NCBI GenBank assembly: GCA_903846945.1 | Contig: CAINCE010000073.1 | Location: 13,626 to 77,625 of the forward strand | Direction of reading: 5' to 3' | DNA length: 64,000 nucleotides | From: an uncultured bacterium | Lineage (GTDB): Bacteria; Patescibacteriota; Minisyncoccia; Phycocordibacterales; PALSA-1337 | Part shown: one piece after another, positions 1-64,000 of the stretch | Layout of the letters: each line of letters starts with the position of its first letter | Numbering within the stretch: position 1 is the first letter of the stretch | The notes under the pieces: model-generated | Told to the model about the DNA's origin: nothing | Databases searched by the model: none | The model's input: only the letters and a program-made list of their open reading frames with translations | Position numbers and translations under genes: made by a program

Positions 1-862
1 CGACTATCGCTGGATAGGAAGCCGTATGATGTGGTGCTCGAAATGGTGGATATACGATGAGGTTGTCATTCAATGTCTGAGCCGCGGAGTGGATGCCAGT
101 CACTTCGACTGACTGCTCATAGGATAGTGGTGGCAAGATACTAGAGAAACTATGAGCCAGCATGGTCTTTCCTGTTCCTGGTGGACCATACATGATGAGG
201 TTGTGTGCACCCGCTGCAGCTATCTCCAGACCTCTCTTCGCTAGTTCGTGGCCGCGGATAGTATGCATATCTATGGTATTTTCTGCTGGATATGACATAT
301 TTTCTTCCCACCTAGGCTCTAGAGATGTGAGAGGAGATGTTCTATTTAGGTGTGCGATGATCTCCACGAGGGAACTCACTACATATATGTTGATACCCTT
401 TGCCAGGGATGCTTCGCGCTCGTTACCTTTGGGGATGAAAGCTTGAGTAAATCCTAGTTTTTCGAGTTGGCACAATATCGGCAGGACACCACTAATTTTC
501 TGAATGCTACCCTCGAGAGAGAGTTCTCCTAGGAACAGCTTGTTATCGTGGTCAAAATCTATCTCCCCTGCGGCTTTGAGGTATGATAGAGCGATGGATA
601 GGTCGAAAGATGGTCCCTCTTTGCGTATATCCGCTGGAGCCAGTGAGACGACGACTTTTTGGTTCTTCTGCTTCGGGGAAACATAGCCGCTGTTCTTGAT
701 CGCGGCGGCGACGCGGTCCTTTGCTTCCTCGACTGCCCTATCCCCGAGTCCGACTATAGAAAATGCATGAAGACCGTTAGATATGTCCACTTCGACATTG
801 ACTATCTCCACATGGAGACCGATGAGTTGTGCGCTATATACTTTTGCTATGCTCACTGACAT
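1..862 (-). CDS. Mg-chelatase-like AAA+ ATPase ComM/YifB family, partial; 3' end lies beyond the window
   Basis: Hand translation of minus strand from ATG at 862..860: MSVSIAKVYSAQLIGLHVEIVNVE...GPPGTGKTMLAHSFSSILPPLSYEQSVEVTGIHSAAQ, i.e. Lon-like N-domain followed by a Walker A motif typical of YifB/ComM. Not in the ORF track because it runs off the window edge. Confidence 0.7.
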   Translation of the reverse strand, partial: MSVSIAKVYSAQLIGLHVEIVNVEVDISNGLHAFSIVGLGDRAVEEAKDRVAAAIKNSGYVSPKQKNQKVVVSLAPADIRKEGPSFDLSIALSYLKAAGEIDFDHDNKLFLGELSLEGSIQKISGVLPILCQLEKLGFTQAFIPKGNEREASLAKGINIYVVSSLVEIIAHLNRTSPLTSLEPRWEENMSYPAENTIDMHTIRGHELAKRGLEIAAAGAHNLIMYGPPGTGKTMLAHSFSSILPPLSYEQSVEVTGIHSAAQTLNDNLIVYPPFRAPHHTASYPAIV

Positions 863-983
863 AGCATATCAGAGAGAGATAAAATCCTGATAAAAAAAGA
901 ATGAAGGAATGATAAAAAAAGGTTCAAATTTTGATAAAATAATAATGAAGGAAAATAAAACGGGCTAAACCCGTTTCATGTCT

Positions 984-1349
984 TTATTCGTGGCTGTGCT
1001 TTATGGAAACCCTGGCTGATGGATTTGCTTCCAAACGGTCCTTTTCTATAGGTTTACCGCAGGTTTCGCATATTCCATAGGTGCCTTTGGCGACGCGATC
1101 TAGGGCGGCGTTGACTTCCTTAAGTTGGCTATCGAGTTTACTAACAATATGGCGGTTACCTTCGTATTCTTCTAGTTTGTCGGCTACTTCATTTTCGTCT
1201 GCTTTGTCGACTTCCATATCTCGAGTGGATGCTTCCCAACCATTTACGGCAGATGAACTCTTTTCTCCGATAGAAGACAGCTCGCCTTCGAGTTCAGCCT
1301 TTTCTGCTAATAATTGCTTCTTGAAGATATCGGTTTCTGTTGTATTCAT
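984..1349 (-). CDS. DksA/TraR family C4-type zinc-finger protein
   Basis: 121 aa; C-terminal CETCGKPIEKDRLEANPSAR zinc-finger motif and coiled-coil N-terminus. Confidence 0.8.
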   Translation of the reverse strand: MNTTETDIFKKQLLAEKAELEGELSSIGEKSSSAVNGWEASTRDMEVDKADENEVADKLEEYEGNRHIVSKLDSQLKEVNAALDRVAKGTYGICETCGKPIEKDRLEANPSARVSIKHSHE

Positions 1350-1361
1350 GATGATTGAATA

Positions 1362-3020
1362 TTACCGCATGAAGGCCCCTTTTTCAAGTCTGGCGATGAT
1401 CTCTGTTAGGGTGGCTTCGTTGCTCGTTATTACCAGTTTGGCATTATCTATAAAGGAATATAGGAAAATGATGTTCCCATCAGAAGAAACAAACTCTCTT
1501 ACATCTTTGTTTTTTATGATTTTGTCAACAAACTTTCCTTTGATGGTCGTATAAGGTGTGAGTGGTGTAATGGTATCGATAGTTGAGGATGATGTTGATG
1601 TTGAGGTGGTTGATGCTAGTGATCTGGTGCTGGTGGATATGACATTTTTTACTACAGTTTTCGGTGTAGTTTTAGGAGTAGTGGAAGCAATTTTTTTAGT
1701 GGTCGTCGTTGTAGTTGCGGATGTCGCTGTAGAAGTTGCTGTTGATGTACTGACCATACTCGCTGGAAGGATAGAGTCGATATTTTGTAGAGGATTGGAA
1801 ATCAGTGTCGTCGGAGTGTTAGCGATACCCATCACAGAAGTTGGATAGAGGTATAGTTTCAGATCATCAGATATAACACTCTCCCATGACAACATGCCTG
1901 CAAATGCATTTTGAAAGAAATTGTTCGTGATGACGACGAAGGTGCTGGTCTTGTTCTGTTTGTCGGTATATGTTCCCAACATCCAATTCGCGGTCAATGA
2001 CCTTGTCAACATGTTTGGTGCCGGGATATCCATGAGGGCGACCATCTCATTTGCCGTGACACGGGTCTTGATGTTTTTCACTGTTACATAGGGAATAATT
2101 TCCTGGATGGTACCTGCTGGTTTCGGTGAAGAAATCAATGCCCTCAGCTTAGTGAGGACGGCGTTGGTAGTTAGGCCATCGACTGCCAGAGTGATCTGTG
2201 AATCACTGGGTATGAGTGATACTGGAGCTGCTGTTTGCTGAATGACTGGTGTTTTACTCGGTGCTAGGGGACTGATGCTGTACAGATAATACGCTCCTAT
2301 AATGCCAGCGCCGATCAGGATGAGACTGAGTATCGCTAGCAGACTCTTTCTTCCGGAATTCGTAGAGTCTTTGTGAACTATCACAGCCTCTTCACCTGTT
2401 TCTTTTTTGTTTTCCGCAATGACCATTTCTGTGGTCGAGGTTCCCTTCTCAGTGATTACCTGAGCTACGTCGCTCTCATAAGTCCTTATAGAACTGATGC
2501 CTGGAACAGTCTTCTCTGCTTGTGGTATATATGAGTATGCAGAAGATTTTTGTAGGGCCTCTTCCGGCACAAAAGTTCTAGGGGTAGGAGTTATCGGTGC
2601 AGCGGGTATTGAGTTTGTCGTTGTGGTGGGAGTCTCTCTAGTTGATAAAGGAAAGTTTTGTTTTGTTGCCATCATCGGTGCTTCTGTGGTCGGCTTGGCG
2701 TAAGCATGAACTACGCTGCCCTTCGTGTCGGGGGCAGCTGTCATAGAATACACCTTCAGTGAGGGAGTTTCTTGGGACGGTATCGCTTTCTTGGGTATTG
2801 GAATTATCGGTTGAGGTTCTGGAGCTGGTTCTACCGCCTTATCTGGATCGATCGGTGATATGTTGAGGTCAGGTGTGATCTCAAAGACTTGTTCGGATTT
2901 GGTGGTCAGATCATCAGCATCATCATTCTTTGTAGAAGATGTATTCCCTGAATCCGTCATGCTATCTTTTGGAGTCGATCCGTCTATTTGAGGTTCCAAT
3001 ATTATATTGTCGTCATCCAT
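1362..3020 (-). CDS. Ser/Thr/Pro-rich membrane-anchored hypothetical protein
   Basis: 552 aa; acidic N-terminus, one TM helix (LLAILSLILIGAGIIGAYYLY), long low-complexity T/S/P-rich region. Confidence 0.5.
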   Translation of the reverse strand: MDDDNIILEPQIDGSTPKDSMTDSGNTSSTKNDDADDLTTKSEQVFEITPDLNISPIDPDKAVEPAPEPQPIIPIPKKAIPSQETPSLKVYSMTAAPDTKGSVVHAYAKPTTEAPMMATKQNFPLSTRETPTTTTNSIPAAPITPTPRTFVPEEALQKSSAYSYIPQAEKTVPGISSIRTYESDVAQVITEKGTSTTEMVIAENKKETGEEAVIVHKDSTNSGRKSLLAILSLILIGAGIIGAYYLYSISPLAPSKTPVIQQTAAPVSLIPSDSQITLAVDGLTTNAVLTKLRALISSPKPAGTIQEIIPYVTVKNIKTRVTANEMVALMDIPAPNMLTRSLTANWMLGTYTDKQNKTSTFVVITNNFFQNAFAGMLSWESVISDDLKLYLYPTSVMGIANTPTTLISNPLQNIDSILPASMVSTSTATSTATSATTTTTTKKIASTTPKTTPKTVVKNVISTSTRSLASTTSTSTSSSTIDTITPLTPYTTIKGKFVDKIIKNKDVREFVSSDGNIIFLYSFIDNAKLVITSNEATLTEIIARLEKGAFMR

Positions 3021-3136
3021 TGATTAATAGTATAGCGTCGAACGAGGGTTTGTGGAAGTCCAGCTTTACACAGAACCCGAGTGAAGACGATATATGAACT
3101 TTTCGATTATAGTGCCAAGTGGGGATTTGTGAAAGT

Positions 3137-5350
3137 TTAGTACCTCTTTGTGAATGGCTTTTTCACCATAGGAGTTTCTTCCTTCTTTGTAAAGAAGTCT
3201 GGATTTGCACCCTTGATGGACAGATTGATCCTGCCCTTGTCGTCGACCTCCTTCACAACTACTGGCACCTTGTCACCTTCTTTCAGGTATGTAGTGACTC
3301 TCTCGACTCGGAATGGAGCTATCTCAGAAACATGTACGAGACCCTCAGCATTGGCACCGATCTTCACAAATGCTCCAAAGTCCATGAGTCTCGTGACTTC
3401 CCCGTCGAACTTTTCACCGGGCATATACTCACGAGTCATGCCGATGATGATCTCTTTTGCTTTTTGTGCAGTCTCATTCTTACCTGTGATGAATATGGCG
3501 CCATCATCTTCTATGGTGATGTCTTCTACACCCGTGACATCACGGATCTCATTGATCGTCTTTCCTCCAGAACCGATGACTAGACCGATTTGTTCAGGCT
3601 TGATCCTTATAACTAGTATCTCTGGCGCATTTACAGATATTTTTGCACGAGGTGCAGCGATCTCATTTTCTATAACATCCAATATCTTGAAACGAGCGGC
3701 TTTGGCTTTTTCGAAGGCTTCGCTGAGGATCTTTAGTGGGATACCGCCAACCTTCACATCCATCTGTACGGCCGTGATACCATTTCGTGTACCCGCAACT
3801 TTGAAATCCATATCACCATGATGATCTTCTGGTCCTTGGATGTCAGTTAATACTTTGTATTCGAGTTCACTGCTACTCATTGGGTCACGAGGGGAGGATT
3901 CGGAAATCTTACCCTCTGGTTTACCTACAGTGCTTTTTTTTGCTTTTCTCATCATGAGGCCAGATGCGATACCAGCAACTGGTGCCTTTATCGGAACTCC
4001 CCCGTCCATGAGTGCGAGTGTTGAGCCGCAAACTGAGCCCATAGAAGTTGAGCCATTCGAAGCAAATGCTTCAGAAACGAGTCTTATCGTATATGGGAAT
4101 TTGTCTTTTTCTGGGATTACTGGGACGAGCGCTTTTTCTGCGAGTGCGCCGTGGCCTATCATGCGACGATTCGTCCCTCCGACTCTCCCTGTCTCGCCAG
4201 TCGAGAATGGTGGGAAGTTGTAGTGATGCATGAACCTTTTGTTTTCTGTAAGGCTCAATCCTTCTACTACTTGTGCGTCTCCAGGAGAACCTAGTGTGAG
4301 TGTTGACATGATGTGTGTTCCACCTCTGTAAAATATTCCTGAACCATGCAATATAGATGAGATTCCGCCAGCTTGGGCAAATAGTGGTCGCACATCGTCC
4401 ATTCCACGGCCGTCTGCGCGCTTGTTACCATCTATAGCACCATCATGGAGGAGGTCATTTACTGCTTCTTCGAACACTTCTTGGGCCATCATCGTATCGC
4501 CTTCGGGCATCTTTTCCTTGAACAATGTTGCCCATTCACCATTTATCTCGGATATTTTTGCGTGTCCTGGGACTTTGCTAAATATGAATTTCTCCATTTT
4601 AGGAGAGATCTCCTTGTCGAATAGCTCTTTCGTACCAGGAGTTGGTTCCTTGATCGCGACTTCTGCCTTTGGTTTACCTATCTCTGCGACGATCTTTGAT
4701 TGCCAGGCTTGTATCTTTTCTATTTCGGTGGAGGACAATTTAAGAGCCTCATTCAATGTGCTCTCAGAAACTTCTTTACTAGCTACTTCGATCATGTTGA
4801 TCATGCCGTCTTTACCACAAGCGACCATCTCTAAACTAACACCTAGGTCCTCGCGAACTTTGTAGTCAGGGTTGATGAGCCATTCGCTATTTTTTGCTAT
4901 ACGAACTGCAGATGCAGGTCCATTCCATGGTATATCTGATACTCCGAGCGCTAGTGATGAGGCGATAACTGCGACTACATCTGGGTCATCTTGACCTATG
5001 GCGAGTGTCGTAACTATAACCTGAACTTCATTTCGCATGCGTTGATTGAATAATGGGCGTATCGTACGATCTACTATTCGACCAGAAAGGATAGCATCAG
5101 TTGATGGTCTACCCTCTCGACGCATGAATCTCGACCCCAATATTTTACCAGTTGCATAAAACCTCTCTTCGAAGTCTACTGTTAGCGGGAAAAAGTCTCC
5201 GTCTTTGAGTCCTCCCATACATGCTGTTGCTAATAATGCAGTTTCTCCATAACGAACGATGACGGAACCATTGGTCTGGTCAGCGAGGTCGTTGAACTCA
5301 GCAGAAAGTGTCTTCCCGCCTATCTCGATCGAATATTGTTTTTTGTTCAT
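3137..5350 (-). CDS. pnp: polynucleotide phosphorylase
   Basis: 737 aa; two RNase PH domains with KH and S1 domains at the C-terminus (GEKFDGEVTRLMDFGAFVKI). Confidence 0.95.
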   Translation of the reverse strand: MNKKQYSIEIGGKTLSAEFNDLADQTNGSVIVRYGETALLATACMGGLKDGDFFPLTVDFEERFYATGKILGSRFMRREGRPSTDAILSGRIVDRTIRPLFNQRMRNEVQVIVTTLAIGQDDPDVVAVIASSLALGVSDIPWNGPASAVRIAKNSEWLINPDYKVREDLGVSLEMVACGKDGMINMIEVASKEVSESTLNEALKLSSTEIEKIQAWQSKIVAEIGKPKAEVAIKEPTPGTKELFDKEISPKMEKFIFSKVPGHAKISEINGEWATLFKEKMPEGDTMMAQEVFEEAVNDLLHDGAIDGNKRADGRGMDDVRPLFAQAGGISSILHGSGIFYRGGTHIMSTLTLGSPGDAQVVEGLSLTENKRFMHHYNFPPFSTGETGRVGGTNRRMIGHGALAEKALVPVIPEKDKFPYTIRLVSEAFASNGSTSMGSVCGSTLALMDGGVPIKAPVAGIASGLMMRKAKKSTVGKPEGKISESSPRDPMSSSELEYKVLTDIQGPEDHHGDMDFKVAGTRNGITAVQMDVKVGGIPLKILSEAFEKAKAARFKILDVIENEIAAPRAKISVNAPEILVIRIKPEQIGLVIGSGGKTINEIRDVTGVEDITIEDDGAIFITGKNETAQKAKEIIIGMTREYMPGEKFDGEVTRLMDFGAFVKIGANAEGLVHVSEIAPFRVERVTTYLKEGDKVPVVVKEVDDKGRINLSIKGANPDFFTKKEETPMVKKPFTKRY

Positions 5351-5629
5351 AAGTTTTTAGCAAGGTTCCACCTTGCTAGTTCGCCTACAGATTTCAGACT
5401 TGGGTCCGCTCTAAGTAAGCGGTCAAACCTGTCTATCTGGAGGCGAGTTAATCTATTAATAAATGTGCTTTCTCGTCACGCCGTAGCTTTGTGCGGAGGC
5501 GGACTAGTGGTTCAAATGTAGCAGAAATGAATGGAAATTGCCATTGCCCCCAATGTGGTTGGGGGATGCTTTACGAACCACGCACTGTATCCTGATACGA
5601 ATTGATGCCACTCTAGTTTTCTGTTAGGG

Positions 5630-7153
5630 CTATTTAAAATGATTCAATGTATAGTCAATGAGAGCTCCTGCATCAGTTTTCTCGTCTGGTGATTTGAGGA
5701 TGATAGTGACGATCGGTCTCTTCGTGTTTCCGACTGGAAACTCGAATACAGATAGATTGGACTCGGCAGCTGCTGTAGTTTTTCCATTCTTGCCACCGAA
5801 GAAATACTCATTCTCGATGAAGTCGTTGAAATTACCAAGATCAGAGAATCCACTGGCGCCATAGGCGTTATCTTTGAGCTTGCCTGAAGTAATATTGAAT
5901 ATAAAACTGCGATTATTGTAGATATATTTAGCAAGCATGAACAAATCCTCGGCTGTTGAAATGTTGTCTTCCGAAGCGCCAGACGGATCAGTGAAATGGC
6001 TATGCGTCATGCCTATGGAGGCAGCCTTATCATTCATGTGTCGAATGAAATCGTCTCGTCCATAATATCGGGCTATAGTTTCTGCTGCCTCATTTGAGGA
6101 TTCCATCAGCAGAGGGAAAAGAAGCTGGTAGATAGTGTATTGCTGTCCCGGTTTCAACCGAGCTTTGGACGTATAGATTATAGCCGCTTTGGGTACAGTC
6201 GCAGTATTGTCTATGTTTATGTATTCTGTTGCTACCAATGCGGTAACTAATTTTGTGATAGATGCGATAGGTACAGATTCTGTGGAATTCTTGCTTGTGA
6301 AAACGTGATTGTTCTGTAGGTCAGCAGAAAGATATATAGGTGCAGAAAGTGACAGAACACTGTCTACGTACGAGAAATTATCAGGTGAAAAACTTTGTTC
6401 GAAGACGAGTACGGGAGTCCCAACGTCAATGGCATCGTAAACCTTTTCCGCGTCGTTGGTATCTAAACGTATGCATCCGCCCGTGTAGGCTTTTGATGTG
6501 AGGGTGCCATCCGGGTAATACGTTCGGCCGTGAATATAGAAATTTCCTTGGAAATTCATACTCCATGGCATCCAAACATGTCCCATTCCAGAAAAGTGAG
6601 ATTTTTCTTTACTACTGATTTTGTATAATCCTGCAGGAGTTTCCCACCATGAACCGGGCCGTCCTTTTGTAACGATTGGTACTTCCAAAACCAAAGTACC
6701 CTCTTTGTACGCTTGAATTTTCATTGCAGATAGATCAGCTTCAAGAAAATCAGCCTTACTATCGATAAATTGCTGTTTGACCTTGCCGAAAAAGTCAGGA
6801 TTAGATAAAGCTGGTTGCGCACCGTATGTAAATTGAACTTGTTGCAATGGCGGAGTTTCAGGAAGATTTACTGTATAGTTGAGAGTTTTATTTCCATAAG
6901 CGTAGGAAAATCCTCCAATGCCCATAACTGTTAATATGATAAGTATGATTGTTACGGCCGCTGGAACTTCTGAATGCAGAGTTCTCCAGAAGGAAAAGTG
7001 ACCAAGTTTCCCAGGAAATGAACTGTAGTAAAAGGCTTCTTTAATGTCGTCTTCAGTCCATCCATCCATAATTAGTTCGTTGCGGATTGCATCTATTGGC
7101 ATACCTGCACATTGTCTCGTTGTCACATGATTTACGAGTTGCTTATGATACAT
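5630..7153 (-). CDS. fusion protein: L,D-transpeptidase (YkuD) domain plus serine-type D-Ala-D-Ala carboxypeptidase (PBP5-like) domain
   Basis: 507 aa; N-terminal TM helix; HGRTYYPDGTLTSKAYTGGCIRLDTNDAEKVYD matches the YkuD catalytic His/Cys motif; C-terminal half has SITK (SxxK), SSN (SxN) and KNGKTTAA (KTG-like) motifs. Confidence 0.65.
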   Translation of the reverse strand: MYHKQLVNHVTTRQCAGMPIDAIRNELIMDGWTEDDIKEAFYYSSFPGKLGHFSFWRTLHSEVPAAVTIILIILTVMGIGGFSYAYGNKTLNYTVNLPETPPLQQVQFTYGAQPALSNPDFFGKVKQQFIDSKADFLEADLSAMKIQAYKEGTLVLEVPIVTKGRPGSWWETPAGLYKISSKEKSHFSGMGHVWMPWSMNFQGNFYIHGRTYYPDGTLTSKAYTGGCIRLDTNDAEKVYDAIDVGTPVLVFEQSFSPDNFSYVDSVLSLSAPIYLSADLQNNHVFTSKNSTESVPIASITKLVTALVATEYINIDNTATVPKAAIIYTSKARLKPGQQYTIYQLLFPLLMESSNEAAETIARYYGRDDFIRHMNDKAASIGMTHSHFTDPSGASEDNISTAEDLFMLAKYIYNNRSFIFNITSGKLKDNAYGASGFSDLGNFNDFIENEYFFGGKNGKTTAAAESNLSVFEFPVGNTKRPIVTIILKSPDEKTDAGALIDYTLNHFK

Positions 7154-7317
7154 GATATTATGCTAATAGTAACAAAATTTAACCAATTATGGAAAGGACA
7201 AAACATGTATAGAATAGTAGTCAGTGCAATTGCAATTTTAAAAAGGAAGCCTTGGTAGTTTCGGATAATACGGTCCGTTCATTTCCCAGAAAAGTGTCGA
7301 AGCATACCGGGAGAGTA

Positions 7318-7569
7318 TTAAGAATAATGATGACTTCTCGGTGAAACTTGCACAGGTTCCGCGCTCCAAACTTTGCGAAATTCATCCATATCCCTATGCA
7401 GGCAGATATATCTGATGCAATTCAGACTGAATTCGTCAATGTTCTCTGAAAACAGAGCATGTATCATGAGGAGAGCTTCTTCCTTGTCGACCTTACCCTC
7501 CTGGTTGGCCTTGAAGATCAATTCTACTAACTCAAAAACATTGTCCACTTCTTTTGTATTTGTGTACAT
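7318..7569 (-). CDS. hypothetical protein
   Basis: 83-aa ORF with no recognisable motif. Confidence 0.3.
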   Translation of the reverse strand: MYTNTKEVDNVFELVELIFKANQEGKVDKEEALLMIHALFSENIDEFSLNCIRYICLHRDMDEFRKVWSAEPVQVSPRSHHYS

Positions 7570-7594
7570 TGAATTATATTTAGATTAATAATGC

Positions 7595-8425
7595 TCACTT
7601 ACTACTTTTTAACTTTTTGTTCTCCACATTATTCAAAAAATTCTTCTTAGAAACCACTGATCGTCCTAACTTTTCTTCTAGCTTTCTGCGTGCTCCACCA
7701 GCAATGTCACCACCAGCTCGTGCGTCACTCTGTAATTTTGGTATACCTTTCGAATCTTCGTTTCGGTGTATCTCTGTTGTTGCGCGTTCACCGAGCATGT
7801 TAAATATGAGTTCGAAATCATCCATGTGATCACGTAGGTTTTCTCTTTCTAGACCTTTCAGTTCTTTGTACTCACTAGGAGTGACACCGAATGTAGCCTT
7901 GGATATTTCGGCAGTCAGGATTTCGTAGTCTCTCTGTTCCTTTGCTCCCCTATTCTTCCATTCATCGGTAAGTTCCTCGCGTATAACGATGCCACGCATG
8001 CGTTTTTCGATCCATGAGTCGCTGTAACCTTTGGATTTATACATGGCACGAGTCCTCTTGGTAGCAAGTTCGGGATCTTCGATCTCTTGGATGCGCTCGT
8101 ATCCAACTCTCGCGAGCCAACGTTTTAATGGTTCCAATTTTGGCGATGGGATAGACTGGATAATTCGAAATACACCTTCTGCATTAGCACAATCCGTTTC
8201 ATATTTTTTACCATCGGTAGCTTCCAATTTCAGTCCGTGACAAATTGTCACGACCTCACTTCCTTCTTCAATGAGTCTCTGTTTAAGTTTCCTCCAATAG
8301 GCTCCTGGGTCGTTACTGTTTGTAAGAATTCCGCAAATATCAACAAGAGATAACCACCACTCATTGTTATGAATGATTTTACGTATCCCTAAGCCTTGGA
8401 ATAATGCAATCTTTTGAATTTCCAT
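7595..8425 (-). CDS. DinD-like protein with Bro-N/KilA-N type N-terminal domain
   Basis: 276 aa; N-terminal NEWWLSLVDICGIL...AYWRKLKQRL; C-terminal half resembles DinD (YKSKGYSDSWIEKRMRGI, ATFGVTPSEYKELKGL). Paralog of 49916..50788. Confidence 0.55.
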   Translation of the reverse strand: MEIQKIALFQGLGIRKIIHNNEWWLSLVDICGILTNSNDPGAYWRKLKQRLIEEGSEVVTICHGLKLEATDGKKYETDCANAEGVFRIIQSIPSPKLEPLKRWLARVGYERIQEIEDPELATKRTRAMYKSKGYSDSWIEKRMRGIVIREELTDEWKNRGAKEQRDYEILTAEISKATFGVTPSEYKELKGLERENLRDHMDDFELIFNMLGERATTEIHRNEDSKGIPKLQSDARAGGDIAGGARRKLEEKLGRSVVSKKNFLNNVENKKLKSSK

Positions 8426-8509
8426 CCCTCAATTATACTACCCAAAAAATTCTTGGGAACTTCCGTCGTCAAATATTTTGTTTCCTAGTGCAAAAATACA
8501 AAAAATTTC

Positions 8510-9034
8510 TTATTTCTTCCCTCCGCCACCTCGTAGCAAGTATTTATTTGGACTCTCGTCTAGGTCCATGAAATGATCTGTAGCCTCGATGAGTTTTGCT
8601 GATGTAGATTTGCCGAATGAGACTACTTCAACTTGGCATCCCTGATTCATCTGTAGATATTCTACGAGTGGTACGAAGTCCCCGTCACCTGTTATGAGTA
8701 TGACCGCATCTAGCTTCGGTGATAGTTTGACTGCATCTATGGCGAGACCAACATCCCAGTCAGCTTTCTTTGCACCGGAACTGAAGATTTGGAGGTCTTT
8801 GACCTTTGTTTCGATACCCATTTTGGTAAGTGCGTCGAAAAAGGCATTTTCTTCACCTGATTCTGTGGCGATGACATATGCGACGGCACGAACGAGTTTG
8901 CGCCCGTCCATGGCATCTTTCACTATCTGACCAAAGTTAACCTTTGAATGATAGAGATTCTTGGCACTGTGATATAGATTTTGTGCGTCTATAAATATTC
9001 CGACGCGTTGTTCTTTGTGTTTGATGATAGACAT
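8510..9034 (-). CDS. NYN/LabA-like domain protein
   Basis: 174 aa; IFIDAQNLYHSAKN...VILITGDGDFVPLVEYLQ typical of NYN (DUF88) nucleases. Confidence 0.75.
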   Translation of the reverse strand: MSIIKHKEQRVGIFIDAQNLYHSAKNLYHSKVNFGQIVKDAMDGRKLVRAVAYVIATESGEENAFFDALTKMGIETKVKDLQIFSSGAKKADWDVGLAIDAVKLSPKLDAVILITGDGDFVPLVEYLQMNQGCQVEVVSFGKSTSAKLIEATDHFMDLDESPNKYLLRGGGGKK

Positions 9035-9135
9035 GATAGTTAATGATATCCGCCAGCTGGCGGAGAAAAATCAAAATGGAAAATATGCCAAATTAATTTA
9101 TCGATTTTATTAATTGATTAGTTAGTTGAATAGAT

Positions 9136-9438
9136 TTATATAAAATATCGTTGTATTCCGAGCTCGATAATATAGGAAAGGAATCCGCCCACGAATATAA
9201 CTAGCATTGATGTCGTCACCGAGTATTTTTGAATGAGTGTGAGTACGAGATATGCTCCGATGATGGCGACTGCGTAACCTATAGTTCCAAAAACTGTAAG
9301 TAAAGTGAGGCCGCTCATTATTATAGAAATAAAGATCGACCTACCAAAGCTATTTTCCTCGTCATGCTGTGAAAAATACAACACAACAAAATAGCCTAGG
9401 AAACTCGCGATGATAATTTGTATCGTGGTTTGGTCCAC
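9136..9438 (-). CDS. small membrane protein, hypothetical
   Basis: 100 aa with three predicted TM helices. Confidence 0.4.
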   Translation of the reverse strand: MDQTTIQIIIASFLGYFVVLYFSQHDEENSFGRSIFISIIMSGLTLLTVFGTIGYAVAIIGAYLVLTLIQKYSVTTSMLVIFVGGFLSYIIELGIQRYFI

Positions 9439-9489
9439 GGATATAGTATAGCGAGAAGTGAGGAATTATGAAAGCGAAGCGATCTTGTC

Positions 9490-9756
9490 CTATTTCTTCA
9501 AATCCAACTGTTTGATGATGGAAGAATAGCGTCGAGGGTAGTTCTTTTTGAGGTAAGCTAGATGTGTCTGACGGTCAGCAACCATGCCTAGAAGACCGCG
9601 TCTGGAGTGGTTATCTTTGCGGTGTTTCTTCAGGTGGCCAGTCAATTCGTTGATTCTCTTGGTCAATAAAGCTACTTGAACTTCCGGAGAACCAGTATCC
9701 TTCTCGTGGACGCCTGATTCCTTGATGATTTTGATCTTTTGTCTCGGTGTTAACAT
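9490..9756 (-). CDS. rpsO: 30S ribosomal protein S15
   Basis: 88 aa from internal Met: [71 protein letters not shown]. The track ORF is extended upstream. Confidence 0.9.
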
Positions 9757-9840
9757 GAAAATGATATTAGCATGAATGTTTGGTGAGCGCAAATTTGTAT
9801 GCAATGCTACAATATCCTCATGTCGCACAATATTTCCGAA

Positions 9841-10743
9841 ATGAAACAGCAGTTTCTCGAATACATCGAGATAGAAAGAGGTCGTAGTGTAAAGACTGTG
9901 GAGAATTACGATCGATATTTAAGAAGGTTTATCGACCATACAAAGGTAAAGAAGGCTGGCGATGTCACTCCAGAGATGGTCCGTGAATTCAGATTGTGGC
10001 TAAATAGGCAGTCAACGGGCAATATCCGTTCAACGGGTGACACATTGAAGAAGAAGACTCAGAACTATTATTTGATCGCTCTACGGGCATTTCTAAAGTT
10101 TCTCGCAAAGAAAGGTGTGAAGTCGTTAGCTCCCGAGCAGATCGAGTTGGCAAAGGTTGGTGATAGATCACTCGATCTCATCACAACTGGAGAATTGGAG
10201 AGACTCCTCAAAGCTCCAGAAGGCAACGAACTACAGGTACTCCGAGATAGGGCCATTCTCCAACTACTATTTTCAACAGGTTTACGCGTATCTGAGCTCA
10301 CTTCCCTCTCATCTGACCTCGATCTTTCATCGGACGAATTCACCGTGCGAGGTAAAGGAGATAAAACCCGTGTGGTGTTCATGTCTGATGATGCGAAAGA
10401 TGCCCTGAAGAAGTATTTGGCGAAGCGTACTGATGTGGACGATGCGATGTTCGTGCGTATTCCAGGAAATGAGATGCGTGGTGTGAAAGGTGGAGCAGGG
10501 CTGACTCGTCGATCTATCGAAAGGATAGTAAAAAAGTATGCAGTGAAGGCTGGAATCTCGAAAAAAGTCACTCCTCATGTCATGCGTCACATGTTCGCGA
10601 CAGATCTATTGCGAAATGGTGCTGACCTCCGTTCTGTGCAAATGCTCCTCGGTCATGCGAATATCGGGACGACGCAGATATATACGCACGTGACTGACAG
10701 CGAACTCAAGAGAGTTCACAAGCAGTTCCATAACAAGAAGTAA
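9841..10743 (+). CDS. tyrosine recombinase XerC/XerD-like
   Basis: C-terminal [39 protein letters not shown] (R..H..R..Y catalytic residues); start taken at [10 protein letters not shown]. Confidence 0.85.
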
Positions 10744-10808
10744 AGTATCATTAGTAAGGTTCCACCTTGCTATCTAGCCGAAGTTCAATATTCTGCTATG
10801 ATTGGTAT

Positions 10809-11612
10809 ATGAAAATCATTTCTTGGAATGTAAATGGTATCCGTGCCGTTATAAAGAAAGGTTTATTTGCGCCATTTATCGAAAAATATCAGCCGGATAT
10901 TCTATGTCTCCAAGAAACCAAAGCGGAAAAGGGTCAGGTAGTCATAGACCTACCCGAATACTCAGAGTATTGGAATTCGGCTGTAAAGAAGGGTTATTCA
11001 GGTACAGCCATATTTACGAAGACGAAGCCAATCGATGTGATGAATGGCCTTCCAGATGATATCTGTGAGAAATATGACCTAGTCGCCGATGAATATGGTG
11101 ATCCTAGAACAGAAGGTCGTGTCATCGCTGCAGAGTTCGCTGATTTCTATGTAGTCACTGTCTATACTCCGAATGCCAAGGATGATCTTAGCCGTATTCC
11201 CCTTCGACACAACCAGTGGGACCCGGCGTTTCTGGCATATTGCCAGCAGTTGGAGGAGAAGAAACCTGTTATCTTCTGTGGTGACTTGAATGTTGCCCAT
11301 ACTCTGGATGACCTCGCTCGACCGAAGGAAAATGAAGGTTTGAAAGGATTTACGGCCGAAGAGCGCGAAGGGTTTGATAATTTTGTAAAAGCTGGCTTTG
11401 TAGATACATTCAGGATGTTCAACAAAGGCAACGGTCACTATTCCTGGTGGTCTCATTTCGCTAATGCTCGTGCTAGGAATATTGGCTGGAGGATAGATTA
11501 CATACTCGTCTCTGCTGCATTGAAAGACAGAGTGAAGTCGGCAGCTATTTACCCTGAAGTACTAGGTTCAGATCATTGCCCGGTGGAGGTGGTCGTAGAA
11601 TTGATAGTTTAA
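10809..11612 (+). CDS. xth: exodeoxyribonuclease III (AP endonuclease)
   Basis: MKIISWNVNGIRAV...LCLQETK...WWSH...SDHCPV: ExoIII/APE1 family motifs. Confidence 0.9.
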   Translation: MKIISWNVNGIRAVIKKGLFAPFIEKYQPDILCLQETKAEKGQVVIDLPEYSEYWNSAVKKGYSGTAIFTKTKPIDVMNGLPDDICEKYDLVADEYGDPRTEGRVIAAEFADFYVVTVYTPNAKDDLSRIPLRHNQWDPAFLAYCQQLEEKKPVIFCGDLNVAHTLDDLARPKENEGLKGFTAEEREGFDNFVKAGFVDTFRMFNKGNGHYSWWSHFANARARNIGWRIDYILVSAALKDRVKSAAIYPEVLGSDHCPVEVVVELIV

Positions 11613-11686
11613 TTTATTTCCAGGTGCATAGAATAAAACCCACCAAAGCTAGAGCTATTGAGCTCTGCATTGATGGGTCGATGTCA

Positions 11687-12010
11687 CTACTTCTTGAGCT
11701 CCATTGGTTTGTGACCAAGTGCGCGATCTGTTCCCAAGCTTGCTTCTATAAACTTGCGGAAACTGTCCTTTGGTATCTGAAACATTGCACGTATCATTGG
11801 GGCTGTCTTTTCCATGTAAAGATTCGATGTGGAAACCTGTAGTATGAGTGCCAGCTTCTTGAAATGAACCTCTGGCAATTCTCCGCGTTGTTCGGCTTTT
11901 TGAAGTGCAAGCCTAGTAACACCTATAGCAAATGCAATATCTGCTTGGGTAAGGCCGAGCTCCACTCTTCTATCTTTCAAGAAGGATGTTGGGTATTTAA
12001 TTTTTGGCAT
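11687..12010 (-). CDS. XRE-family helix-turn-helix transcriptional regulator
   Basis: 107 aa; LGLTQADIAFAIGVTRLALQKAE HTH. Confidence 0.55.
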   Translation of the reverse strand: MPKIKYPTSFLKDRRVELGLTQADIAFAIGVTRLALQKAEQRGELPEVHFKKLALILQVSTSNLYMEKTAPMIRAMFQIPKDSFRKFIEASLGTDRALGHKPMELKK

Positions 12011-12653
12011 AAAACGTAGAACGATTTTTGGTCAGTTGGCTGAATCTGTCTCGTACGCTAACATAACGACACTATATTGTCAAACGTTACGTAATGATTT
12101 ATTGTATCGAAAAGGCCGCGAATGGACCGAGAAATGGTGCAATACGCGGCCTACTTGTGAAGCTGCGAAGAACGAAAGAGCAATGAGGCAGACCGCCTCG
12201 TTTTTGATTCCAAAATGGCGGAATCAATGTCATCTGGGACTGTTCCTTTTATAAGGTGTCAGTGTGCAGTATTCTTCTATAGATTGGCTGTCCGGAAGGA
12301 CGCCTTGAAATTTGTGAAAGAAAATGCAGTGACATATCCTCAGCAACAGAGCGATGAGAAAAAATGTTCTTCACGGCTTCTAACTAACCCGTACTAGTGT
12401 GAAGCCTACCCATAAGTTGTGTAAAGAACATTTAACTTGTTTCGATTGTGAGAACAATATTTCCGAAAAAATTTTCAGAGACATTATTCTCACAATCACC
12501 TCGGATAACAAATTGAATCTGGGATAAGTATATGTCCTTTATAAATGTCTGTAAAGGACATGCCTGTGGATAACTTTTTTTATAAAGGACACAATGTAAT
12601 ACACATACATGGATTCCCGCGTAGGCGGGAATGACAAGCCAAAGGACGCAATG

Positions 12654-14141
12654 CTAATTTACATTGTGTTTACTATGTATTTCGGAGATGAGTTTTTCTT
12701 CTTCTAACTCTTTTCTTTCTTTTCCCTTCTCGGACAATGCTCGCAAATCGGTTTCGGAAAGAGAATTCATTTCTTTTGTGCGCTTGGTTAGGTATTCTTC
12801 TGTATTCAATTTCGGATCGTCCAAAACCTCTTCTAGTAGTGCACTCAAGATCATCCCGATCTTTGGTCCAGGGGTTATGTTGAGAACCTGCATGATTCCC
12901 TTCCCATCAATCTTCAACATAGTCACAGATACTGGATCCATGAGAGCTTGATCTATCATCGCCTTGTATTTGCGTAGTCTGAATGGGTTTTCCTTGGGTC
13001 TACCAGTGCCTATGCGGTCACAAGCCCTCAGATTCATCAGGTCCCAGATGTTTTCACGGCCAACATTGACCACCATACGACGGACCGCGGAAAGACTAAT
13101 CATTGCTGTATCAGCGAAAAACATATGCCAACGCACGAGTTTAGTCACTTTTTCGATGGTTACACGTGAAAACTTCATTCTTTCGAGGATTTTACGTGTT
13201 TCACGTGAACCAACTACTTCGTGGCCGTAAAACGTCGGTTGCTGTGTTTCACGTGAAAAACCCTTTGTCTGTGGCTTTGCAATATCATGAAATAGAGCCG
13301 CCAAACGGATTTCTAGGTCCCATTTACGGTCTGCGGCATGCTGGACACTACGGATGAGGTGGTTCCAGACGTCATATGTGTGAGCTTGTGGCTGTTCGAC
13401 CCCAATTCCCCTCTCGAGTTCTGGAACGATGTATTGTAATAGGCCAGCGTCATGTAACATCAAGAGTCCATTCATAGGACTGTCGGACGTGATGATCTTG
13501 GTGAATTCATCACGAACTCGCTCTACCGAGACACCTTTTATGAACGAGTTCTGGCTCTGTATAGCCTTCATGGTATCTCTGTTACACGTGAAATCTAATT
13601 CTACAGCGAGTCGGATGGCACGCATCATGCGTAGGGCGTCCTCGTTGAAGCGGTCACGAGGCGCACCTACTGTTCTGATAGATTTGTCCTTTATGTCTGC
13701 AAATCCTCCGTATAAGTCGATTATGTCCTTTATAGCCCCATTGGAAAGAGACACCGCGATCGCATTTACTGTAAAGTCGCGTCTCATGAGATCGTCCTCT
13801 ATTTTGTCGCTAAAGTTCACTACATCTGGATGTCTGCGGTCTGAATACCCTTTTTCCATACGATATGGTGTGACTTCGATGTTTTTCAGTGTTTTTTCTT
13901 CAGTTTCCTCATTTATCACGCAAACCGTTCCAAAAGTGTTCTCGTATACAGTTTTTACGAATAATGCCTGGATCTGCTCTGGTTTTGCGTTGGTCGTAAC
14001 ATCCCAGTCTTTTGGCGCTCTACCTAAGAATAGATCACGAACGCATCCTCCGACGAGATAAGCCTGAAAACCGCCCTTTTCAAGGGTTTCCACGACAGTG
14101 ATGACTTCGGATGGAATTGTACTGCTTTTTACGGCTTTCAT
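12654..14141 (-). CDS. cca: CCA tRNA nucleotidyltransferase with HD domain
   Basis: 495 aa; FQAYLVGGCVRDLFLGRAPKDWDVTT polymerase-beta head plus HD domain (LFHDIAKP). Confidence 0.9.
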   Translation of the reverse strand: MKAVKSSTIPSEVITVVETLEKGGFQAYLVGGCVRDLFLGRAPKDWDVTTNAKPEQIQALFVKTVYENTFGTVCVINEETEEKTLKNIEVTPYRMEKGYSDRRHPDVVNFSDKIEDDLMRRDFTVNAIAVSLSNGAIKDIIDLYGGFADIKDKSIRTVGAPRDRFNEDALRMMRAIRLAVELDFTCNRDTMKAIQSQNSFIKGVSVERVRDEFTKIITSDSPMNGLLMLHDAGLLQYIVPELERGIGVEQPQAHTYDVWNHLIRSVQHAADRKWDLEIRLAALFHDIAKPQTKGFSRETQQPTFYGHEVVGSRETRKILERMKFSRVTIEKVTKLVRWHMFFADTAMISLSAVRRMVVNVGRENIWDLMNLRACDRIGTGRPKENPFRLRKYKAMIDQALMDPVSVTMLKIDGKGIMQVLNITPGPKIGMILSALLEEVLDDPKLNTEEYLTKRTKEMNSLSETDLRALSEKGKERKELEEEKLISEIHSKHNVN

Positions 14142-14219
14142 AGCATTATTCTACAATAATTTGGGATTTTTTCCAATGTGCGCTATGATTTACTCGTTCT
14201 GCATTTGTCGCGCATATAT

Positions 14220-14291
14220 GCCCTCGTGGTGAAATGGATATCATTACTGTCTTCGGAACAGTCGTTGGGGGTTCGAATCCCTCCGGGGGCA
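14220..14291 (+). tRNA. tRNA-Arg (anticodon TCG)
   Basis: Hand-folded 72-nt cloverleaf: acceptor GCCCTCG/CGGGGGC, D-loop with GG, anticodon stem ACTGT/ACAGT, loop CTTCGGA, T-arm GGGGG-TTCGAAT-CCCTC, discriminator A; no encoded CCA (ACAA follows). Confidence 0.75.
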
Positions 14292-14471
14292 CAAATCAAT
14301 AGGTCCGCTAGCGAGCCAACTGCTTGGCTCGCGTCTATGGATTCGAAAAGTCTGAGCATATTTCCAGCCATTTGGGTGGCTGGAAATGCGAAGACTGTAC
14401 CGTTCCCGTAGGGAAAGAATCCCGTAAGGAGGCGGGGTCGCAGGCGAGCATAGCAATGCGAGACCTGTGAC

Positions 14472-14490
14472 CGAATCCCTCCGGGGGCAC
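14472..14490 (+). repeat. 19-nt exact copy of the tRNA-Arg 3' end (cgaatccctccgggggcac), here followed by CA giving CACCA
   Basis: Identical to 14274..14292; no cloverleaf can be built around it, so it is a fragment or att-like direct repeat. Confidence 0.7.
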
Positions 14491-14787
14491 CAAAGGCCAC
14501 TTCTTGTTTCCTAATTCGCTTTGCTCATAAGGAAACAATAGACTTGTCCCGTAATAAGCAGATTTTGAATGATTCATGGCTATGTTAAGCCACATATTGA
14601 TAATTCTTAAAATTTGTCAATTTTACGGCTAAGGTAAGCCCTGATAAGTGGTTTTTTCCTTATTAGGGGACTTGTCTAATGTCGGGCACCCATTTCTTTC
14701 ACGTGAAACATCGAATCACTAGGTTTCATAATATGGCCCAATTATTCCCTCTTGAAAGTGAACAACTGCTAGTATATAATACAAGGC

Positions 14788-15525
14788 ATGCGAAAAGATA
14801 GAGAACAAGCTACAGTCCTTAGGAAGTCTGGGATGTCTTACTCAGACATCATTGCTCGTATGAGTGTACCTAGGAGTACTTTGTCGAAGTGGTTCCATGA
14901 CCAGAAGTGGTCAAATGATATCGCAATAGAAAGTGCTACTAGGGCAAGGAATAGTGGGGCGATCAGGTTCGCTGTTTTGAACACGGTTCGAAAGGGTCGT
15001 CTAGATAATCTACGCAAACAGGCGAGGCAAGATGCATTGCTAGATTTCGAGGATTTGAAATATCATCCACTATTTCTCGCTGGAGTTATGGCGTACTGGA
15101 TGCATGGTGATATAAAGTCCCCAAATAGGGTAAGTTACTCGAGTACTGATCCTGACAAGATCAGACTATTCAAATCGTTCCTAGAGAAGATCTGTGGCAT
15201 TGAGAAGCCTAAGGTGTGGATCAACCTCCCGAGAGGGAATTTAACATTTTTGGCAGAGTCATTTTGGGCAGAAAAGTGCAGTATGAGTGTGGATGACCTT
15301 GGAAAAACTATGATTTCTGGCGGATTTGATGGTTTTCCCAGTGGAAACACAACGATTTCAACTGATTCAAAGAGACAAAGGGTCATAAAGATGGGGAATA
15401 ATCACGGAGTTTGCAATATGGTTGTAAATAGTGCATACTTGAAAAATAAATTTTTGAAATGGGTGGAACTTTTGAAGGATGATCTGCTGAATGAGAGGTA
15501 TTTGAACGATGTTTCACAAATTTAG
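14788..15525 (+). CDS. hypothetical protein with N-terminal resolvase-type HTH
   Basis: 245 aa; LRKSGMSYSDIIARMSVPRSTLSKW HTH; weak LAGLIDADG-like stretch FLAGVMAYWMHGDIK (not confident). Lies between tRNA-Arg and tRNA-Gly. Confidence 0.4.
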   Translation: MRKDREQATVLRKSGMSYSDIIARMSVPRSTLSKWFHDQKWSNDIAIESATRARNSGAIRFAVLNTVRKGRLDNLRKQARQDALLDFEDLKYHPLFLAGVMAYWMHGDIKSPNRVSYSSTDPDKIRLFKSFLEKICGIEKPKVWINLPRGNLTFLAESFWAEKCSMSVDDLGKTMISGGFDGFPSGNTTISTDSKRQRVIKMGNNHGVCNMVVNSAYLKNKFLKWVELLKDDLLNERYLNDVSQI

Positions 15526-15578
15526 ACACGGTTCGTAGTGTAGTGTGTGAAAATCGAGTTCGAGAGTTGAAAATTCAT

Positions 15579-15649
15579 GCGGGTATAGTTTAATGGTAGG
15601 ACGCGTCCTTGCCAAGGACGAGTTGGGAGTTCGATTCTCCCTACCCGCA
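15579..15649 (+). tRNA. tRNA-Gly (anticodon GCC)
   Basis: 71-nt cloverleaf: acceptor GCGGGTA/TACCCGC, anticodon stem CGTCC/GGACG, loop TTGCCAA, T-arm GGGAG-TTCGATT-CTCCC. Confidence 0.8.
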
Positions 15650-15796
15650 CAATGATTCGTGAGCAGGCATGTTATGCCTGCGAATGGAACATCATTGAGA
15701 CGAGGGAGGGAGAAGCGAACGCCGGAGCGTGCGAGGCTAGTAAGCCGAGCCGCGAGGCGGTGCCCAGACCGAACGAGCGGGTAGCGAGTGAGAGTC

Positions 15797-15814
15797 GCGG
15801 GCGATTCTCCCTAC
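15797..15814 (+). repeat. 18-nt exact copy of the tRNA-Gly 3' end (gattctccctacccgcac)
   Basis: Direct repeat of 15632..15649; a second 13-nt repeat aatgattcgtgag occurs at 15650..15662 and 15869..15881. Confidence 0.7.
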
Positions 15815-16100
15815 CCGCACTACTTCGCAAATCAGCTAATCGCTGATTTGCTTCGAAGTGCAGGCACAATGATTCGTGAGGAATAGATGTCCTAAATAAA
15901 TGGCTTAAATTCGTGGAGTAAGGGACAGAACTGTGGATAAGTCTGTGGATAGTGTGTATAAGAGACGAATAGTATGGCTTATTATCGTCTTTTAGGTATT
16001 TTTATGCACCGCCTGCAAGCTAGCGAAGGAAAGGGATATTGGATAGTATGGCTTTATTGCAGAGCATTGAGCAATTACAAATTAATAGACCTTCAAAGTC

Positions 16101-16478
16101 ATGAGTACAAGATCAAAAGGAAATATCGGGGAAAATGTCGCTTGCATATTCCTTGAGAAAAGGGGATTCAAGATCGCTGTGAGGAATTATATGAAGAAAT
16201 GGGGTGAAATAGATATTATTGCTATAAAAGACAAAGTAGTCCATTTCTTTGAAGTAAAGAGTGTGACTTTTAACCCTGTGCATGACTCTGTATCTCATAA
16301 AGCTGAGGATAATGTTCACGGATTCAAAGTTAGACAGATCCGTAGGATGGTCGAGACATTCCTAGAAGAGACGAACAGGGGACTCGATGCGGAGTTTCAT
16401 TTTCATGTATTGTGTGTGTATTTGAACATGGAGACTAGGGGCGCGCGAGTGAAATGGATCAAGGATTTGGTTCTCTGA
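16101..16478 (+). CDS. YraN (UPF0102) family endonuclease
   Basis: 125 aa; GENVACIFLEKRGFKIAVRNY...GEIDIIA...VHFFEVKS matches YraN/UPF0102. Confidence 0.75.
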   Translation: MSTRSKGNIGENVACIFLEKRGFKIAVRNYMKKWGEIDIIAIKDKVVHFFEVKSVTFNPVHDSVSHKAEDNVHGFKVRQIRRMVETFLEETNRGLDAEFHFHVLCVYLNMETRGARVKWIKDLVL

Positions 16479-16570
16479 TTAGATAGCATGTCGGTTTGTC
16501 GGGCTCAATGAAGAATATTCAAACGGAAATAATTTGTAGAATCGCTATAGTGTGCTAACATGACAACATT

Positions 16571-16643
16571 CGGGGCGTGGTGTAACGGCTAACATGCCTC
16601 TTTTGGGAAGAGGTGACTCCGGGTTCGAATCCCGGCGCCCCGA
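16571..16643 (+). tRNA. tRNA-Pro (anticodon TGG)
   Basis: 73-nt cloverleaf with C1:G72 pair typical of bacterial tRNA-Pro; anticodon loop TTTGGGA; T-arm CCGGG-TTCGAAT-CCCGG. Confidence 0.8.
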
Positions 16644-16708
16644 CAAGGTAGATAATGTAAAATTGAACTTCCTCCACACTCTCCTACGCCCCCTCCGTCG
16701 CCGAGGCT

Positions 16709-17230
16709 ATGGAGGGCAAGAAGGCTTCGGAGGGCAAGAAAATCAAAATGGAAAGCTATAAAAAAATAATAAATTTCTTCGATAAGTTTGAGGATAGAGT
16801 TCGCGGACAGTTGAGTCGCTTTCCGATTCTGTACACTTTTATCGGTGGTATTGCCATCGTCTTGTTCTGGAGAGGTGTTTGGCATACGGCGGATATATTA
16901 CAGGCACAAGGAGGTATTTTAGGATGGCTGTTCTACGAACCGATAAACATGTTGATCGTTCTTGTCATATTGCTCGCTACAGGATTGTTCGTTTCATATT
17001 TCATCGGTGATACGATACTCATGAGCGGACTCAAGGGAGAGAAGAAGGCGACAGAGAGGACTGAGAGGGAGATCAAGGAAGAGGAAAAACAGATCCAGGA
17101 GGAAGAGGTGCAGATCAAGCAAGAACAGAAAGAACTGAAAGAAATAAAGGCGTCGATCAGTGACATGAAAGCGGAAGTTGATGAGATCAAGGAGATCGTG
17201 GAGAATGTCGAAAATCAGCATCACAAATAG
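16709..17230 (+). CDS. membrane protein with K/E-rich coiled-coil C-terminus, hypothetical
   Basis: 173 aa; two TM helices then a highly charged EEKQIQEEEVQIKQEQKELKEIK repeat region. Confidence 0.45.
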   Translation: MEGKKASEGKKIKMESYKKIINFFDKFEDRVRGQLSRFPILYTFIGGIAIVLFWRGVWHTADILQAQGGILGWLFYEPINMLIVLVILLATGLFVSYFIGDTILMSGLKGEKKATERTEREIKEEEKQIQEEEVQIKQEQKELKEIKASISDMKAEVDEIKEIVENVENQHHK

Positions 17231-17342
17231 ATTTGGTCCCTTACTAATTCGAGGATATTTTGAAATTACAAAAGACTTCGTGGCCAGTCTTGTTACAACG
17301 CAAAATTATTGCTAGCATTGACTTTGCTCTCAAACAAAACAT

Positions 17343-17413
17343 GCGGGATTAGTTAAATGGTATAATAACAGTTTTCCAAACTGTGGTTGGGAGTTCGATT
17401 CTCCCATCCCGCA
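17343..17413 (+). tRNA. tRNA-Gly (anticodon TCC)
   Basis: 71-nt cloverleaf: acceptor GCGGGAT/ATCCCGC, anticodon stem ACAGT/ACTGT, loop TTTCCAA, T-arm GGGAG-TTCGATT-CTCCC. Confidence 0.8.
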
Positions 17414-17497
17414 CTATCTAAATCGTATTTAAAATTTGAATACAAAAAAGCCGATCCTGATGACCGGTTTGCGTCTCAGCTTTCGTAAGCCCATGAA

Positions 17498-17929
17498 CTA
17501 TTGACTCGATTTTAACCACACCCTCCTCATCGTGGACCTCGTCTTTTTAAGAAACGGGTGCCACCTCATGATTTGTTGGCAGAGTTCCATTCGCCATATC
17601 CGGATGGTGCACTCATCGACATAGTCGCGCCCTGAAGGGAACAGGTGTTCGATGAGAGAGTGTTTTCGAAACTCGAAGAACGCATCACTCATCTCGATTG
17701 GCTCAACACCAGATCGTGGTAATCTCAATTTACGCACACACTTAGGTGTTATGTGCCACATATTTTTGCGTCGCTTTACTAAGCTCAAGATCTTCCGCCA
17801 CGCGCTGTGTGCCATGGGCATCATTCCCTCATCATGGGCTGTAATACATAGTAGTTTGATGAGATCATTCAACGATGGGTCATTGACCCCCATTTTCACC
17901 CTATCTCTGTATTTTTTTGTTTGCTTCAT
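17498..17929 (-). CDS. hypothetical protein
   Basis: 143-aa basic ORF between tRNA-Gly and hup; no motif recognised. Confidence 0.35.
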   Translation of the reverse strand: MKQTKKYRDRVKMGVNDPSLNDLIKLLCITAHDEGMMPMAHSAWRKILSLVKRRKNMWHITPKCVRKLRLPRSGVEPIEMSDAFFEFRKHSLIEHLFPSGRDYVDECTIRIWRMELCQQIMRWHPFLKKTRSTMRRVWLKSSQ

Positions 17930-18108
17930 AATCTGATGAACAAACTAACATATAAGGTGTTGTCGAGTAAAGGCGTAGATATACAAACAAAAAACCACCA
18001 TTACGGTGGTCTCTCGTTCTGCCTACCACGGCAGTATGGTCGATAGCAATCAGCAAAGCCATATGGCGAAGCTGGATTGTGTAAATAGCCCCGAGGAGCG
18101 AAGTATCC

Positions 18109-18381
18109 TTATTTTACTGCGTCCTTGAGTGCCTTTGCGGCGCGGAACTTTGGAACCTTCATAGCAGGGACCTTTATGGCCTCACCTGTACGAGGATTGC
18201 GAGCTTCACGAGCTGCACGCTGCTTTACTGAAAAGATACCGAGACCTGCGATAGAAACTTCCTCACCCTTCTTTAGAGAGTCGATGATGCTATTTACTAC
18301 TGTATCGACTGCCTGCTCTGCCTGAACTTTCGTTCCTGCGAGAACTCCATGAACTGCTTCTACTATTGCTGCTTTGTTCAT
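18109..18381 (-). CDS. hup: DNA-binding protein HU
   Basis: 90 aa from internal Met: MNKAAIVEAVHGVLAGTKVQAEQAVDTVVNSIIDSLKKGEEVSIAGLGIFSVKQRAAREARNPRTGEAIKVPAMKVPKFRAAKALKDAV. The track ORF is extended upstream. Confidence 0.85.
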   Translation of the reverse strand: MNKAAIVEAVHGVLAGTKVQAEQAVDTVVNSIIDSLKKGEEVSIAGLGIFSVKQRAAREARNPRTGEAIKVPAMKVPKFRAAKALKDAVK

Positions 18382-18577
18382 TGTTTTTTTGTTATTAATT
18401 AATAATTCGACTAATTGTTGGTCTCGGCCCGCCGCTCTCACAGCGGAGCGAGTCATTACCATGTGCTCTATTATATAGTAAGCCATATAATAGGCAATGG
18501 GGTATAAATGTGGATGGCTATTACGACACGAAAGTAGGTGAGTGGCAAAAGAGGGGAAATAATTATATTTCACGTAT

Positions 18578-19351
18578 CTAATACGTATCTTTTATCGAAT
18601 CAAACATGAAATCAAACATCTTTTCGAACGTTTCGCGTACGGATGCGTTTTCTATGATGGTGATGATAAGTCCACTTTTGAAGTCTGTTATCGACACTTT
18701 GTCTCCGTAAATGATGATTTGTGCTGGGATATAGAAACCATCTGGTATAGTTTTGCGTGTGACGTTGCGGGCCTTGTCTTTCTTTATCAATACGTCCATA
18801 GGAACATCCTCTCTCTTTGGGCCGATGAGTTTTACTTTGATGCCAATTTTCGCTTGTTTTTCGATGTGGGCGCGTAATATCGATGCGGTATCGATATCTT
18901 TGTGATCAAGTAAAGATCTTATCAGTTTTATATCTTTACCTTCGGCTAATATGTCATTATACATTTCCTTTAGTCCATCTGACCCTTCCAGGAATTGAAT
19001 GTTCGGTTTACCAGAAAGCAGGTTAAATTTGGAAGATAGTAAGCCAAATGAATCGTTAAATACAATGTTTGCTTGATCACTTGTTTGCTTTTCTTCTTCT
19101 AGGATGATCTTGATCCTGTTTGGGTGAACAGGGAAGAACATAGATATCTTTCCAACATCATCTCGCTTGGTAATGATACCCTTTTCGACCAGTTGAGCTA
19201 GAACTTTGTAGCAAAGTGCCCGGCCCAGGTTCGTTTTTGTCGAAATAACTCTGGCATTGCATAGTCCATTTTCAAGCAGAAATAAATATATCTTTGACTG
19301 CTCTCTAGTCAGTCCTATGTCGACAAGTGTTTTTTCATCATAGTTTGTCAT
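18578..19351 (-). CDS. TrmB-like HTH transcriptional regulator
   Basis: 257 aa; N-terminal wHTH (LTREQSKIYLFLLENGLCNARVISTKTNLGRALCYKVLAQLVEKGIITK); paralog of 28074..28853 in inverted orientation. Confidence 0.6.
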   Translation of the reverse strand: MTNYDEKTLVDIGLTREQSKIYLFLLENGLCNARVISTKTNLGRALCYKVLAQLVEKGIITKRDDVGKISMFFPVHPNRIKIILEEEKQTSDQANIVFNDSFGLLSSKFNLLSGKPNIQFLEGSDGLKEMYNDILAEGKDIKLIRSLLDHKDIDTASILRAHIEKQAKIGIKVKLIGPKREDVPMDVLIKKDKARNVTRKTIPDGFYIPAQIIIYGDKVSITDFKSGLIITIIENASVRETFEKMFDFMFDSIKDTY

Positions 19352-19442
19352 GAGTGTGTAACAGATTAGCTAATGATAATGCTCATATTTCAGTACTGTA
19401 TCACAATATAAGGAATATTGCACGCATTTAGGTCAATGAGGG

Positions 19443-19471
19443 TTGACAAATTCTGTCATCGTGCTATAAAT
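19443..19471 (+). promoter_or_regulatory. sigma70-like promoter candidate
   Basis: TTGACA (19443..19448), 16-nt spacer, TATAAAT (19465..19471), upstream of 19582..19965. Confidence 0.45.
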
Positions 19472-19581
19472 ATGCACAGAAACGGTGGATATGGGATGAG
19501 TATTTACTCGCCGCTATCGTTTGACAATTTAGGGGCATTATATAGGTGGCCCATCAAACTACCAGTTCGGAAAGAAAAGTT

Positions 19582-19965
19582 ATGAAGAAATTCGTTTTTA
19601 TTATGCAGCATACTCCCACTGCTGAACAGGTTACAAGGGCTAGTGAGTCCGGCCAGGTGGTTGAACTCTCGGACAAGAAGTTGCTGTTGGTGCCAGATGA
19701 CCTGTATCTCGATTACGCGTGGTTCGTAAGTCGGGCTGCAGATATTGTTGCGGCGGTCGGCGGCATCTGCCCCGGGGATACGGTACAGGTCATGGGCCAG
19801 CAGCAGTTGGCGATGGTCGTAAACGCCCATGCGCGGAGTTGTGGTGCGGAGCTGGTGGAGTCGGTGACTCCACGGACTTCGAAGGAGGTCCACCAGCCGG
19901 ACGGCACGGTAAAGAAGGAGACGGTATTCTCCTTTGCTGGATTTCGGAAACTCCACAACTACTAG
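19582..19965 (+). CDS. small hypothetical protein P1, paralog of 26786..27172
   Basis: MKKFVFIMQHTPTAEQ...LLLVPDD...GAELVESVTPRTSKEVHQPDGTVKKE; about 60% identical to the minus-strand paralog at the far end of the island; GC-rich. Confidence 0.5.
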   Translation: MKKFVFIMQHTPTAEQVTRASESGQVVELSDKKLLLVPDDLYLDYAWFVSRAADIVAAVGGICPGDTVQVMGQQQLAMVVNAHARSCGAELVESVTPRTSKEVHQPDGTVKKETVFSFAGFRKLHNY

Positions 19966-20005
19966 TTTGTGGACAGGTTGAAAGACCTGAAAAAACTTTC
20001 CTCCA

Positions 20006-20020
20006 CGCATTGAGTCAATG
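20006..20020 (+). terminator. hairpin GCATTGA-GT-CAATGC immediately upstream of HHR1
   Basis: Perfect 6-7 bp palindrome 3 nt before the ribozyme. Confidence 0.4.
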
Positions 20021-20022
20021 CG

Positions 20023-20075
20023 TTGCTTCTCGGAATGTGTATTCCGACTGATGAGTCTGAAAGGACGAAAAGCAA
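20023..20075 (+). ncRNA. hammerhead ribozyme, type III (HHR1)
   Basis: TTGCTTC / stem I TCGGAAT-GTGT-ATTCCGA / CTGATGAG / stem II GTCT-GAAA-GGAC / GAAA / AAGCAA; stem III 6 bp; predicted cleavage after UUC at 20029. Confidence 0.8.
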
Positions 20076-20153
20076 AATTCAGGACTTTAATATATTGGTT
20101 ACATACAATATTCTTCATAGTAACTTGGCGATATCATTTGTCGACAGCTTACT

Positions 20154-20342
20154 ATGAAGAAAGTCGTAGACTCCATCAGTGCAGCAGCTGCTGAAAAAGC
20201 AGCTGAGGCGACGAAGGAAGTACTCAGTGGGTTCAAGCCTGCTGAGAGGCTTCTCCTAGTCGGTCTCGCACTGATCGGACTCGCCATCATTTCTGCAGAT
20301 GGCGAGAAAGAAAAGCAGAAGGGTTCTAGGAAATCCCACTAA
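20154..20342 (+). CDS. small membrane protein, hypothetical
   Basis: 62 aa; one TM helix (LLLVGLALIGLAIISA); directly downstream of HHR1. Confidence 0.4.
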   Translation: MKKVVDSISAAAAEKAAEATKEVLSGFKPAERLLLVGLALIGLAIISADGEKEKQKGSRKSH

Positions 20343-20346
20343 ACAC

Positions 20347-20368
20347 GCTCGTATTCCTAGATACGAGC
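20347..20368 (+). terminator. hairpin GCTCGTAT-TCCTAG-ATACGAGC immediately upstream of HHR2
   Basis: 8-bp perfect stem starting 5 nt after the stop of 20154..20342. Confidence 0.45.
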
Positions 20369-20370
20369 AA

Positions 20371-20418
20371 CTGTCTCGGAATATCGTTCCGACTGATGAG
20401 TCTGAAAAGACGAAACAG
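20371..20418 (+). ncRNA. hammerhead ribozyme, type III (HHR2)
   Basis: CTGTC / stem I TCGGAA-TATCG-TTCCGA / CTGATGAG / stem II GTCT-GAAA-AGAC / GAAA / ACAG; stem III ACAG:CUGU; cleavage after GUC at 20375. Confidence 0.8.
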
Positions 20419-20478
20419 AGTAGTTCTTCACATATTGTATTCATGTAGCTTGCGTCTATATCCTTGGTCGCAGACTAC

Positions 20479-20850
20479 ATGAATACAAACAACAAAGAGG
20501 TAGCCGCAAACTCTATAAAAGCGGTAGAGGCGTACAGGGCACAGATCGCCAATCTGCAGAGTCAAATCTGCAAATTGGAAGAGGCGGCCGCGGTCGCCAT
20601 GGAGACACTCGTCGGGGCGAAGGTTGCCGACGGCTGGAAGAAGTTTGAATACTATTCCAGCTACTACGGGTCGCATAGTGAGCTCGGTGAGGGTGATGAG
20701 GAGAGGACGCTCCTCTTTCACCCCAGTGTGGACTTGTCCACATGGGACGGTGTGTCGTTCTCGCATGGCCATCGTGGCCAGAGCGAGGAAAACGGGCGGT
20801 TCTGTAAGTGGCTCTCCGGTCTCCCGGAAGGTCACTACATCGAACTGTAG
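20479..20850 (+). CDS. hypothetical protein
   Basis: 124 aa from MNTNNKEV; coiled-coil N-terminus; follows HHR2; GC-rich. Confidence 0.4.
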   Translation: MNTNNKEVAANSIKAVEAYRAQIANLQSQICKLEEAAAVAMETLVGAKVADGWKKFEYYSSYYGSHSELGEGDEERTLLFHPSVDLSTWDGVSFSHGHRGQSEENGRFCKWLSGLPEGHYIEL

Positions 20851-20851
20851 T

Positions 20852-20956
20852 GATTTACCTGCTGTAACAGGTTGATTTAACCGGACGAGTCTTTACAGAG
20901 ATTCCTCCACTTCATTGAGCCGTATGAGTGAAAGATTCTCGTCGGTTCATAGAGTT
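20852..20956 (+). ncRNA. conserved structured RNA element, copy A (unclassified)
   Basis: About 105 nt near-identical to 22629..22733: hairpin ACCTG-CTGTAA-CAGGT; hairpin GACGAGTCTT-TACA-GAGATTC..; palindrome CTCAATTGAG; hairpin ATGAG-TGAAAGATT-CTCGT. Covarying base pairs between the two copies. Confidence 0.55.
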
Positions 20957-20978
20957 CGTTAAATGGGAGAAAAAAATT

Positions 20979-21140
20979 ATGGGTATGAACCTAGGTGGTG
21001 TGAAGGTGAAAGGCGGTTCTGGTGGGAAGCGGGGACACTCCGGGATGTGTCATTGGATGCCGACCGAGCAGGTAAAGGTAGTATCCAAGAAGGCCCGCCG
21101 CCGTGAAGATAAGTGCCTGGTTAAGCCTTCGGCCGAGTGA
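20979..21140 (+). CDS. small basic hypothetical protein
   Basis: 53 aa MGMNLGGVKVKGGSGGKRGHSGMCHW...; GGGAG 12 nt upstream. The track's 20928 GTG start lies inside the conserved RNA element. Confidence 0.3.
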   Translation: MGMNLGGVKVKGGSGGKRGHSGMCHWMPTEQVKVVSKKARRREDKCLVKPSAE

Positions 21141-21315
21141 TCGGCTTAGTAACACCTCTAACCAAGGTTGCCACAAAATTCCTCCTTCGCTCTAATGAGC
21201 TATGGAGGGACAAGCCGGTGGTGTAAATCAAGGTAAAGAGTTTTGTCCCCGTCTTTCTCAGAAAAGACGGAGAGCCTAGAGGAAGCAGAGCCTCACCGAG
21301 ATATATCTCTCGGTT

Positions 21316-21388
21316 CTGTCTCGGAATATCGTTCCGACTGATGAGTCCCTCTACATCCTATTCGGGGTGAGAGTGAAGGACGAAACAG
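21316..21388 (+). ncRNA. hammerhead ribozyme, type III with extended stem II (HHR3)
   Basis: CTGTC / TCGGAATATCGTTCCGA / CTGATGAG / extended stem II GTCC-CTCT-A-CATCC-TATTC-GGGTG-AGAG-TGAA-GGAC / GAAA / ACAG. Upstream hairpin CCGAGAT-ATAT-CTCTCGG at 21295..21312. Confidence 0.75.
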
Positions 21389-21410
21389 AGTTGGTCTTTA
21401 AAATCAAATT

Positions 21411-21674
21411 ATGCCAATGTTAAAAACCAATGTGGTGCCGTACAACAAGACGGCGAGCTGCAACCGGCAGCCAGTAAATGTCAACCATCAGCAGAAAATC
21501 GTGGTAGTCAATACACGGTGCGGTGATGGTCAGGAAGGGAAACACCAGACCCATCTGGACGCCATGGTCAAAGTCGAGGCCGAAAAGGGATTCAAAATCC
21601 TTCAGGCATCGACGGTGATCGTGCCAGTGAGTGCTGGGCTGCTCTTCTCTACGACGGTGGTGTTGGTGTCGTGA
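21411..21674 (+). CDS. hypothetical protein
   Basis: 87 aa; follows HHR3 after a conserved acagagttggtctttaaaat spacer. Confidence 0.35.
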   Translation: MPMLKTNVVPYNKTASCNRQPVNVNHQQKIVVVNTRCGDGQEGKHQTHLDAMVKVEAEKGFKILQASTVIVPVSAGLLFSTTVVLVS

Positions 21675-21765
21675 GCGGTGCAGGGTAGACAAGGCTGATG
21701 GTTCCTAGTAATCATTCTCGACCACGGAGTGCAGTGGTAGACGTGATCGCCCTACGGTAGTGGGT

Positions 21766-21796
21766 GCGTAATTCCGAGGGGAAGCTCCTCGGCGCC
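21766..21796 (+). repeat. motif GCGTAATTCCGAGGGGAAGCTCCTCGGCGC (hairpin)
   Basis: Near-identical copy on the minus strand at about 25266..25296; both sit between a gene end and a hairpin+HHR. Confidence 0.5.
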
Positions 21797-21814
21797 TGGT
21801 GAGCGGAAACTACT

Positions 21815-21834
21815 GGAAAGATGCAAATCTTTCC
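21815..21834 (+). terminator. hairpin GGAAAGAT-GCAA-ATCTTTCC immediately upstream of HHR4
   Basis: 8-bp perfect stem 2 nt before the ribozyme. Confidence 0.45.
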
Positions 21835-21836
21835 TT

Positions 21837-21909
21837 CTGTCGCGAAGTTGAACTTCGCCTGATGAGTCCCTCTACATCCTTTTCGGGATGAGAGTGAAGG
21901 ACGAAACAG
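21837..21909 (+). ncRNA. hammerhead ribozyme, type III with extended stem II (HHR4)
   Basis: CTGTC / stem I GCGAAGT-TGA-ACTTCGC / CTGATGAG / same extended stem II as HHR3 / GAAA / ACAG; followed by the same acagagttggtctttaaaat spacer. Confidence 0.8.
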
Positions 21910-21926
21910 AGTTGGTCTTTAAAATT

Positions 21927-22622
21927 ATGAAGCACGTAAATATGACCCCGCGGCAGTGGGGATTCAGTATTGAACCGTTTCCGGCCTTCCGGTCGGAGAT
22001 AGTCTATGGTCGGCACAAGCACGACCAACAGTTTCTCCCTGTTAAGGGAATATCTCCCGTTACCACATTTACTGTGGAAGGCGGAGGAGTCGTTCTCTAC
22101 AAGGGAACGGACTGTGTTCTGGCGCAAAAAACAGTCGCAGACTTTGATGATGTTCAGCGGAAAAAAGTCCCGTTCACATTGTCGCATGCGATATTCACGG
22201 TATCACCGCAGACTCTGCCGGAGAATCGCTTCCAGGTCATCAAGACCAAGGAGAAGGGAACCATCATGGTTGTACCTGGCGAGGACCTGACCAGACGATG
22301 CCTACTGTTCGCAGAGTGCAAGGGTGGGTTTCGTGGCGGCGTTGCACTCATCGGTGGGAGCAATTCAGCTGACGTCATCAAGAAGTGTCATGCCGGAGAT
22401 GCTTGCGATAGCTTGATGGCTGTTATCGCAATACTAGAGGTGGATCAGTCTATCGCATTTCATTCCTGGGGCAGGAGGAAGGACGAAGTCTACCGCCATG
22501 CTTGGGATGGTGAGACCATCAAGGTCGAGCATTATTCCATAGACGAATGGAACGTCAGGAGTGAGCTCATCACTGCCGATGTGGCACAGGCTCATGAAGC
22601 TCTTCCGGGCGACGGAAGTTGA
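21927..22622 (+). CDS. hypothetical protein
   Basis: 231 aa from MKHVNMTPRQWG; follows HHR4; no motif recognised. Confidence 0.45.
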   Translation: MKHVNMTPRQWGFSIEPFPAFRSEIVYGRHKHDQQFLPVKGISPVTTFTVEGGGVVLYKGTDCVLAQKTVADFDDVQRKKVPFTLSHAIFTVSPQTLPENRFQVIKTKEKGTIMVVPGEDLTRRCLLFAECKGGFRGGVALIGGSNSADVIKKCHAGDACDSLMAVIAILEVDQSIAFHSWGRRKDEVYRHAWDGETIKVEHYSIDEWNVRSELITADVAQAHEALPGDGS

Positions 22623-22628
22623 TAGTGG

Positions 22629-22733
22629 TATTTACCTGCTGTAACAGGTTGATTTTAACCAGACGAGTTTTTACAGAAACTCGTCTACTCAATTGAGCTG
22701 TACGAGTGAAAGATTCTCGTCGGTTCATAGAGT
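22629..22733 (+). ncRNA. conserved structured RNA element, copy B (unclassified)
   Basis: See copy A; hairpin here is GACGAGTTTT-TACA-GAAACTCGTC (the C:G pair in A is U:A in B) and ACGAG-TGAAAGATT-CTCGT (U:G in A becomes C:G in B). Confidence 0.55.
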
Positions 22734-22762
22734 GTTCGGTGAAATTTTGCAAAAAAGAAAAT

Positions 22763-23026
22763 ATGTTGAAAATTCCAGTGAATGGTGCGGAGATTCAAGA
22801 GGTCGATGGGGTCGAGTACCTTGTTGCGCGACTGGACAAGACACTGGTGTGTTCAGACTACGTAGACGAGTTGAGGAAGGGTCGTCCCGTAGTTGTGCCT
22901 AGCTCCAAGCGCGGGCATTTGACGACTCAGCTCAAGGCAGGGAACATCTCCACCCGGCAGAAGTCTATGGTTGCCGGACAGTGGATAGCCTTCATACCAT
23001 GTGAAGCGAGGGAGTTCAAGTCCTGA
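22763..23026 (+). CDS. hypothetical protein
   Basis: 88 aa MLKIPVNGAEIQEVDGVEYLVARLDK...; the track's 22706 GTG start lies inside RNA element B. Confidence 0.35.
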   Translation: MLKIPVNGAEIQEVDGVEYLVARLDKTLVCSDYVDELRKGRPVVVPSSKRGHLTTQLKAGNISTRQKSMVAGQWIAFIPCEAREFKS

Positions 23027-23375
23027 TCGTAGGAAAGACTTCCAAAGGATCACTCTAACCTTCTCAAAAGAGTGTATTGTCACCGTAAGAACAATGGTGA
23101 GAGATTTCAAAACACCGTACGAAAGTGCGGTTTTTTCATAGTGAATAAGAGCGTTTTTTACATTGTCCCAAAAACGGAACCACCCCCTTTCGGGGGTTCT
23201 GTAAGCTTTATTGCCGTGAATATTACAGTGAATGCGTGCAAGTTGTGCTAGAGGTATCTTATGTGCTAACATATGCATACACAGAGACATTATCCGAACT
23301 GTCACCGGACGGTGGCTTGGTTGGGACAACCAACATAGGTAGTGTATCGGGAAATCGCCCTTCGGGGCTTTTTCT

Positions 23376-24032
23376 TTATTTAAATCGCCATTCATCCTCG
23401 ATATGTTTCCGAATGATCTTTTTGTAAATAATTCCATCTTGTTTGTTACCCTCATAACTCCTCCGTATGCTCCCAGCGATCATATCAGCCAATTGGATGA
23501 GCACGTTATCTTTTGAGTCTGAAAACTTCAAATTTGAAATCACCTTAATTCCATTTGAGTTAAGAGATTTTCGTAGGTATGATGAAAAATTCCTCCGGAA
23601 AGCCCTGTCTCCACTACCATCAAGCTTGATCTTTGCTTCTAGAATACTCATATCACTGTGTTTCAGTAACATCTTTATGGAATAACTATAAAATGAATTC
23701 TTGTCATTTTTTAACTCATCACTATGTAGGATGGTCTTGTCTATAACCAGTGTTCTAACTTTAAATGCAAACACGTTGATAGTATTCATGAAACCTAGAC
23801 GGACTTTTTTGTTTGACTTGTTAAACTTGAATTCCATCGTATCTGGAAATCCGATACTTCTCCTAAACTCTTTTATGGCCACGGCAACCTTTTCGGCTTC
23901 TAACGGATCGTCGAATATGACAGCGGCAATAACAAAAATCTTGCTCGATCCTCTTTCGAATTTGAATCCAGCATCACCGGAATCATCGATGAATACTAAA
24001 GTTTGCGAATTTTGTGTGTGTTTGCTAAGCAT
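23376..24032 (-). CDS. DUF3800 family protein
   Basis: 218 aa; LVFIDDSGDAGF at the N-terminus and LIQLADMIAGSI near the C-terminus are DUF3800 hallmarks; AT-rich gene inside a GC-rich island. Confidence 0.65.
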   Translation of the reverse strand: MLSKHTQNSQTLVFIDDSGDAGFKFERGSSKIFVIAAVIFDDPLEAEKVAVAIKEFRRSIGFPDTMEFKFNKSNKKVRLGFMNTINVFAFKVRTLVIDKTILHSDELKNDKNSFYSYSIKMLLKHSDMSILEAKIKLDGSGDRAFRRNFSSYLRKSLNSNGIKVISNLKFSDSKDNVLIQLADMIAGSIRRSYEGNKQDGIIYKKIIRKHIEDEWRFK

Positions 24033-24400
24033 ATCGTGGAACTATTATACTCTCGAAATATTGATTGGCTAGTGAGGACAAAAAATCCCCACGAGGCTAC
24101 GGATATAGACATAGGACTTAGTCGAGAAGCGGTGTTTAGAGGAGAGAGATTTTGCAATCACTCACACCGCCTCGCTACATAATCCGATATCATACCCATA
24201 GCCCCGCGGGGACTCGTGTTTAGACACTAATAATAACTCAATGAGCCTGTAAACCTCTAAATTTATAGGCTCAATAAAGTGGAGATTTTCTTGAAATCTC
24301 CAGAAAAGCACCGAGAAACCAATCTCGGAAACCATTATCGCTCCACTCTGCGATCGAGGAAAGTTTTAGAGGGTGACTTTCAACCTATTGACGTCAGCTA

Positions 24401-24940
24401 TTATACCGACGTCTTCTGGAGCCGCGCCATCGCGTGCTCCCACGCGACCGCAGCAGCGGTCGCATCGTACATGGGGTGGTGCGCCACCCCCGCGAACGGC
24501 ACCGCGATGCCGTTCTTTTTGTTATATGCGTCCACTGAGGACGCGTCCTCGCTCAGTGCGAGGAGCGCCGTGCCTAGGTCATGTAGGCACGGATAAGGGC
24601 CCTCGAAGGCCCGTTCGTCGAGATTTCTCTCGACGCAGCGGCGGAACAGCCCCGATTCCACGGGGCTACCGCAATGGGCGATCACAGTCGCCCCTACCTT
24701 TTGGGCCTGCCAAAAGGCCCAGAAGGCCTCTTCCAACTCCTCCGAAGAGGAGTGGGAGACCGGCATCCCCGCCAGAGCGGGGAGAACGTTTGCACGCACC
24801 CAGCCGTCCGACACGGCTGAGTCGGCGATCCGGCCCTCGAAGCGGGCCGTTTCCACACCGTCCACCCGGACGGTCGCGGCGATTGCGAATGACGGGCCAT
24901 ACAGCCCGTCAACTTCTGCGTCACAACTAAAGATTTTCAT
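24401..24940 (-). CDS. DEDDh-type 3'-5' exonuclease (DnaQ-like fold), putative
   Basis: 179 aa, GC-rich; IFSCDAEVDGL (Exo I D-x-E), AHCGSPVESGLF (Exo II-like), HHPMYDATAAA (Exo III H-x4-D); GAGG 13 nt upstream of ATG. Confidence 0.5.
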   Translation of the reverse strand: MKIFSCDAEVDGLYGPSFAIAATVRVDGVETARFEGRIADSAVSDGWVRANVLPALAGMPVSHSSSEELEEAFWAFWQAQKVGATVIAHCGSPVESGLFRRCVERNLDERAFEGPYPCLHDLGTALLALSEDASSVDAYNKKNGIAVPFAGVAHHPMYDATAAAVAWEHAMARLQKTSV

Positions 24941-24954
24941 AATATTCCTACCTC

Positions 24955-25135
24955 TCTATTCGTCCAACAATCTCTTTCTAATCACACATCGTGCGACTAC
25001 ATCCCTCCTCCAGGAATGCTCAACTGAGAAAAAAGACCACCGAAGTTTCGATTGGTAGAATGTATTCATTATGTTCGAGCTTATCTTCTGTAATGATAAT
25101 GAATACGTTCCACCAATCGATAGTAGTAGAAACAT
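24955..25135 (-). repeat. 181-bp conserved 5' leader, copy 1, upstream of the DEDDh exonuclease gene
   Basis: About 95% identical to 27186..27366; contains a roughly 24-bp imperfect hairpin (cgattggtggaacgtattcattat ... ataatgaatacattctaccaatcg). Confidence 0.7.
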
Positions 25136-25146
25136 ATGATATTTTT

Positions 25147-25197
25147 CTGTTTTCGTCCTTTCGGACTCATCAGTCGGGATACACATCCCGAGAACAG
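25147..25197 (-). ncRNA. hammerhead ribozyme, type III (HHR5, minus strand)
   Basis: Minus-strand read: CTGTTC / TCGGGA-TGTGTA-TCCCGA / CTGATGAG / GTCC-GAAA-GGAC / GAAA / AACAG; stem III 5 bp; cleavage after UUC. Preceded on the minus strand by hairpin GGAGAAGCTTTTGGTTAAAAGCTTCTCC (25199..25226). Confidence 0.75.
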
Positions 25198-25335
25198 TGG
25201 AGAAGCTTTTAACCAAAAGCTTCTCCATTTAACCTATGAAGTATTTTCCGCGTGCCTCATCATCACGCGCCGGGGAGCTTCCCCTCGGAATTACGCGGTA
25301 TGTTTATAGTCTTACCGATAAGACTTGAAGTGCTA

Positions 25336-25671
25336 CTACGGCAGCAATTGGTTGCCGTGTTGCTCACGGAGCTTGGCCATTCGTTTGGCCACCCTCCTCT
25401 GCATCGCCGCATACCTGTGCGGCGGTTCGGTGAATCCGGGAACTTCCCGGTTATGTGCGAGGTCGTCGCACATCTGCTCCACCATGATGGCAAGGATGAA
25501 CTCCTTGTCATCATGGGTGAATTCCTGGGACTCGCCCAGGTCCTGTGTCCAAACCAAGTATGGTCGCACTAGCGACTCATACTGGCTGCCGATACTGATT
25601 CCGGCGGCAGTACCCAAATTTTCTGATGTATTCATGCAACCTATTTCCGATCCTTCAGAAACAAATTGCAT
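25336..25671 (-). CDS. hypothetical acidic protein
   Basis: GC-rich ORF; start uncertain (the track's N-terminus MEKLLVKSFST is a translated palindromic hairpin); DKEFILAIMVEQMCDDLAHNREVPGF. Confidence 0.3.
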   Translation of the reverse strand: MQFVSEGSEIGCMNTSENLGTAAGISIGSQYESLVRPYLVWTQDLGESQEFTHDDKEFILAIMVEQMCDDLAHNREVPGFTEPPHRYAAMQRRVAKRMAKLREQHGNQLLP

Positions 25672-25812
25672 GAATACATCTAAGACTCTAAGAGCCAACC
25701 TCCTGGGAGACCGGCTCAATAAAGTGGAGAAGCTTTTAACCAAAAGCTTCTCCATTTAACCTTGCGACGATTTATCCAGTAACGGAAAGGAAGTCGCTGT
25801 TCCTTTGTTGTA

Positions 25813-26424
25813 TTAGGTCATTGCCCGTATAACGGACAGTGAGACGTCTCTGGGGGCGTCACTCTCTCCGACGGGATGCAACCCACCCCTCCAACTCTCG
25901 AGGGCTTCGGTGTACATCCCATGTTTGGTGGGATGATACACATGCGCGGGCTCGCCTCGCAAGAAAGCCCCGTTGGTCCACCAGAATAAAATTAGGGAAA
26001 TGCACTCTTTGTCTTTGTGTGCTTTCCCGTATTCTGATTTGTACCCAGAATCGATAAGGAGCTGCCAGTCAATGTCTGGTAGCTCCTCGACCAACCATTC
26101 CGGGTGGCCGTGATCTTCCCATTGGATTAACTCGTCCAATGGTAGGAAGATGTCTTTCTGAAACACTAGTTTCAGAAAGTAATTCTGTAAATTTTCCGAG
26201 CACAACCGCGTGCTCGCTTCTAGGAGTTGCCGTTGCAACTCCTTGTTCAGCCAGTAGGAGATCTTTCCGTCTCCTGACTGGATGTACCCCTTACAGGTCA
26301 GGCGGTTCGCGCCTGACCTGTAGGTCGTTTCACGAGTCCCCATGCCATCGGGGGACTCGTATTTAACTACTGTTTGCGTGCCGAACGGCTCAACGTCGGC
26401 ACGCAACATTCTCATTTGCGACAT
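25813..26424 (-). CDS. hypothetical protein
   Basis: 203 aa; AAGGAGG 9 nt upstream of ATG on the minus strand; no motif recognised. Confidence 0.5.
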   Translation of the reverse strand: MSQMRMLRADVEPFGTQTVVKYESPDGMGTRETTYRSGANRLTCKGYIQSGDGKISYWLNKELQRQLLEASTRLCSENLQNYFLKLVFQKDIFLPLDELIQWEDHGHPEWLVEELPDIDWQLLIDSGYKSEYGKAHKDKECISLILFWWTNGAFLRGEPAHVYHPTKHGMYTEALESWRGGLHPVGESDAPRDVSLSVIRAMT

Positions 26425-26785
26425 TTTAATGCCCTCCTTCTAGGGCATGTTTCCACAACTTGTTTCGCATGTGGATTGCGGTTCGAGAAGATCATTCTCT
26501 ATCAACCGTCAACATGGAAGTTGTTGGCTGAATAAAGCGGAGAAATTTACGTATTCTCCAATTGACTTTCGTCACGGCAAGCAACCACGCCTGCAACCCG
26601 ATCTAGGATTGACCTCCATCCTTGATCATTATAGGAGTATTCAGATTTGTCTTGCGACAGGTCTCATACACAAAACCTTTTTACTTTTTTTGACACGACC
26701 AGTTTGTCCCTCCGAAGCCTGTTGGGGCGAAGGAGGAATTTTGTCGCAACTATAGGCTATCCCTATAGGTTTTTACGTCCAGAGC

Positions 26786-27172
26786 TTAGTAGCTGTGGAC
26801 GAGACGGAAGCCCTTGAACGTGAAGATGAACTCCTTCTTCACGGTCCCGTCCGGCTGCGGGATGTCCTTAGACACCCGCGGTGTGACGCTCTCAACGAGC
26901 TCAGCGCCAGCCTGGCGTGCCAGCGCCTGCACAGCGCTAGCCAACTGAGCCTGACCCATAATGTGGGCCACGTCGCCGGCGGAAAATCCGCCGACCGCCA
27001 AGGCGATTTCCTCGGCGCGCTGGACAAACCAGTCACGACCTAGATTGGCGTCGTCCGGAACGATCAAGAGCTTCTTGTCGTTCACCTGGACCACTTCACG
27101 TCCGCCTTCGGACGCCGCGGTGATCTGTTCCGCCGTGGGGACGTGGGACATTATAAATGCAAAAGTTTTCAT
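26786..27172 (-). CDS. small hypothetical protein P2, paralog of 19582..19965
   Basis: 128 aa MKTFAFIMSHVPTAEQ...LLIVPDD...GAELVESVTPRVSKDIPQPDGTVKKE. Confidence 0.5.
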   Translation of the reverse strand: MKTFAFIMSHVPTAEQITAASEGGREVVQVNDKKLLIVPDDANLGRDWFVQRAEEIALAVGGFSAGDVAHIMGQAQLASAVQALARQAGAELVESVTPRVSKDIPQPDGTVKKEFIFTFKGFRLVHSY

Positions 27173-27185
27173 ATTTTTTCTACCA

Positions 27186-27366
27186 TCTATTCGTCCAATA
27201 ATCTCTTTCTAATCACACATTGTGCGACTACATCCCTCCTCCAGGAATGCTCAACTGAGAAAAGAGACTATCGAAGTTTCGATTGGTAGAATGTATTCAT
27301 TATGTTCGAGCTTATCTTCTGTAATGATAATGAATACGTTCCACCAATCGAGAGTAGTAGAAACAT
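27186..27366 (-). repeat. 181-bp conserved 5' leader, copy 2, upstream of P2
   Basis: See 24955..25135. Confidence 0.7.
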
Positions 27367-28073
27367 GCACACGCTTAGGAATCGTTTTATACGATCCCTC
27401 TTATCATGCCGATCTAGAAGTTTGTTACGCTATCGGTCAGCATGACGAAGAGGAATAACATCTAGTGGTATTGCAAAAAAGCAATATTATTCCACCAGTT
27501 TCCTATCATTCGCTATTTCATTTTCAAATTACTTCCTTGATCTTACCGTCACTCCCGATCTCTCTAAAAGATCGGCTTCTGGTTACAAGGACATTTCTGG
27601 GAGCAAATGTGGTTAGCATTCACTCACAGCAGATGTCATTGCGACACTGTGTAGATATCGGACTATAGTCATCACTACCCGTCGGGAGTGACCTTTCTCA
27701 TAGATCTGGTTCGTTTGCAGGGAACCGTCACTATGTAAGCGATATCTGGCAAACAAGATAACAAATGGCTGTTGTCCTTCTCACTCTCTCCTCTTTACCA
27801 TGCTTAGCGGGGTCAAACCCGAGGCCATGGTGCCTGCCCAACATAGGGACTAGAGGTGAAAAGCAATCATTCACTATCTTCATTACTGTAAGGAACTATC
27901 GTTTCCGAACTTCATCTCATCTGGCATAATCATAACATTTATTAACTAGAATGTCAATACACAATGACACGGAACTGTGAGATGTCAGAATAGCCCGTGA
28001 CAAAGCCAGAATAATGGCTTATCCACACATTGTACTTGTCACAAATCCGTGACGATGATATGCTATATTCATC

Positions 28074-28853
28074 ATGTATGAACAAACACTTACAAATGCG
28101 GGGCTTTCAAAAGAGCAGGCATCCGTTTATCAGCTCCTCATGCAGGGAGGATTGACTCCTGCAGGCGTTATTAGCAAAAGGGCGGCCCTAAAGCGTGGTT
28201 TGACGTATAAAGTCCTAGAACAGCTCATAAATATGGGTTTAGTTCAGAAAAGGGACGATCTAGGCAAAATAACGCTATTTCAAGCATCTCATCCTGGCGT
28301 ATTGAGGAAACTTACTGAAACCAAGGCCGAGGAGGTAAAGAACGCCCAAGTATCATTGGAATCAGTGATGGGTAAGATGGTATCAGACTATAATTTGGTG
28401 ACGGGGAAGCCAAATGTGCAGTTTTTCGAAGGTTTGGAGGGGGTAAGGAGGGTATTGGATGATTCTCTGAGTGCTACTGGTGTGATCTATTCATATGCAG
28501 ATATTGAATCAATCGAGAAATATATACATGGGGTTAACGAAAAATACGTTGAAAAGCGTGATAAGTTCAATATCAAAAAGAAAGCAATAATACTAGATAC
28601 GCCATTTGCACGTGATTTTTTGAAAGATTACCATCGAGAAACTACTGATATCAAGCTTATCAAACATGATTCACCTCCATTTCATACAGTTATGCAGGTT
28701 TACGACAACAAGGTTAGTTATATTACGCTGTCTGAAAAGGAAATGATCGGTGTTATCATAGAAGACCCGCACATCTTTGAGATGCATAAATATCTGTTCG
28801 AATATTCTTGGGATAAGGCGGAATCATTGCCGAAACTAGATACTCCTAAATAA
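28074..28853 (+). CDS. TrmB-like HTH transcriptional regulator
   Basis: 259 aa; LSKEQASVYQLLMQGGLTPAGVISKRAALKRGLTYKVLEQLINMGLVQK; paralog of 18578..19351. Confidence 0.6.
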   Translation: MYEQTLTNAGLSKEQASVYQLLMQGGLTPAGVISKRAALKRGLTYKVLEQLINMGLVQKRDDLGKITLFQASHPGVLRKLTETKAEEVKNAQVSLESVMGKMVSDYNLVTGKPNVQFFEGLEGVRRVLDDSLSATGVIYSYADIESIEKYIHGVNEKYVEKRDKFNIKKKAIILDTPFARDFLKDYHRETTDIKLIKHDSPPFHTVMQVYDNKVSYITLSEKEMIGVIIEDPHIFEMHKYLFEYSWDKAESLPKLDTPK

Positions 28854-31698
28854 TGATAGCGTGTCGGGTCTCTATCATTTGAGGGAGTTGAAAATCATTC
28901 CTGTATCGTTCCAGTTTCTCGCCCAATTTCTCTACAACCAATATAACCAGCTCTTCACTACCTGTTGTTTTCTCTCTGAACATTCTGGTTACCGCATAAC
29001 CTTCTCCAAAGGAAGCGAGGTTTAATGTATAAGACTTGTAATCTGACGCCGTGGTTGCGTATACCATCGCATCTTCTGGGTTGTCAGAAAGGCCCAGTGT
29101 CTCCCAGGAATTCATCACCATATGATCTAGTATGTATGATTCGTCCAGAGATTTTGTTACTAACTCATTGTTTATGGAGTCATTCCTCACAATATCCCAA
29201 CATGCTATCTCATCTAGGGGGTATTCGTTGTATGCGATAAATCCCTTCTCAATGTATTTTGCAGCTATCTTGGTGTTTCTGTCACATTCAGCTTTGACGA
29301 TATGCATGACAGCGTAATCATCTAGAGTTTCCTCTAGCATTTGTTCGCCAACTTTGCGACCATTAAAATCTGGATCGATATTAAATTTACCAAAATGAAC
29401 ACTTCCATCATCTTCGAATTCAAAGACACAATATCCTATCGGTTGCCCATCGAATTCGGCGACATGAAATATGGTCCTAGTATTCTTTCTCGAAACTTCT
29501 AGTCCGGCTAGCAACCTTTTCAGTAGCTTAGGTTTGTCTTGGTAGTTTTTCTTGTAAAGATTTCGGATTGCTTTCACAAATTCCGCGCTGTTGGTTTCGT
29601 TGTCTCCACCCTGGTATTGGATATTCTTGATAAATGGCATCTCGTTCATATTGGCGATATCGAATGAGCCGCGGCTAGCTTTAAGTATGGTTTGAACAAC
29701 TATTGCCTCAGGTTTGATATTTTCGATATATTCACGGATTGCTTCTGGAGTAGATACATTTTCAGATGCTATTTTACTAATGATAGTGTCGACTTGAGCT
29801 AGGATGAGTTTCTTTGCTTGAGGAATGACGGTTTTTTTGATAACAACATCATTTGGCTCCAAGATTTCTTCTTCCTCATATGTTTTAGATCTTTCATAGA
29901 TATCATCAAACTCATCATCTAGGCGTGATATATATGATGATATACTGGCCAATAACTCCAATATCTGATGAGAATCAATACCGTCAGGCAAGTTAGATAT
30001 TACATCGAGTGTCTTTGTGGCAACTACAGGATCAGTCTCATAGTAACGAAGAAATACTTTTAAGCCAGATTCACCATGAGTCTTTGCTAGATTTAGGAGT
30101 TTATCTTCGGATACCTGCTCCAATTCATTGAGTATGATGAGTAAGGCGCCTTGTTCCTTGAATGAGAAGTTGTTTAGTCGTATGTCACCTGAGAATATAT
30201 CGCTATCGGAAATATTGAAGTAGTGCTTTTTGAATTCTTCTAAATATCGTTCTCGTTGCCTCTTTTCATCTTCTGTCTCACCTGTATGTGGTCTGAAAAG
30301 AGTATTATATGTAAAATCGAGCACATCCGCCTTGATGTTTTTCTCTGTTTCAGAAAGATTTCCGACATCAAAATATTTCAATAATTCTAGATCTTGATTG
30401 AACACACCGATCTCTCCACTGGTAGATAATCTTTGAACGAAGTAGTCTGGGTTATTGAGTGCTCCTAGGTCGTACATCTTGTTCAGATACTCGACACCTT
30501 CAGTCGAAACTCCTATTCTCTTGAATTCGACTCTATATAATATAGCTGCTATAGCTGTTTTATCATTGTTATCGTTCACGTGCTCCATCAATTTCACTGA
30601 AGCATATTGTCCGTCAATAGCGCTTAGCGCGTCAGCTACTGAGTTTGCAAAGATAGGATTTAGATTCTTTGACCAGAAGTCAACTACGAGGTCGACATCG
30701 TCGTGGTCACCGCTCGTGCCGAGGTATCTATATTGGTCCAATACCGCCAGCATTATTCTATGGAAAGGGTATTCTTCTATATGCTCGAAACTGATATAAT
30801 CCTGCGTATCATTCATTTCATATTCAAAGACTGATTGAGCTGAATTGTATGCAGCACTTGGTTGATATGTTTTAAAGAGCATCGAGTGTGCTGCATTGAA
30901 GTAATCTGACTTTGATAATCTCCTTTTAGAGTTATCTTCTGATACGCTTTCTCTGGTGAAGCTTGAATTATTGGCTTCGAGAAAGACCAGTGACTCTTGC
31001 AAGTATGCGAGACATAGACTGAGTAACTTTTTCCGAGATTGAGTATCTAGTGTTCTGTATTCATCATTATCGAACAAGTCGCGTGTTTGCAGAATTTCGC
31101 TTAAGCCTACAGGATTCGAACTTGCCTTATCAATGGCATTCGATATATTATTTGACGCCATACCAAATGAAGCGATTTCATCAAGAAGGTTTGTGCCATT
31201 GGATAGTAAATGTTTTGGGGCTTCGATTCTTCTCTTGTTTATCTTTTGCCACGGATTGAGGGTAGTTTGATTTGATGAGTCTTTTGTGGATAAAAAAACT
31301 CTATGTGCGGCCATACTCCAAACTGAAAATTCCTCGGTAGTTTGCGGACCTATATTGCTGGAAATCAATACCCGAAAGGCTTCTAAGTCGTCAGGATATG
31401 TGTCAAAGTACAGATCCGCATCACTAGGACTTACAGAAATGTTGCGAGATGACAGACCAAAAAAAGCCATTCTTTTTCCCGGTGACATAGAGCCCAGGTT
31501 GTCGAGGTTATCGGGAGAGAAAAATGTCAGTGGATTGTTCCCATATTCTTTTTTCCATTCTGCATAAGTGGCAACGTTGTTATTCTCTCGTTCGAACTCA
31601 TCTATAGGATCGCATAATGACTCTTGGGAAAACTGAGTGGCATTGTTATTTGTAGTATTCTGTTCTTCGGTCACTGGTATTGATTCAAATTTCATCAT
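28846..31698 (-). CDS. large hypothetical protein with GNAT-like C-terminal region
   Basis: About 950 aa; C-terminal GYCVFEFEDDGSVHFGKFNIDPDFNGRKVGEQMLEETLDDYAVMHIV resembles an acetyltransferase fold (low confidence); start taken at the MMKFES tandem Met. Confidence 0.45.
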   Translation of the reverse strand: MMKFESIPVTEEQNTTNNNATQFSQESLCDPIDEFERENNNVATYAEWKKEYGNNPLTFFSPDNLDNLGSMSPGKRMAFFGLSSRNISVSPSDADLYFDTYPDDLEAFRVLISSNIGPQTTEEFSVWSMAAHRVFLSTKDSSNQTTLNPWQKINKRRIEAPKHLLSNGTNLLDEIASFGMASNNISNAIDKASSNPVGLSEILQTRDLFDNDEYRTLDTQSRKKLLSLCLAYLQESLVFLEANNSSFTRESVSEDNSKRRLSKSDYFNAAHSMLFKTYQPSAAYNSAQSVFEYEMNDTQDYISFEHIEEYPFHRIMLAVLDQYRYLGTSGDHDDVDLVVDFWSKNLNPIFANSVADALSAIDGQYASVKLMEHVNDNNDKTAIAAILYRVEFKRIGVSTEGVEYLNKMYDLGALNNPDYFVQRLSTSGEIGVFNQDLELLKYFDVGNLSETEKNIKADVLDFTYNTLFRPHTGETEDEKRQRERYLEEFKKHYFNISDSDIFSGDIRLNNFSFKEQGALLIILNELEQVSEDKLLNLAKTHGESGLKVFLRYYETDPVVATKTLDVISNLPDGIDSHQILELLASISSYISRLDDEFDDIYERSKTYEEEEILEPNDVVIKKTVIPQAKKLILAQVDTIISKIASENVSTPEAIREYIENIKPEAIVVQTILKASRGSFDIANMNEMPFIKNIQYQGGDNETNSAEFVKAIRNLYKKNYQDKPKLLKRLLAGLEVSRKNTRTIFHVAEFDGQPIGYCVFEFEDDGSVHFGKFNIDPDFNGRKVGEQMLEETLDDYAVMHIVKAECDRNTKIAAKYIEKGFIAYNEYPLDEIACWDIVRNDSINNELVTKSLDESYILDHMVMNSWETLGLSDNPEDAMVYATTASDYKSYTLNLASFGEGYAVTRMFREKTTGSEELVILVVEKLGEKLERYRNDFQLPQMIETRHAIII

Positions 31699-31781
31699 AG
31701 TTATATAATAGCTATAAATATGAAAAATGACCACTAGGGTCATTTTTCATTGAGTGCACTATTGATTTTACTTTACAAATC

Positions 31782-33311
31782 CTACCTCGCGAACTCCATC
31801 GTCCTGGTCTCACGGATGACGATAACCTTGATCTCACCTGGATACTTGAGGTCTTTCTCTATCTTTATGGCGATATTACGGGCGAGCTCCTTGGCGGCGA
31901 CGTCATTGATCTCCTCCGGCTTGACGAAGACGCGTATCTCGCGACCGGCTTGGAGAGCGTATGACTTTTCGATACCTGGGAAGCTATTTGCAGTAGCTTC
32001 GAGGTCACCGAGGCGTTTTAGGTAGTTCTCTATGTTGTCGCGTCGTGCACCAGGTCTAGCGCCAGAGATGGCGTCAGCGGTCTGGACGATGCGGGACTCG
32101 ATAGTCTCGTAAGGATATTCTTCGTGGTGAGACTGCATAGCCTTCACTATCTCCTCCGAAGCACCGAACTTTTGCAGTATTCTGCGGCCAATATCGACAT
32201 GTGTACCTGCGACCTCGTGATCTAGAGCCTTACCTAGGTCATGGAGTAGGGCACCAGCTTTGGCGACCTGAACATTTGCACCGAGTTCTTCGGCGATCAT
32301 CCCTGCGATATGTGACATCTCTACTGAGTGTTGCAATACATTCTGACCATAACTAGTACGGAAATGTAGGCGACCGAGGATGAGTAATATCCTAGGATCT
32401 AGTCCGATGACTCCGCACTCATATGCGGCTGCTTCACCCTTTTCCTTGATAGTTTTGTTGATGTCCTGCTTGGCTTTCTCTACTACTTGCTCTATCTTTG
32501 CTGGCTGTATACGGCCATCTTTGATGAGTTCTAGCAATGCGAGTCTAGCAACATGACGGCGTACTGGATCGAATGATGAGATAGTGATCGCGCCAGGTGT
32601 GTCATCAACCATCACTTCAACGCCGGTGATGCGCTCAAATGCCTTGATATTGCGACCTTCTTTGCCGATGATCTTGCCCTTCACATCGTCACTAGGTATT
32701 TCGACTATCGTCGACATAACATCCTGAGCAACAGAAGATGCGAGACGCTGGATAGAGATGGCGAGGATATCTCGAGCTCTATTTTCGAGCATGTCTTCAC
32801 CTTTGGTCTCTAGCTTGTTCATGCGTATCAGTATGTCTTCCTCAGACTGCTTCTCGACAAGCTCGATGAGCTGGTCCTTGGCTTCTTCGGCTGACAATCT
32901 GGCGATCTTCTCGAGCTCGTGTTTGCGATCTTCTTCCATCTTGTCTGCTTTCTCACGAATAGCCTTTATCTCAGCCACGCGCGTCTTTATCATCTCGACT
33001 TCTTTGTCGATGTCTGACTGCCTACGATCGAGGATATCCTCGCGTTTTACGAGACGGTCCTCACTCTGATGTATCTTGTCTTCTTTCTCTTTTATCTCTT
33101 TCCTGGCTTCTTCGGCAACTTGGGAGGCTTTGGTTTCTGCTTCGGCGGTGATCTTCTTGGACTCTTCTTTGGCGGCGAGGAGCATCTCCTTGATCTCGAG
33201 CTCCATCGAACCTTTCTTTCCAAGCGATATGATCAACCTGAGATAGTAACCAATAGCGACACCAGCTACTCCGGCAAGAGCGAGGAATATGGCTGCTAAT
33301 TTTAGTGACAT
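31782..33311 (-). CDS. rny: ribonuclease Y
   Basis: 509 aa; N-terminal TM helix, coiled coil, KH domain and HD domain (LLHDLGKA). Confidence 0.9.
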   Translation of the reverse strand: MSLKLAAIFLALAGVAGVAIGYYLRLIISLGKKGSMELEIKEMLLAAKEESKKITAEAETKASQVAEEARKEIKEKEDKIHQSEDRLVKREDILDRRQSDIDKEVEMIKTRVAEIKAIREKADKMEEDRKHELEKIARLSAEEAKDQLIELVEKQSEEDILIRMNKLETKGEDMLENRARDILAISIQRLASSVAQDVMSTIVEIPSDDVKGKIIGKEGRNIKAFERITGVEVMVDDTPGAITISSFDPVRRHVARLALLELIKDGRIQPAKIEQVVEKAKQDINKTIKEKGEAAAYECGVIGLDPRILLILGRLHFRTSYGQNVLQHSVEMSHIAGMIAEELGANVQVAKAGALLHDLGKALDHEVAGTHVDIGRRILQKFGASEEIVKAMQSHHEEYPYETIESRIVQTADAISGARPGARRDNIENYLKRLGDLEATANSFPGIEKSYALQAGREIRVFVKPEEINDVAAKELARNIAIKIEKDLKYPGEIKVIVIRETRTMEFAR

Positions 33312-33549
33312 ATGCGGGTTGGATCCGCCCGTTCAGAGACTATGGTGAAATAATAGGGTTATGAGTCTTTTTTGGTGTTTGTAACTGGTTCTGAATCATA
33401 AGTTTTCGTTCACAAAGCATTAGAAAGGGTGAATCAAAATTTAATTGGTAACATAGGCATCATACAACAGAAGTGATGGTTTGCGCAAGTTTTGCGCAAG
33501 GGAAGGTTAAGTCTAAGTAAGTTCAATGGCAGATTTCAAGATCGTAAAG

Positions 33550-33789
33550 CTAATTGTAAGTATTATCATCTCTCCGGACTATTTTATCCAATCTCGGGTG
33601 TCCATTTGTGTCGAAAAAGAAAAGAATACGAGTTTTACCAACTCGAGCACGATAATAGTTGTTATAACCCTTGAGTTTCTTGATGTCTAGGTTGTCTGTG
33701 TCTCCACCTTCGATCTTAGCCAATATTTCTAGAATAGAAGACCTCTCCTTTGGTAGAAGTTTGTCCAAGTACTTGTCGATCTTATTCAT
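33550..33789 (-). CDS. RelE/ParE-family toxin, putative
   Basis: 79 aa; YYRARVGKTRILFFFDTNGHPRLDKIVRRDD; overlaps the upstream partner by 4 nt. Confidence 0.55.
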   Translation of the reverse strand: MNKIDKYLDKLLPKERSSILEILAKIEGGDTDNLDIKKLKGYNNYYRARVGKTRILFFFDTNGHPRLDKIVRRDDNTYN

Positions 33790-34043
33790 TTTGACTTTTT
33801 TAGATGTTTAATCAACTCAGACATTAAAATCCCACCTTTTTTACTGTAGTTAGAGAAATCAGCTACAGTCTCCCAAGTCCCGTCGTCGCCCCACTCATCT
33901 ATCGGTTCTAGTTTGAATACGGGGCTGGATTTGCGTACTACGGTAAAAGAATGACCTTTATGTATCAGTTTTATGTATTTCTCGATATTTAGCCGTAAAT
34001 CTTTTAGACCTATGATGTTTGATTGTTTTGTTTGGGTAGTCAT
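33786..34043 (-). CDS. antitoxin partner, putative
   Basis: 85-aa ORF immediately upstream of the toxin with a 4-bp overlap. Confidence 0.45.
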   Translation of the reverse strand: MTTQTKQSNIIGLKDLRLNIEKYIKLIHKGHSFTVVRKSSPVFKLEPIDEWGDDGTWETVADFSNYSKKGGILMSELIKHLKKSK

Positions 34044-34099
34044 GTATGAAGTTTATCTTAAGGTAAACTTGGAGTCAAGGGTTTGTGCATAGCTAGTAA

Positions 34100-34260
34100 G
34101 AGCCCATCCACCATCTTCCCCCTGCCATATAAAGCCTTATTTTTGGCTACAAAACTGCGCTTCGTTCTCGCCATAATTCATTATGGCTCGAACTCCAGCT
34201 TGTTTTTCGCCTAAAAATAAAGCTTTCCTGGTAGGGTACCACGAGATGGTGGATGGGCTC
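34100..34260. mobile_element. 161-bp MITE-like element, copy 1
   Basis: 17-bp perfect terminal inverted repeat GAGCCCATCCACCATCT / AGATGGTGGATGGGCTC; flanked by TAA (34097..34099) and TAA (34261..34263); 98% identical to 50756..50916. Confidence 0.7.
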
Positions 34261-34307
34261 TAAGAAAAATTGCTTTTCTATACAGCTATATTATACTTGT
34301 AACCCAT

Positions 34308-34856
34308 ATGAAAGAGCGATTTGCTACAAAATTTGCAGGTTTACCGAAATACGCAGTCGGATTTGCTGGGACTATGTTATTTAGACTCATATCTCCTTTC
34401 TTGGGAATGTGGAATGTTTCACCACTCATGGCTACGGAGATCGCTGGCTCGAAGGCATACGGACCTTGGGTTGGAGGATTGTATGGGGCACTCAGTATAG
34501 TGCTTCTCGATATCATCGTTGGAAGAGTTGGGACATGGACTATAGTTACGGGATTAACTTATGGGGCTGTCGGGATATGGAGTGCGTATTTCATGAAGGA
34601 CCGTTCTGCATCTGCTCGCAACTTTGTACTAGCGAGCATCGTCGGCACTCTATCTTTCGACCTTATCACTGGAGTCCTGATGGGACCGATATTCTACGGT
34701 CAACCTTGGATGTCGGCGATCATCGGTCAGGTACCATTTACATTGAGGCATCTAGTGGGGAACATAGCATTCGCTAGCATGCTCGCCCCTTGGTTCTATA
34801 GGAAGATCATGACAAACCCACGATGGGAGTTGTCTAGGGTGTTCAGGTTTGTATAG
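34308..34856 (+). CDS. ECF-transporter S-component-like membrane protein
   Basis: 182 aa with about 5-6 TM helices; family assignment by general resemblance only. Confidence 0.45.
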   Translation: MKERFATKFAGLPKYAVGFAGTMLFRLISPFLGMWNVSPLMATEIAGSKAYGPWVGGLYGALSIVLLDIIVGRVGTWTIVTGLTYGAVGIWSAYFMKDRSASARNFVLASIVGTLSFDLITGVLMGPIFYGQPWMSAIIGQVPFTLRHLVGNIAFASMLAPWFYRKIMTNPRWELSRVFRFV

Positions 34857-35133
34857 TTTAGATTGGGGCTGAGTATTTCTGTCGACCTAAATATCGTTGA
34901 GCAAATATTCTTTGTGTAAATGCCAGCGTTGGTATTACTCGGAAGTGCTTGCAATAAAGCACCACCTAATGTATATTGTGTCAATAAGAAACCAAAGGTG
35001 CCTGTGATATAGTAGAAATATAGAAATGGCCGCGATAAATATATTAATAGATTAATCTAACATTCTTGTGTCGTCATCATCTACCGATCGTGTAGGGAAA
35101 GATGGCGTAGTTCAGGAATGACAATACAAACCC

Positions 35134-35718
35134 ATGTTAATACCAACAGTCATAGAAAAATCATCATTCGGCGAACGAGCATACGACATATATTCGCGCC
35201 TACTTCGAGACAATATAATATTCCTCGGTGGTCCTATCGACGACCACATGGCGAACCTCATCATCGCTCAACTATTGTTCCTCCAATCCGAAGATCCAAA
35301 GAAAGAGATCCAGCTCTATGTAAATTCTCCTGGAGGATCAGTCACGGCAACTCTCGCTATCATCGACACGATGCAACATATCAAGAATGATATCTCGACA
35401 GTCTGTGTCGGTATCGCAGCATCAGGTGCAGCACTAGTTCTCTCGGCTGGAACGAAAGGGAAGCGCCTCGCGTTACCTAACTCTGAAGTGATGATCCATC
35501 AGCCTATAGGGGGTGCAGAAGGTCAGGCATCAGATATCGAGATCAGTGCAAAACATATTTTGAAAATGAGATCAGCTCTAAACAAGATGCTCGCCAAAAA
35601 TACTGGTCAGCTATTATCAAAGATCGAGAAAGATGTTGACCGCGACTTCTTCATGGATGCAGAAGAGGCGAAGAAGTACGGAGTGATCGATCAAGTGGTT
35701 ACAGGAAAGAAATTGTAA
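35134..35718 (+). CDS. clpP: ATP-dependent Clp protease proteolytic subunit
   Basis: 194 aa; [20 protein letters not shown] and MIHQP catalytic triad context. Confidence 0.95.
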
Positions 35719-35785
35719 TAACCAATAACCAATAACCAAAAAGTCTCTGGTTATTGATGTTTGGTTATTGGAGCGATCTAATTAC

Positions 35786-36583
35786 ATGAGGTTACACAGA
35801 TTCCATATTCAAAGTCCGATCGAAGTTGGCAGAGAATTGACCATCAGTTCTCCCGAACTCATCAGTCAACTAACAAAAGTATTCCGAATGAGAGTTGGCG
35901 ACCATCTCATCGTCTTCAATGGAACAGGTTTTGACTATGAGTGCAAGATTGACAATATAAATAGAAGGAGTACTATAGTTAGCAATAGTGTTATCAGCTT
36001 AACGGTCCTCGATTCGCAACGCAATAATTTTTCACAAGTGCAGAAGCTTTTTTTGGGCGCAGCAGTTATCAAGAAAGATCACTTCGAATGGATCGTAGAG
36101 AAGGCGACAGAGCTCGGAGTTACAGATATCGTTCCCATAGCTGCAGAGAGGAGTGAGAAGAAAGCTTTGAACGAAGAACGCTTGAGGAAGATCGCGGTCG
36201 AAGCGAGTGAACAGTCTGGGCGCGACACTACTCCCATGGTGTGGCCGATCATGGAATCGGAGAGTGCTGTCTCATTGTTAAAAAAAGAAAATCCTGGAGT
36301 AAAGATATTTGTGTTTCATACTTGTATAGGTCAGACCTCTACAGAGGGTGAAAGTCGCAGCGGTGAGGCGGGTAGTGACATTCGTATGTTTAGGTCAAAC
36401 CTCGACACCTTGCATAGGTCAGACCTATGCACAGCTGTTTTCATAGGACCAGAAGGTGGTTGGTCTCCAGCTGAGATAGGGATGTTTCACAGAGAGGGGG
36501 CGGAGGTAGTCTGCCTCGGTCCTCAGGTATTGCGCGCTGAAACGGCCGTAGTTGCTGCCCTATCGGTGGTAGTATTCGGGTAA
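35786..36583 (+). CDS. rsmE: 16S rRNA (uracil1498-N3)-methyltransferase RsmE
   Basis: MRLHRFHIQSPIEVG...LTKVFRMRVGDHLIVFNGTGFDYECKI...GPEGGWSPAEI; carries a roughly 40-aa in-frame insert flanked by ATAGGTCAGACCT direct repeats. Confidence 0.75.
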   Translation: MRLHRFHIQSPIEVGRELTISSPELISQLTKVFRMRVGDHLIVFNGTGFDYECKIDNINRRSTIVSNSVISLTVLDSQRNNFSQVQKLFLGAAVIKKDHFEWIVEKATELGVTDIVPIAAERSEKKALNEERLRKIAVEASEQSGRDTTPMVWPIMESESAVSLLKKENPGVKIFVFHTCIGQTSTEGESRSGEAGSDIRMFRSNLDTLHRSDLCTAVFIGPEGGWSPAEIGMFHREGAEVVCLGPQVLRAETAVVAALSVVVFG

Positions 36584-36873
36584 TCAGACGTTTCATCTGC
36601 GATAGATTTCACACAGAAAATACTAATCATTACAGCGCTAAATTGCGCTATTGACACATATGTCGTTTGGGTGTATAATACAGGCAGTATTTAGGTCCTT
36701 GAAATGTAAGGAATCAGATGCGAAATTGAGGCCATAAATATTATTAGTTGAGATAATACTAAATATGTTAGTCGCTTCAACTTCGCGTCTGATTACACAC
36801 TGATAAGCTCTCTGGTTTTCCACGCGGTGGAGACGAAGAGATGACACAGTCACTATGATGATGCGAGTATGTT

Positions 36874-37626
36874 ATGAATGCAAATATTGCAACACCAGGC
36901 ATGTGCCTGTCAGCGGGTGCGCGGTTCGCGACGAAACTTGGTTCGATCAGTGCTTCACATGATCTTGTGGACGCATTTCTGAAAGAGGGTGACAGTCACT
37001 CCTTCTACCAGGTTATCCTCGAACACTTCACTCCCAAGGCATCGAAGACCCAGTCACTCACACCGTGGGTTGCTGCGGCACTCGCGAATTGGGGAGACTT
37101 CTACCAGAAGTTCTTCGGTATCGACCTTGATGTGACGGCCATCCGTATTCCCGAGAAGGTGGACGGCTTCGACCGCCTGATCGTGGTCGCGAAGGGGATT
37201 CGTCTCAATCAAGTTTGGAATGCTCACGAAGAGCGTGAGATCCGAACCTGGAAGTGGTGGAGTGGCTCACTCGAGAAGGCGATGCAGGAATCTGAACGCG
37301 GTCCCGTGAAAGAGAGTTACGCATTCTGGGTTCGCGATGTTCAAGAAGCTGATGAGGAGAATAAGAATCTCTCTGCTCAGATGATCGCCGACAGCCCGAA
37401 AAAGATCGACACCGAGACTCTGCTCGAGAGGCTCGTACATGGACTCAAGTTCTGGGACGAGATAGAGAAGCAACTCGATGTGAATAACATCACGTTGTGC
37501 GCCTCGTCGCGCTGTGCCGATGGCGATGTGCCGCGGGTCTGTTGGGACGTCGGCGACGTGAACGTCGGCAGGTACGGTCCTTCGCTTCGCGATCCGGACT
37601 TGCGTGCCCGTCAGGCAGTTCGGTAG
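36874..37626 (+). CDS. DGR target (variable) protein with C-terminal C-type-lectin-like variable region
   Basis: 250 aa, GC-rich; C-terminus CADGDVPRVCWDVGDVNVGRYGPSLRDPDLRARQ is encoded by the VR; the TR-encoded NWNDDNVNVNRYNPSNRNPNLRARQ resembles CLec-fold DGR variable regions. Confidence 0.7.
   Translation: MNANIATPGMCLSAGARFATKLGSISASHDLVDAFLKEGDSHSFYQVILEHFTPKASKTQSLTPWVAAALANWGDFYQKFFGIDLDVTAIRIPEKVDGFDRLIVVAKGIRLNQVWNAHEEREIRTWKWWSGSLEKAMQESERGPVKESYAFWVRDVQEADEENKNLSAQMIADSPKKIDTETLLERLVHGLKFWDEIEKQLDVNNITLCASSRCADGDVPRVCWDVGDVNVGRYGPSLRDPDLRARQAVR
37506..37616 (+). repeat. DGR variable repeat (VR)
   Basis: 111 bp homologous to TR 37867..37977; about 20 mismatches, every one where TR has A and VR has G/C/T. 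Confidence 0.85.
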
Positions 37627-37658
37627 CGGTGTCCTTACACCTTGTTCCTTTTTCACTC

Positions 37659-37682
37659 GGCACAGAGACTTGTCTCTGTGCC
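37659..37682 (+). promoter_or_regulatory. GC-rich hairpin GGCACAGAGAC-TTG-TCTCTGTGCC downstream of VR
   Basis: 11-bp perfect stem about 43 nt 3' of the VR; DGR target sites commonly carry such a hairpin. Confidence 0.5.
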
Positions 37683-37866
37683 GACTTTTCGTATACAATA
37701 CTTCTGGTTATGAAATTTGTTGTCACATTGATGACGATAACAATTTACCAAACTTAGAAACTGCCTGTCTCCATTTATACTACGATCAAAGTACCCCGAG
37801 TTTGACACAGAGAACTTTGGTGGAAGAGGAAGGTTCTCGGAGATGTGGACGAAAGGAGACAGAATG

Positions 37867-37977
37867 GTCGCGCTATGCCGATGGCAATGTGCCGAAGGTC
37901 AATTGGAACGACGACAACGTGAACGTCAACAGGTACAATCCTTCGAATCGCAATCCGAACTTGCGTGCCCGTCAGAA
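37867..37977 (+). repeat. DGR template repeat (TR)
   Basis: A-rich copy of the VR; followed by hairpin GGAGTCT-TTATTTAA-AGACTCC plus TTTT (37986..38012). Confidence 0.85.
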
Positions 37978-38036
37978 GTTTCTCGCATTTATAGAGGAGT
38001 CTTTATTTAAGAGACTCCTTTTGCGTATAGATGCCG

Positions 38037-38375
38037 TTACGAGCTTGTCTTTAGGGAGGCTATGTATGAAATCCATTTACTTAACATTCGTGAAATTTCC
38101 ACTATTTCCTTTGAGAGTTGTATGTATTTGTCTTCGCTGATAATTTTTAGTTCGTGTTCAGTGCGAATGAGGTTCTTCAATACTTCCGCCTGAACCCTTG
38201 CTAGTTCCAATGTCTTCAGTTTTTGCTCTCTCCGTGTAAATGCCGCTTCTATTAGCAGGGCTAGCAACTTGACCGCGAGATCCTCATTAAGTTTATGAAT
38301 TCCCAATTTATCTCGTTTGGACAATTCGTGTCCTGTGGTATAAATATCCTTATGCAGAATTCTAACTCTATTCAC
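38037..38375 (-). CDS. avd: four-helix-bundle protein, Avd-like DGR accessory protein
   Basis: 112 aa, helical; C-terminal ISEDKYIQLSKEIVEISRMLSKWI; located between TR and RT but on the opposite strand. Confidence 0.65.
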   Translation of the reverse strand: MNRVRILHKDIYTTGHELSKRDKLGIHKLNEDLAVKLLALLIEAAFTRREQKLKTLELARVQAEVLKNLIRTEHELKIISEDKYIQLSKEIVEISRMLSKWISYIASLKTSS

Positions 38376-38385
38376 AATAGTCGGT

Positions 38386-39459
38386 GTGCTGTTGGTATCG
38401 GAAATACTCGCGATATCAGTGGGGCAGACTTTGCGGGGGGGGGGCGCTCATAGTTGTGATTTTTATGATGTAATTTCTATCAAAAATTTACTGATAGCTT
38501 GGAAGGAATTTAGAAAGGGAAAAAGATCGAATGCCAATGTTGCTTCATTTGAACTTTGTTTGGAAGAAAATATATTTAACATGCATAGGATTCTTTCTAC
38601 AGGGACATGGAAACCAGACCCTTATAGAGTATCAGTAATTCAAGATCCGAAACGACGGACCATTCATGCGGCTAGTATACGAGATCGGGTTCTCTATCAA
38701 GCATTATACAGGAAATTGTATCCTGTATTTGATCAGCATTTTATCTACGATGTGTACTCCTCGCGAAATTTCAAGGGGACACACGCTGGTGTGGGAAGAT
38801 TTGCTGTATTTACTAGAAAAGTTTCGCAGAATTATACGAGAGCCGGATATGTATTGAAGTGTGATATACGAAAGTTTTTTGATTCTGTGGATCACCGTAT
38901 ATTGTTCCAACTCATTTCAAAGCGGATTTCGGATAAACGACTTTTGAGGTTGATTTACGATATTATCGATTCATTTCATCACGCTTCGAATAAAGGTTTA
39001 CCTCTTGGAAACGTGACTAGTCAGCTGTTTGCGAATATCTATATGAATGAATTTGATCAATTTGTTAAACACAGACTTAAGGCGAAATATTACATTCGCT
39101 ATTGCGATGACTTTATCATTGCGGAGGTGTCGCTAGAGATACTATTGAAGTATATAGAAACAATACGAGCAGTCCTCCATGAAGAATTGCTATTGGATCT
39201 ACATCCGAAAAAAGTTGAAATACGAAAGATACATAGCGGTATAGATTTTCTCGGCTACGTTTCTCTTCCACATTATGCAGTTATTCGAACTAGTACGAAG
39301 AATAGAATGCTTCGAAAGCTTCATGAAGCAAAAAAACAACGTGATTCGGGGGTCATTTCTAAAGCAAAATTTGATAGCATAGTTGCTTCATATTCTGGAA
39401 TGTTGAAGCATTGTAAGGGCAAGAAGATACTTGATCAGATCAAGGATATTATTAAGTAA
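38386..39459 (+). CDS. DGR reverse transcriptase
   Basis: 357 aa; domain 0 (NLLIAWKEFRKGK), motif 1-2 RRTIHAASIRDRVLYQAL, motif 4 LPLGNVTSQLFANIYMNEFD (the SQ variant typical of DGR RTs), motif 5 YIRYCDDFII (YxDD). A G10 tract sits at codons 17-20. Confidence 0.85.
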   Translation: MLLVSEILAISVGQTLRGGGAHSCDFYDVISIKNLLIAWKEFRKGKRSNANVASFELCLEENIFNMHRILSTGTWKPDPYRVSVIQDPKRRTIHAASIRDRVLYQALYRKLYPVFDQHFIYDVYSSRNFKGTHAGVGRFAVFTRKVSQNYTRAGYVLKCDIRKFFDSVDHRILFQLISKRISDKRLLRLIYDIIDSFHHASNKGLPLGNVTSQLFANIYMNEFDQFVKHRLKAKYYIRYCDDFIIAEVSLEILLKYIETIRAVLHEELLLDLHPKKVEIRKIHSGIDFLGYVSLPHYAVIRTSTKNRMLRKLHEAKKQRDSGVISKAKFDSIVASYSGMLKHCKGKKILDQIKDIIK

Positions 39460-39474
39460 AAAAGGTGAGGTTTT

Positions 39475-40563
39475 CTATTTTTCCCCCTTCTCCAACCACT
39501 GAAATACTTTTTCATTCATGATGACAGTAGCTGCATAGACAGTTGCTCTCTCACGGTCTGCGTCCTTGTAATGCTCGATGATGTGTGCGACCTCTGTTTC
39601 TATCTCTTCTTTTGTTGGTACGATGTTTTCTTTCTTGGATATCTCATTTAGAACGAGCTGCAACTTTGCCTTCTTCTCTGCATGAGGACGCCACTCCCTG
39701 CGAATGTCTTCGAGAGACTTCTTTGCATGTTTCAGATAGTCTTCCATCGTTACTCCCATCTGTTCGATGTCATGTCCGAACTGAGATTGGGTGCGATCTA
39801 ATTCTGCCTCCACCAAGATATCAGGCAGCTCGACTTTTGTTTTTTCGGCAATAGCATCAGCGATACGGATGCGCATCTTTTCTCTGGCTTCATCTTTCTT
39901 GTTCTCACCGATCATCTCACGAACTTTCACTTTGAAATCTTCGATGTTGGTAAAGTCACCAAGTCCACGGACGAACTCATCGTTGAATTCTGGGAGAGAG
40001 TCCATGATGGCTTTCTCATGCTCTTCTGGAGACAATTTTTCATGATCATGTCCTTCGTGTGATGCGTGCGACTTCCTAAGTTTTAGAATTGAATCATCAA
40101 CATCTTTATCGGTCACTTCGATCTTTGCATTTTTCGATTTCTCTACTTCTGCTGTGGCGGTCTTTTTGTAATCTGGCAATGTCATCTCGGGGACTATCGC
40201 AGTTGTGATTTTGAATTCGAGAGGGTTACCTTTTGCAATCTTGGTGATAGCAACTTTCGGTTTACCGACCGCATCTATCTTTTCATTTTGTAAAATATCG
40301 AGATATGCCTGTGAGATGGCGAGCTCTGCCATTTCTTCATTCACTGCTCCATCGCCAACTTTGGCAACGAGGACATTCTCTGGAATCATACCTTTACGGA
40401 AGCCGTCGACGGTTACATATTCATTGATATTTTTAAGCGCTTGGGCACGAAATTTCTCCCAGACCTCGACAGGTATGGAAACGGTTATCTCAACTTCTGA
40501 ACGATCGAGCTTTTTAATAGAGGCGGAGTCATAGGACTTCGCAGTATTCGATGTATTTATCAT
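39475..40563 (-). CDS. tig: trigger factor
   Basis: GFRKGMIPENVLVAKVGDGAVNEE ribosome-binding signature (GFRxGxxP); start taken at MINTSNTAK; the track start is a TTG further upstream. Confidence 0.8.
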   Translation of the reverse strand: MINTSNTAKSYDSASIKKLDRSEVEITVSIPVEVWEKFRAQALKNINEYVTVDGFRKGMIPENVLVAKVGDGAVNEEMAELAISQAYLDILQNEKIDAVGKPKVAITKIAKGNPLEFKITTAIVPEMTLPDYKKTATAEVEKSKNAKIEVTDKDVDDSILKLRKSHASHEGHDHEKLSPEEHEKAIMDSLPEFNDEFVRGLGDFTNIEDFKVKVREMIGENKKDEAREKMRIRIADAIAEKTKVELPDILVEAELDRTQSQFGHDIEQMGVTMEDYLKHAKKSLEDIRREWRPHAEKKAKLQLVLNEISKKENIVPTKEEIETEVAHIIEHYKDADRERATVYAATVIMNEKVFQWLEKGEK

Positions 40564-40629
40564 AAATGGGAGTTTACACGAATAATAAGTTGGGGGCAAG
40601 TATTGGCAGTATTGGCAGGATTTCTGACT

Positions 40630-41004
40630 CTAGAAATTTTGACTATCTATACCAGTTGTAGAGTTGTTGAGATCATTTTGTAATGATTGGATATCGTCGG
40701 TACTGTTAGTTATCGGCTGAACAGATGTTGTCGCTCGGTTAACATCTGCCTGTTGTGTCGCTACTGGAGAATTATCTGCAGGAGGTATGATCTGCTTGTT
40801 CGAATTTGCACCGATAAAATATAGAATGGCAGCAATGACGATGATGACTACTACAAAGATGGCGATGATCGGGCCAACCTTCTTTGAACTCGTGTTTGAC
40901 CTTGTAGGTGTTGTGACGGGAGGAGTCGGAGATGAAGGGCTGACTCGTGGTGTTTCGACGAGTATAGGGAGGTCTTTTATATCTGTGTTGTTTTGTTGGT
41001 CCAT
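40630..41004 (-). CDS. membrane-anchored hypothetical protein
   Basis: 124 aa; Pro/Thr-rich N-terminus and one TM helix (IIAIFVVVIIVIAAILYFI). Confidence 0.4.
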   Translation of the reverse strand: MDQQNNTDIKDLPILVETPRVSPSSPTPPVTTPTRSNTSSKKVGPIIAIFVVVIIVIAAILYFIGANSNKQIIPPADNSPVATQQADVNRATTSVQPITNSTDDIQSLQNDLNNSTTGIDSQNF

Positions 41005-41046
41005 GGAATTATTATAAATTATTTATAAATAGATAGTGAGAGAGAA

Positions 41047-41970
41047 TTATGGTGTAGTCGTGGCGGTGGTAGTAGCAGGAGGTGTAGAAGTTGTTGGGCG
41101 ACCTTCTCCTTTGTTTTCCCCTAGGCGCAGACCCATAGCTCTGGCGATAGCGACAACGACATCGTTCAGTGCCTTCTGGGCGTCTCTCAACGCTCTCTGT
41201 GCTCCGTTAGCGACCAATCGAGGCTTATCTAGGTCGATGGTTGTAGAAGCTGTAGAAGAACCTATATTAGCGGTACTCGTGGCAGATAAGTTCCTAATCG
41301 AGTTTATAGCATTCTGTGCTGCAGTGATCTTGGTATCCGCTATAGCTAGCAAGCGTCTAGCTTCTGTCATATCTCGTGTCGTTGATGCTGTAGTTGTACC
41401 CGTAGTTGCACCGATCTTATCAATACGAGACTGGATACGATCACGAACATTATGGAGATTGTTCACTGCTTTCTGGAGTTCTTTGACTATATTGTTCTTA
41501 CGAGCTTCGAAGAAGTGTATTAGCATCATTTTACCCCCATTCATATATCCACGATCATCTGATGCTTCGCCGCGACCATTTTTCTCGTCATTGCCCCTCA
41601 ATGGCGGAGTTGAAGTCGCCCGTGTAGTTGATGCGTTTCTGTCTCCTATACGAGGTGGTGTTGTAGAACCGTTCCATGGTCGCATGAGGCCTCCGACTAA
41701 TGGTCTAGTTGAACTTCCATTGATCATTCTAGTGGTACTAGCTCGGTCTTCCAATCTAGTATTCCTCAAATCTTGGTTGATTTTGGCGTTATCTAGCTTA
41801 TTTTGAATATCGTTTCTCAATTCTTGCCTCATAGTTGCTGGGGCAGGACGAGGGGGTACTCCTCGAGGTGTACCAGTGGCCGTACCATCGATCTGTGCTT
41901 TTAAAATGGTCGGCATAATGATAACCGCAACGAAAGCGATCAGTGCAAGTGAAATGTATGTTTTTTTCAT
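41047..41970 (-). CDS. secreted hypothetical protein
   Basis: Signal-peptide-like start MKKTYISLALIAFVAVIIMPTILKA; Thr/Ala-rich, helical. Confidence 0.45.
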   Translation of the reverse strand: MKKTYISLALIAFVAVIIMPTILKAQIDGTATGTPRGVPPRPAPATMRQELRNDIQNKLDNAKINQDLRNTRLEDRASTTRMINGSSTRPLVGGLMRPWNGSTTPPRIGDRNASTTRATSTPPLRGNDEKNGRGEASDDRGYMNGGKMMLIHFFEARKNNIVKELQKAVNNLHNVRDRIQSRIDKIGATTGTTTASTTRDMTEARRLLAIADTKITAAQNAINSIRNLSATSTANIGSSTASTTIDLDKPRLVANGAQRALRDAQKALNDVVVAIARAMGLRLGENKGEGRPTTSTPPATTTATTTP

Positions 41971-42111
41971 GGTTATTTTGATTATTGGTGAATTATTAGC
42001 CACATTATCGTGGTCATAATAAGTATATCATAGGAGTAATATTTGGGGTAACGAGAGTTCCCCGAGTTCAACAATCAATTGTTAGCGACAAGGTCTACCC
42101 TTGTCGGATAA

Positions 42112-44133
42112 TTAGACCAGGAATGCAACGATGAGCAATGCCACGATGTTCAAGATCTTGATCATTGGGTTTATCGCTGGACCTGCTGTGTCTTTGTAAG
42201 GATCACCAACCGTGTCTCCAGTGACAGCTGCTTTGTGAGCATCTCCACCCTTGCCACCATGTGCACCACCTTCGATATGCTTCTTCGCATTGTCCCAGGC
42301 ACCACCACCAGAAGTCATAGATATAGCCACAAATAGGCCAGTGACGATAGATCCTACGAGCAAACCCCCTAGAGCTACAGGACCCAAGACGAATCCGACG
42401 AAGATAGGAGCGACGATCGGGATGAGAGCAGGAACGATCATCTCCTTGATAGCGGCAGAAGTGACGATATCGACACATCGTGCATAGTCAGGTTTGGCAG
42501 TTCCTTGCATGATGCCTTTGATCTCGCGGAACTGGCGGCGAACTTCCTCAACGACTTTACCAGCTGCTTTTCCAACAGCTTCCATGGATAGGGCGGCAAA
42601 GTAGTAAGGTAGTAGACCTCCGATGAATAGACCGACGATAACGAGTGGGTCACTTAGGTCAAATAATACTTTCGGTGCCATTTTACACATTGCTCCGATC
42701 GGACATGCTGGGTTTATAACCTCTGTATACGAAGCGAACAATACTAGAGCGGCTAGACCTGCTGAACCGATAGCGTAACCTTTCGTAACAGCTTTGGTGG
42801 TATTACCGACAGCATCTAGCGGATCTGTAACATCGCGAACTTCCTTTGGAAGGTTGGACATCTCTGCGATACCGCCAGCATTGTCAGTGATAGGTCCGTA
42901 TGCGTCGATAGCGACGATGATACCTGCCATAGAGAGCATGGACATTGCAGCCACTGCTATACCGTATAGACCTGCGAAGTAGTAAGCGGCGAGGATACCT
43001 AGAACTATCGTTATGAGAGGCCATGCTGTGGATTTCATCGAGATAGCTAGACCTTGGATGATGTTAGTACCATGACCAGAGACGGAAGCTTTGGCTATGG
43101 ACTGGACGGGTGCGTACTTGGTCGAAGTGTAGTACTCAGTGATGACGACCAAGAGTGCTGTAACTATGAGACCGACTAGTGTACAACCAAATAGATTTGC
43201 AACACTGTAGAGGCCATTTAGTTTCATTAGTACATTTGTAACAGGGTAGAAGACGATAGCAGAGAGGACGGCCGCGACGATGAGACCTTTGTACATGGCA
43301 CCCATGATATTCTGTGACTTTCCTAGTTTTACGAACCATGTACCGATGATCGAGGCGATGATGGCGATACCACCTAGAGCTAGTGGATATACGAGCGCAC
43401 CACTAAATCCATTGAATATAGTGTTTCCGAGCATCATGGCGGCGATAGTGGTAACAGCATATGTTTCGAATAAGTCAGCTGCCATGCCTGCGCAGTCTCC
43501 CACATTATCTCCGACATTGTCAGCGATAACTCCTGGATTTCTAGGATCATCTTCTGGGATGCCGGCTTCAACCTTTCCTACTAGATCCGTTCCTACATCA
43601 GCGGCTTTGGTAAATATACCTCCACCTAGTCTAGCGAATACTGATATGAGAGACGCACCGAATGCTAGACCGATGAGTGAACTGATATCCTTGGTTATGG
43701 CGTAAAATCCTGTAACTCCGAGCAGAGCTAAACCTACTACGAGAAATCCCGTCACGGAACCGCCTTTGAATGCTAAGTCGAGTGCTGGAGCTAGTCCGTG
43801 TCGAGCTGCCTCTGCTGTACGGACATTGGTTCTAACAGATACATTCATACCGATATATCCAGCTAGGGCAGATAGGACAGCACCGACGATGAATCCTAGT
43901 GCGATAGTGATACCTAGTGCTAGCCATAGGACGATGAATAGGACCACGGCGATCATGGCGATAGTGCGGTATTGGCGGTTTAGATATGCCTTGGCACCTG
44001 CCTGGATAGCAGCGGCGATCTCCTTCATTTTGTCATTTCCCGCGGATTTCTTTAGGATAGAATTGATAAGGTATGCTCCATATAGTAGAGCGATGATAGA
44101 AGCTACGAGAGCGAAGATGATTGAGTTTGACAT
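42112..44133 (-). CDS. hppA: membrane-bound proton/sodium-translocating pyrophosphatase
   Basis: 673 aa, about 15 TM helices; [38 protein letters not shown] and [14 protein letters not shown] motifs. Confidence 0.95.
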
Positions 44134-44566
44134 TTTATTGAGTCAAAAGTCTTTAAAGTATTTAAAGTCTATAAAGTTATATTGGTGCACTTTATGGACT
44201 TTATGGACTTTCGACTTTATGGACTGGTTTGATATTTGATAATTAATAATGATAACTATACAATAGTGCCGATTCTAGCAGGTTTTCGTGCATTTGGGAG
44301 GGTTGACAGAATATATATATACTTATGTAAGATTTTGTTGAATCGAAAGGAGATGATTCCTACTTTAGTATCATTCAAGATAAAGTTGTATCTGTCATAA
44401 CTATTGACCATTAAAGCAAAACCGCACAAACCTTTGCGATCATCCCTTGGATGGTCCCGTTGTGCGGAATTACTTGATTTCTAATCTATTCTGAGTAATT
44501 ATTTCTAGTTAAGTAGACTGTGACGTTCCATGCACGTTCGATGGTAGCCGAAGTACCGTCGAGCAC

Positions 44567-45577
44567 TTAATGCCCCTTGACGTGTTTGCTGATGGACTCC
44601 GCATCTAAACTATAAGCTCTAACAAAGGAATCGTCCACATGAGCATACAGAATACCCTTACCTCTATCGACTTCTACGAATTGACTAGCAAAAGTGATCG
44701 TCTTTGCCTCACTATCTCTGATGAGTGGTTCTGGTGATACCCAATCAATGACCCCATTTTCATAGTCATAGATAAATAGGCCTATTGAAAATATTCCGTA
44801 TTTTATCGTATCACCAACTCTCATGTTAGCTTCACGCCCGTTCATCACACCTAGTAATTTTCCTTCTCCTACATCGATGAAATCTCTAGAAAATAGTGGT
44901 CCAGGGGAAGCGTGCCCACCGATCCAAGGAATCTCGTGTTCAGCAGGGTGAAATACTATCTCTCCAAATTTCCAGTTTTTCCCCATATCGTCAGCCACCG
45001 CGAGTCTCACGACAGAATATGTAAAGTCACTTTCTGTTTTGCCTGATTCGACGAGGTTGTATCTAAACCCTTGTTTGTTTATAGGTGATATAGATAACTC
45101 TTTTGCACCACCTTGTTTGTCAGCCATGAGTACAGGCATCGTCATCTCAAGTGAGTCTAGGTCTCTGCCAACTGCATGACCTAGGTGAATCTTGGTATTG
45201 TGTTCGAGTTTATCTATGAGGGGAAGGGTAAAATATAAATGCATCAAATCGGTCTTTTCATCAATCCAGATATCAGGATCTTCAAGACCGATGAAATCCA
45301 ACCCGTCTTCGATGAGTTTACTTATGATTTCTTTCTCATTTTTTATATTTAAACGCTCACCTATTTGAAAAGATTCGAGTGAATTGCCTATTATCTTATG
45401 TAACTCACTTCGGTCGATGTATCCATGGACTTGGACATCACCTTCACGACTCGTTATGCACCTCGCGACCCCTTCTCTGTAATTTACTCGTGGGTCGAGT
45501 GAGATTGCCATCATATGTGTGAATCGTGGATTGGTATCTATCACTCTACCTGTATGCTGAATGTATCGGTTGTTCAT
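44567..45577 (-). CDS. hypothetical protein
   Basis: 336 aa; no confident family assignment. Confidence 0.45.
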   Translation of the reverse strand: MNNRYIQHTGRVIDTNPRFTHMMAISLDPRVNYREGVARCITSREGDVQVHGYIDRSELHKIIGNSLESFQIGERLNIKNEKEIISKLIEDGLDFIGLEDPDIWIDEKTDLMHLYFTLPLIDKLEHNTKIHLGHAVGRDLDSLEMTMPVLMADKQGGAKELSISPINKQGFRYNLVESGKTESDFTYSVVRLAVADDMGKNWKFGEIVFHPAEHEIPWIGGHASPGPLFSRDFIDVGEGKLLGVMNGREANMRVGDTIKYGIFSIGLFIYDYENGVIDWVSPEPLIRDSEAKTITFASQFVEVDRGKGILYAHVDDSFVRAYSLDAESISKHVKGH

Positions 45578-45650
45578 GGGTTGATTTTATAACAATCCAC
45601 GAGTGAGAGCAAACTTTCTCCAAAAAATTGGCGCTATACCCGAAAGGTAT

Positions 45651-46490
45651 TTATTTTTCAAATACCATCAGATGATGTCTATCTTGGATAGTAGGCTGAT
45701 CGAATCCTAGGTCTTTAGAATGTGTGCATTTCCAACCATATTTCTCAAACCTTTTTATCCAAGTGAATGGCGTCTCGTATGAGCCTGGAACTGGAATGTT
45801 GGCGTAGTTAAAAAATCTATTCCATAAAGAATCATTCAATATCATCCTTCCCCAATCCTGTTTCGCATTTTCATCATTATCTGCTTCTGGTACGGTTTCT
45901 ATGATGACAAGTTTTTTGGCTGTAATACGATCGAGTTCGGCAAGGATCTTTTCGTTATCAAATTCATGATGAATTACATTTGTAAGCACAGCACAAGAAT
46001 AATATTTATCTGCTACCGGTACAGAATACCCATCAAAGACTTTTACGGGTACAGTTATATTACTGGCGCGAAAATCCCTCACATCAACCCCTTCAATGTC
46101 TAGACCTAGTGAATCATGGAGTATCTGCGTGAATGTCCCACTTCCACAACCATAGTCAATGACTTTACCTTTGACTCCATCAAGAAATCTCTCCAATTGG
46201 CTGAACATGATCTGGAAACGCCCGGCGAGCCCATCTCGGATCATTTCAAAGACCGTCTTCCCGTTCACCTTTTCGGTTTCAAAAAACTTCTTAACTTTTG
46301 ATTCTGCATCCTCTATTGTTGAGGCGTTTTTTATGGAAGAAAGAACAAGCTCGGCAAATCTATTGGCTTGCTTTTGATCCGCGCCAAGTCTTTCAAAGGT
46401 CTTTGAATAATCGAGGAATACTTTTTCGTATGTATTCGGATCATCGGTCCATGTCTGTAAATTAGTAAGTAATTTTTTGTTGGATTCCAT
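45651..46490 (-). CDS. class I SAM-dependent methyltransferase
   Basis: VIDYGCGSGTFTQIL motif I; start taken at MESNKKLL. Confidence 0.75.
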   Translation of the reverse strand: MESNKKLLTNLQTWTDDPNTYEKVFLDYSKTFERLGADQKQANRFAELVLSSIKNASTIEDAESKVKKFFETEKVNGKTVFEMIRDGLAGRFQIMFSQLERFLDGVKGKVIDYGCGSGTFTQILHDSLGLDIEGVDVRDFRASNITVPVKVFDGYSVPVADKYYSCAVLTNVIHHEFDNEKILAELDRITAKKLVIIETVPEADNDENAKQDWGRMILNDSLWNRFFNYANIPVPGSYETPFTWIKRFEKYGWKCTHSKDLGFDQPTIQDRHHLMVFEK

Positions 46491-46684
46491 TTTGATTAAT
46501 AAGTTTATAAGAATAGAAAAGTATGATTTGATCGCTTGGCTACACATAGCAAAACCTCACAAACCTTTGCGATCATCCCTTGGATGGTCCCGTTGTGCGG
46601 AATTACTTGCTTACACAATATATTACACGAAAAATTCAATAAATCAATCTAGACATAGCTAACCATAGTATGTAGAATGAGACA

Positions 46685-46906
46685 ATGGCAAATCTAAGCA
46701 AACAATACCAAATATTTATCGGCAGAAAGATCCGTGTTGAGAGGGAAAAGATGGGGGTGTCGCAGGAAGGGTTAGGGAAACTAGCAAAAGTTCATCGAAC
46801 TTATGTTGGTATGGTTGAACGCGGTGAAAAGAATATAACTATACATAACCTGATCAAATTTGCCGATGCTCTCGGTGTGAAAGTGAGAGATTTGGTTGAT
46901 TTCTAA
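46685..46906 (+). CDS. XRE-family HTH transcriptional regulator
   Basis: 73 aa; MGVSQEGLGKLAKVHRTYVGMVERGEKNITIHNLIKFADALGV. Confidence 0.8.
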   Translation: MANLSKQYQIFIGRKIRVEREKMGVSQEGLGKLAKVHRTYVGMVERGEKNITIHNLIKFADALGVKVRDLVDF

Positions 46907-47255
46907 TCTATTCTGAGTAATTATTTCTAGTTAAGTAGACTGTGGATAACTAAATTGCTTGACATATCTTTTTACTTTGCTATGCTACTCATAGATAGCG
47001 CTAATCAAGATTAGCATGTCGAGAGTACAAAGATGAAATCAAAAACGAATATTTGGGTCATTGTTGGTGTGAGCAAATTTACCTTGCGTTCTGGTATTGA
47101 TTCCATGAGTACCCCGATCAAGGGTGATGAAATCGACGATCATGACGACAGGGTTCCGAACTGACCGTTAGTAACCAATGGTCAGTAGAGATATTTCCGC
47201 CTTAATTCAAAGGCGGCATAGCAAAGCAACAATATAGACCAAGATTAGAAATCTT

Positions 47256-47468
47256 ATGAAAAAAGCGTTTACCTTTCAGTTGAAAGACGACGACTTCAAA
47301 GTTTCTGGTTGGTGTGGAAATCGTCCAAAATGTGTCCAAGTCGCAGTAAAACCTCAAGGGGTTGCACTGCGGGACAGCAAAGACCCGTCGAAGACGACCC
47401 TCTTCTTCACCAATGGTGAGTGGAATGCCTTCACGAAAGGCGTCATCTCAGGAGACTTTCGACAGTAG
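47256..47468 (+). CDS. DUF397 domain protein
   Basis: 70 aa; FKVSGWCGNRPKCVQVAV...VALRDSKDPSKTTLFFTNGEWNAFTKGV matches the DUF397 pattern known from actinobacterial XRE-DUF397 pairs. Confidence 0.65.
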   Translation: MKKAFTFQLKDDDFKVSGWCGNRPKCVQVAVKPQGVALRDSKDPSKTTLFFTNGEWNAFTKGVISGDFRQ

Positions 47469-47534
47469 TCATTACATACTGACCGTGTTAGTTTCAAGAG
47501 GGGCACGACAAATGCCCCTCCCTTATTTAATTAC

Positions 47535-48032
47535 ATGATCTACATAATTCCTGGACTGGGAGAGGATTGTCAGTTGCTAAGATATAGAAGATTAAAATTA
47601 GCCCTACAATCCCAAGGGTACAAAGTAAAGTGTTTCAATCCTGACTGGTATAAGCCTCTGTCTGACCAGATATTTCGTGTTGAGAAGAATTCTATCGTTA
47701 TAGGCTTTTCTTTTGGTGCCGTTCTCGCGTATTTGATAGCCAAGAGATTTACATTCAAGAAGGTTATTTTCGCTTCACTTTCACCCATCCACGAGTTCAC
47801 ATTTGAAGATCTGGTGAATGATCTAAATAAACACATGCCAAGAAAACTTGCCGTTCAAATATCGAGGGATATCAAGAACATTAGGATTTCTATTGGTAGT
47901 CTGGATGTCCCACGAATTTCTTTGGCAGGGGAATATGAGAAGATGTTTGCGGACATCGTCGTCCCCAAGACAAGACATCGAATAACAAATCGATATATTG
48001 ACTATATATTGCTAGCGGTAGAGAGTTTGTAA
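47535..48032 (+). CDS. alpha/beta-hydrolase-fold protein, putative
   Basis: 165 aa; GFSFGA nucleophile elbow (GxSxG). Confidence 0.45.
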   Translation: MIYIIPGLGEDCQLLRYRRLKLALQSQGYKVKCFNPDWYKPLSDQIFRVEKNSIVIGFSFGAVLAYLIAKRFTFKKVIFASLSPIHEFTFEDLVNDLNKHMPRKLAVQISRDIKNIRISIGSLDVPRISLAGEYEKMFADIVVPKTRHRITNRYIDYILLAVESL

Positions 48033-49373
48033 TTACGCTTTCTTCTTTTTAGTTGGCTTTTCAGTAGAAGATGCTTTTTTGTCTCCTTCATCTGCAGCTT
48101 TCGTAACTTCTTCGACCGTCTCCTTTACCTCAACAACTTCATCTTTTGCTTTTTCGATGACCGCATCAGCGGCTTTTTCGGCTATTTCCTCTTTGACCTC
48201 TTCGATAGTGACGGTTTCCTCATCTTCGTCTGTACCGGGAGCTTCTGCTAGCTCTTCGCCACCAGTAGACTTGATATCTATCTTCCAACCGGTGAGTTTG
48301 GCAGCTAGACGGACATTCTGACCACCTTTACCGATAGCTAGTGACTGTTCATCTTCGGTAACTGTGACAACTGCACGATGAGATGAGTCGTCTAACTCCA
48401 GTGAGACAACTTCTGCAGGGGAGAGCGCTTCCTCGATAAATAGGGCAGCATCCTGATTCCACTCTATGATATCTATCTTCTCACCTGACAATTCGCTGGT
48501 GACAGTAGAAACACGAACTCCACGCTGACCAACCATCGAACCTATAGGGTCGATGTGCGGATCATGAGAAACCACGGCGATCTTTGAGCGAGAGCCAGCT
48601 TCACGGGCGATGGCTTTGATCTCGACAGTTCCAGATGCGATCTCTGGTGCCTCTGTTTCAAATAGTTTCGCTAGGAACTTTGGATGCGAACGGGAAAGTT
48701 TCAAAACGACACCTTTTGGAGTCTCTTCCACAGCGTAGAGATATGCACGGATACGATCTCCAGTCTTCCAGCGCTCGCTAGGAATCTGTTCTTCATATGA
48801 TATAACACCGACTGCGCGACCCATGTCTATATAGACTGTGCCTCGTTCGACTCGTTCGACTGTACCAGCGACGATCTGGTCTCTCTTCTCTCCATATTCT
48901 CCGAGAACGGAAACCTTCTCGGCTTCGCGAATCTTCTGAATGATGATCTGTTTGGCTGTCTGAGCGGCGATACGACCAAAATCAGCCTTGGTTTCGAGAG
49001 GGAAGATTAGTTCATCACCGATCTCCGCGTTCTTCTTTATCTTCCTAGCATCCTCGATGAGCATGTGCTGTTCTGGATTGAAACGGATCTTGATATCCTC
49101 AACATCTGCATCCTTGAGTTCTTTGTGGTCCATTTCCTCATCTCCTTCCATGATGACTTGGGCACGATCTACGACTATCTTTACCTGCCAGAACTCTACT
49201 CCACCAGAGTTTGAATCAAATGAAGCACGAACTATCTGGCCTTTCTTGCCATACTCTTTCTTGTAAGCGGTAGCTAGAGACATGGCGATAGCCTCGAGAG
49301 TTTTCTCACGAGGAATACCACGCTCTTCTTCTAGTTGTTGTACTACGGAATTGATGACTTTTAGATCAAACAT
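48033..49373 (-). CDS. nusA: transcription termination/antitermination factor NusA
   Basis: 446 aa; N-terminal domain, S1 domain, two KH domains, acidic C-terminal tail. Confidence 0.95.
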   Translation of the reverse strand: MFDLKVINSVVQQLEEERGIPREKTLEAIAMSLATAYKKEYGKKGQIVRASFDSNSGGVEFWQVKIVVDRAQVIMEGDEEMDHKELKDADVEDIKIRFNPEQHMLIEDARKIKKNAEIGDELIFPLETKADFGRIAAQTAKQIIIQKIREAEKVSVLGEYGEKRDQIVAGTVERVERGTVYIDMGRAVGVISYEEQIPSERWKTGDRIRAYLYAVEETPKGVVLKLSRSHPKFLAKLFETEAPEIASGTVEIKAIAREAGSRSKIAVVSHDPHIDPIGSMVGQRGVRVSTVTSELSGEKIDIIEWNQDAALFIEEALSPAEVVSLELDDSSHRAVVTVTEDEQSLAIGKGGQNVRLAAKLTGWKIDIKSTGGEELAEAPGTDEDEETVTIEEVKEEIAEKAADAVIEKAKDEVVEVKETVEEVTKAADEGDKKASSTEKPTKKKKA

Positions 49374-49915
49374 ATATTTATTATTTAGTTGTTATTTTGA
49401 TAAGCGAGGATCTGTGGATGATATCATACACAAGATTCGAGCGTAATCAAAAACTTCTATTAAGTTGTAATCTTACCCTTTTAACAAACAAGTCCGCCGG
49501 ACGGGCGAACAGTGACTAATATGAGTAATATAACATGTATATGTCGTTTGTGCAACTTATGCGCGCCTGAGTTCAACAATCAATTGCAACAGCTGTATTG
49601 CGATATTATTCTGACGATTCAGTAGAATCGCCTACTGGGTTCGAAGTCAGAACAAACGAGTAAATACTCCGCAGCTTGCTCGTGTAAAGAAACAGAGCTT
49701 CTACTTAATACCTCGCCAGCTTGCTGCGAGGTAGTTTATTACAAAACGAAATCATCCAATTAACTAGATTGCAAAACTTTTTAAAGTGGTAAGATTATAG
49801 TAACAAATAAAAGGAGTGCAAGTCGACACTCTTTTTTGATACGAGAAATGTGTCATGAATTTGATGGGTTACTAATTTACTAAATTATTACTATTTTAAT
49901 TAGTTTATAAATCAT

Positions 49916-50788
49916 ATGAATAATAATTCAAACAAATCACCGCAAGTGATAGGTCCGAGCAAGGGTTTTGAGTCTATAAAGAAATTGGATGAAAATGGGA
50001 TTGAATATTGGGAGGCGAGGGAATTAATGTGTCTTTTTGGCTATTCAGAATGGCGGTCGTTCGATGAAGTTATAACGAAGGCTATAGTTGCCGCAAAAAA
50101 TAGTAATCAAAACACGGAAAACCATTTTGGTCGATTGACCAAAATGGTGCGGACAGGTTCTAATACCGTAAGGCCAATTAAAGATTGGAAGCTAGATAGT
50201 TACGCATGTTATCTAGTAGCTCAAAATGGTGATTCTCATAAATTAGAAATTGCCGGTGCACAAACATATTTCGCGATCCAGACGAGAAAACAGGAAATAT
50301 TGGATAGTTTACCTCAAGCTGAGAGAAGAATACATATTCGTGAGGGTATGAGAATAGAAAATAGGTTCCTTTTTGGTGTTGCGAAAGATGCTGATGTATC
50401 AAAGTTTGGTGCATTCAATGGTGCGGGGTATAGAGGTCTATATAATATGTCGTTGTCAGAAATAGAAAAGAAGAAAAATATTGATAAGGGCGCCTTGCTC
50501 GATAGTGCTGGTTCTGTTGAGTTGGCAGCCAACCTGTTTCGTATCACCCAAATAGAAGCTAAACTAAAGAGGGACAGAGTTAAAGGTGATGATAATGCTC
50601 AGAGTACACATTTCAAAGTTGGTGCTAAAATACGTCAAACCATGAAAGAGCTCGGAAGTGAGATGCCTGAAAGCCTAAAACCAGAGAAACATATCAAGAA
50701 ATTGAAGAAAAATATCAAGAATGCAAAATCAGCACCTAATATCAAGGGTATCTCAGAGCCCATCCACCATCTTCCCCCTGCCATGTAA
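49916..50788 (+). CDS. dinD: DNA damage-inducible protein D-like
   Basis: YWEARELMCLFGYSEWRSFDEVITKAI...YACYLVAQNGDSHKLEIAGAQTYFAIQTRKQE...ELAANLFRITQIEAKL; the last 11 codons are supplied by the MITE-like insertion. Confidence 0.8.
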   Translation: MNNNSNKSPQVIGPSKGFESIKKLDENGIEYWEARELMCLFGYSEWRSFDEVITKAIVAAKNSNQNTENHFGRLTKMVRTGSNTVRPIKDWKLDSYACYLVAQNGDSHKLEIAGAQTYFAIQTRKQEILDSLPQAERRIHIREGMRIENRFLFGVAKDADVSKFGAFNGAGYRGLYNMSLSEIEKKKNIDKGALLDSAGSVELAANLFRITQIEAKLKRDRVKGDDNAQSTHFKVGAKIRQTMKELGSEMPESLKPEKHIKKLKKNIKNAKSAPNIKGISEPIHHLPPAM

Positions 50789-50916
50789 AGCCTTATTTTT
50801 GGCTACAAAACTACGCTTCGTTCTCGCCATAATTCATTATGGCTCGAACTCCAGCTTGTTTTTCGCCTAAAAATAAAGCTTTCCTGGTAGGGTACCGCGA
50901 GATGGTGGATGGGCTC
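50756..50916. mobile_element. 161-bp MITE-like element, copy 2
   Basis: Same 17-bp TIR; flanked by TCA (50753..50755) and TCA (50917..50919); 3 substitutions relative to copy 1. Confidence 0.7.
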
Positions 50917-50977
50917 TCATAAAGTATTCCACAGTTTGCAGTAAAATACACAGCGCAAAGTTTTCTGAAATGGTATA

Positions 50978-52738
50978 ATGTTTATCAACATGCTCATCGA
51001 AGACACCCAACTCTTTAAGTTTATCCAAGATTCTGGACTAGTTTCCAAGGATGATCTAGAAGTAGCAAAAAATGAGGCAGATGAAAATAACAAGAGGCTC
51101 GGCGATGTGCTAGTTACCAATGGCAAGATCACCGTCGATAATTTGCGTCGCATGCAAGCCTATGTTCTAGGTATTCCTTTCGTAAATCTAAAGAACAAGA
51201 AGATCCCCCTCGATACCCTGTCTCTCATACCAGAACCTATCGCTCGTACACACAATATCGTCCCATTTAAAAAGACTGATACGACGCTAGAAGTGGCGAT
51301 GCTCAATGTAAATGATCTCTCAGCTATCGACTTCATAAAAAAGAAAGTAAATCTAAAGATATTGCCACGACTCACTGATGCGGACTCTCTGAAGGAAGTG
51401 ATGGTTCAGTATCAAAAAAGTCTAAAAGCGGAGTTTGGAGACATCATCCAAAAGGAAACGGCAGCATTGAAGATGGTTGCAGAAGAGAAAGGGGAGCCAA
51501 CTTCAGCAGATGATCTTAAAAAGATCGCAGAGGATCTGCCAGTCGTGCGCATTGTGGATACACTCGTTAAGCATGCCATCATTCAGAATGCGTCAGATAT
51601 CCACATAGAACCCATGGAAGATCAAGTACTAGTTAGATACAGGATAGATGGCATGCTACATGATGCCATGGTACTACCAAAACAGGCGGGACCATCAGTA
51701 ACTGCGCGTATCAAGGTGTTGTCGAATCTCAAATTGGACGAAAAGCGTTTGCCACAGGATGGTAGGTTCCGTGTAGATATAGCTAATGAGAGAGTTTCGT
51801 TCCGTGTTTCCATCTTGCCGACATATTATGGCGAAAAGACCGTGATGCGTCTACTTCGTGAGAATATCACCAGCTTTTCACTCGAGTCACTCAATTTCCA
51901 TGGAGAAAGTTTGGAGCGTATACATGAAGCATTGAAGAAAACTACAGGGATGATCCTCACGACTGGTCCAACAGGATCTGGTAAGACTACTACCCTGTAT
52001 ACCATGTTGGATATATTGAACACTCCAGATGTGAACATTTCGACTATCGAAGATCCTATAGAATATCAGATGGCTCGTATCAATCAGACTCAGGTCAAAC
52101 CTGATATCGGATTTTCATTCGCTCAGGGTATACGCACTCTAGTGCGCCAGGACCCAGATATCATCATGGTGGGTGAAATCCGAGATAACGAGACGGCAGC
52201 GCTCGCTATAAATGCGGCTCTAACTGGACACTTGGTCTTGTCAACATTGCATACGAACAGTGCCGCGGGTGCTATCCCTCGTCTTTTGGATATGAAAGCG
52301 GAAACATTTTTGCTGGTCTCAACTATCGATGTTGTTATCGGACAGAGACTGGTTAGACACCTAACTGATACAAAGGAATCATATAAACTCTCGAAAGCAG
52401 AATTAGCAGAGCTAACAAAGCTCGTCGATCTCGATCGAGTTCTGGCAGCACTCATAGAAGAAAAGATCATTCACCCATCTGATACATGGGAAAATATACC
52501 ATTTTTCAAGCCAGTCAAGGGTGTAGATGATGATGGATTCAAGGGTCGTGTGGGGATTCATGAAGTGATCAGGATGACACCGAGTATCAAAGACCTCATC
52601 ATGAAGAATTCTAGATCTAGTGTTATCGAAGACCAGGCAAAAAAGGAGGGGATGCTCACCATGTTAGAGGATGGTATATTTAAGTGTGTGCAGGGACTGA
52701 CTACGATAGAAGAGGTGCTCCGAGTTATCACAGAGTAA
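50978..52738 (+). CDS. pilB: type IV pilus / type II secretion ATPase PilB/GspE
   Basis: 586 aa; Walker A GPTGSGKTTTLY, His/Asp boxes, N-terminal GSPII domain. Confidence 0.95.
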   Translation: MFINMLIEDTQLFKFIQDSGLVSKDDLEVAKNEADENNKRLGDVLVTNGKITVDNLRRMQAYVLGIPFVNLKNKKIPLDTLSLIPEPIARTHNIVPFKKTDTTLEVAMLNVNDLSAIDFIKKKVNLKILPRLTDADSLKEVMVQYQKSLKAEFGDIIQKETAALKMVAEEKGEPTSADDLKKIAEDLPVVRIVDTLVKHAIIQNASDIHIEPMEDQVLVRYRIDGMLHDAMVLPKQAGPSVTARIKVLSNLKLDEKRLPQDGRFRVDIANERVSFRVSILPTYYGEKTVMRLLRENITSFSLESLNFHGESLERIHEALKKTTGMILTTGPTGSGKTTTLYTMLDILNTPDVNISTIEDPIEYQMARINQTQVKPDIGFSFAQGIRTLVRQDPDIIMVGEIRDNETAALAINAALTGHLVLSTLHTNSAAGAIPRLLDMKAETFLLVSTIDVVIGQRLVRHLTDTKESYKLSKAELAELTKLVDLDRVLAALIEEKIIHPSDTWENIPFFKPVKGVDDDGFKGRVGIHEVIRMTPSIKDLIMKNSRSSVIEDQAKKEGMLTMLEDGIFKCVQGLTTIEEVLRVITE

Positions 52739-52839
52739 TTAGATTTAAGATTAATGATTTTCGATTTAAGATTCACACAAAATTCATTCCAAATAGCGTT
52801 ATTCATAAATCTTATCTCTTAAATCCTAAATCTATTCCT

Positions 52840-54063
52840 ATGAGCCACTTTACATACAAAGCAAAAAAGCCAGGAGGGGCGATATACAGCGGTGACCGTG
52901 ATGCGGCTGATCGTTATGAACTATATAGACTAGTCAGAGAAGGGGGGGATGAAATAGTCCAATTCCGAGAAGTCGGTTTGTCAAAAGGGCTGAATCTGCA
53001 TATGTCATTTTCTATGCTCACAAATAGTGTCAGGATGATAGACAAGATCAATTTTGCTAGGAATCTCGGTTCAATGTTGGAAGCTGGTTTGGCGCTGGCT
53101 CGAGCACTATCAGTTCTAGAGAGACAGACTGGCAGCAAATCATTGAAGAAAGTCATAACAGACCTGATAGAGGAGATCACAAAAGGAACGACATTGTCAG
53201 ATGCCCTAGCAAAGCATAAAAAAGTTTTTTCTCCTTTGTTCATATCCATGGTCCACGCAGGTGAGCAGAGTGGAACTTTGTCCGACTCATTGAAAGTCGT
53301 CGCTTCTCAGATGGATAGTAACTATTCATTGCAAAAACGTATTCGTGGTGCCCTCATGTATCCAGGAGTCATCATTTCGGCGATGATCGTGATCGCAATA
53401 CTCATGTTCGTATTTGTCATCCCAACGCTCTTGAAGACATTTACTGATCTAAATGTTGCACTACCGCTCAGTACGCAGGTTGTCCTAGGATTGAGTAACT
53501 TGGTTCAACACCAGGGTTTGTTGCTGTTGGCAGTCGTGATAATGATCGCGGGGATGTTCTACTGGTGGGCAAAACAAATCAAAGGCAAGTATGTAATGGA
53601 CAAGGCGGTATTGAAAATCCCCATGATAGGAAAGTTGGTTCAAGAAGTAAATACGGCTAGAACGGCCCGAACCTTGGCTTCATTGCTCAATTCTGGCGTA
53701 GATGTTGTTGAGGCCATGGCTATAACAGCCAATGTTGTGCAAAATGTCCATTTCAAAGCCGTGCTCATGAAAGCTATGGAGGCGATCAAGAAGGGTGATC
53801 TCATGTCCAAAGTTTTTGAGGAAGAGACGAAATTATACCCAGTGTTCTTTTCGGAAATGGTCAGTGTTGGAGAGGAAACTGGTAAGACGGGAGAAATGTT
53901 ACTCGGTGTAGCTCATTATTACGAAAATGAAGTTGAGCAGAAAACTAAGGACATGTCGACGATCATCGAACCATTCCTCATCCTCTTGATCGGAGCCGCC
54001 GTTGGATTCTTCGCAGTCTCTATGATACAGCCGATGTATTCACTAGTGGGAGCGATCAATTAG
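52840..54063 (+). CDS. pilC: type IV pilus platform protein PilC/GspF
   Basis: About 407 aa from MSHFTYKAKK; two GspF repeats and three TM helices. Confidence 0.9.
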   Translation: MSHFTYKAKKPGGAIYSGDRDAADRYELYRLVREGGDEIVQFREVGLSKGLNLHMSFSMLTNSVRMIDKINFARNLGSMLEAGLALARALSVLERQTGSKSLKKVITDLIEEITKGTTLSDALAKHKKVFSPLFISMVHAGEQSGTLSDSLKVVASQMDSNYSLQKRIRGALMYPGVIISAMIVIAILMFVFVIPTLLKTFTDLNVALPLSTQVVLGLSNLVQHQGLLLLAVVIMIAGMFYWWAKQIKGKYVMDKAVLKIPMIGKLVQEVNTARTARTLASLLNSGVDVVEAMAITANVVQNVHFKAVLMKAMEAIKKGDLMSKVFEEETKLYPVFFSEMVSVGEETGKTGEMLLGVAHYYENEVEQKTKDMSTIIEPFLILLIGAAVGFFAVSMIQPMYSLVGAIN

Positions 54064-54120
54064 GAAAGTATATTAGTATGGCAGTAAGAAAATAATGAGT
54101 ATGGAACACTGTTAATATAA

Positions 54121-55905
54121 ATGAATAAAAGGCAGAATTCAAATAGGGGATTTTCACTTATAGAGGTACTCATAGGTACTGCTGTATTCCTTATGGTATC
54201 AACGGCTGCTTATGGTCTATTTGCAAATCTATTTAAATTGGCAGCCGCGAGTCAGGCCAATATATTGGCAGTTGAGCTAGCTGATGAACAGTTCGAAATC
54301 ATCCGTAACATGCCATATACGAGCGTCGGTCTCACCAATGGTATTCCTCTGGGTATATTGCCACAAACACAGACATTGGTTCGAGGAGGCTACAGTTTTG
54401 CAGTTGATCTCACGGTTCGTAATATAAATCTCTCTACTTCGACAGTTCAGGCCAGTGACAAGTTGGTCGAGGTTAACATCTCTTGTCCTACATGTCGTAA
54501 TTTTAGTCCAGTAACACTAACGGGTCAGATATCCCCAGCCAATCTCCAGTCTGCGTCCAATGGCGGAGCCCTGACTGTCAGGGCTTTTGATGCTGGAGGT
54601 CAACCTGTCGAAGATGCAGTAGTGAATGTACAGAGTGTCTCAACTTCGTCTGTTATGAATAACGATGTAACGAACAATTTGGGAACTTTGAATATCATCG
54701 GTGTACCAGGAGGAGTAAATGCATACCAGATCATCGTTTCAAAATCAGGATATTCAACAGATCGAACTTATGCAGTGAGTGGTCCCAATCCTACTCCGAC
54801 CAATCCGAACAAAACGGTATTGAATGGTCAGATCAGTCAAGCTAGTTTCGCTATCGATAGATTGAGTACACTAAATTTCTCTAGCGTCTCACCACTATGC
54901 GCGCCAGTAGGGAATATCCATATGAATCTGGTGGGGGCGAAACAGATCGGAACGAACATTCCGAAATATTCACAGAGTATCGTCACAAATTCATCTGGTG
55001 TTTTGTCACTTAATTCTATGGAATGGGATACTTACACTATCACTCCTACAGACAGTTCGTATGATATCGCAGGTGTGAACCCTTTTAGCCCCCTCACTCT
55101 AAATCCAGATAATACTCAAAGTGTCCAGCTCGTAGTATTACCAAAGAATCCAAATAGTCTGATGGTCTCAGTGATGGATACTATCACCAAGTTACCTATA
55201 TCTGGAGCCACGGTTCAGTTGACCAAGTCTGGATATGATGTGACTCAAGTAACTGGGCAGGGATATTTTACGCAGACTGATTGGTCGAATGGAGACACGC
55301 AGAGTGGTCTATATGTAGATAAGAGTGCATATGCTGTAGGAAGCGGAGTGGATACGACGACATCTTCTTCTTCTGGAAATATATTGTTACATTGGAATAC
55401 TGCTAGCACTCCATATGATGTGGTGGTGACAGGAACTCTAGAATCTTCTACTTTTGATACTGGAACTTCTAGTAATTTCTACACGATGTCTTGGAAACCT
55501 TCCAATCAACCACTCTTGACTGGTACTAGTAGTGTAAAGTTTCAATTTGCCACAAAACCAACTGCTACTTCCACTTTTTCTGACGCAGACTATTTTGGAC
55601 CAGATGGAACGCATGACAGCTTCTTTACTGTTCCAGGTGGTATGATCAATGCGGTTAGCAACAACGTTGCATTTGCTAGATACAAGGCGTATCTCACCAC
55701 AAATACAGCTACTGTTACTCCTAGTATTTCTGAAGCTACATTTTCTTTTACTTCTGGATGTATTCCACCCGGTCAAGTGTTATTCCAAGGCCTCACAGCT
55801 GGTACATACACCCTCAATGTTTCTCAGTCAGGCTATGTGACGAGTTCAGGAAGTGTAACAGTTGCTAGTGGTTGGCAGGAAAAGGTCGTGAAACTCACAC
55901 ATTGA
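54121..55905 (+). CDS. large prepilin-type N-terminal cleavage/methylation domain protein
   Basis: 594 aa; N-terminal RGFSLIEVLIGTAVFLMV class III signal (G/F cleavage, E+5). Confidence 0.7.
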   Translation: MNKRQNSNRGFSLIEVLIGTAVFLMVSTAAYGLFANLFKLAAASQANILAVELADEQFEIIRNMPYTSVGLTNGIPLGILPQTQTLVRGGYSFAVDLTVRNINLSTSTVQASDKLVEVNISCPTCRNFSPVTLTGQISPANLQSASNGGALTVRAFDAGGQPVEDAVVNVQSVSTSSVMNNDVTNNLGTLNIIGVPGGVNAYQIIVSKSGYSTDRTYAVSGPNPTPTNPNKTVLNGQISQASFAIDRLSTLNFSSVSPLCAPVGNIHMNLVGAKQIGTNIPKYSQSIVTNSSGVLSLNSMEWDTYTITPTDSSYDIAGVNPFSPLTLNPDNTQSVQLVVLPKNPNSLMVSVMDTITKLPISGATVQLTKSGYDVTQVTGQGYFTQTDWSNGDTQSGLYVDKSAYAVGSGVDTTTSSSSGNILLHWNTASTPYDVVVTGTLESSTFDTGTSSNFYTMSWKPSNQPLLTGTSSVKFQFATKPTATSTFSDADYFGPDGTHDSFFTVPGGMINAVSNNVAFARYKAYLTTNTATVTPSISEATFSFTSGCIPPGQVLFQGLTAGTYTLNVSQSGYVTSSGSVTVASGWQEKVVKLTH

Positions 55906-55906
55906 T

Positions 55907-56596
55907 ATGAAATATGATATGAGAAATATGAAATATGATCGGTCAAGAGAGCAGAAAAAATGCGATGGTCATATCTCATATCTCGTATCTCATATTTCCA
56001 GTCGCGGCATGACCCTGGTCGAAGTTCTCGTCACTTTGGGAATATTTATGGCGATCATGTTTGCAGTGGCGACATTTGAATACAATGTCTTTACATATCC
56101 CAAAAATATTTCCGGATCATTCCAGACTGCTCAAGATACCCAGATCTTGTTAAGAACCATGTTAAGAGAGATGCGTACGGCACAACAGGGGGCAAATGGT
56201 GCATATCCGCTAGTTAATGTGGGTACGAGCACCATTTCATTCTTTGCGGATCCTGATAATAATGGCACGATCGAACGGGTTTCATATTTTTTGGCGAGTT
56301 CTAGTATTTACAGAGGAATAATACAGCCCTCAGGCAATCCTGTCGTATATATTGGAACCAGTCAGATAAATAAAATGATCGTTACTAATGTACGCAATAG
56401 TTCTTCTACGCCACTATTTCAATATTTTGATACTAATTACAATGGGACTAGTTCACCACTGACTCAACCAGTGACAGCAACAGCTGTCCGACTCGTCAAG
56501 ATAAATCTGACACTGGATGTAGATCTAAACAGGTCTCCAACACCGATGACTTACACTGTTCAAGCCAGCTTTAGAAATCTAAAATCAAACCTATGA
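55907..56596 (+). CDS. pseudopilin with prepilin-type N-terminus
   Basis: RGMTLVEVLVTLGIFMAIMFAV class III signal. Confidence 0.6.
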   Translation: MKYDMRNMKYDRSREQKKCDGHISYLVSHISSRGMTLVEVLVTLGIFMAIMFAVATFEYNVFTYPKNISGSFQTAQDTQILLRTMLREMRTAQQGANGAYPLVNVGTSTISFFADPDNNGTIERVSYFLASSSIYRGIIQPSGNPVVYIGTSQINKMIVTNVRNSSSTPLFQYFDTNYNGTSSPLTQPVTATAVRLVKINLTLDVDLNRSPTPMTYTVQASFRNLKSNL

Positions 56597-58110
56597 TGAA
56601 ACGATCGAAATATGATAAAGCGTCGCAGAAAGGCGATATTCTCCTCACGGTTCTCGTTTTTGCAGCTATCACGATCACTGTTACTATCGGTCTGGTGAAT
56701 TGGGGGGCGACGATGCTGGCCAGTATTCGAAATATTAAAGCCAAAGAACAAGCATTTCAGATAGCTGAAGCGGGAGTTGACTACTACAGATGGCACCTCG
56801 CTCAATATCCTACTGATTATAGAGATGGTACGACAACGCCTCAGCCATATATACACCAGTTTTACAATAGAGATGGTGATTTGCTGGGTACATATTCTCT
56901 CACCATTACCGCACCGTTAGTTGGTTCAACACTGGTAAAGATAGTCTCAAAGGGTACAGCATCGTCGACGCCACCTGTTTCGAGGAGTATAGAAGCCGTC
57001 ATGGCGATACCGTCATTTGCCAAGTTTGCGGTCGTGGCGAATGATAATATGCGTTTTGGTGAAGGAACAGAAGTATTTGGTCCTATACATTCTAACAAGG
57101 GAATACGATTCGACGGTGTGGCACACAATCTCATCTCTAGTGCCCTGACTACATATACGGATCCAGATAGTGGATCGTGCACCACTAACAATTCATGGGC
57201 AGTTCACACATGTGTTACTCCGAATGCCGATCCAGCATCACCGTCAACCATCTCGAGTAGACCTGATATATTCTTGGCAGGGAGGCAGTTTCCTGTACCT
57301 TCTGTTGATTTTGCTGGGTTGATTTCAGGACTCACTCAGTTGCAAACATTGGCACGAAATGGCGGTAAGGAGTGGGCATCGTCAAATGCGGAGGGGTATC
57401 ATATCGTATTCAATACGAACAATACCTATTCCCTATACAAAGTTAATGGTAGGGAGTCTATTGCCGGTAGCTGTACTAGTAACTCTGGTGGTACTGGTCA
57501 ATGGGGATCGTGGAGTATACAGAGCCCGATTTCTTCAAATCAAACTGCTGTAAAAACGAGTGGTAGTAATGTTTACTCGATTCCTTCGAATGGTGTCATC
57601 TTCTTTAATGATGATGTATGGGTCGACGGTACTATCGATGGGTCACGCGTGACTGTCGTTGCTGCCATCATCGGAGAGACCAACCCTGACAATTATGTCA
57701 ATATCACTGTAAACAATGATCTGAAGTACACGCATTTTGATGGTACTGATGTTATCGCACTTATCGCGCAAAACAATATCAATGCAGGACTGGTGAGCGA
57801 TGATAATCTAGAGATTGACGCCGCACTAGTAGCAGAAAATGGTCGTGTTGGAAGATACTACTATGATGATAGTTGTGGTTCAAACTATGTTAGGAGCACC
57901 CTCACATTAAATGGCATGATCGCTAGCAGTATTCGCTATGGGTTTGCTTATACTGGTTCGAAATATAACTGTGGCGGCTCTGTTGGTATGACTGGTGGGG
58001 GATATTGTGTTAGAAATATCATATATGATGGGAACTTGTTGTATGGTCCGCCGCCATCATTTCCATTGGCAACTAGCCAGTACCAGCTCATTTCTTGGAA
58101 GGAGATATAG
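56593..58110 (+). CDS. pilus-associated membrane-anchored protein, putative
   Basis: 505 aa; one N-terminal TM helix then a large Thr/Ser/Gly-rich extracellular domain; same operon as the pilins. Confidence 0.5.
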   Translation: MMKRSKYDKASQKGDILLTVLVFAAITITVTIGLVNWGATMLASIRNIKAKEQAFQIAEAGVDYYRWHLAQYPTDYRDGTTTPQPYIHQFYNRDGDLLGTYSLTITAPLVGSTLVKIVSKGTASSTPPVSRSIEAVMAIPSFAKFAVVANDNMRFGEGTEVFGPIHSNKGIRFDGVAHNLISSALTTYTDPDSGSCTTNNSWAVHTCVTPNADPASPSTISSRPDIFLAGRQFPVPSVDFAGLISGLTQLQTLARNGGKEWASSNAEGYHIVFNTNNTYSLYKVNGRESIAGSCTSNSGGTGQWGSWSIQSPISSNQTAVKTSGSNVYSIPSNGVIFFNDDVWVDGTIDGSRVTVVAAIIGETNPDNYVNITVNNDLKYTHFDGTDVIALIAQNNINAGLVSDDNLEIDAALVAENGRVGRYYYDDSCGSNYVRSTLTLNGMIASSIRYGFAYTGSKYNCGGSVGMTGGGYCVRNIIYDGNLLYGPPPSFPLATSQYQLISWKEI

Positions 58111-58152
58111 GGTGCAGATTGAGAGACTGATAATACATGATATAATGGAAGC

Positions 58153-58920
58153 ATGACAAATAGAAAACTCATCATAGGTAACTGGAAGATGAATCCTGGA
58201 ACGCTGGAAGAGGCGAAAAAGATCGTCGCAAAGACGAAGCGTGTTGCTGCTAAGTTGGACCATACTGATGTCGTAGTGTGTCCACCATTTGTATTTTTGC
58301 CACAACTCGCTCCAAGGAGATCGGTGAAACATTTTCATGTTGGGGCACAGTCTGTATATTTCGAAGAAAGTGGTTCGTACACGGGTGAAGTTAGTGTAGC
58401 AATGCTCCGAGATGTTGGTACGGAGTATGTCATCGTCGGTCATTCTGAAGAGAGGAAGAGGGGAGATACGGATGAGATTGTCGCTAAGAAAGTGAAGGCG
58501 GTGATCGATGCAGGTCTAACTCCTATAGTCTGCGTCGGTGAGATCTCTCGTGATGTTGAGGGTGCTTCGCATTATGAAGTATTGAAAAAACAGATACAGA
58601 ATAGCTTTGCAGGCGTACCCAAGAGGGCCGGAAGAGATATCGTCCTCGCTTATGAACCTGTCTGGGCGATAGGCGCGAAGGAGTCCATGGTTCCGAGTGA
58701 GATCTATGAGATGTCTCTATTCGTAAAGAAAGTCTTTTCTGATGCCTTTGGTCCAGAAACTGCGGTGAAAGTAACTATTCTCTATGGGGGAGCAGTAAAT
58801 TTCAGGAATGCTGCGGATATCATCTCTATAGGTAAAGTTGACGGCCTACTCGTCGGCCGTGAGAGTTTGAATACTGTTGGTTTTGTAGAGTTACTAAAGG
58901 CGGTGGATGCGGTGAAGTAA
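58153..58920 (+). CDS. tpiA: triose-phosphate isomerase
   Basis: LIIGNWKMNPG, VVGHSEERK and YEPVWAIG catalytic motifs. Confidence 0.95.
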   Translation: MTNRKLIIGNWKMNPGTLEEAKKIVAKTKRVAAKLDHTDVVVCPPFVFLPQLAPRRSVKHFHVGAQSVYFEESGSYTGEVSVAMLRDVGTEYVIVGHSEERKRGDTDEIVAKKVKAVIDAGLTPIVCVGEISRDVEGASHYEVLKKQIQNSFAGVPKRAGRDIVLAYEPVWAIGAKESMVPSEIYEMSLFVKKVFSDAFGPETAVKVTILYGGAVNFRNAADIISIGKVDGLLVGRESLNTVGFVELLKAVDAVK

Positions 58921-58983
58921 GTCTCAAGTTAATTGAATAATTGCCAGTCCGTAAACAACTCAAAATAGTCAAAATATGGTATA

Positions 58984-59226
58984 ATGACCTCAATGCTACC
59001 GACCATATTAAAACCAATCTTTTGGGATGCTCCGTTCGATAAAATTGACCGTGATGTCAATAAGAGCTATGTAATATCACGCATATTGGAGTTGGGTGAT
59101 GAGTCTGCTGTAGATTGGCTCCGACATTATTATTCATCAGTGGACTTGAAATCAATTCTAAAAACCAGTAGGTCGATTTCACCAAAAAGTAGGAATTATT
59201 GGAATCTTATATTCAATCATAAATAA
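58984..59226 (+). CDS. small partner protein of the AbiEii-like nucleotidyltransferase (antitoxin-like), putative
   Basis: 80 aa; FWDAPFDKIDRDVNKSYVISRILELGDESAVDWLRHYY; 5 nt upstream of the NTase gene. Confidence 0.4.
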   Translation: MTSMLPTILKPIFWDAPFDKIDRDVNKSYVISRILELGDESAVDWLRHYYSSVDLKSILKTSRSISPKSRNYWNLIFNHK

Positions 59227-59230
59227 TTTT

Positions 59231-59842
59231 ATGCATGAAGAAACTCTGGCTAAACCAACGTTAAAATTGTTTGAAAAGCTCGCACAAAATTTGTGGGTTT
59301 CTGATTTTTATCTGGCTGGTGGAACAGCTCTCGCATTGCGACTCGGGCATCGTGTTTCTGTTGATCTAGATTTCTTTAGCGAAAATGATTTCAATGAAGC
59401 TGCTTTCGTAGATAAGCTGGTTCCTATAGGTGATCTCAAAGTGCTTCAAAAGTCGCCCCAATCGGTGATTGGTAGTATGGACGGTGTGAAGTTCTCATTT
59501 CTAGGCTATAAATATCCAATATTGCAATCAGGTATTAAATGGAAGGGTATAACTATTGCGTCAGTCGAAGATATTGCATGTATGAAACTAGACGCTTTAT
59601 CTAGTAGGGGGACCAAGCGTGACTTTATTGACTTGTATTTTATAGCAAAGCAAATACCGTTGCCAACAGTTGTTAAGTTATTTGAAACGAAGTTTGCGAA
59701 GATCAAGTATAATATGCTGCATATAAAGAAAAGTTTGGTTTACTTTGACGATGCGGAAGGTGATCCGATGCCGAATATGCTCGTGCCGATCAAGTGGAGT
59801 GAGGTAAAAGAATATTTTATCAAACAAGGAACCGCGCTCTAA
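59231..59842 (+). CDS. nucleotidyltransferase AbiEii/DUF1814-type toxin family
   Basis: 203 aa; FYLAGGTALALRLGHRVSVDLDFF nucleotidyltransferase motif. Confidence 0.65.
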   Translation: MHEETLAKPTLKLFEKLAQNLWVSDFYLAGGTALALRLGHRVSVDLDFFSENDFNEAAFVDKLVPIGDLKVLQKSPQSVIGSMDGVKFSFLGYKYPILQSGIKWKGITIASVEDIACMKLDALSSRGTKRDFIDLYFIAKQIPLPTVVKLFETKFAKIKYNMLHIKKSLVYFDDAEGDPMPNMLVPIKWSEVKEYFIKQGTAL

Positions 59843-59844
59843 AT

Positions 59845-60996
59845 ATGAAAACACTCAAAGATATAGAATATTTGTCAGGCGTGAAAGTTTTGGTACGAGT
59901 TGATTTTAATGTTCCTATAAAAAACGGCGTAGTTGTTGAGGATTTCCGTGTGCGGGCCGCATTACCAACGATTGATTATTTGATAGGAAAAGGTGCCAAA
60001 GTAATACTGATGAGTCATCTCGAGGCAGCTGATGGTACGAATCCATCACTTGCGCCAGTTGCTGATTGTTTGAAGCGACTAGGCAAGGAAGTGATGTTCA
60101 TAAAGGATTTCAATAGGGCACATGATGTTACCAATGAGCAACTGAAAGGTGGCGCATGTGCATTACTAGAAAACCTGCGCTTTTTTGATGGCGAGAAGAA
60201 GAATGATCTGAAATTTGCCAAGGAACTGGCTTCACTTGGCGACCTTTATGTAAATGATGCCTTCTCTGTATGTCATCGTGAGCATGCGTCAGTCGTCGGT
60301 GTTCCAAAATTCTTACCGAGTTACGCTGGTCTACAACTCGAAAAGGAAGTCGCGAACCTCTCACGGGCATTCACTCCGACACACCCATTTCTATTCATCC
60401 TAGGCGGTGCCAAATTCGATACGAAATTGCCATTGCTGGAGAAATTCATAGAGATAGCTGACTCGGTATTTGTCGGTGGGGCACTGGCGAACGATCTGCT
60501 CAAAGCAAAGGGATATGCAGTCGGAAAATCTGTGGTTTCAAAAGAAGATGATTTAAGATTAAAGATTTACGATTTACGAAAATTGGCGCAAAATCCCAAA
60601 ATTATTTTACCTTTAGATATTATCGATGAAAAGAAACAAGTGGAGCCCGTCAATGCTATCGGTGCTGACGACAAGAATATGGACATAGGACCAGACACGA
60701 TGGAAGCATTAAAATCAATAGTGGCAACCGCCAAGTTTATTCTGTGGAACGGCCCGCTCGGACTCTATGAAAGTGGTTTTAAGGAGGCAACAATAGAATT
60801 AGCAAAGATGATCAGTGAGGCGACGGCGAATGGTACAGAATCTATCGTCGGTGGGGGAGATACATTGGCGGCTATCGCTGAACTCGGTGCGCAAGAGAAG
60901 TTCACATTTATATCAACAGGTGGTGGCGCAATGTTGGATTTCTTGGCTACTGGAACATTGCCAGGGATAGAGGCATTGAAAAACTCGAATCTTTAA
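59845..60996 (+). CDS. pgk: phosphoglycerate kinase
   Basis: 383 aa; VLVRVDFNVP, ILMSHLGRP-like region and GGGA/GGGD nucleotide-binding motifs. Confidence 0.95.
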   Translation: MKTLKDIEYLSGVKVLVRVDFNVPIKNGVVVEDFRVRAALPTIDYLIGKGAKVILMSHLEAADGTNPSLAPVADCLKRLGKEVMFIKDFNRAHDVTNEQLKGGACALLENLRFFDGEKKNDLKFAKELASLGDLYVNDAFSVCHREHASVVGVPKFLPSYAGLQLEKEVANLSRAFTPTHPFLFILGGAKFDTKLPLLEKFIEIADSVFVGGALANDLLKAKGYAVGKSVVSKEDDLRLKIYDLRKLAQNPKIILPLDIIDEKKQVEPVNAIGADDKNMDIGPDTMEALKSIVATAKFILWNGPLGLYESGFKEATIELAKMISEATANGTESIVGGGDTLAAIAELGAQEKFTFISTGGGAMLDFLATGTLPGIEALKNSNL

Positions 60997-61074
60997 TTCT
61001 TTAGATAGTTGAAAATGATTTCAGGTCGGAATTGACCAGTCACCGATTTGGAGGAAAAATTCTTGGCGAGCTAA

Positions 61075-61443
61075 CTATTTTATAGCAGCTTCCAAAATCT
61101 TCTTTTTGTTTCCTTCAAAATCTTCTTTGTCTCCTTTGGTACTCTTGGGATCTGGATATAGCCAGATGTGTGCATGTTCAACTTCTTCACCAACTATCTT
61201 TGCGTGTATGGCAGGTTGTTTGAAGGCTTTCTGTAGAACTGTGGCTATCTTACTCACTGCTTCGAAGTATTCACCGACATTGGTAACTTCCCAGACCCAT
61301 CGGTAATGCTTCTTAGGTATGACTAATGCATGACCTGGTGATAGGGGACGAACATCTAGAAAAGCTAGAAAATTCGTATCTTCATAGATAACTGTCGCAG
61401 GAATCTCCTTTTTGATGATTTTACAGAAGATGCAGGAGGTCAT
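61075..61443 (-). CDS. HIT-family (histidine triad) protein
   Basis: 122 aa; CIFCKII and HAHIWLYP (HxHxHxx). Confidence 0.85.
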
Positions 61444-61575
61444 GTATTAATGGTAGCACAATTATGGTGTCGAGAGAGGTGACTTATGCACCGTTTCTCT
61501 ATTGATGTACATATTGACATATATATCTAATATATATAAGATATAGGTGTTAAGAATAATGATAAACAAATCAAC

Positions 61576-61845
61576 ATGATCACTCAAGTTATAGTAAATA
61601 TGGATAGCACCTTGAAGGCAAGGGCTATGAAAAAGGCAAAGAAAGCGGGCCTGCCATTTTCTTATGTCATCAATCACGCTGTTCGTGCGTACGTCGAGGA
61701 CAAATTTGGCATCGAATTCGTCCAAAAGTTCAATGCAAAGACAGATAGAGAGATCCGTCAGGCTTTGAAGGATATAAAAGAAGGGAAAAATTTGTCGCCA
61801 GTCTTTCATTCAGTTGACGAAGCGAGAAAATACCTAGATAATTGA
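61576..61845 (+). CDS. type II antitoxin (DinJ/RelB-like), putative
   Basis: 89-aa ORF immediately upstream of a YafQ/RelE-like toxin gene. Confidence 0.5.
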   Translation: MITQVIVNMDSTLKARAMKKAKKAGLPFSYVINHAVRAYVEDKFGIEFVQKFNAKTDREIRQALKDIKEGKNLSPVFHSVDEARKYLDN

Positions 61846-61848
61846 CCA

Positions 61849-62103
61849 GTGCCTTATATTTTCCACAGAAAATTTAAGAAAAAATTCAAAAGACTGTCTC
61901 CTGAAACAAAGGAGCAGTTTTTTGACCGACTCAAAATATTTTATGTTAATCCGTTTGATGAGAGATTGAGTAATCATACTGTCTATAAAGTATATCCAGG
62001 ATGCAGGAGTATCAATATAACTGGCGATATTAGGGCTTTGTATGAGACTCATGATAATGTTGCTGTATTCGTAAATATCGGTACACATTCTGACTTGTAT
62101 TAA
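61849..62103 (+). CDS. YafQ/RelE-family mRNA interferase toxin, putative
   Basis: 84 aa; GDIRALYETHDNVAVFVNIGTHSDLY C-terminal pattern of RelE/YafQ. Confidence 0.55.
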   Translation: MPYIFHRKFKKKFKRLSPETKEQFFDRLKIFYVNPFDERLSNHTVYKVYPGCRSINITGDIRALYETHDNVAVFVNIGTHSDLY

Positions 62104-62117
62104 TATTAGATCAAACC

Positions 62118-63929
62118 ATGTCCTACAATATCCGCAAACCTTTAACCGATGAGCAACGACAACGATATGCTGGTATGTCGGATACTGTGGCACACCTCCT
62201 GTTTCATCGAGGTGTTACTGATGTGGAATCGGCGAAGGAATTCATTTTTCCTGACTATGACGCAGGTACACATGACCCATTTCTACTCAAAGACGCGGAA
62301 AAGGCGGCGATCAGAGTCATCTATGCAATTGAGAATGATGAACGAATCGCTATTTACTCTGACTATGACGCGGATGGCATTCCTGGAGCTGCTATATTCA
62401 ATGATTTTTTCAAGAGAATTGGCTACAAGAACTATTCCATATACATACCTCATCGTCATGATGAAGGATTTGGGGTGAATGTGGGAGCTGTTGAACAACT
62501 GGTGAGTGAAGGTGTGAAGCTAGTCATCACTATAGACTGTGGTATCACTGATGTCGGACCGATCACACTCGCAGTCGAAAAAGGAATGGATGTCATCGTT
62601 ACTGACCACCATGAACCACCAGCAGAATTGCCACCCGCATTCGCTATCGTTGATCATAAACAAGTTGATTGTGCATATCCAGATAAGAATCTTTGCGGTT
62701 CTGGTGTTGCGTACAAGTTGGTTCAGGCAATATTGAAGAAGAATCGTTTTGGTTTGAAAGAAGGTATGGAAAAATGGCTGCTAGATTTGGTAGGTATCGC
62801 TACGATGTCCGACATGGTTCCTCTAGTAGGGGAGAATCGCATATTTGCTTACTATGGATTGTCGGTTCTACGAAAGAGTCCACGTAAAGGCATTATGCAA
62901 CTATTGCGCAAGCTCGGGATCAGTCAGCGACATCTCACAGAAGATGATATCGCCTTCATGGTGACGCCGCGGATCAACGCCGCCTCTAGGATGGGGGTGC
63001 CTATGGATGCATTCAAGATGCTCTCTGCGGACAATGATGATGATGCATATAGCTCGGTCGATCATCTAGACAAGATAAATAATGAGAGAAAGGGTGTTGT
63101 AGCTTCATTGGTTAAGGAGGTGAAAAAGGTATTGCATAGTAGGTATGGAAATATGGCTAATACCTCGCACCCGCTTGGGGGTGCACGAAGTGAATCCAAT
63201 ACATCCTTACCAGCAGTTATCTTTCTCGGAAATCCTGATTGGAGGCCTTCATTACTCGGGCTGGTCGCGAATACATGTGCAGAAGAATACGACCGACCGG
63301 TATTTCTATGGGGTCGTGACGGAGGTAATATCATCAAAGGTTCATGTAGATCTGAGGGTAGGACCAATGTTGTCGGGCTCATGCGTGCAGTACCGGCTGG
63401 TATCCTCGGGCACTTTGGTGGGCATAAACATTCTGGGGGATTTGCTGTGAAGAACGAAGATATCCATTTCGTTGAGAAGCATCTGAATGATGCGATGGAA
63501 AAAATGAAAAATGTAGGTCAAAATAATGATGAGTCTGGTAATATTCAAAATCAAGTGGAAGGTAGTGATTCTGATACTGCCACGATCGACATGGAAATAA
63601 CTATTGATCAAGTCGACTACACATTGTATGAAGACTTGAATAAGTTAGCACCATTCGGTATAGGTAATCCAAAGCCAGTTTTCTTGTTGAGAAATGTGTC
63701 ACCAGTCACAGTTCGCAAGTTCGGTAAGACGAACAATCATATGGAACTGATGTTCAAGAAGGGTAATGGTGTCAAAATCCCAGCTATTTGCTTCTTCGGT
63801 GCTGAAAATGAGTGGGTGACGAAGGTGATAGTTGGTAAGCCACTGGATCTGGTCGCTTCTGTTGAGAAATCGATGTTTAGGAACAAGGCTGAGCTAAGGC
63901 TGAGAATTATTGATATACTAGTAAAATGA
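62118..63929 (+). CDS. recJ: single-stranded-DNA-specific exonuclease RecJ
   Basis: 603 aa; DHH motifs (YSDYDADGIPGAAIF, ITIDCGITD, VTDHHEPP) and a C-terminal OB-fold region. Confidence 0.9.
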   Translation: MSYNIRKPLTDEQRQRYAGMSDTVAHLLFHRGVTDVESAKEFIFPDYDAGTHDPFLLKDAEKAAIRVIYAIENDERIAIYSDYDADGIPGAAIFNDFFKRIGYKNYSIYIPHRHDEGFGVNVGAVEQLVSEGVKLVITIDCGITDVGPITLAVEKGMDVIVTDHHEPPAELPPAFAIVDHKQVDCAYPDKNLCGSGVAYKLVQAILKKNRFGLKEGMEKWLLDLVGIATMSDMVPLVGENRIFAYYGLSVLRKSPRKGIMQLLRKLGISQRHLTEDDIAFMVTPRINAASRMGVPMDAFKMLSADNDDDAYSSVDHLDKINNERKGVVASLVKEVKKVLHSRYGNMANTSHPLGGARSESNTSLPAVIFLGNPDWRPSLLGLVANTCAEEYDRPVFLWGRDGGNIIKGSCRSEGRTNVVGLMRAVPAGILGHFGGHKHSGGFAVKNEDIHFVEKHLNDAMEKMKNVGQNNDESGNIQNQVEGSDSDTATIDMEITIDQVDYTLYEDLNKLAPFGIGNPKPVFLLRNVSPVTVRKFGKTNNHMELMFKKGNGVKIPAICFFGAENEWVTKVIVGKPLDLVASVEKSMFRNKAELRLRIIDILVK

Positions 63930-63942
63930 ATAATACAAATAC

Positions 63943-64000
63943 AATGAAGACAACAATTTTCACCGATGGTTCATCGAGGGGCAATCCTGGGAGAGGAGGG
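63943..64000 (+). CDS. rnhA: ribonuclease HI, partial (continues beyond the window)
   Basis: MKTTIFTDGSSRGNPGRGG matches the RNase HI N-terminus (TDGSxxGNPGxGG). Confidence 0.55.

Follow-up and report, generated by a model that had tools for sequence, protein, structure and literature searches.

Two short non-coding elements, E1 and E2, stand directly behind tRNA-Arg(TCG) and tRNA-Gly(GCC) in the window, by which we mean the whole 64,000-nt stretch of DNA analyzed. On a slight balance of probability they are RtT-like non-coding RNA elements of the tRNA 3' trailer, carried on the tRNA strand. Covariance-model matches place them in two related structured families, and each element terminates in a copy of the 3' end of its own tRNA gene.

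tRNA genes, repeated ends and elements

Both tRNA genes are intact. tRNA-Arg(TCG) (14220..14292; like the other features of the two loci, on the + strand) was called by ARAGORN and scores 58.6 bits against the Rfam tRNA model; tRNA-Gly(GCC) (15579..15650) was called in the same way, with 68.1 bits. The final 19 nt of each gene (copy X1; 14274-14292 and 15632-15650, respectively) recur exactly downstream as copy X2, which runs from T-loop C56 to the base after the discriminator (X2-Arg, 14472..14490, then CA; X2-Gly, 15802..15820). The tRNA-Arg 19-mer, CGAATCCCTCCGGGGGCAC, occurs exactly twice within the 64-kb window and has zero matches in any shuffled sequence; its second copy with the following CA reads ...GCACCA, the gene itself ...GCACAA. 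The tRNA-Gly 19-mer is CGATTCTCCCTACCCGCAC; the other tRNA-Gly gene has a match to it with 2 mismatches. Start to start, the repeats are spaced by 198 nt (Arg) and 170 nt (Gly). The DNA bounded by each pair is non-coding, 138-179 nt (179 and 151 nt of unique sequence), and the ORF list contains no credible ORF in either stretch. ARAGORN and the Rfam tRNA model call no tRNA at either second copy.

At tRNA-Gly, X1 and the next 13 nt form a 32-nt repeat unit (15632-15663), and a 17-nt nested repeat, GCACAATGATTCGTGAG (repeat D3; 15647-15663 and 15864-15880), joins the last 4 nt of tRNA-Gly to 13 nt of its original trailer. The DNA after 15880 aligns with the tRNA-Gly flank of the related genomes L008 and L007, and 15864..15880 is the ancestral tRNA-Gly/flank junction. 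A 43-nt hairpin (15821..15863; inverted repeat I1, arms 15814-15836 / 15842-15864) has GCAC on either side; deleting 15821-15867 regains a perfect copy of 15632-15663, and the hairpin looks like a later insertion that broke up the second 32-nt repeat.

A preliminary description of this DNA had already recorded the exact tRNA-Arg repeat, followed by CCA where the gene has CAA, and a single 245-aa HTH ORF (14788-15525) between the tRNAs, and had asked for confirmation that only the first copies are tRNAs; all three points hold. It also saw that the tRNA-Gly end recurs, but at 15797..15814 and over 18 nt, which is 5-6 nt off because the copy occupies 15802-15820 (19 nt). The nested repeat that it gave as 13 nt exists and is 17 nt long, and the hairpin that it placed at 15816..15857 is present with the arms given above.

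E1 (14293..14490) is a structured element of 198 nt (MFE -95.4 kcal/mol, z = -6.35 vs. shuffles). Its leader contains an ‘R hairpin’ read from the sequence, GCGAGCCAA-CUGC-UUGGCUCGC (14311..14332), which with its CUGC loop is also found in L008, L147, L212, L259, L303 and L167. The antisense segment GGATTCGAA (14339..14347), recognized in the sequence, in the MFE fold and as helix P1 in the model alignments, is the reverse complement of the tRNA-Arg T-loop and T-stem 3' strand, and its partner is 14472-14478. Two modules follow. The type-A module (14336..14426) comprises P2 (AGUCUGAGCAU...GCGAAGACU), GUAC and a degenerate P3/T-arm-like hairpin, and is matched by model R2 at 14336-14426 with 53.2 bits (E = 3e-10). 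The type-B 3' module (14429..14471), also present in L007 and L008, comprises GAGGCGGGGUCGC, a hairpin with an AGCA loop, and GUGAC; model R1 matches 14336-14480 with 42.5 bits (E about 1e-10). E1 is a composite of the two.

E2 (15651..15820) is a structured element of 170 nt and ~70% GC that coincides with a GC island (MFE -77.5 kcal/mol, z = -5.82 vs. shuffles). Its MFE fold begins with a trailer hairpin (AAUGAU..GCAGGCAU-guu-AUGCCUGC..AUCAUU; 15651..15696), followed by the antisense segment GGGAGGGAGAA (15704..15714; sequence, MFE fold and P1 of the model alignment), which is complementary, with one bulge, to UUCUCCCU-CCC of the tRNA-Gly 3' copy. The type-B core (15708..15810) has CGAA-CGCC-GGA, a P2 with tandem G.A pairs, GAGGCGG and P3; R1 matches 15708-15810 with 36.1-36.2 bits (E about 1e-8 to 1e-10), the core can be aligned with the rest of the family, and R2 has no match in E2. 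E2 is a diverged type-B copy. The window carries single units only, with a 17-nt stub of a further unit behind E2. Sequence prediction places a promoter-like site at 14161-14189, upstream of tRNA-Arg, and finds no terminator-like site in 14100-16150.

The gene order around the elements is conserved. The order Xer - ExoIII - CCA-adding enzyme - tRNA-Arg - HTH gene - tRNA-Gly - YraN - tRNA-Pro - tRNA-Gly is kept from Xer to tRNA-Gly in about 30 related Paceibacterota genomes, with or without repeats. The HTH gene, which lies outside the elements and encodes an N-terminal transposase-type HTH and a LAGLIDADG/WhiA-like domain, has orthologs there with 32-82% identity. The elements themselves are sporadic: E1 is absent at this position in L007 and L006 and has an orthologous element in L008 and L009, while E2 is absent behind tRNA-Gly(GCC) of L007, L008 and L010. 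In L007, tRNA-Arg directly abuts the flank that is found after the second copy in the window. A 70-nt unit differs in copy number between L009 and L008, and tandem units occur in L009/L008, L133, L188, L192, L198 and L227. Exact-repeat duplications number about 13 among roughly 120 tRNAs, and R1 or R2 finds matches in about a dozen of 33 related genomes.

Two structured families behind tRNA genes

R1 (type B) was built from 33 metagenome copies only, with the window excluded, and R2 (type A) from 6 type-A copies of other genomes. R1 describes P1, GCC/GGC, P2 and a P3 with a G.U pair and a bulged A; R2 describes P1, P2, GUAC and a UGUAA hairpin. Both families have a three-way-junction core: the type-B consensus is ..CGAA-AGCC-GGA-[P2]-GAG-GCGG-GG-[P3: GUCGC..bulged A..GUGAC], and the type-A consensus consists of P2, GUAC and the small UGUAA hairpin. 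An element opens at its 5' side with a variable trailer, which frequently includes a hairpin, and continues with a GC-rich hairpin whose loop is CUGC. Next come the antisense segment, complementary to the T-loop and the 3' strand of the T-stem and in fuller copies also to the 3' strand of the acceptor, and then the conserved core. At its 3' end the element repeats the local tRNA exactly, starting at C56 and running through the tRNA 3' end, and this repeat pairs with the antisense segment.

The type-B fold is supported by covariation. Compensatory changes occur in 17 of 27 pairs (33 sequences), paired cells make up 91.3% vs. 69.3% after shuffling (129 distinct sequences), and the covariation score is 0.532 vs. 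0.155 for shuffled alignments, none of 500 shuffles scoring as high; slid controls scored ≤0.09. The G.U pair of GUCGC/GUGAC is present in 116 of the 129 sequences and is far commoner than the same pair reversed, which makes the fold specific to the tRNA-sense strand. Junction nucleotides and the bulged A are invariant, with the proviso that conservation at 22 positions is circular because the metagenome sample was picked by a fixed 22-nt pattern. Five Elusimicrobiota genomes have flanks that defy alignment but an identical tRNA and X2, and the differences within the element's hairpins are compensatory; comparison of these genomes argues that the structure of the elements is under selection.

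The metagenome scan found at least 120 loci, 87 of them no more than 150 nt behind a tRNA, with 17 isotypes represented; the hosts of the tRNA-linked loci are Patescibacteria and Elusimicrobiota (at least two uncultivated phyla). Each of these 87 pattern-selected instances has a same-strand tRNA upstream, and the median distance from the end of that tRNA to the core motif is 63 nt. Over at least 12 nt, the 3' copy is identical to the instance's own tRNA in 54/87, compared with 2/417 for tRNAs of other isotypes, and an antisense match of at least 9 nt to the own tRNA is found in 65/87 vs. 32/412 in the control. Copies found by the models rather than the pattern show the same tRNA linkage. Neither family is present in Rfam 15, and cmscan of the window region and 10 canonical loci reported no known RNA family except tRNA. 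Hammerhead (CUGAnGA..GAAA), the RNase P P4 region, tmRNA, Y-RNA-like and ZTP structures were considered by eye; each misfits, and cmscan reported none of them. For CPR bacteria, word searches of the literature turned up no relevant account of a tRNA-trailer element.

Expression, mobility and rival readings

As RtT-like RNAs, the elements would be read through from the tRNA promoter. Cleavage at the tRNA 3' end would create the 5' end of the element, the tRNA-like 3' end would let tRNA end-maturation enzymes set the element's own 3' end, and what is released would be a stable RNA some 150-200 nt long, which is what has been reported for RtT. In the DNA, the repeated tRNA ends render the locus prone to recombination. 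They would give rise to unequal crossing-over, precise loss and tandem expansion, and exchange with the tRNA gene would keep the copies identical to it; crossing-over and exchange together would explain the patchiness, the tandem arrays, the composite make-up of E1 and the nesting of repeats behind tRNA-Gly.

Several observations sit less well with an RNA. Of 84 canonical units, 24 have a terminator-like hairpin with a T-run between tRNA and element, so read-through is not assured everywhere; in 10 of the 84 a terminator-like site follows the element. CUGC, AGCA and C-GNA-G triloops make up most of the hairpin loops, GNRA being very scarce and UNCG absent, and A-CTGC-T is the commonest loop (21 cases) apart from the core junction itself. 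Such a repertoire suits stable DNA hairpins better than typical structured RNAs; as a guide to an RNA or a single-stranded DNA role, these loop statistics are suggestive only. In fuller copies the antisense segment reaches the discriminator and CCA and forms a perfect palindrome with the tRNA end, which looks like the outcome of a DNA-level copying process and counts against the RNA reading, as does the fact that a generic fold or end-processing signal needs no match of copy and antisense segment to the local tRNA.

A possible, though rather unlikely, alternative is a non-autonomous mobile element of ~140-260 nt that inserts at or just behind tRNA genes with the help of an enzyme whose gene lies elsewhere. 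As a folded single strand it might act through its antisense:copy stem, which would mimic a duplex tRNA end (integron attC sites and the folded attP of CTX phage follow this logic), and its conserved structure would serve propagation rather than the host. Filled and empty sites between relatives and the sporadic presence noted above are consistent with mobility, as are tandem whole units, copy-number differences between near-identical strains, nested and composite copies, the recurrence of one core behind 17 isotypes in two phyla, and the DNA-like loops; one crossover of a small circle would produce just the arrangement X - leader - anti-X - core - X. However, no integrase, transposase or reverse transcriptase adjoins E1 or E2, no recombinase, transposase or reverse transcriptase recurs within 3.5 kb of 120 other instances, and clustering of 752 ORFs around 121 instances yielded housekeeping neighbors only, the largest cluster (6 loci) being homologs of the 245-aa HTH protein. 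Copies that share a genome are not recent bursts of near-identical sequence; they are old, have diverged and carry compensatory changes. A new tRNA target would demand ~40 nt of matched change.

BLAST searches of phage and plasmid collections found no element copies. The tRNA-Arg 19-mer has 18 matches in viral contigs, 17 inside complete phage tRNA genes and one at a locus edge, where no call is possible. The type-B pattern has 23 viral-contig matches, of which L167 alone is genuine; this also counts against mobility, the context of L167 being chromosomal-looking, with housekeeping-type neighbors (acetyltransferase, epimerase, cytidine deaminase, GDSL lipase) and no tRNA in the 3.3 kb covered. 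Two further patterns were discarded: the 110 viral-contig matches (L012-L121) to GCCGGAGCGNGCGN{0,30}GAGGCGG were set aside, going by the composition of the pattern, as GC-rich coding noise, and the 12 matches to TTGAGC..CCAANNNGGGTACTG were, on inspection, coding noise in every case.

Decidedly improbable, in our estimate, is a cis-acting switch on tRNA maturation, in which the antisense segment would pair with either the real tRNA 3' end or the downstream copy. Pairing with the tRNA would unfold it and lengthen the trailer hairpin, and the conserved core would choose between the pairings, e.g., by binding a protein or small molecule. This is the sole reading that demands a local-tRNA match of all three partners, as is observed, and in fuller units the tRNA end, trailer hairpin and anti-acceptor segment form one continuous palindrome; the invariant junction nucleotides and bulged A are as expected of a binding site, and RtT, which has been linked to tyrT transcript processing and the stringent response, is classed as ‘Cis-reg’ in Rfam. 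The proposal is a purely structural inference, though; during transcription the tRNA folds first, and the antisense segment is short (7-9 nt) in many copies including E1.

The preliminary description took the repeats for decayed att sites of integrase-bearing islands or prophages, the DNA between them being an island remnant, with the HTH gene as the cassette. We consider this very improbable. In its favor, elements that integrate at tRNAs classically have an identity block of this kind, a direct repeat reaching from the T-loop to the 3' end; a tyrosine recombinase gene is present 4 kb upstream (9799-10743); and, as L007 demonstrates, the repeats do bound DNA that is present in some genomes and absent in others. 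That recombinase, however, is Xer-like and syntenic in relatives with and without elements; none of the 120 instances has an integrase or cargo beside it, and the viral, phage and plasmid collections searched contain no attP-like partner. The HTH gene is syntenic in the roughly 30 relatives whether or not they have repeats, and the repeats flank only non-coding DNA. Nor is that DNA decaying, because it is conserved and covarying. The proposed comparison of orthologous loci shows both filled and empty sites, the repeats being sporadic among relatives instead of universal. What survives is the point that these loci were repeatedly recombined, which the composite E1, the 70-nt difference between L009 and L008 and the tandem units elsewhere make clear.

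Least probable is a T-loop intron or split tRNA with the second copy as true 3' exon: the 5' part to U55, about 200 nt, and C56 to the 3' end can formally be read that way, and the second Arg copy has an encoded CCA, but at each site an uninterrupted tRNA (58.6 and 68.1 bits, respectively) finishes with the first copy, the insert is absent in relatives, group I and group II intron models have no match, and we know of no bacterial mechanism of T-loop splicing.

The models verify at least 130 copies, which span at least two phyla and follow tRNAs of 17 isotypes. What was an anecdote becomes a comparative data set, and the RtT design is seen behind two other tRNAs in a bacterium of the Candidate Phyla Radiation (Patescibacteria). 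The junction nucleotides, bulged A, invariant G.U and tRNA-matched arms offer concrete positions to mutate in E. coli and to use in looking for a binding partner. For annotation, tRNA-end duplicates should not be taken automatically for att sites of islands or prophages, and displaced copies of tRNA ends may mislead tRNA and island finders. An unlikely extension is that the tRNA-specific match of antisense segment and copy is itself functional, as a widespread riboswitch-like gate on tRNA maturation or a new kind of self-templating mobile element that encodes no enzyme. In the first case a sensor core would decide whether the antisense segment captures the tRNA's own 3' half; in the second the element would copy its target's end on both its sides; and in either case the 45-year-old puzzle of the tyrT repeat and RtT would become one enterobacterial case of a general tRNA-linked system.

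Comparison with RtT and other known systems

tRNA-targeting att sites share with the present loci the T-loop-to-3'-end direct repeats, the intact tRNA with a displaced fragment and the presence/absence polymorphism, but here integrase, cargo and attP are lacking and the DNA between the repeats is a conserved, covarying structure. Integron attC sites and CTX-phage attP(+) have the order core site - insert - inverted core site - structured spacer - core site. The present elements resemble them in this order, in the primacy of structure over sequence and in bulged stem bases; attC and attP(+) differ in being recognized by IntI or XerCD and in having central regions that are not conserved in sequence, whereas the present elements conserve the sequence of the core, have a tRNA end in the place of the ‘site’ and show no link to a recombinase.

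Like REP/BIME, pneumococcal BOX and MITEs, the elements are short, GC-rich, hairpin-forming, modular intergenic units that occur in mosaics and arrays. Those repeats, however, are dispersed intergenically without a copy of the neighboring gene's end, while the present elements sit in the tRNA 3' flank in tRNA orientation, with tRNA-specific sequence on both sides of the core. A MITE- or IS-derived origin was rejected: the two ends of the insert (aaatcaatagg.. / ..cctgtgac) do not form an inverted repeat, and both the only inverted repeat, which is tRNA-derived (antisense vs. copy), and the duplication of 19-44 nt speak against a MITE. tmRNA, viral tRNA-like structures and mascRNA likewise have an acceptor/T-arm-like 3' end that could recruit tRNA-processing enzymes. 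Theirs is a structural mimicry of one tRNA type; by contrast, the present elements carry an exact copy of the neighboring tRNA, replace the T-loop with the core and often extend the pairing through loop, discriminator and CCA.

The closest likeness is to RtT. The 178-bp repeats of E. coli tyrT have been known since 1978 and RtT RNA since 1991; to our knowledge RtT has no accepted function and had seemed a one-off oddity of one enterobacterial tRNA gene. Its gene is rttR, and in Rfam it is classed as ‘Cis-reg’. The E. coli tyrT/tyrV RtT units score 133-137 bits with RF00391; GGGGAAGGAU...AUCCUUCCCC close the fold, and the units end in AAUCCUUCCCCCACCACCA, the last 19 nt of tRNA-Tyr. The RNA has been linked to tyrT transcript processing and the stringent response, and a part in the amino-acid starvation response has been suggested. 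RF00391 has no match in the window at its gathering threshold (45 bits), none at E≤10 over 14150-16000 and none at E≤1 in the 10 canonical loci, and R1 gives the E. coli units a non-significant 2-3 bits; common descent is unproven because each model misses the other family.

The design is nonetheless shared. RtT, too, immediately follows a tRNA gene and shares its strand (as E1 does from 14293 and E2 from 15651), and it ends in an exact ~19-nt copy of the tRNA 3' end; a 5' segment (GGGGAAGGAU in RtT, where the Rfam structure line shows the helix; P1 here) pairs with this copy and closes a branched, GC-rich fold. GAGCG..GCGAG and C-GCA-G hairpins in the RtT fold are a further trait in common, RtT units stand in tandem, as do units at some loci outside the window, one RtT unit lies between duplicated tRNA genes, and the ‘..GAU-GAGAA’ junction of RtT is also found in a subset of type-B copies. 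The present elements differ from RtT in having another core and, often, an added anti-acceptor segment and CUGC hairpin; and whereas RtT is known only from tRNA-Tyr of enterobacteria, the families described here accompany 17 isotypes in Patescibacteria and Elusimicrobiota.

Duplicated tRNA ends and their genomic setting

Four tRNA genes were called in the window by ARAGORN, with concordant results from the Rfam tRNA model: tRNA-Arg-TCG (14220-14292), tRNA-Gly-GCC (15579-15650), tRNA-Pro-TGG (16571-16644) and tRNA-Gly-TCC (17343-17414). As the preliminary description stated, the 19-nt end of tRNA-Arg (CGAATCCCTCCGGGGGCAC, 14274-14292) recurs at 14472-14490, with no third site in the window and 0 matches in shuffled sequences, and the second copy ends in ..GCACCA where the gene has ..GCACAA. 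The window's tRNA genes lack an encoded CCA, the displaced Arg copy being the exception. The end of tRNA-Gly is also duplicated (CGATTCTCCCTACCCGCAC, 15632-15650 and 15802-15820), the second copy having been placed 5-6 nt too low, and the nested repeat nearby exists but is 17 nt long, not 13 (GCACAATGATTCGTGAG, at 15647 and 15864). We refer to the non-coding elements closed by these copies as E1 (14293-14490) and E2 (15651-15820); the reported hairpin is present (arms 15814-15836 and 15842-15864). The repeat pairs enclose 179 nt or 151 nt of unique non-coding DNA, and the inter-copy segments are GC-rich islands (window GC, 43.6%) that fold far better than shuffled sequences (z = -6.35 for Arg, -5.82 for Gly). 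The feature is real and non-random.

Sequence past 15880 aligns with the tRNA-Gly flank of two relatives (L008 and L007), which identifies ..GCAC|AATGATTCGTGAG|GAATAG as the ancestral junction. The original direct repeat was 32 nt (15632-15663), comprising the 19-nt tRNA end and a further 13 nt of the trailer. A 43-nt hairpin (15821-15863), bracketed by GCAC/GCAC, now interrupts its second copy, and deletion of 15821-15867 yields a perfect 32-nt direct repeat of 15632-15663; the hairpin is apparently a small palindrome that was inserted separately. Repeats also extend beyond the tRNA end in L133 (44 nt) and L196 (whole trailer hairpin repeated), which fits duplication of, or crossing-over between, units of tRNA end plus trailer rather than a fixed recombinase core.

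Among the relatives compared, the repeats are sporadic, not universal at the same positions. caaaaggccacttcttgtttcc, the window sequence after the second copy, directly abuts tRNA-Arg in L007 and L006 (77% orthologue), while L008 and L009 (70% orthologue) have an element in E1's position that ends in a 24-nt copy. L010 has no element there, and tRNA-Gly(GCC) stands without one in L007, L008 and L010. In a scripted comparison of 36 related loci, ~13 of roughly 120 tRNAs (Arg, Gly-GCC, Pro and Gly-TCC, differing among genomes) had a duplicate of their own 3' end 56-202 nt further downstream, and the repeats always match the local tRNA.

The gene order Xer-like recombinase, exonuclease III, CCA-adding enzyme, tRNA-Arg, HTH gene, tRNA-Gly, YraN, tRNA-Pro, x, tRNA-Gly is conserved in the fetched relatives (HTH orthologues 32-82% identical). 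The HTH gene, once taken for a cassette, is thus a resident gene, and the repeat pairs enclose non-coding DNA. Homologues of its 245-aa product (14788-15525) are named Candidatus Paceibacterota or Taylorbacteria. The protein has a transposase-type HTH together with one LAGLIDADG/WhiA-like domain, its gene stays between tRNA-Arg and tRNA-Gly throughout the clade, and its homologues are the commonest ORF family near type-B elements (6 loci, including L255).

Several other features were observed in this region. In the window, as in L006-L010 (the relatives examined in detail), the gene adjoining tRNA-Arg in divergent orientation is that of the CCA-adding enzyme (12654-14141, minus strand). A ~130-bp block (~14540-14669), which shares an intergenic region with E1, is missing from L007 at the same point (cataaggaaacaat | atgtcgggcaccc); its imperfect terminal inverted repeats (AGACnnGTCCCnTAATAAG) mark it as a MITE-like insertion. 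A pair of DnaA-box-like 9-mers (TGTGGATAA / TGTGGATAG, ~15932-15952) precedes the YraN/UPF0102 gene and is conserved in L007, L008 and L010 despite differing surrounding intergenic DNA. Rfam DUF3800-IX RNA matches 23284-23352 (plus strand; 43.1 bits, gathering threshold 36.8), within a stretch (~19500-27200) that has several GC-rich islands and in which an identical contig (L001) encodes a DUF3800 protein; this stretch, which lies downstream of tRNA-Gly(TCC), is a possible foreign island.

Element types, covariation and distribution

The inserts sort into two related types, A and B. Both start with a GC hairpin, often GCGAGCCAA-CUGC-UUGGCUCGC, followed by the reverse complement of the local tRNA's T-loop and T-stem 3' strand (GGGAGAATCGAA for TTCGATTCTCCC; GAGGATTTGAA for TTCAAATCCTC). 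Because it matches the complement of an asymmetric loop, this segment is a genuine antisense sequence rather than a copied T-stem 5' strand. In type A, helix P2 (..UUGAGC..CCAA.. or AGUCUGAGCAU..GCGAAGACU) precedes GUAC, a small UGUAA-loop hairpin and the tRNA copy; type B reads AGCC-GGA-P2-GAG-GCGG-GG-P3, with P3 being GUCGC..GUGAC, and then the copy from C56. In L124 (3300-3330) a perfect palindrome (GGAGGGATTCGAATCCCTCC), in which the antisense segment abuts the copy and the core is absent, occupies the place of the type-B core of L007 and L008; this is a precursor that lacks a core or else the product of a precise core deletion. L009 (3830-3968) has one 70-nt unit (a small hairpin plus GCGAGTCCTGCCAGCAGGCAGGAACTCGTGACCGAATCCCTC) more than L008 (3900-3968), and the two contigs encode an identical 282-aa protein; the difference is a recent copy-number change of an element sub-module.

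For 33 copies, RNAalifold recovered P1 (antisense segment paired with copy), a GCC/GGC helix, P2 and P3, with compensatory changes in 17 of 27 pairs, an invariant G.U pair and a conserved bulged A. The type-B covariance model (R1), built from 33 metagenome copies only, has two matches in the 64 kb (14336-14480, 42.5 bits; 15708-15810, 36.2 bits) and no others; it also matches 11 related loci and 130 copies across 100 metagenome loci. Its metagenome alignment has 91.3% paired cells (69.3% shuffled) and a covariation score of 0.532 (0.155 shuffled; 0 of 500 shuffles as high; slid controls ≤0.09). The type-A model (R2), built from six copies with the window excluded, matches 14336-14426 (53.2 bits) and found nine further independent copies; given the short calibration, E-values are rough. 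Together these matches make E1 composite: its type-A module either sits inside a type-B 3' module or is joined to one. E2 is a type-B copy that has diverged. Across five Elusimicrobiota genomes whose flanks do not align, tRNA-Arg(CCG) and the copy downstream of it are identical, and compensatory changes occur in the element hairpins. This indicates selection on the fold, contrary to the proposal that the inter-repeat DNA had decayed.

A metagenome scan with the fixed pattern GAAAGCCGGAN{16,46}GAGGCGGGGTCG, which defines the sample, returned at least 120 loci (GC 0.29-0.69). Same-strand tRNA ends lie 29-95 nt (median 63 nt) before the core motif in at least 87 instances, and at least 17 isotypes are represented among the 87 matches listed. 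Within those listed, the sequence after GUGAC is identical to the tail of its own tRNA over at least 12 nt in 54 (2 of 417 for tRNAs of other isotypes), 65 have an antisense match of at least 9 nt in the trailer (against 32 of 412), and 25 have an anti-acceptor segment. Copies found by model, not by pattern, likewise lie behind tRNAs, with 12-21-nt matches to them. High-GC loci are assigned to Elusimicrobiota on the basis of an AlaRS (73-75% identical to named MAGs), and the taxonomic range of the family is based on two anchor points. In two Elusimicrobiota loci (L230, 1769-1865; L258, 4860-4956; both minus strand) an inverted second type-B copy directly follows the first, so that the elements face each other. 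The only genuine matches in 'viral' contigs are two type-B copies, one truncated, in L167 (the contig of L233; 2835-3187, minus strand), which follow a GDSL-lipase gene and are accompanied by repeated units containing GGGCAAATCCC (GC 0.50; no tRNA within the stretch examined).

Competing explanations

We favour, with modest confidence, an RtT-like trailer RNA that would be made in one transcript with the tRNA. There is a promoter-like site at 14161-14189, no terminator-like site was found in 14100-16150, and the strand-specific G.U pairs agree with transcription of the tRNA strand. The element ends would be set by tRNA-end processing; the antisense:copy helix holds the fold. In the DNA itself, the repeated tRNA ends would then be open to unequal crossing-over, precise deletion and expansion, and exchange of sequence with the tRNA gene is also plausible. 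Such events would account for the empty sites and the arrays, for the extra 70-nt unit that separates L009 from L008, and for the composite make-up of E1.

We retain, as an unlikely alternative, a trans-mobilised, possibly single-stranded, mobile element, since a terminator-like hairpin precedes the element in 24 of 84 units, the hairpins have CUGC, AGCA and C-GNA-G loops instead of GNRA or UNCG ones, generic processing makes no demand for tRNA-specific matching, and in fuller units the tRNA end, trailer hairpin and anti-acceptor segment form one perfect palindrome. Clustering of the 752 ORFs neighbouring the listed loci disclosed no recurrent integrase, transposase or reverse transcriptase, and similar elements were absent from the plasmid and cultured-phage collections searched. 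A three-partner switch acting on tRNA maturation is improbable. Conventional decayed att sites are more doubtful still: the island or cassette first proposed was wrong in its main points, there being no recurrent integrase near the listed loci, a resident HTH gene and conserved inter-repeat DNA. T-loop introns are hardly credible, as both ARAGORN and the Rfam tRNA model call only the first copies as tRNAs, in line with the original expectation, and the latter calls none at the second copies even at E ≤ 10.

Comparison with E. coli RtT

The E. coli tyrT locus reportedly contains 178-bp repeats, each with 19 nt of the tRNA-Tyr 3' end (Egan & Landy 1978; Rossi et al. 1981). The RtT model (RF00391) finds four units in the fetched tyrT locus (133-137 bits), one of them separating tyrT from tyrV and the other three following tyrV. 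Each runs GGGGAAGGAU-GAGAA...GUAAUCCUUCCCCCACCACCA; the antisense segment comes first, then a branched, GC-rich core, then the last 19 nt of the tRNA, which pair back, and the core has GAGCG..GCGAG and C-GCA-G hairpins of the same kind as those in the new elements. RtT RNA is described in a passage of one article as the product of one tyrT operon repeat unit (PMC3318445), and a statement in a preprint gives it a role in tyrT transcript processing and possibly in the stringent response (bioRxiv 10.1101/2024.07.17.603846). Membership at the sequence level fails, with no RF00391 match to the new elements and only 2-3 bits for R1 on the E. coli units, whereas the architecture is common to both. 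The window feature belongs to a class of RtT-like tRNA-trailer elements that is conserved and unannotated.

Follow-up and report, generated by a model that had tools for sequence, protein, structure and literature searches.

The analyzed DNA, a 64-kb window from a CPR (Patescibacteria) bacterium, contains an island at positions 19352–28073, between two TrmB-like genes. The island consists of two lineages of one conserved module arranged tail to tail, in which a plus-strand and a minus-strand operon converge on a DUF3800 gene and its DUF3800-IX RNA, and nearly every intercistronic gap in both arms is occupied by a hammerhead ribozyme or by a two-hairpin RNA element, the P1-P2 motif (not to be confused with genes P1 and P2). 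An earlier note on this DNA had reported five hammerheads, two copies of a 105-nt structured RNA, a duplicated 181-bp leader, recurrent palindromic hairpins, an inverted pair of paralogs, a divergent TrmB-like pair, a DUF3800 gene, and a DEDDh exonuclease; these features were all recovered, several palindromic hairpins among them. The GC content was 48.2% in the island interval versus 42.9% outside it, and no other 8.7-kb window exceeded 44.6%, so the composition is not uniform with the flanks, as had been proposed. The further claim of 55–60% GC over most of the interval failed: most cassette genes have 51–64% GC, the DUF3800 gene 36.5%, and the leader region (27173–27960) 41%. Four tRNA genes lie 2–5 kb upstream of the island. 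A promoter-like site at 19443–19471 (+), composed of TTGACA, a 16–17-nt spacer, and TATAAA, was read from the sequence and may drive the plus arm; it is missing from the scan output because its second hexamer ends in A. The minus arm has a promoter-like site at 27929–27957 (−) (TTGACA, 17 nt, TATGAT; 11 of 12 positions matching), which was the top scorer of the promoter scan. Terminator-like hairpins close the plus arm at 23114–23200 (+), with a scan match at 23114–23131 followed by a T run and a second GC hairpin, found by direct reading, at about 23170–23200.

The plus arm is headed by gene P1 (19582–19965, +) and the minus arm by gene P2 (26786–27172, −), both members of the Csx20/MJ1673 family, whose proteins are 63% identical. 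Precomputed annotation places the family, including P2, in PF27247 (MJ1673), and the ring-nuclease-like P1 matches PADLOC Csx20 (E = 3e-7). A CARF-like fold, as in the ring nucleases that act on cyclic tetra-adenylate, characterizes the family; the structure model of P2 (pLDDT 94.9) matches the ring nucleases Sso2081 and Sis0455 best in the PDB, and its similarity in fold to Crn1 is modest (TM about 0.47). Csx20 itself is a proven cA4 ring nuclease (PMC12409355). The two TrmB-like winged-helix regulators are situated at 18578–19351 (−), divergent from the plus arm (PF01978, E = 3.8e-10), and at 28074–28853 (+), divergent from the minus arm (PF01978, E = 3.7e-8), and are 33% identical to each other. 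The nearest relatives of the first adjoin P1-type Csx20-like genes in loci L030 and L037, and relatives of the second, 50–54% identical, are divergent from Csx20-like genes in L005, L008, L019, L024, and L026. This arrangement, a TrmB-like gene divergent from a polycistronic operon led by a Csx20/MJ1673-family gene, defines the module and was found in at least 13 CPR loci, generally accompanied by hammerheads. The module falls into two lineages, both carried by the window. The nested inverted architecture described earlier, with the TrmB genes as its boundary, is really these two lineages tail to tail, with TrmB inside the unit. The TrmB genes as borders of a foreign element were rejected, since they belong to a unit conserved in those loci. 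From the gene order, the TrmB-like protein would regulate the operon.

The module could represent ordinary host regulation, with housekeeping ring nucleases, or proteins in another CARF-like role, serving signalling of the cell's own that is encoded elsewhere, and with ribozymes tuning expression. Characterized Csx20 genes are mostly cellular and located in type III CRISPR loci (PMC12409355), and the module sits in the chromosome together with a regulator of its own and is conserved among CPR lineages, all of which would fit. However, a search of the 64-kb window gave no CRISPR array, and the variable cargo, deviant GC, varying position, and allele replacement would be unusual for housekeeping genes, so we regard this explanation as unlikely.

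Regarding the cargo, the DUF3800 gene (23376–24032, −) was identified by PF12686 (E = 2.5e-18) and PADLOC PDC-M04A (E = 1e-14), and it probably has its own promoter at 24044–24071, where a promoter-like site matches 10 of 12 positions. DUF3800 is an RNase H-like domain known from type VII retrons and beside Cas12a2. It adjoins the DUF3800-IX RNA, missed in the earlier note, which scores 43.1 bits against RF02968 (gathering score 36.8) and is followed by a terminator hairpin and T run, identified by the same direct reading (23284–23375, +; RNA 23284–23352, hairpin 23357–23375). The DEDDh-fold 3′–5′ exonuclease-like gene (24401–24940, −) encodes a protein without a match in Pfam, PHROG, PADLOC, or PDB sequences. 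The DEDDh fold is borne out by its AlphaFold model (pLDDT 94.4), which matched RNase T, Pol III epsilon, TREX1, and ExoX in Foldseek, and by residues D7, E9, E95, H154, and D159, invariant in 35 homologs. The remaining plus-arm genes comprise a 62-aa ORF (20154–20342; in the ORF list, called in L001, no family match), a 123-aa ORF (g123; 20479–20850) with its start codon in the 3′ arm of a hairpin at 20435–20488 (I18), a 53-aa ORF (20979–21140; in the ORF list, with a 53-aa gene call in related contigs), an 87-aa ORF (21411–21674), a 231-aa ORF (21927–22622) without family or phage match, and, closing the arm, another 87-aa ORF from the ORF list (22763–23026), whose slot is filled by a different gene in the sister genome (L054). 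On the minus strand are a putative 99-aa ORF (g99; 25336–25635), with its start codon in a hairpin at 25625–25680 (I11), and a 203-aa ORF (25813–26424) with gene calls in L001 and L054. Compared with L054, the 231-aa ORF showed 12 synonymous and 3 non-synonymous codon changes, the first 87-aa ORF third-position-biased differences (5/4/14), and the 203-aa ORF 12 synonymous versus 18 non-synonymous changes. The 123-aa ORF, with 15 synonymous and 24 non-synonymous changes and no clear coding signature, is therefore fast-evolving or doubtfully coding, and the 99-aa ORF, lacking both third-position bias and a clear coding signature against L054, is of uncertain coding status. Most cargo ORFs had no family match that would give an assignable function.

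The hammerheads are all of type III (RF00008, Hammerhead_3): HH1 at 20022–20076 (+; 40.2 bits, E = 4.4e-6; intact core, three stems), HH2 at 20368–20421 (+; 41.2 bits, E = 2.3e-6), HH3 at 21313–21391 (+; 42.0 bits, E = 1.4e-6; stem II with a 27-nt extension), HH4 at 21834–21912 (+; 37.0 bits, E = 3.5e-5), and HH5 at 25145–25199 (−; 37.6 bits). HH5 is directly preceded and abutted by a P1-type hairpin (25196–25235, the pair occupying 25145–25235), where a 40-nt repeat (D6) is found. The five covariance-model matches have 37–42 bits (E from 1e-6 to 3.5e-5), all below the Rfam gathering score of 48.5; a separate descriptor scan of the whole 64-kb window returned the same five, all inside the island and with intact cores, and none outside it. 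The association of hammerheads with the P1/P2 gene family recurs in many related loci: in 26 distinct related hammerheads adjoining Csx20-like genes the core is invariant, with two to four pair types at the examined stem positions, one position excepted. One related hammerhead scores 51.7 bits, above the gathering score, and a hairpin abuts the 5′ side in 19 of 30 hammerheads. This recurrent link, together with the filling of nearly every intercistronic gap, agrees with the earlier view of RNA self-cleavage and structured RNA as organizers of the locus. The accompanying opinion that such arrays are not a described system was mistaken, as hammerhead-punctuated operons were published in 2011. 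In these, multiple hammerheads flank single genes or short gene blocks, and such arrays cleave in vitro, and one from Agrobacterium tumefaciens in vivo in E. coli (Perreault 2011, PMC3088659). Twister, pistol, and hatchet were likewise discovered on the strength of the tendency of bacterial ribozymes to group together and beside particular genes (PMC6765202). The locus is thus a variation on a known type of operon, in which the set of genes and two RNA motifs appear to be new.

One of these, the P1-P2 motif, occurs in five copies: 20870–20960 (+; model R1, 61.6 bits; fold z-score −3.4; covariation), 22648–22738 (+; 63.3 bits; −4.6), 24231–24314 (−; 65.3 bits), 25680–25766 (−; 65.6 bits; −5.0), and 26491–26572 (−; 60.5 bits), the last with a compensatory CAGCC/GGUUG variant. 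The first two are the core of the repeat of about 105 nt at 20853–20955 and 22630–22733; the other three had been missed. In the motif alignment, 88.8% of cells are paired versus 41–48% with partners slid, and both sides have changed at 17 of 22 pairs; the observed values were reached by none of 500 shuffles. Few unpaired bases are conserved. Model R1 gave 53 matches, all on the sense strand and in Csx20-linked loci, and none in 35 unrelated viral loci, and the motif has no counterpart in Rfam. It shares intergenic slots with hammerheads, and the copy numbers of the two trade off across loci. Alternatively, the element might be an attC-like site at which DNA, folded as a single strand, recombines in a cassette array that is shuffled site-specifically, as in integrons or in some other way, its RNA fold being incidental. 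Whole cassettes do differ between the window and the sister genome, a 910-bp cassette has the 8-nt TCTCCACT at both ends, at the junction of the P1 hairpin and the next element, and hairpin P2, with a conserved base, a bulged base, and a variable tip, loosely resembles attC architecture. Yet its sequence is unlike the attC R″/R′ boxes (RYYYAAC/GTTRRRY), we found neither a tyrosine recombinase nor an intI gene, the cassette is bordered on one side by a hammerhead rather than by hairpin P2, and an 8-nt direct repeat suffices for ordinary microhomology-mediated deletion. The conserved G-U wobbles (one pair is U-G in 22 of 25) suit RNA, and we consider a recombination site very improbable.

A structured 5′ leader precedes both the exonuclease-like gene (24941–25140, −) and gene P2 (27173–27400, −). 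This conserved leader of about 200 nt holds the 181-nt repeat (D1; 24955–25135 and 27186–27366, 97% identical) and shows covariation, with 94.5% pairing versus 40–47% when slid and 17 pairs changed on both sides. A conserved non-coding element, motif B (21167–21295, +), has a second copy at 26673–26750 (−), forming a 78-nt inverted repeat of 78% identity (I1); copies about 80% identical are located 3′ of Csx20-like genes in L004, L005, and L054.

The location of the island varies from genome to genome. The site is empty in L026 and L007, where HU and RNase Y, the genes that flank it, lie side by side. In the closely related sister genome the flanks are about 92–93% identical, yet whole cassettes differ: the alignment stops at 22733 and restarts at 23023. 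Gene P2 is only 75% identical to its counterpart, against 92–98% for the flanks. The deviant GC, the empty site, and these cassette differences identify the island as an accessory region in a CPR bacterial chromosome, in line with the earlier remark that it is unlike the flanking DNA. The same note had taken it for a relic of a foreign phage, plasmid, or retro-element. A degraded integrated element of this kind, with the ring-nuclease-like genes as its anti-CRISPR cargo, would account for the GC, the varying position and empty sites, and the rapid turnover of P2 alleles, and would suit the upstream tRNA genes; phage Csx20 homologs are suspected anti-CRISPRs (PMC13551039), and the earliest descriptions of hammerhead arrays come from prophages and include arrays around the anti-restriction gene ardA (PMC3088659). 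Against this, we found no integrase, recombinase, reverse transcriptase, structural, or replication gene in or beside the island, no terminal repeats bounding it, and no relative of the Csx20-like family in IMG/VR. Among 50,697 phage records, P2 and the 231-aa protein had no match and the exonuclease-like protein one weak match only, and every long contig carrying the module has housekeeping neighbours. The relic claim is thus not borne out, and we give a degraded mobile element little credence.

We favour, as reasonably probable, an accessory chromosomal island of two TrmB/Csx20-like modules with RNA-punctuated operons and defence-like cargo. By analogy with the known arrays, the hammerheads most likely cut long transcripts during synthesis into single-gene mRNAs. 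At its 3′ end the upstream piece would have a stable hairpin followed by several bases and a 2′,3′-cyclic phosphate, and the downstream piece would start with a 5′-OH within the folded ribozyme, which could allow cassettes of varied origin to be expressed and stabilized independently of each other. The P1-P2 motif probably serves the same purpose in a different way, e.g., as an endonuclease site or partial terminator, and the leader RNA probably acts in cis to regulate the next gene. The ring-nuclease-like proteins, the DEDDh exonuclease, DUF3800 with its RNA, and the fast-evolving small ORFs suggest defence or counter-defence based on nucleic acids or nucleotide signals. The gene that takes the slot of P1 in the sister genome gives weak Crn2-like (E = 0.013) and Csx16-like (E = 0.02) matches.

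The island between the two divergent TrmB-like genes (19352-28073) is best read as a variable chromosomal island of two regulator-plus-operon modules, the cargo of which is of a defence or counter-defence type. Its GC content is 48.2%, compared with 42.9% in the remainder of the window, and other 8.7-kb stretches of the window never exceed 44.6%; the island is thus compositionally distinct, as the earlier note had proposed, although the switch is weaker than the one described there. Most cassette genes have a GC content of 51-64%, the leader region at 27173-27960 has 41%, and the DUF3800 gene (23376-24032, minus strand) has 36.5%, a value unlike the remaining island that suggests a separate origin for this gene. 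The GC skew is positive until about 23000 and negative beyond, which fits two convergent transcription units. The plus-strand arm starts at a promoter-like site recognized by eye from the sequence (19443-19471) and continues with the P1 gene (19582-19965), hammerhead HH1, a 62-aa ORF, HH2, a 123-aa ORF, a two-hairpin element, a 53-aa ORF, motif B followed by HH3, an 87-aa ORF, HH4, a 231-aa ORF (g231), another two-hairpin element, a further 87-aa ORF, and terminator-like hairpins. The minus-strand arm starts at the best promoter-like site of the region in a scan (27957-27929) and is composed of a structured leader, the P2 gene (26786-27172), motif B, a two-hairpin element, a 203-aa ORF, a two-hairpin element, a 99-aa ORF, a P1-type hairpin fused to HH5, a second leader copy, the exonuclease gene, a two-hairpin element, and the DUF3800 gene with its own promoter-like site. 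Nearly every intercistronic gap therefore carries a structured RNA module, and a repeat search of the window recovered all of the repeats reported earlier, namely the 181-nt repeat, the repeat of about 105 nt, and the palindromes. Approximately 470 nt separate the minus-arm promoter-like site from the conserved leader (27461-27929, minus strand), without a convincing ORF and with only a 50-aa frame. Seven island ORFs had no match in Pfam, PHROGs, or PADLOC. When compared to the sister genome (L054 among the numbered loci around Csx20-like homologs), the cassette ORFs at 20479-20850, 25336-25635, and 25813-26424 showed at least as many non-synonymous as synonymous differences, or no third-position bias; these three ORFs are either fast-evolving or, in the case of the 99-aa and 123-aa frames, possibly non-coding.

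The lead genes of the two arms, P1 and P2, are paralogs as proposed (63% identical). The P2 gene and 45 homologs are assigned to PF27247 'MJ1673' in the precomputed Pfam annotation, and the P1 gene matched PADLOC Csx20 over its full length (residues 1-124; E 3e-7). The closest Foldseek PDB matches of the predicted P2 protein structure (pLDDT 94.9) were Sso2081 (E 6e-4) and Sis0455, the relationship reported for Csx20; the CARF-like fold match to Crn1 (Sso2081) has a TM-score of only about 0.47, and a PDB sequence search with a Csx20-like profile gave no match. Csx20 degrades cyclic tetra-adenylate (PMC12409355), and a counter-defence role is suspected for csx20 homologs carried by phages (PMC13551039). 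No CRISPR-like repeat array was found in the 64-kb window, and the precomputed Pfam tables, which extend 10 kb to either side of the P2 gene and span just the island with its immediate flanks, list no cas genes. The homologs of the P2 gene formed 46 clusters (59-82% identical) from CPR metagenome bins (Taylorbacteria, Saccharibacteria) and unbinned contigs, and the family had no relative in IMG/VR. Regarding the regulators, TrmB1 (18578-19351, minus strand) and TrmB2 (28074-28853, plus strand) are indeed paralogs (33% identical, both PF01978), but they do not mark the border of a foreign element: a TrmB-like gene is divergent from a Csx20-like gene in at least 13 loci and therefore belongs to the unit. 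Regulators and lead genes constitute two co-varying lineages, TrmB1 and the P1 gene resembling L030 and L037, and TrmB2 and the P2 gene resembling L005, L019, and L024. The window thus carries two module lineages tail to tail, and what had been described as a nested inverted architecture is not a recent inverted duplication. In the acr-aca loci, including csx20-aca14, the gene of a DNA-binding regulator is likewise linked to a small operon that has a Csx20-family gene at its head (PMC13551039). Unlike in those loci, the regulator in the window is a TrmB-like winged-helix protein encoded divergently from the operon and not within it, and the element belongs to the chromosome of CPR bacteria.

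The five hammerheads of the earlier note were recovered at their places in an E-value search with Hammerhead_3 (37-42 bits, E 1e-6 to 3.5e-5), the scores of 37.0-42.0 bits being below the Rfam gathering score of 48.5. At the gathering threshold, Rfam gave no ribozymes in the whole window and matched only DUF3800-IX and four upstream tRNAs. An independent descriptor composed of the core, three stems, and the NUH triplet found exactly the same five in 64 kb, all within the island. The core CUGANGA ... GAAA with an NUH triplet is present in all five copies and in 26 distinct relatives; across these 26 sequences the core is invariant, every examined position of stems I, II, and III except one shows 2-4 standard pair types, and a single non-standard pair was found. 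The cleavage triplets are GUC, UUC, CUC, GUA, GUU, UUU, or CUU. Three helices surround the core, helix III is open, and pairing is maintained by covariation, as in type III hammerheads. They adjoin a Csx20-like gene in most related loci, with four in 2.8 kb of L034 and three in L021, where the match at 2590-2644 reached 51.7 bits, above the gathering score. A stable hairpin lies immediately 5' of the ribozyme in 19 of 30 cases, so that cleavage would leave the upstream product with a hairpin at its end. A 37-nt element (GCGUAAUUCCGAGGGGAAGCUCCUCGGCGCCUGGUGA) is shared by the two arms: its copies at 21766-21802 (plus strand) and 25260-25296 (minus strand) are 92% identical and, being inverted, have the same sense relative to their arm. 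HH4 in one arm and the hairpin preceding HH5 in the other follow the element at a distance of 30-70 nt, and L054 has it too. In L016, L018, and L021, the stretch before a hammerhead can form a pseudoknot (CAUAGG...GGAGC...CCUAUG GUUAAAAA GCUCC). Searches for other ribozyme classes in the window and 13 related loci gave a single weak twister-like match, in the Taylorbacteria contig L005 (12951-13073, plus strand). This twister-P1-like match scored 32.4 bits against a gathering score of 67.2 and kept most conserved core bases, with two insertions, one of 34 nt; it occurs together with one hammerhead and five two-hairpin elements.

Among the closest described counterparts are the prophage clusters of Perreault et al. 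2011 (PMC3088659), where, as in the island, the successive small genes of a long transcription unit are separated by several type III hammerheads that share one orientation, with a proposed role in processing polycistronic RNA to gene-length mRNAs. Cargo of counter-defence type is present in both, ardA in those clusters and ring-nuclease-like genes here. In contrast to those arrays, the island is located in a CPR bacterium and lacks an integrase or phage gene, its array is tied to a conserved TrmB-like and Csx20-like module, and its hammerheads alternate with a second, non-hammerhead element. Analogous hammerhead arrays cleave in vitro, and that of Agrobacterium tumefaciens also in vivo in E. 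coli (Perreault 2011, PMC3088659). On this precedent, the hammerheads would cut the module transcripts into single-gene mRNAs, and cutting would probably also occur by, or at, the two-hairpin elements.

This second element, the P1-P2 element (named for its hairpins and distinct from the P1 and P2 genes), corresponds to the 105-nt RNA of the earlier note; it is real, but not restricted to two copies, since its core recurs at 25680-25766, 24231-24314, and 26491-26572 (all minus strand). The P1 hairpin is variable, often GGAGAA...UUCUCC, and is directly followed by the long P2 hairpin, which has a variable tip and a conserved base (5'-CUUUAU-U-GAGCC ... GGYUC-AUAGAG-3'). Among 25 sequences, pairing was observed in 88.8% of cells, compared with 41-48% when the partners were slid; changes on both sides were found at 17 of 22 pairs, and no shuffle equalled the observed values. 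A U-G wobble persists at one pair in 22 of the 25 sequences, and a bulged U occurs throughout; both argue for a sense-strand RNA. A strict regular expression matched the window copies only, and the relatives were recovered by nhmmer and a looser descriptor. When run on 574 kb of loci, the resulting covariance model matched 53 times, always in Csx20-linked loci and on the sense strand of the respective arm, and it did not match in 35 unrelated viral loci. Exact-pattern matches in IMG/VR (two patterns for the P2 hairpin core and one for the leader core; 35 loci) were dismissed as chance, as the model fits none of them. Likewise, the conserved TTGAGC in the P2 hairpin was ruled out as a promoter, a -10 element being absent at the right spacing. 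It is unlikely that P1-P2 is an attC-like DNA site in an integron cassette array, given that a tyrosine recombinase (intI) was not found, that the conserved bases of the P2 hairpin (CUUUAUUGAGCC / GGYUCAUAGAG) do not fit the attC boxes RYYYAAC / GTTRRRY, and that the pairing relies on wobbles. The sequence GGUUA(A) recurs just 5' of the P1 hairpin and in its loop (UGGUUAA), for example at 25236-25250 (minus strand) in the window, at 7228-7263 in L018, and at 4198-4233 in L021.

Loci rich in P1-P2 are poor in hammerheads and vice versa: L024 bears about six two-hairpin elements and no hammerheads, whereas L034 bears its four hammerheads and no two-hairpin elements. The same P1 hairpin stands before HH5 in the window and before the P2 hairpin in the sister genome; hammerhead and P1-P2 therefore look functionally interchangeable. 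As an RNA, P1-P2 might act as a site for an endonuclease, as a partial terminator, or by self-cleavage. The P1 hairpin followed by CUUUAUU scored as terminator-like in a scan. In phage T7, the early genes have RNase III processing sites between cistrons, and the cut hairpins leave stabilising 3' hairpins. As conserved intercistronic hairpins, these sites offer a plausible model for P1-P2 by analogy, although the base of the P2 hairpin is far more conserved in sequence than typical RNase III sites. In the neighbourhoods where twister, pistol, hatchet, and twister-sister were discovered (PMC6765202), different structured RNAs occupied equivalent positions near the same genes, as they do here. 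Positional interchangeability with hammerheads is the kind of clue behind twister, pistol, and hatchet, and makes P1-P2 a concrete candidate ribozyme. In contrast to those classes, it is a candidate only, with no match in Rfam, including those four classes, and few conserved unpaired bases.

The 181-nt repeat proved to be a portion of a leader of about 200-230 nt, which is conserved ahead of the Csx20-like genes of about ten loci and also precedes other genes in L017, L018, and the window. The leader folds into a long hairpin and a multi-stem domain, with pairing in 94.5% of cells, compared with 40-47% when slid, and 17 pairs changed on both sides. Its reading as a uORF was discarded: the 37-codon frame of copy 1 is shortened to 10 codons in copy 2, so the leader is most likely non-coding. 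Motif B is a further conserved non-coding element of about 80-130 nt (21167-21295, plus strand; 26673-26750, minus strand; L004 10422-10544; L005 5006-5076) with the sequence GUUGCSACAAAAUUCCUCCUUCGC...GGAGGGACAA..., in which compensatory changes were seen by eye (GCCAC/GUGGU versus GCGAC/GUCGU). It is placed after the Csx20-like gene in several loci and after the 53-aa ORF in the plus arm, and had no match in Rfam. Long hairpins at 20435-20488 (plus strand), 25625-25680 (minus strand), 25048-25120, and 27279-27351 have a common arm sequence (GUAUUCAU...AUGAAUAC). In two of them the following ORF starts at the AUG of the 3' arm, the encoded proteins both beginning MNT..., an arrangement that suggests sequestration of the start codon.

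For the gene annotated in the earlier note as a DEDDh exonuclease (24401-24940, minus strand), the assignment holds at the level of fold and invariant residues and not of sequence family, as there was no match in Pfam (including RNase_T or similar), PHROG, PADLOC, or PDB sequences. The predicted structure (pLDDT 94.4) matched RNase T, the exonuclease domains of PolC and Pol III epsilon, TREX1, RNase AS, and ExoX (Foldseek E 6e-5 to 1e-3, TM about 0.65). Residues D7, E9, E95, H154, and D159, corresponding to the acidic residues of Exo motifs I-III and the H-x4-D, are invariant across 35 homologs. The DUF3800 gene was confirmed; this RNase H-like domain is the effector of type VII retrons and also adjoins Cas12a2. 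A DUF3800-IX RNA (RF02968) overlooked previously is located at 23284-23352 (plus strand; 43.1 bits, gathering score 36.8), 24 nt from the end of the gene, and the two have the terminator hairpin at 23357-23375 in common. As in the DUF3800-I to -XI motifs (Weinberg et al. 2017, PMC5737381), the RNA lies beside a DUF3800 gene in opposite orientation, followed by a terminator; unlike those cases, the pair in the window is situated at the convergence of two ribozyme-punctuated operons.

The description of this arrangement as one without precedent does not stand, since hammerhead-punctuated operons, ribozyme-associated gene neighbourhoods, and DUF3800 RNAs have already been described. To judge from Rfam and the literature that could be searched, the new components are the CPR setting, the conserved module of TrmB-like gene, Csx20-like gene, and hammerheads, the P1-P2 element, and the leader. 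No literature was found that links hammerheads to CPR bacteria or bacterial polycistronic operons, and the matches listed for hammerheads and anti-CRISPR concerned synthetic-biology, review, or unrelated uses, with no natural association among them. The purpose of bacterial hammerheads and other small self-cleaving ribozymes is still an open question (PMC6765202), for which this locus family provides a compact, recurrent, and comparable setting that combines a regulator, ribozyme-separated cassettes, and a lead gene whose family has been characterised biochemically (cA4 ring nuclease). It gives a functional context for bacterial hammerheads, contributes two well-supported RNA motifs absent from Rfam, and connects punctuation by ribozymes with defence or counter-defence cargo in a group, the CPR bacteria, for which both are little known. 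In a joint reading that we consider improbable, P1-P2 would be a new self-cleaving ribozyme class or a dedicated site of an RNA-processing activity, replacing hammerheads between cistrons, and the leader of about 200 nt would be a ligand- or protein-sensing RNA that governs the expression of the ring nuclease; joined by the TrmB-like regulator, the two would make up a CPR-specific (counter-)defence system around RNA self-processing.

The reading as a variable chromosomal island of two modules takes in the comparison with relatives, where conservation at the same site throughout, which would have spoken against the mobility suggested earlier, was not seen. In L054, the flanks are approximately 92-93% identical and the island occupies the same site (RNase Y, the 965-aa GNAT gene, TrmB, island, TrmB, HU) with other content. 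L054 lacks the cassette at 24286-25195, which comprises HH5, the leader, the exonuclease gene, and a P1 hairpin and is flanked on both sides by TCTCCACT; the last gene of its plus arm differs from that in the window, and it has an extra 2.4 kb with a GNAT-domain gene. In the slot of the P1 gene (18554-18901, minus strand), L054 bears a 115-aa gene with weak full-length matches to STIV_B116-like/Crn2 (E 0.013) and Csx16 (E 0.02), a hint that it may be a swap to another ring-nuclease family. The P2 gene is only 75% identical between the window and L054, compared with 93-98% for its neighbours. In L026 and L007 the site is empty, with HU and RNase Y adjacent and the module several kb away, and L006 has a small version of the module at the same site. 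The origin from a foreign phage, plasmid, or retro-element relic favoured by the earlier note finds no support in gene content or database matches. As CPR mobile elements are poorly sampled, a prophage or integrated plasmid is judged improbable and not rejected outright; neither the island genes nor the precomputed neighbour annotations include integrase, recombinase, replication, or structural genes, and no terminal or attachment-site repeats were found around the island. In addition, a phage collection gave no match for the P2 protein or g231 and one 32% match for the exonuclease, and the viral collection IMG/VR holds no Csx20-like relatives. A retro-element or retrozyme likewise finds no support, there being no RT domain match and the hammerheads separating protein-coding cassettes. 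Adjoining TrmB2, the gene at 28846-31743 (minus strand) encodes the 965-aa protein with a C-terminal GNAT domain and belongs to the segment that L026 and L007 lack between HU and RNase Y, and L054 has an additional 478-aa GNAT-domain gene inside its island (13110-14546, plus strand). Just upstream of HU and the island, four tRNA genes lie within 3.2 kb (14220-17413, plus strand), and this tRNA-HU neighbourhood is also present in L006, L007, and L026.

Follow-up and report, generated by a model that had tools for sequence, protein, structure and literature searches.

Hammerhead ribozymes that are clustered around single genes have been described in prophages, and cleavage was demonstrated in vitro (Perreault et al. 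2011, PMC3088659). The island described here resembles those arrays: several hammerheads lie on the same strand, each just 5' of a small, often unannotated gene, gene identities vary between loci, and the proposed role is the conversion of a long transcript into single-gene mRNAs. Unlike those arrays, it occupies a conserved chromosomal slot of the candidate phyla radiation (CPR) with no recognisable prophage, its predicted ribozymes are type III, its arrays start with a Csx20-like gene (P) under a TrmB-like regulator, and further conserved leaders and trailers are interspersed with the hammerheads. P shares with the Csx20 ring nuclease (Hoikkala et al. 2024, bioRxiv 10.1101/2024.09.24.614671) a length of ~125 aa, full-length HMM matches, a CARF-like fold and conserved His, Arg, Asp and Lys positions. 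However, it forms a separate tight subfamily below the curated cutoff, with Gln and Pro replacing two Glu, has no type III CRISPR system nearby, and always lies beside RNA elements, not cas genes. A further family member, MJ_1673, is a 130-aa, type III-A-associated protein (PMC3973734).

In acr-aca operons such as csx20-aca14 of Pasteurella (bioRxiv 10.64898/2026.07.27.740549), a small Csx20-type gene likewise adjoins the gene of a DNA-binding repressor, and the promoter carries inverted repeats. Here, in contrast, the regulator is of the TrmB/TrmBL2 type, has 255 aa and a PLD fold resembling a ligand domain, is divergently transcribed rather than co-transcribed, and belongs to a chromosomal locus syntenic across CPR. 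Archaeal TrmB/TrmBL2 regulators (PDB 3qph, 5bpd) have the same winged helix, long dimerisation helix and PLD-like domain and belong to the same Pfam family, TrmB, which the island proteins match above cutoff; the latter are bacterial, lack the second sugar-binding subdomain of TrmB, and appear to target variable operons, not sugar genes. As in the DUF3800 motifs of Weinberg et al. (2017, PMC5737381), a DUF3800-IX RNA stands beside an opposite-strand DUF3800 gene, followed by a terminator-like hairpin. In the island this pair sits where two ribozyme-punctuated operons converge, a link absent from the main text of PMC5737381.

On balance, we favour an explanation in which the region is a variable slot of a Patescibacteria (CPR) chromosome, between a conserved RNase Y-GNAT-TrmB_R block and an HU gene; in which two anciently diverged copies of a TrmB-P operon unit lie there tail to tail and form no mobile-element terminus; and in which P belongs, as a member specific to CPR, to the CARF-fold family Csx20/MJ1673. 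The features are listed in the table. G+C content is 48-54% inside the island and ~42% outside, and housekeeping genes flank the slot. GC skew switches sign near 23 kb, within the enclosed region, indicating that the two halves are transcribed towards each other, and a terminator scan gave terminator-like sites, the likely arm ends, at 23114 (+) and 24302 (-). The element at the minus-arm end recurs at ~25713-25762 (full), 25196-25235 (hairpin only) and 26526-26543 (tail motif only).

Table. Features of the island and its flanking regulators; positions refer to the window, the whole 64-kb stretch of DNA analysed.
Feature	Position	Strand	Evidence
TrmB_L, L-type TrmB-like regulator, 257 aa	18578..19351	-	Pfam TrmB PF01978, E 3.8e-10
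Candidate P1 promoter, TTGACA-16-TATAAA	19443..19470	+	read from sequence
P1, Csx20-like (MJ1673 family) small CARF-fold protein, 127 aa; plus-arm gene 1	19582..19965	+	
Hammerhead 1, type III; predicted cut after C20029	20022..20076	+	RF00008 40.2 bits, E 4e-6; R1 75.1 bits
s62, 62-aa ORF with hydrophobic segment	20154..20342	+	ORF list; gene call in another assembly
Hammerhead 2; predicted cut after C20375	20368..20421	+	Rfam 41.2 bits; R1 65.9 bits
Hairpin around g128 start codon	20435..20488	+	inverted repeat I18
g128, orphan, ATG 20479, 123 aa	20479..20850	+	sequence
D9 terminator-like hairpin and D3 80-nt leader, copy 1, before g70	20853..20955	+	direct repeats D3, D9
g70, 53 aa, behind D9+D3 copy 1	20979-21140 (from ATG)	+	
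I1 RNA motif, sense orientation	21167..21244	+	inverted repeat 78%; blastn 79% over 81 nt
Hammerhead 3, extended stem II; predicted cut after C21320	21313..21391	+	Rfam 42.0 bits, E 1.4e-6; R1 60.9 bits
g87, 3' of hammerhead 3	21411-21674	+	
I3 hairpin motif, upstream of hammerhead 4	21766..21802	+	92% match to 25260-25296
Hammerhead 4, extended stem II; predicted cut after C21841	21834..21912	+	Rfam 37.0 bits; R1 55.3 bits
g244, orphan cargo, 231 aa from ATG 21927	21927..22622	+	
D9+D3 leader, copy 2, before g106	22630..22733	+	direct repeats
g106, ATG 22763, 87 aa	22763..23026	+	
Likely plus-arm end, intrinsic-terminator-like hairpin with T run	23114..23131	+	terminator scan
DUF3800-IX RNA motif	23284..23352	+	RF02968 43.1 bits, above gathering score 36.8
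DUF3800 protein, 218 aa, lower G+C	23376..24032	-	Pfam PF12686 E 2.5e-18; PADLOC PDC-M04A E 1e-14
Minus-arm end, terminator-like hairpin, then CTTTATTGAGCC	24280..24302	-	terminator scan; repeats D6, D7
g179, orphan cargo gene	24401..24940	-	alignment A10
D1 second copy, structured leader upstream of g179	24955..25135	-	97% identical to 27186-27366
Hammerhead 5; predicted cut after C25192	25145..25199	-	Rfam 37.6 bits; R1 77.2 bits
g139, orphan, probably 99 aa from ATG 25635 inside hairpin	25336..25635	-	sequence; inverted repeat I11
g203, orphan cargo gene	25813..26424	-	ORF list
P trailer, multi-hairpin RNA downstream of P2	26545..26785	-	
P2, Csx20-like protein, 128 aa; minus-arm gene 1	26786..27172	-	
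P leader D1, before P2	27186..27366	-	13 copies aligned; RNAalifold
Candidate P2 promoter, TTGACA-17-TATGAT (27957-27929)	27929..28053	-	promoter scan
TrmB_R, R-type TrmB/TrmBL2-like regulator	28074..28853	+	Pfam TrmB PF01978

The original prediction placed two inverted proteins of ~128 aa and ~60% identity, P1 and P2, ~230 and ~900 bp inside inverted TrmB-like paralogues of ~30-35% identity, and our measurements agreed with it. P1 and P2 (127 and 128 aa, strands + and -) aligned end to end at 63% identity (E 9e-59), TrmB_L and TrmB_R (strands - and +) at 33% over 251 aa (E 5e-40), and the TrmB-to-P gaps were 230 nt on the left (19352-19581) and 901 nt on the right (27173-28073). At third codon positions, P1 and P2 were 35% identical, and their synonymous sites are saturated. 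Both regulators exceeded the gathering score of Pfam TrmB PF01978 and have a winged helix, a long helix and a catalytically dead PLD-like domain, the fold of TrmB_R being that of TrmB/TrmBL2. The TrmB tree separated two clean clades, L and R, with TrmB_L in the former (beside loci L002, L003, L006 and L029); identity to the closest orthologues elsewhere was 50-54% for the R type and 36-48% for the L type, compared with 33% between the two partners. The 3' end of TrmB_R overlaps a convergent 965-aa GNAT gene (28846-31743), and the synteny of an R-type regulator beside a large GNAT protein is kept across CPR.

Because TrmB lies divergently upstream of P at 13 other loci (L001-4, L006, L018, L021-23, L025, L027, L029, L036), the pairs are not commonly unlinked, and the earlier suggestion of a duplicated regulator/effector pair flanking cargo is supported in substance. 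Linkage is not universal: no TrmB was found within 8 kb at L026, L031, L037 and L040, and the arrays of L005, L028 and L033 carry P at an internal position. R-type loci have gaps of 850-1600 nt, some with a D1 leader before P; in L-type loci the gaps are 190-360 nt, and a hammerhead usually follows P at a distance of 50-60 nt. The P tree was loosely congruent with the TrmB tree (Mantel r 0.48, p 0.001). Four R-type loci without P also had no hammerheads, so the parts of the system are separable.

P1 matched the Csx20 models of NCBIfam (E 1.3e-6, full length, below cutoff) and PADLOC (E 3e-7, full-length span). P scored 23-29 bits on the NCBIfam model against a curated cutoff of 70, and 20/20 proteins of the alignment described below matched it at E <= 0.001. 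The precomputed label of P is PF27247, and its best structural match was the Crn1 protein Sso2081, with a CARF-like fold. In an alignment of P with 15 more distant relatives, H10, R99, D108, K113 and R123 were invariant or nearly so. At E<1e-10, 21 clusters out of 1.84 billion representatives were assigned to the P subfamily. The Csx20 relationship was not part of the original prediction.

The sub-cutoff score would also fit a non-nuclease P, a ligand sensor, sponge or TrmB partner whose cyclic oligoadenylate link is ancestry only, although we consider this unlikely. Two Glu common in the wider family are replaced in P (MGE to MGQ and TER to TPR), making binding without cleavage possible; no cOA synthase lies nearby, and the ORFs of the window that were screened included neither Cas10 nor a CD-NTase, nor any CARF/SAVED effector that could be recognised; and the relative Csx15 showed little or no ring nuclease activity and has a suggested sponge role. 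However, P retains the polar residues (His, Arg, Asp/Glu) predicted to be important in Csx16/Csx20 (PMC8284326). Furthermore, the corresponding operon of other CPR genomes, divergent from an R-type regulator, contains three further families of ring-nuclease type, which points to a common biochemical role: the first gene is Csx3 in L042, accompanied by a Csx3-AAA-like protein, and Csx15-like in L045, and a Csx16/B116-like gene lies further downstream in L047.

All five predicted hammerheads of the window, each with an intact core, fell within the 8.5-kb island, and the remaining 55 kb had none; their scores lay below the Rfam gathering score (37-42 vs 48.5 bits). R1 in the table is a hammerhead model built in this analysis. 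Across 446 kb (P loci and the window), 37 were predicted, nearly all on the P strand. Covariation was found at 12/17 pairs in the seed alignment and at 15/17 in a set of 34 distinct copies; the values for slid controls were far lower. Hammerheads had gone unmentioned in the earlier reading. D1, a long hairpin plus three hairpins closed by a stem, lies immediately 5' of the P2 ribosome-binding site; compensatory changes occurred at 16/50 pairs of its consensus fold (RNAalifold, 13 copies), and Rfam gave no match apart from noise-level microRNA hits. The P trailer, kept at 72-98% in L001, L004, L015-18, L019-23, L024, L025 and L035, had compensatory changes at 16/39 pairs and no Rfam match. The I1 motif is related to part of this trailer, I3 is in sense orientation in both arms, and the sister strain L022 retains both copies of D9+D3.

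Among the cargo genes, g128, g244 and g203 had no match in protein family screens, and s62 had no family hit, only a marginal PHROG match (E 0.008) to a family of unknown function. L020 carries a tandem pair of g244 homologues between hammerheads. For g179, no hit was obtained in Pfam or PDB; its D-x-E ... H-x4-D motifs resemble, by eye only, a DEDDh exonuclease, and homologues occur in L005, L017, L023 and L024. The DUF3800 gene has its own promoter-like site at 24071-24044 (promoter scan). It is improbable that the island is a prophage or mobile-element remnant, with P an anti-CRISPR-type ring nuclease (like AcrIII-1 and phage csx20) and TrmB an Aca-like repressor. Island proteins gave no meaningful PHROG hit, the island has no integrase, capsid or terminase gene, its slot has housekeeping boundaries, and the genes of the regulator and its GNAT neighbour are chromosomal and conserved throughout CPR. 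P had no relatives in 2.9 million viral contigs or 50,697 phage genomes, although P-like folds occur in a few viral proteins (BFVD E 3.5e-8). Those findings stand against the parallels that suggest a phage origin, namely the description of csx20 homologues in phages that have a repressor next to them and palindromes in the promoter (bioRxiv 10.64898/2026.07.27.740549), hammerhead clusters typical of prophages (PMC3088659), the raised G+C, and the fast evolution or exchange of P.

Two further assemblies of this locus (L012 and a second contig) and L022 were identical in order and orientation. L022 is ~93% identical to and colinear with the island, and lacks the hammerhead+D1+g179 cassette, the junction lying within the repeated hairpin; its D3 leader precedes sequence not matching g106. 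Identity fell to 67-77% over a stretch that covers approximately the P2 ORF and the sequence directly at its 5' end, with flanks at 91-99%, and g139 was 83% identical in amino acids, with flanking genes at 98-99%. The original prediction did not include cassette turnover. Comparison of the left arm with the reverse complement of the right (blastn) gave nucleotide matches at four places only: a hammerhead (93% over 45 nt), a pair of short RNA motifs (79% over 81 nt and 92% over 37 nt) and a stretch within P (73% over 79 nt). Three of these matches are internal RNA elements, and the DNA has no terminal inverted repeats.

These results largely refute the other earlier interpretation, now very improbable, that the pairs are the ancient inverted ends of a segment able to invert or transpose, with the enclosed genes as its cargo. 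The pairs are indeed inverted at both ends of a higher-G+C block whose content varies among strains. However, besides the missing end repeats, family and profile screens found no recombinase, invertase or transposase among island ORFs, third-codon identity is low and synonymous sites saturated, the TrmB genes fall in two old clades with separate orthologues, TrmB_R is fixed beside the GNAT gene, order is constant across assemblies, and strains differ by single cassettes, not the whole block. Hardly credible either is a recent local inverted duplication without wider significance, as the shared initial gene order and several RNA motifs of the arms might suggest, since phylogeny already refutes it, with saturated synonymous divergence, either copy nearer to orthologues elsewhere than to its partner, and type-specific gap lengths.

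Under the favoured explanation of two old TrmB-P units, regulation would act at the P promoters. The palindrome TGACA-N5-TGTCA (19444-19458) covers the -35 element of the candidate P1 promoter, and the P2 promoter, the top promoter match of the region (11/12 positions), has TGTCA-N8-TGACA (27969-27952) and GTCAC-N6-GTGAC (28053-28038). In L004, L018, L021 and L023, equivalent palindromes, for example TTGAC-N5-GTCAA, likewise overlap the -35. TGTCAA/TGACAA hexamers occurred in 13/13 TrmB-proximal intergenic segments against ~1.5 expected, an enrichment inflated because the palindromes contain the -35 consensus itself. Each unit would consist of a TrmB/TrmBL2-like regulator divergent from an operon with P as first gene; the regulator may bind TGTCA/TGACA palindromes lying over the -35 elements of both its own promoter and that of P, and let go upon a signal. 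The operon would be transcribed as one RNA, which type III hammerheads would cut just 5' of individual small genes. The downstream mRNA would then begin with a 5'-OH and a folded ribozyme, so that its expression may be independent of upstream content. Other cassettes would rely instead on D1 or D3, the conserved structured leaders, together with a terminator-like hairpin. In RiboJ-type synthetic insulators, which are engineered parts, a hammerhead at the cistron 5' end removes upstream RNA and standardises the 5' end; the island arrangement, in contrast, is natural, repeated and coincides with cassette exchange.

P would bind, and probably cleave, cyclic tetra-adenylate or a related cyclic oligonucleotide, and the small orphan genes behind it would be fast-turnover cargo. 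The repeated RNA elements may double as homology for recombination, so that cassettes and P alleles could be gained, lost and swapped between strains, and the inverted layout would be a consequence of two units occupying one slot. A fast-changing part of a candidate-phyla-radiation chromosome holds two facing old copies of a regulator-plus-operon unit.

The island is bordered by two inverted TrmB-like genes, TrmB_L and TrmB_R, just inside which lie inverted copies of a small Csx20-like protein, P1 at the head of the plus arm and P2 at the head of the minus arm. P1 and P2 shared 63% identity end to end (E 9e-59), with a third-codon identity of 35%, and the two TrmB-like genes shared 33% identity (E 5e-40). 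Both regulators matched the Pfam TrmB model (PF01978; 39.9 and 33.6 bits vs a cutoff of 25.6) and showed the long helix and PLD-like effector domain of TrmB/TrmBL2. The gaps between TrmB and P were 230 and 901 nt. Because the identities of both pairs, the Pfam matches, and the gap lengths all agreed, the nested inverted arrangement given in the original prediction was confirmed. The G+C content of the enclosed 8.5 kb was 48-54%, compared with about 42% in the surroundings, and the sign of the GC skew switched near 23 kb, indicating that the halves of the island are convergent transcription units. We conclude that the paralogy is that of two old regulator-operon units in one variable chromosomal slot, not that of mobile-element ends.

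Coordinates of features in the window and, where a locus handle (L) is given, in other contigs
Feature	Contig	Position	Strand
XerC/D-like gene	window	9799-10743	
Bro-N domain proteins	window	7595-8425; 49916-50788	-; +
tRNA genes Arg-TCG, Gly-GCC, Pro-TGG, Gly-TCC	window	14220-17414	+
TrmB_L	window	18578-19351	-
P1	window	19582-19965	+
P2	window	26786-27172	-
TrmB_R	window	28074-28853	+
Overlap of TrmB_R 3' end and GNAT gene	window	28846-28853	
GTATTCAT...ATGAATAC hairpin	window	20435-20488	+
GTATTCAT...ATGAATAC hairpins	window	25048-25120; 25625-25680; 27279-27351	-
D3 leader, copies 1 and 2	window	20876-20955; 22654-22733	+
Cassette absent from sister strain	window	24286-25195	
P2 leader, promoter to D1	window	27371-27928	-
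Indel-rich spot in P2 leader region	window	27836-27950	
Diversity-generating retroelement	window	36874-39459	
Variable repeat	window	37506-37614	
Template repeat	window	37867-37975	
Reverse transcriptase gene	window	38386-39459	
g179	window	24401-24940	-
g179 relatives	L005; L017; L023	2209-2721; 2808-3326; 5939-6463	
bpMoxR/AAA_5 ATPase	L042; L043; L046; L047	1-881; 4608-5666; 2101-3159; 3516-4589	
23S_rRNA_IVP family genes	L042; L043	11934-12293; 7574-7954	

The island had also been likened to an invertible or transposable segment with long inverted termini. In a blastn comparison (word size 7) of the left half with the reverse-complemented right half, the two matched only at one hammerhead (93%), at two short motifs (79% and 92%), and over 79 nt inside P (73%). 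These are internal RNA motifs and part of a gene, and no terminal inverted repeats were found in the DNA by this comparison. No recombinase or transposase domain was present in any island ORF screened, and the nearest integrase-family gene was the XerC/D-like gene. In a small sample, gene order and orientation were identical in another assembly of the locus (L012), a second contig, and the sister strain L022, with no inverted or empty-site versions among them. In L048 the slot is shortened to two genes, with TrmB_R still present. The segment-end interpretation was thus abandoned. A phage origin was rejected as well: the nine island ORFs and the small ORF s62 gave no meaningful PHROGs match, nor were P relatives found in IMG/VR or among INPHARED phages, although the fold of P occurs in a few viral proteins. 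The phage, prophage, or plasmid location expected of an acr-aca type anti-defence operon was not seen, as the flanks are housekeeping genes and no viral or phage relatives were found.

Proteins with a Bro-N domain, which is often phage-derived, were encoded on both sides of the island in otherwise housekeeping surroundings. Four tRNA genes sit 1-4 kb left of the HU/TrmB_L end; no direct repeats of tRNA ends were seen flanking the island.

The regulator and P form a recurring unit. TrmB lay divergently upstream of P in 13 other loci (L001-4, L006, L018, L021-23, L025, L027, L029, L036), which supports the duplicated regulator/effector pair that had been proposed; the two are thus not commonly unlinked. 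No TrmB was found within 8 kb of P in four loci (L026, L031, L037, L040). In three others (L005, L028, L033), P is internal to the array, as a hammerhead sits just 5' of it. The TrmB tree split cleanly into two clades, R-type and L-type, with the window copies on opposite sides, and the TrmB-P gap was 850-1600 nt in R-type loci and 190-360 nt in L-type loci. Strict co-evolution of TrmB and P was rejected, as their trees were only loosely congruent (Mantel r 0.48, p 0.001) and the P of the sister strain was 75% identical beside a TrmB_R of 98.8% identity. TGTCA/TGACA palindromes were present in the promoter-proximal segments, several loci showing TTGAC-N5-GTCAA over the -35 element; the TGTCAA/TGACAA hexamers were found in 13 of 13 such segments, vs about 1.5 expected. 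Of all promoter matches in the region, that of P2 was the strongest. From this anatomy and from family knowledge, the regulator would repress its operon through the promoter palindromes.

Among the repeats of the region, "CTGATGAG...CGAAA" cores were noticed, and Rfam reported five type III hammerheads in the island (37.0-42.0 bits, E 1e-6 to 3.5e-5), all five below the Rfam gathering score of 48.5. Every one of the five carried the CUGAUGA ... GAAA core. In a ten-sequence seed alignment, the cleavage-site C17 was invariant and U16.1 nearly so, and the three stems, I and II being loop-closed, showed compensatory changes in 12 of 17 pairs. The alignment cells were paired in 89% of cases, compared with 31-47% when the partner was slid. 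Over 34 distinct copies in a model-fitted alignment, covariation extended to 15 of the 17 pairs. A model built from the seed recovered the same five hammerheads and no others in the window, together with 32 more, almost always on the P strand, in loci with P relatives. Hammerheads were absent from four R-type TrmB loci without P, and we therefore rejected the idea that TrmB loci generally carry them. A start codon lay 15-205 nt downstream of each window hammerhead. In prophages, single genes flanked by such hammerhead clusters have been reported, and these ribozymes cleave in vitro (PMC3088659). Judged from anatomy and family knowledge, the island transcript would self-cleave into cassette mRNAs.

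Two further structured elements accompany P. A leader of about 170-181 nt, D1, precedes both P2 and the orphan cargo gene g179 in copies that are 97% identical. Many loci keep it ahead of P, and in L017 it stands in front of an unrelated 227-aa ORF. It folds into a long hairpin and a closed three-hairpin junction, and 16 of the 50 pairs show compensatory changes. A tiny ORF (MNTFYQSKLR) within the hairpin was considered, but its sequence varied across the copies in the D1 alignment, and D1 was therefore treated as an RNA structure. The P2 trailer, about 200 nt, was similarly conserved (16 of 39 pairs compensatory). Neither the D1 leader nor the P trailer matched Rfam, and both could represent new RNA families. 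When 19000-28500 was scanned permissively with Rfam, the matches were limited to hammerheads, DUF3800-IX, and microRNAs at noise level; no twister, twister-sister, pistol, hatchet, or HDV-like ribozyme was found in the repeated intergenic elements. The DUF3800-IX RNA (43.1 bits vs a gathering score of 36.8) lies where the arms meet, 24 nt from a DUF3800 gene on the opposite strand, in agreement with the association reported previously (PMC5737381). Terminator-like hairpins were repeatedly found between cassettes.

Several other RNA features were observed in the island. The D3 leader, 80 nt long, occurs in two copies of 88% identity before two unrelated small ORFs, g70 and g106. In copy 2, GACGAG has two possible CTCGTC pairing partners, pointing to alternative structures. 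The reading of D3 as a degenerate hammerhead was rejected by eye, as CGUAUGAG is incompatible with the CUGAUGA core. The pair GTATTCAT...ATGAATAC forms the basis of four hairpins. The likely start codons of g128 and g139, whose products both start with Met-Asn-Thr, each lie within one of these and may be sequestered by it; the remaining two hairpins lie inside D1 leaders. The P2 leader stretch between promoter and D1, about 550 nt, contained no same-strand ORF of at least 60 aa and was 91-98% conserved only in close relatives (L019, L022).

The sister strain aligned colinearly with the window, with about 93% of nucleotides identical, and the comparison revealed turnover of cassettes. L022 lacked one cassette of hammerhead, D1, and g179, the junction falling within a repeated hairpin; g106 was replaced by non-matching sequence behind the same D3 leader, and 2.5 kb of extra DNA was present. 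Sliding identity fell to 67-77% over a stretch corresponding approximately to the P2 ORF and the sequence at its very 5' end, compared with 91-99% in the flanks, and the GNAT and DUF3800 proteins were 97.6% and 99.5% identical. Since the ribozyme marks the 5' edge of a cassette and the cassettes vary between strains, the idea that hammerheads insulate and modularise genes is testable here. The orphan cargo g128, g244, g179, g139, g203, g106, g87, and g70 had no match in Pfam, NCBIfam, PADLOC, or PDB sequence searches. Relatives of g179 occur in other P-bearing arrays, and the family keeps an N-terminal D-x-E and a C-terminal H-x4-D, a pattern that by eye recalls DEDDh 3'-5' exonucleases; this assignment found no support in profile or PDB matches.

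Close homologues of P form a small family of about 128 aa in Patescibacteria MAGs (Taylorbacteria, "Saccharibacteria"). An exhaustive profile search of 1.84 billion representatives gave 21 clusters at E<1e-10, and a more remote set of about 125 proteins, for the most part similar in length, matched at E <= 0.001. All close homologues carried the precomputed Pfam label PF27247 "MJ1673"; MJ_1673 itself has 130 aa and an association with type III-A CRISPR systems (PMC3973734). The Csx20 models of NCBIfam and PADLOC aligned with P1 and P2 over their full length, at 28.8 and 23.2 bits, respectively, for NF040559, below its curated cutoff of 70. P has a CARF-like, Rossmann-derived fold resembling Crn1. 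Residues H10, R99, D108, K113, and R123 were common to the wider family, whose MGE and TER motifs appear in P as MGQ and TPR, two glutamates being replaced by Gln and Pro. The type III CRISPR-Cas neighbourhood typical of Csx20 was missing from the window: no CRISPR array was found, and the ORFs screened included no cas10 or other cas gene, CD-NTase, or CARF effector. Judged from this anatomy and from the family, P would bind or cleave a cyclic oligonucleotide.

The slot recurs in other CPR genomes. In each of the eight R-type loci examined across CPR, the TrmB gene was convergent with one for a large GNAT protein, and in six of these loci the called ends of the two genes overlapped; in the window, TrmB_R overlaps a 965-aa GNAT-containing gene by 8 nt. 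The L048 order, RNase Y-GNAT-TrmB-two genes-HU, is a short version of the window arrangement. The operon divergent from R-type TrmB varied: in L042 it began with Csx3 (Pfam E 7e-20), a Csx3-AAA-like protein coming next; in L045 it began with a Csx15-like gene (PADLOC E 2e-6); and in L047 it had a B116/Csx16-like gene further downstream (PADLOC E 4e-11). For Csx3, Csx16, and DUF1874 proteins, a ring nuclease function is known or predicted (PMC8284326).

A bpMoxR/AAA_5 ATPase recurred divergent from R-type TrmB in four loci, directly followed in three by a 435-457-aa protein. Genes of the 23S_rRNA_IVP family, which is linked to diversity-generating retroelements, lay near R-type TrmB in two loci, the L042 gene giving a weak bAvd match. 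The window itself contains such a retroelement; a 250-aa ORF carries its variable repeat 3'-terminally, and all mismatches between the repeats fall at adenines of the template copy.

A joint reading, which we regard as unlikely, would make the locus a conserved CPR slot guarded by a TrmB-like regulator, in which interchangeable Csx20-, Csx3-, Csx15-, and Csx16-like genes and rapidly exchanged orphans are made portable by hammerheads and two undescribed structured RNAs acting as natural cassette insulators. The slot would handle cyclic oligonucleotides without CRISPR, either controlling distant signalling or serving as an arsenal against the cyclic-oligoadenylate immunity of the episymbionts' hosts or phages. 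No paper was found that connects Patescibacteria with ring nucleases or Saccharibacteria with hammerheads. CPR organisms have small genomes and depend on hosts, and ring nucleases are known as type III CRISPR accessories or viral anti-CRISPRs. Four ring-nuclease-type families beside one CPR regulator, with no cas genes nearby, would be a new setting for cyclic-oligoadenylate biology, and the locus is a natural test case for the role of bacterial hammerheads.
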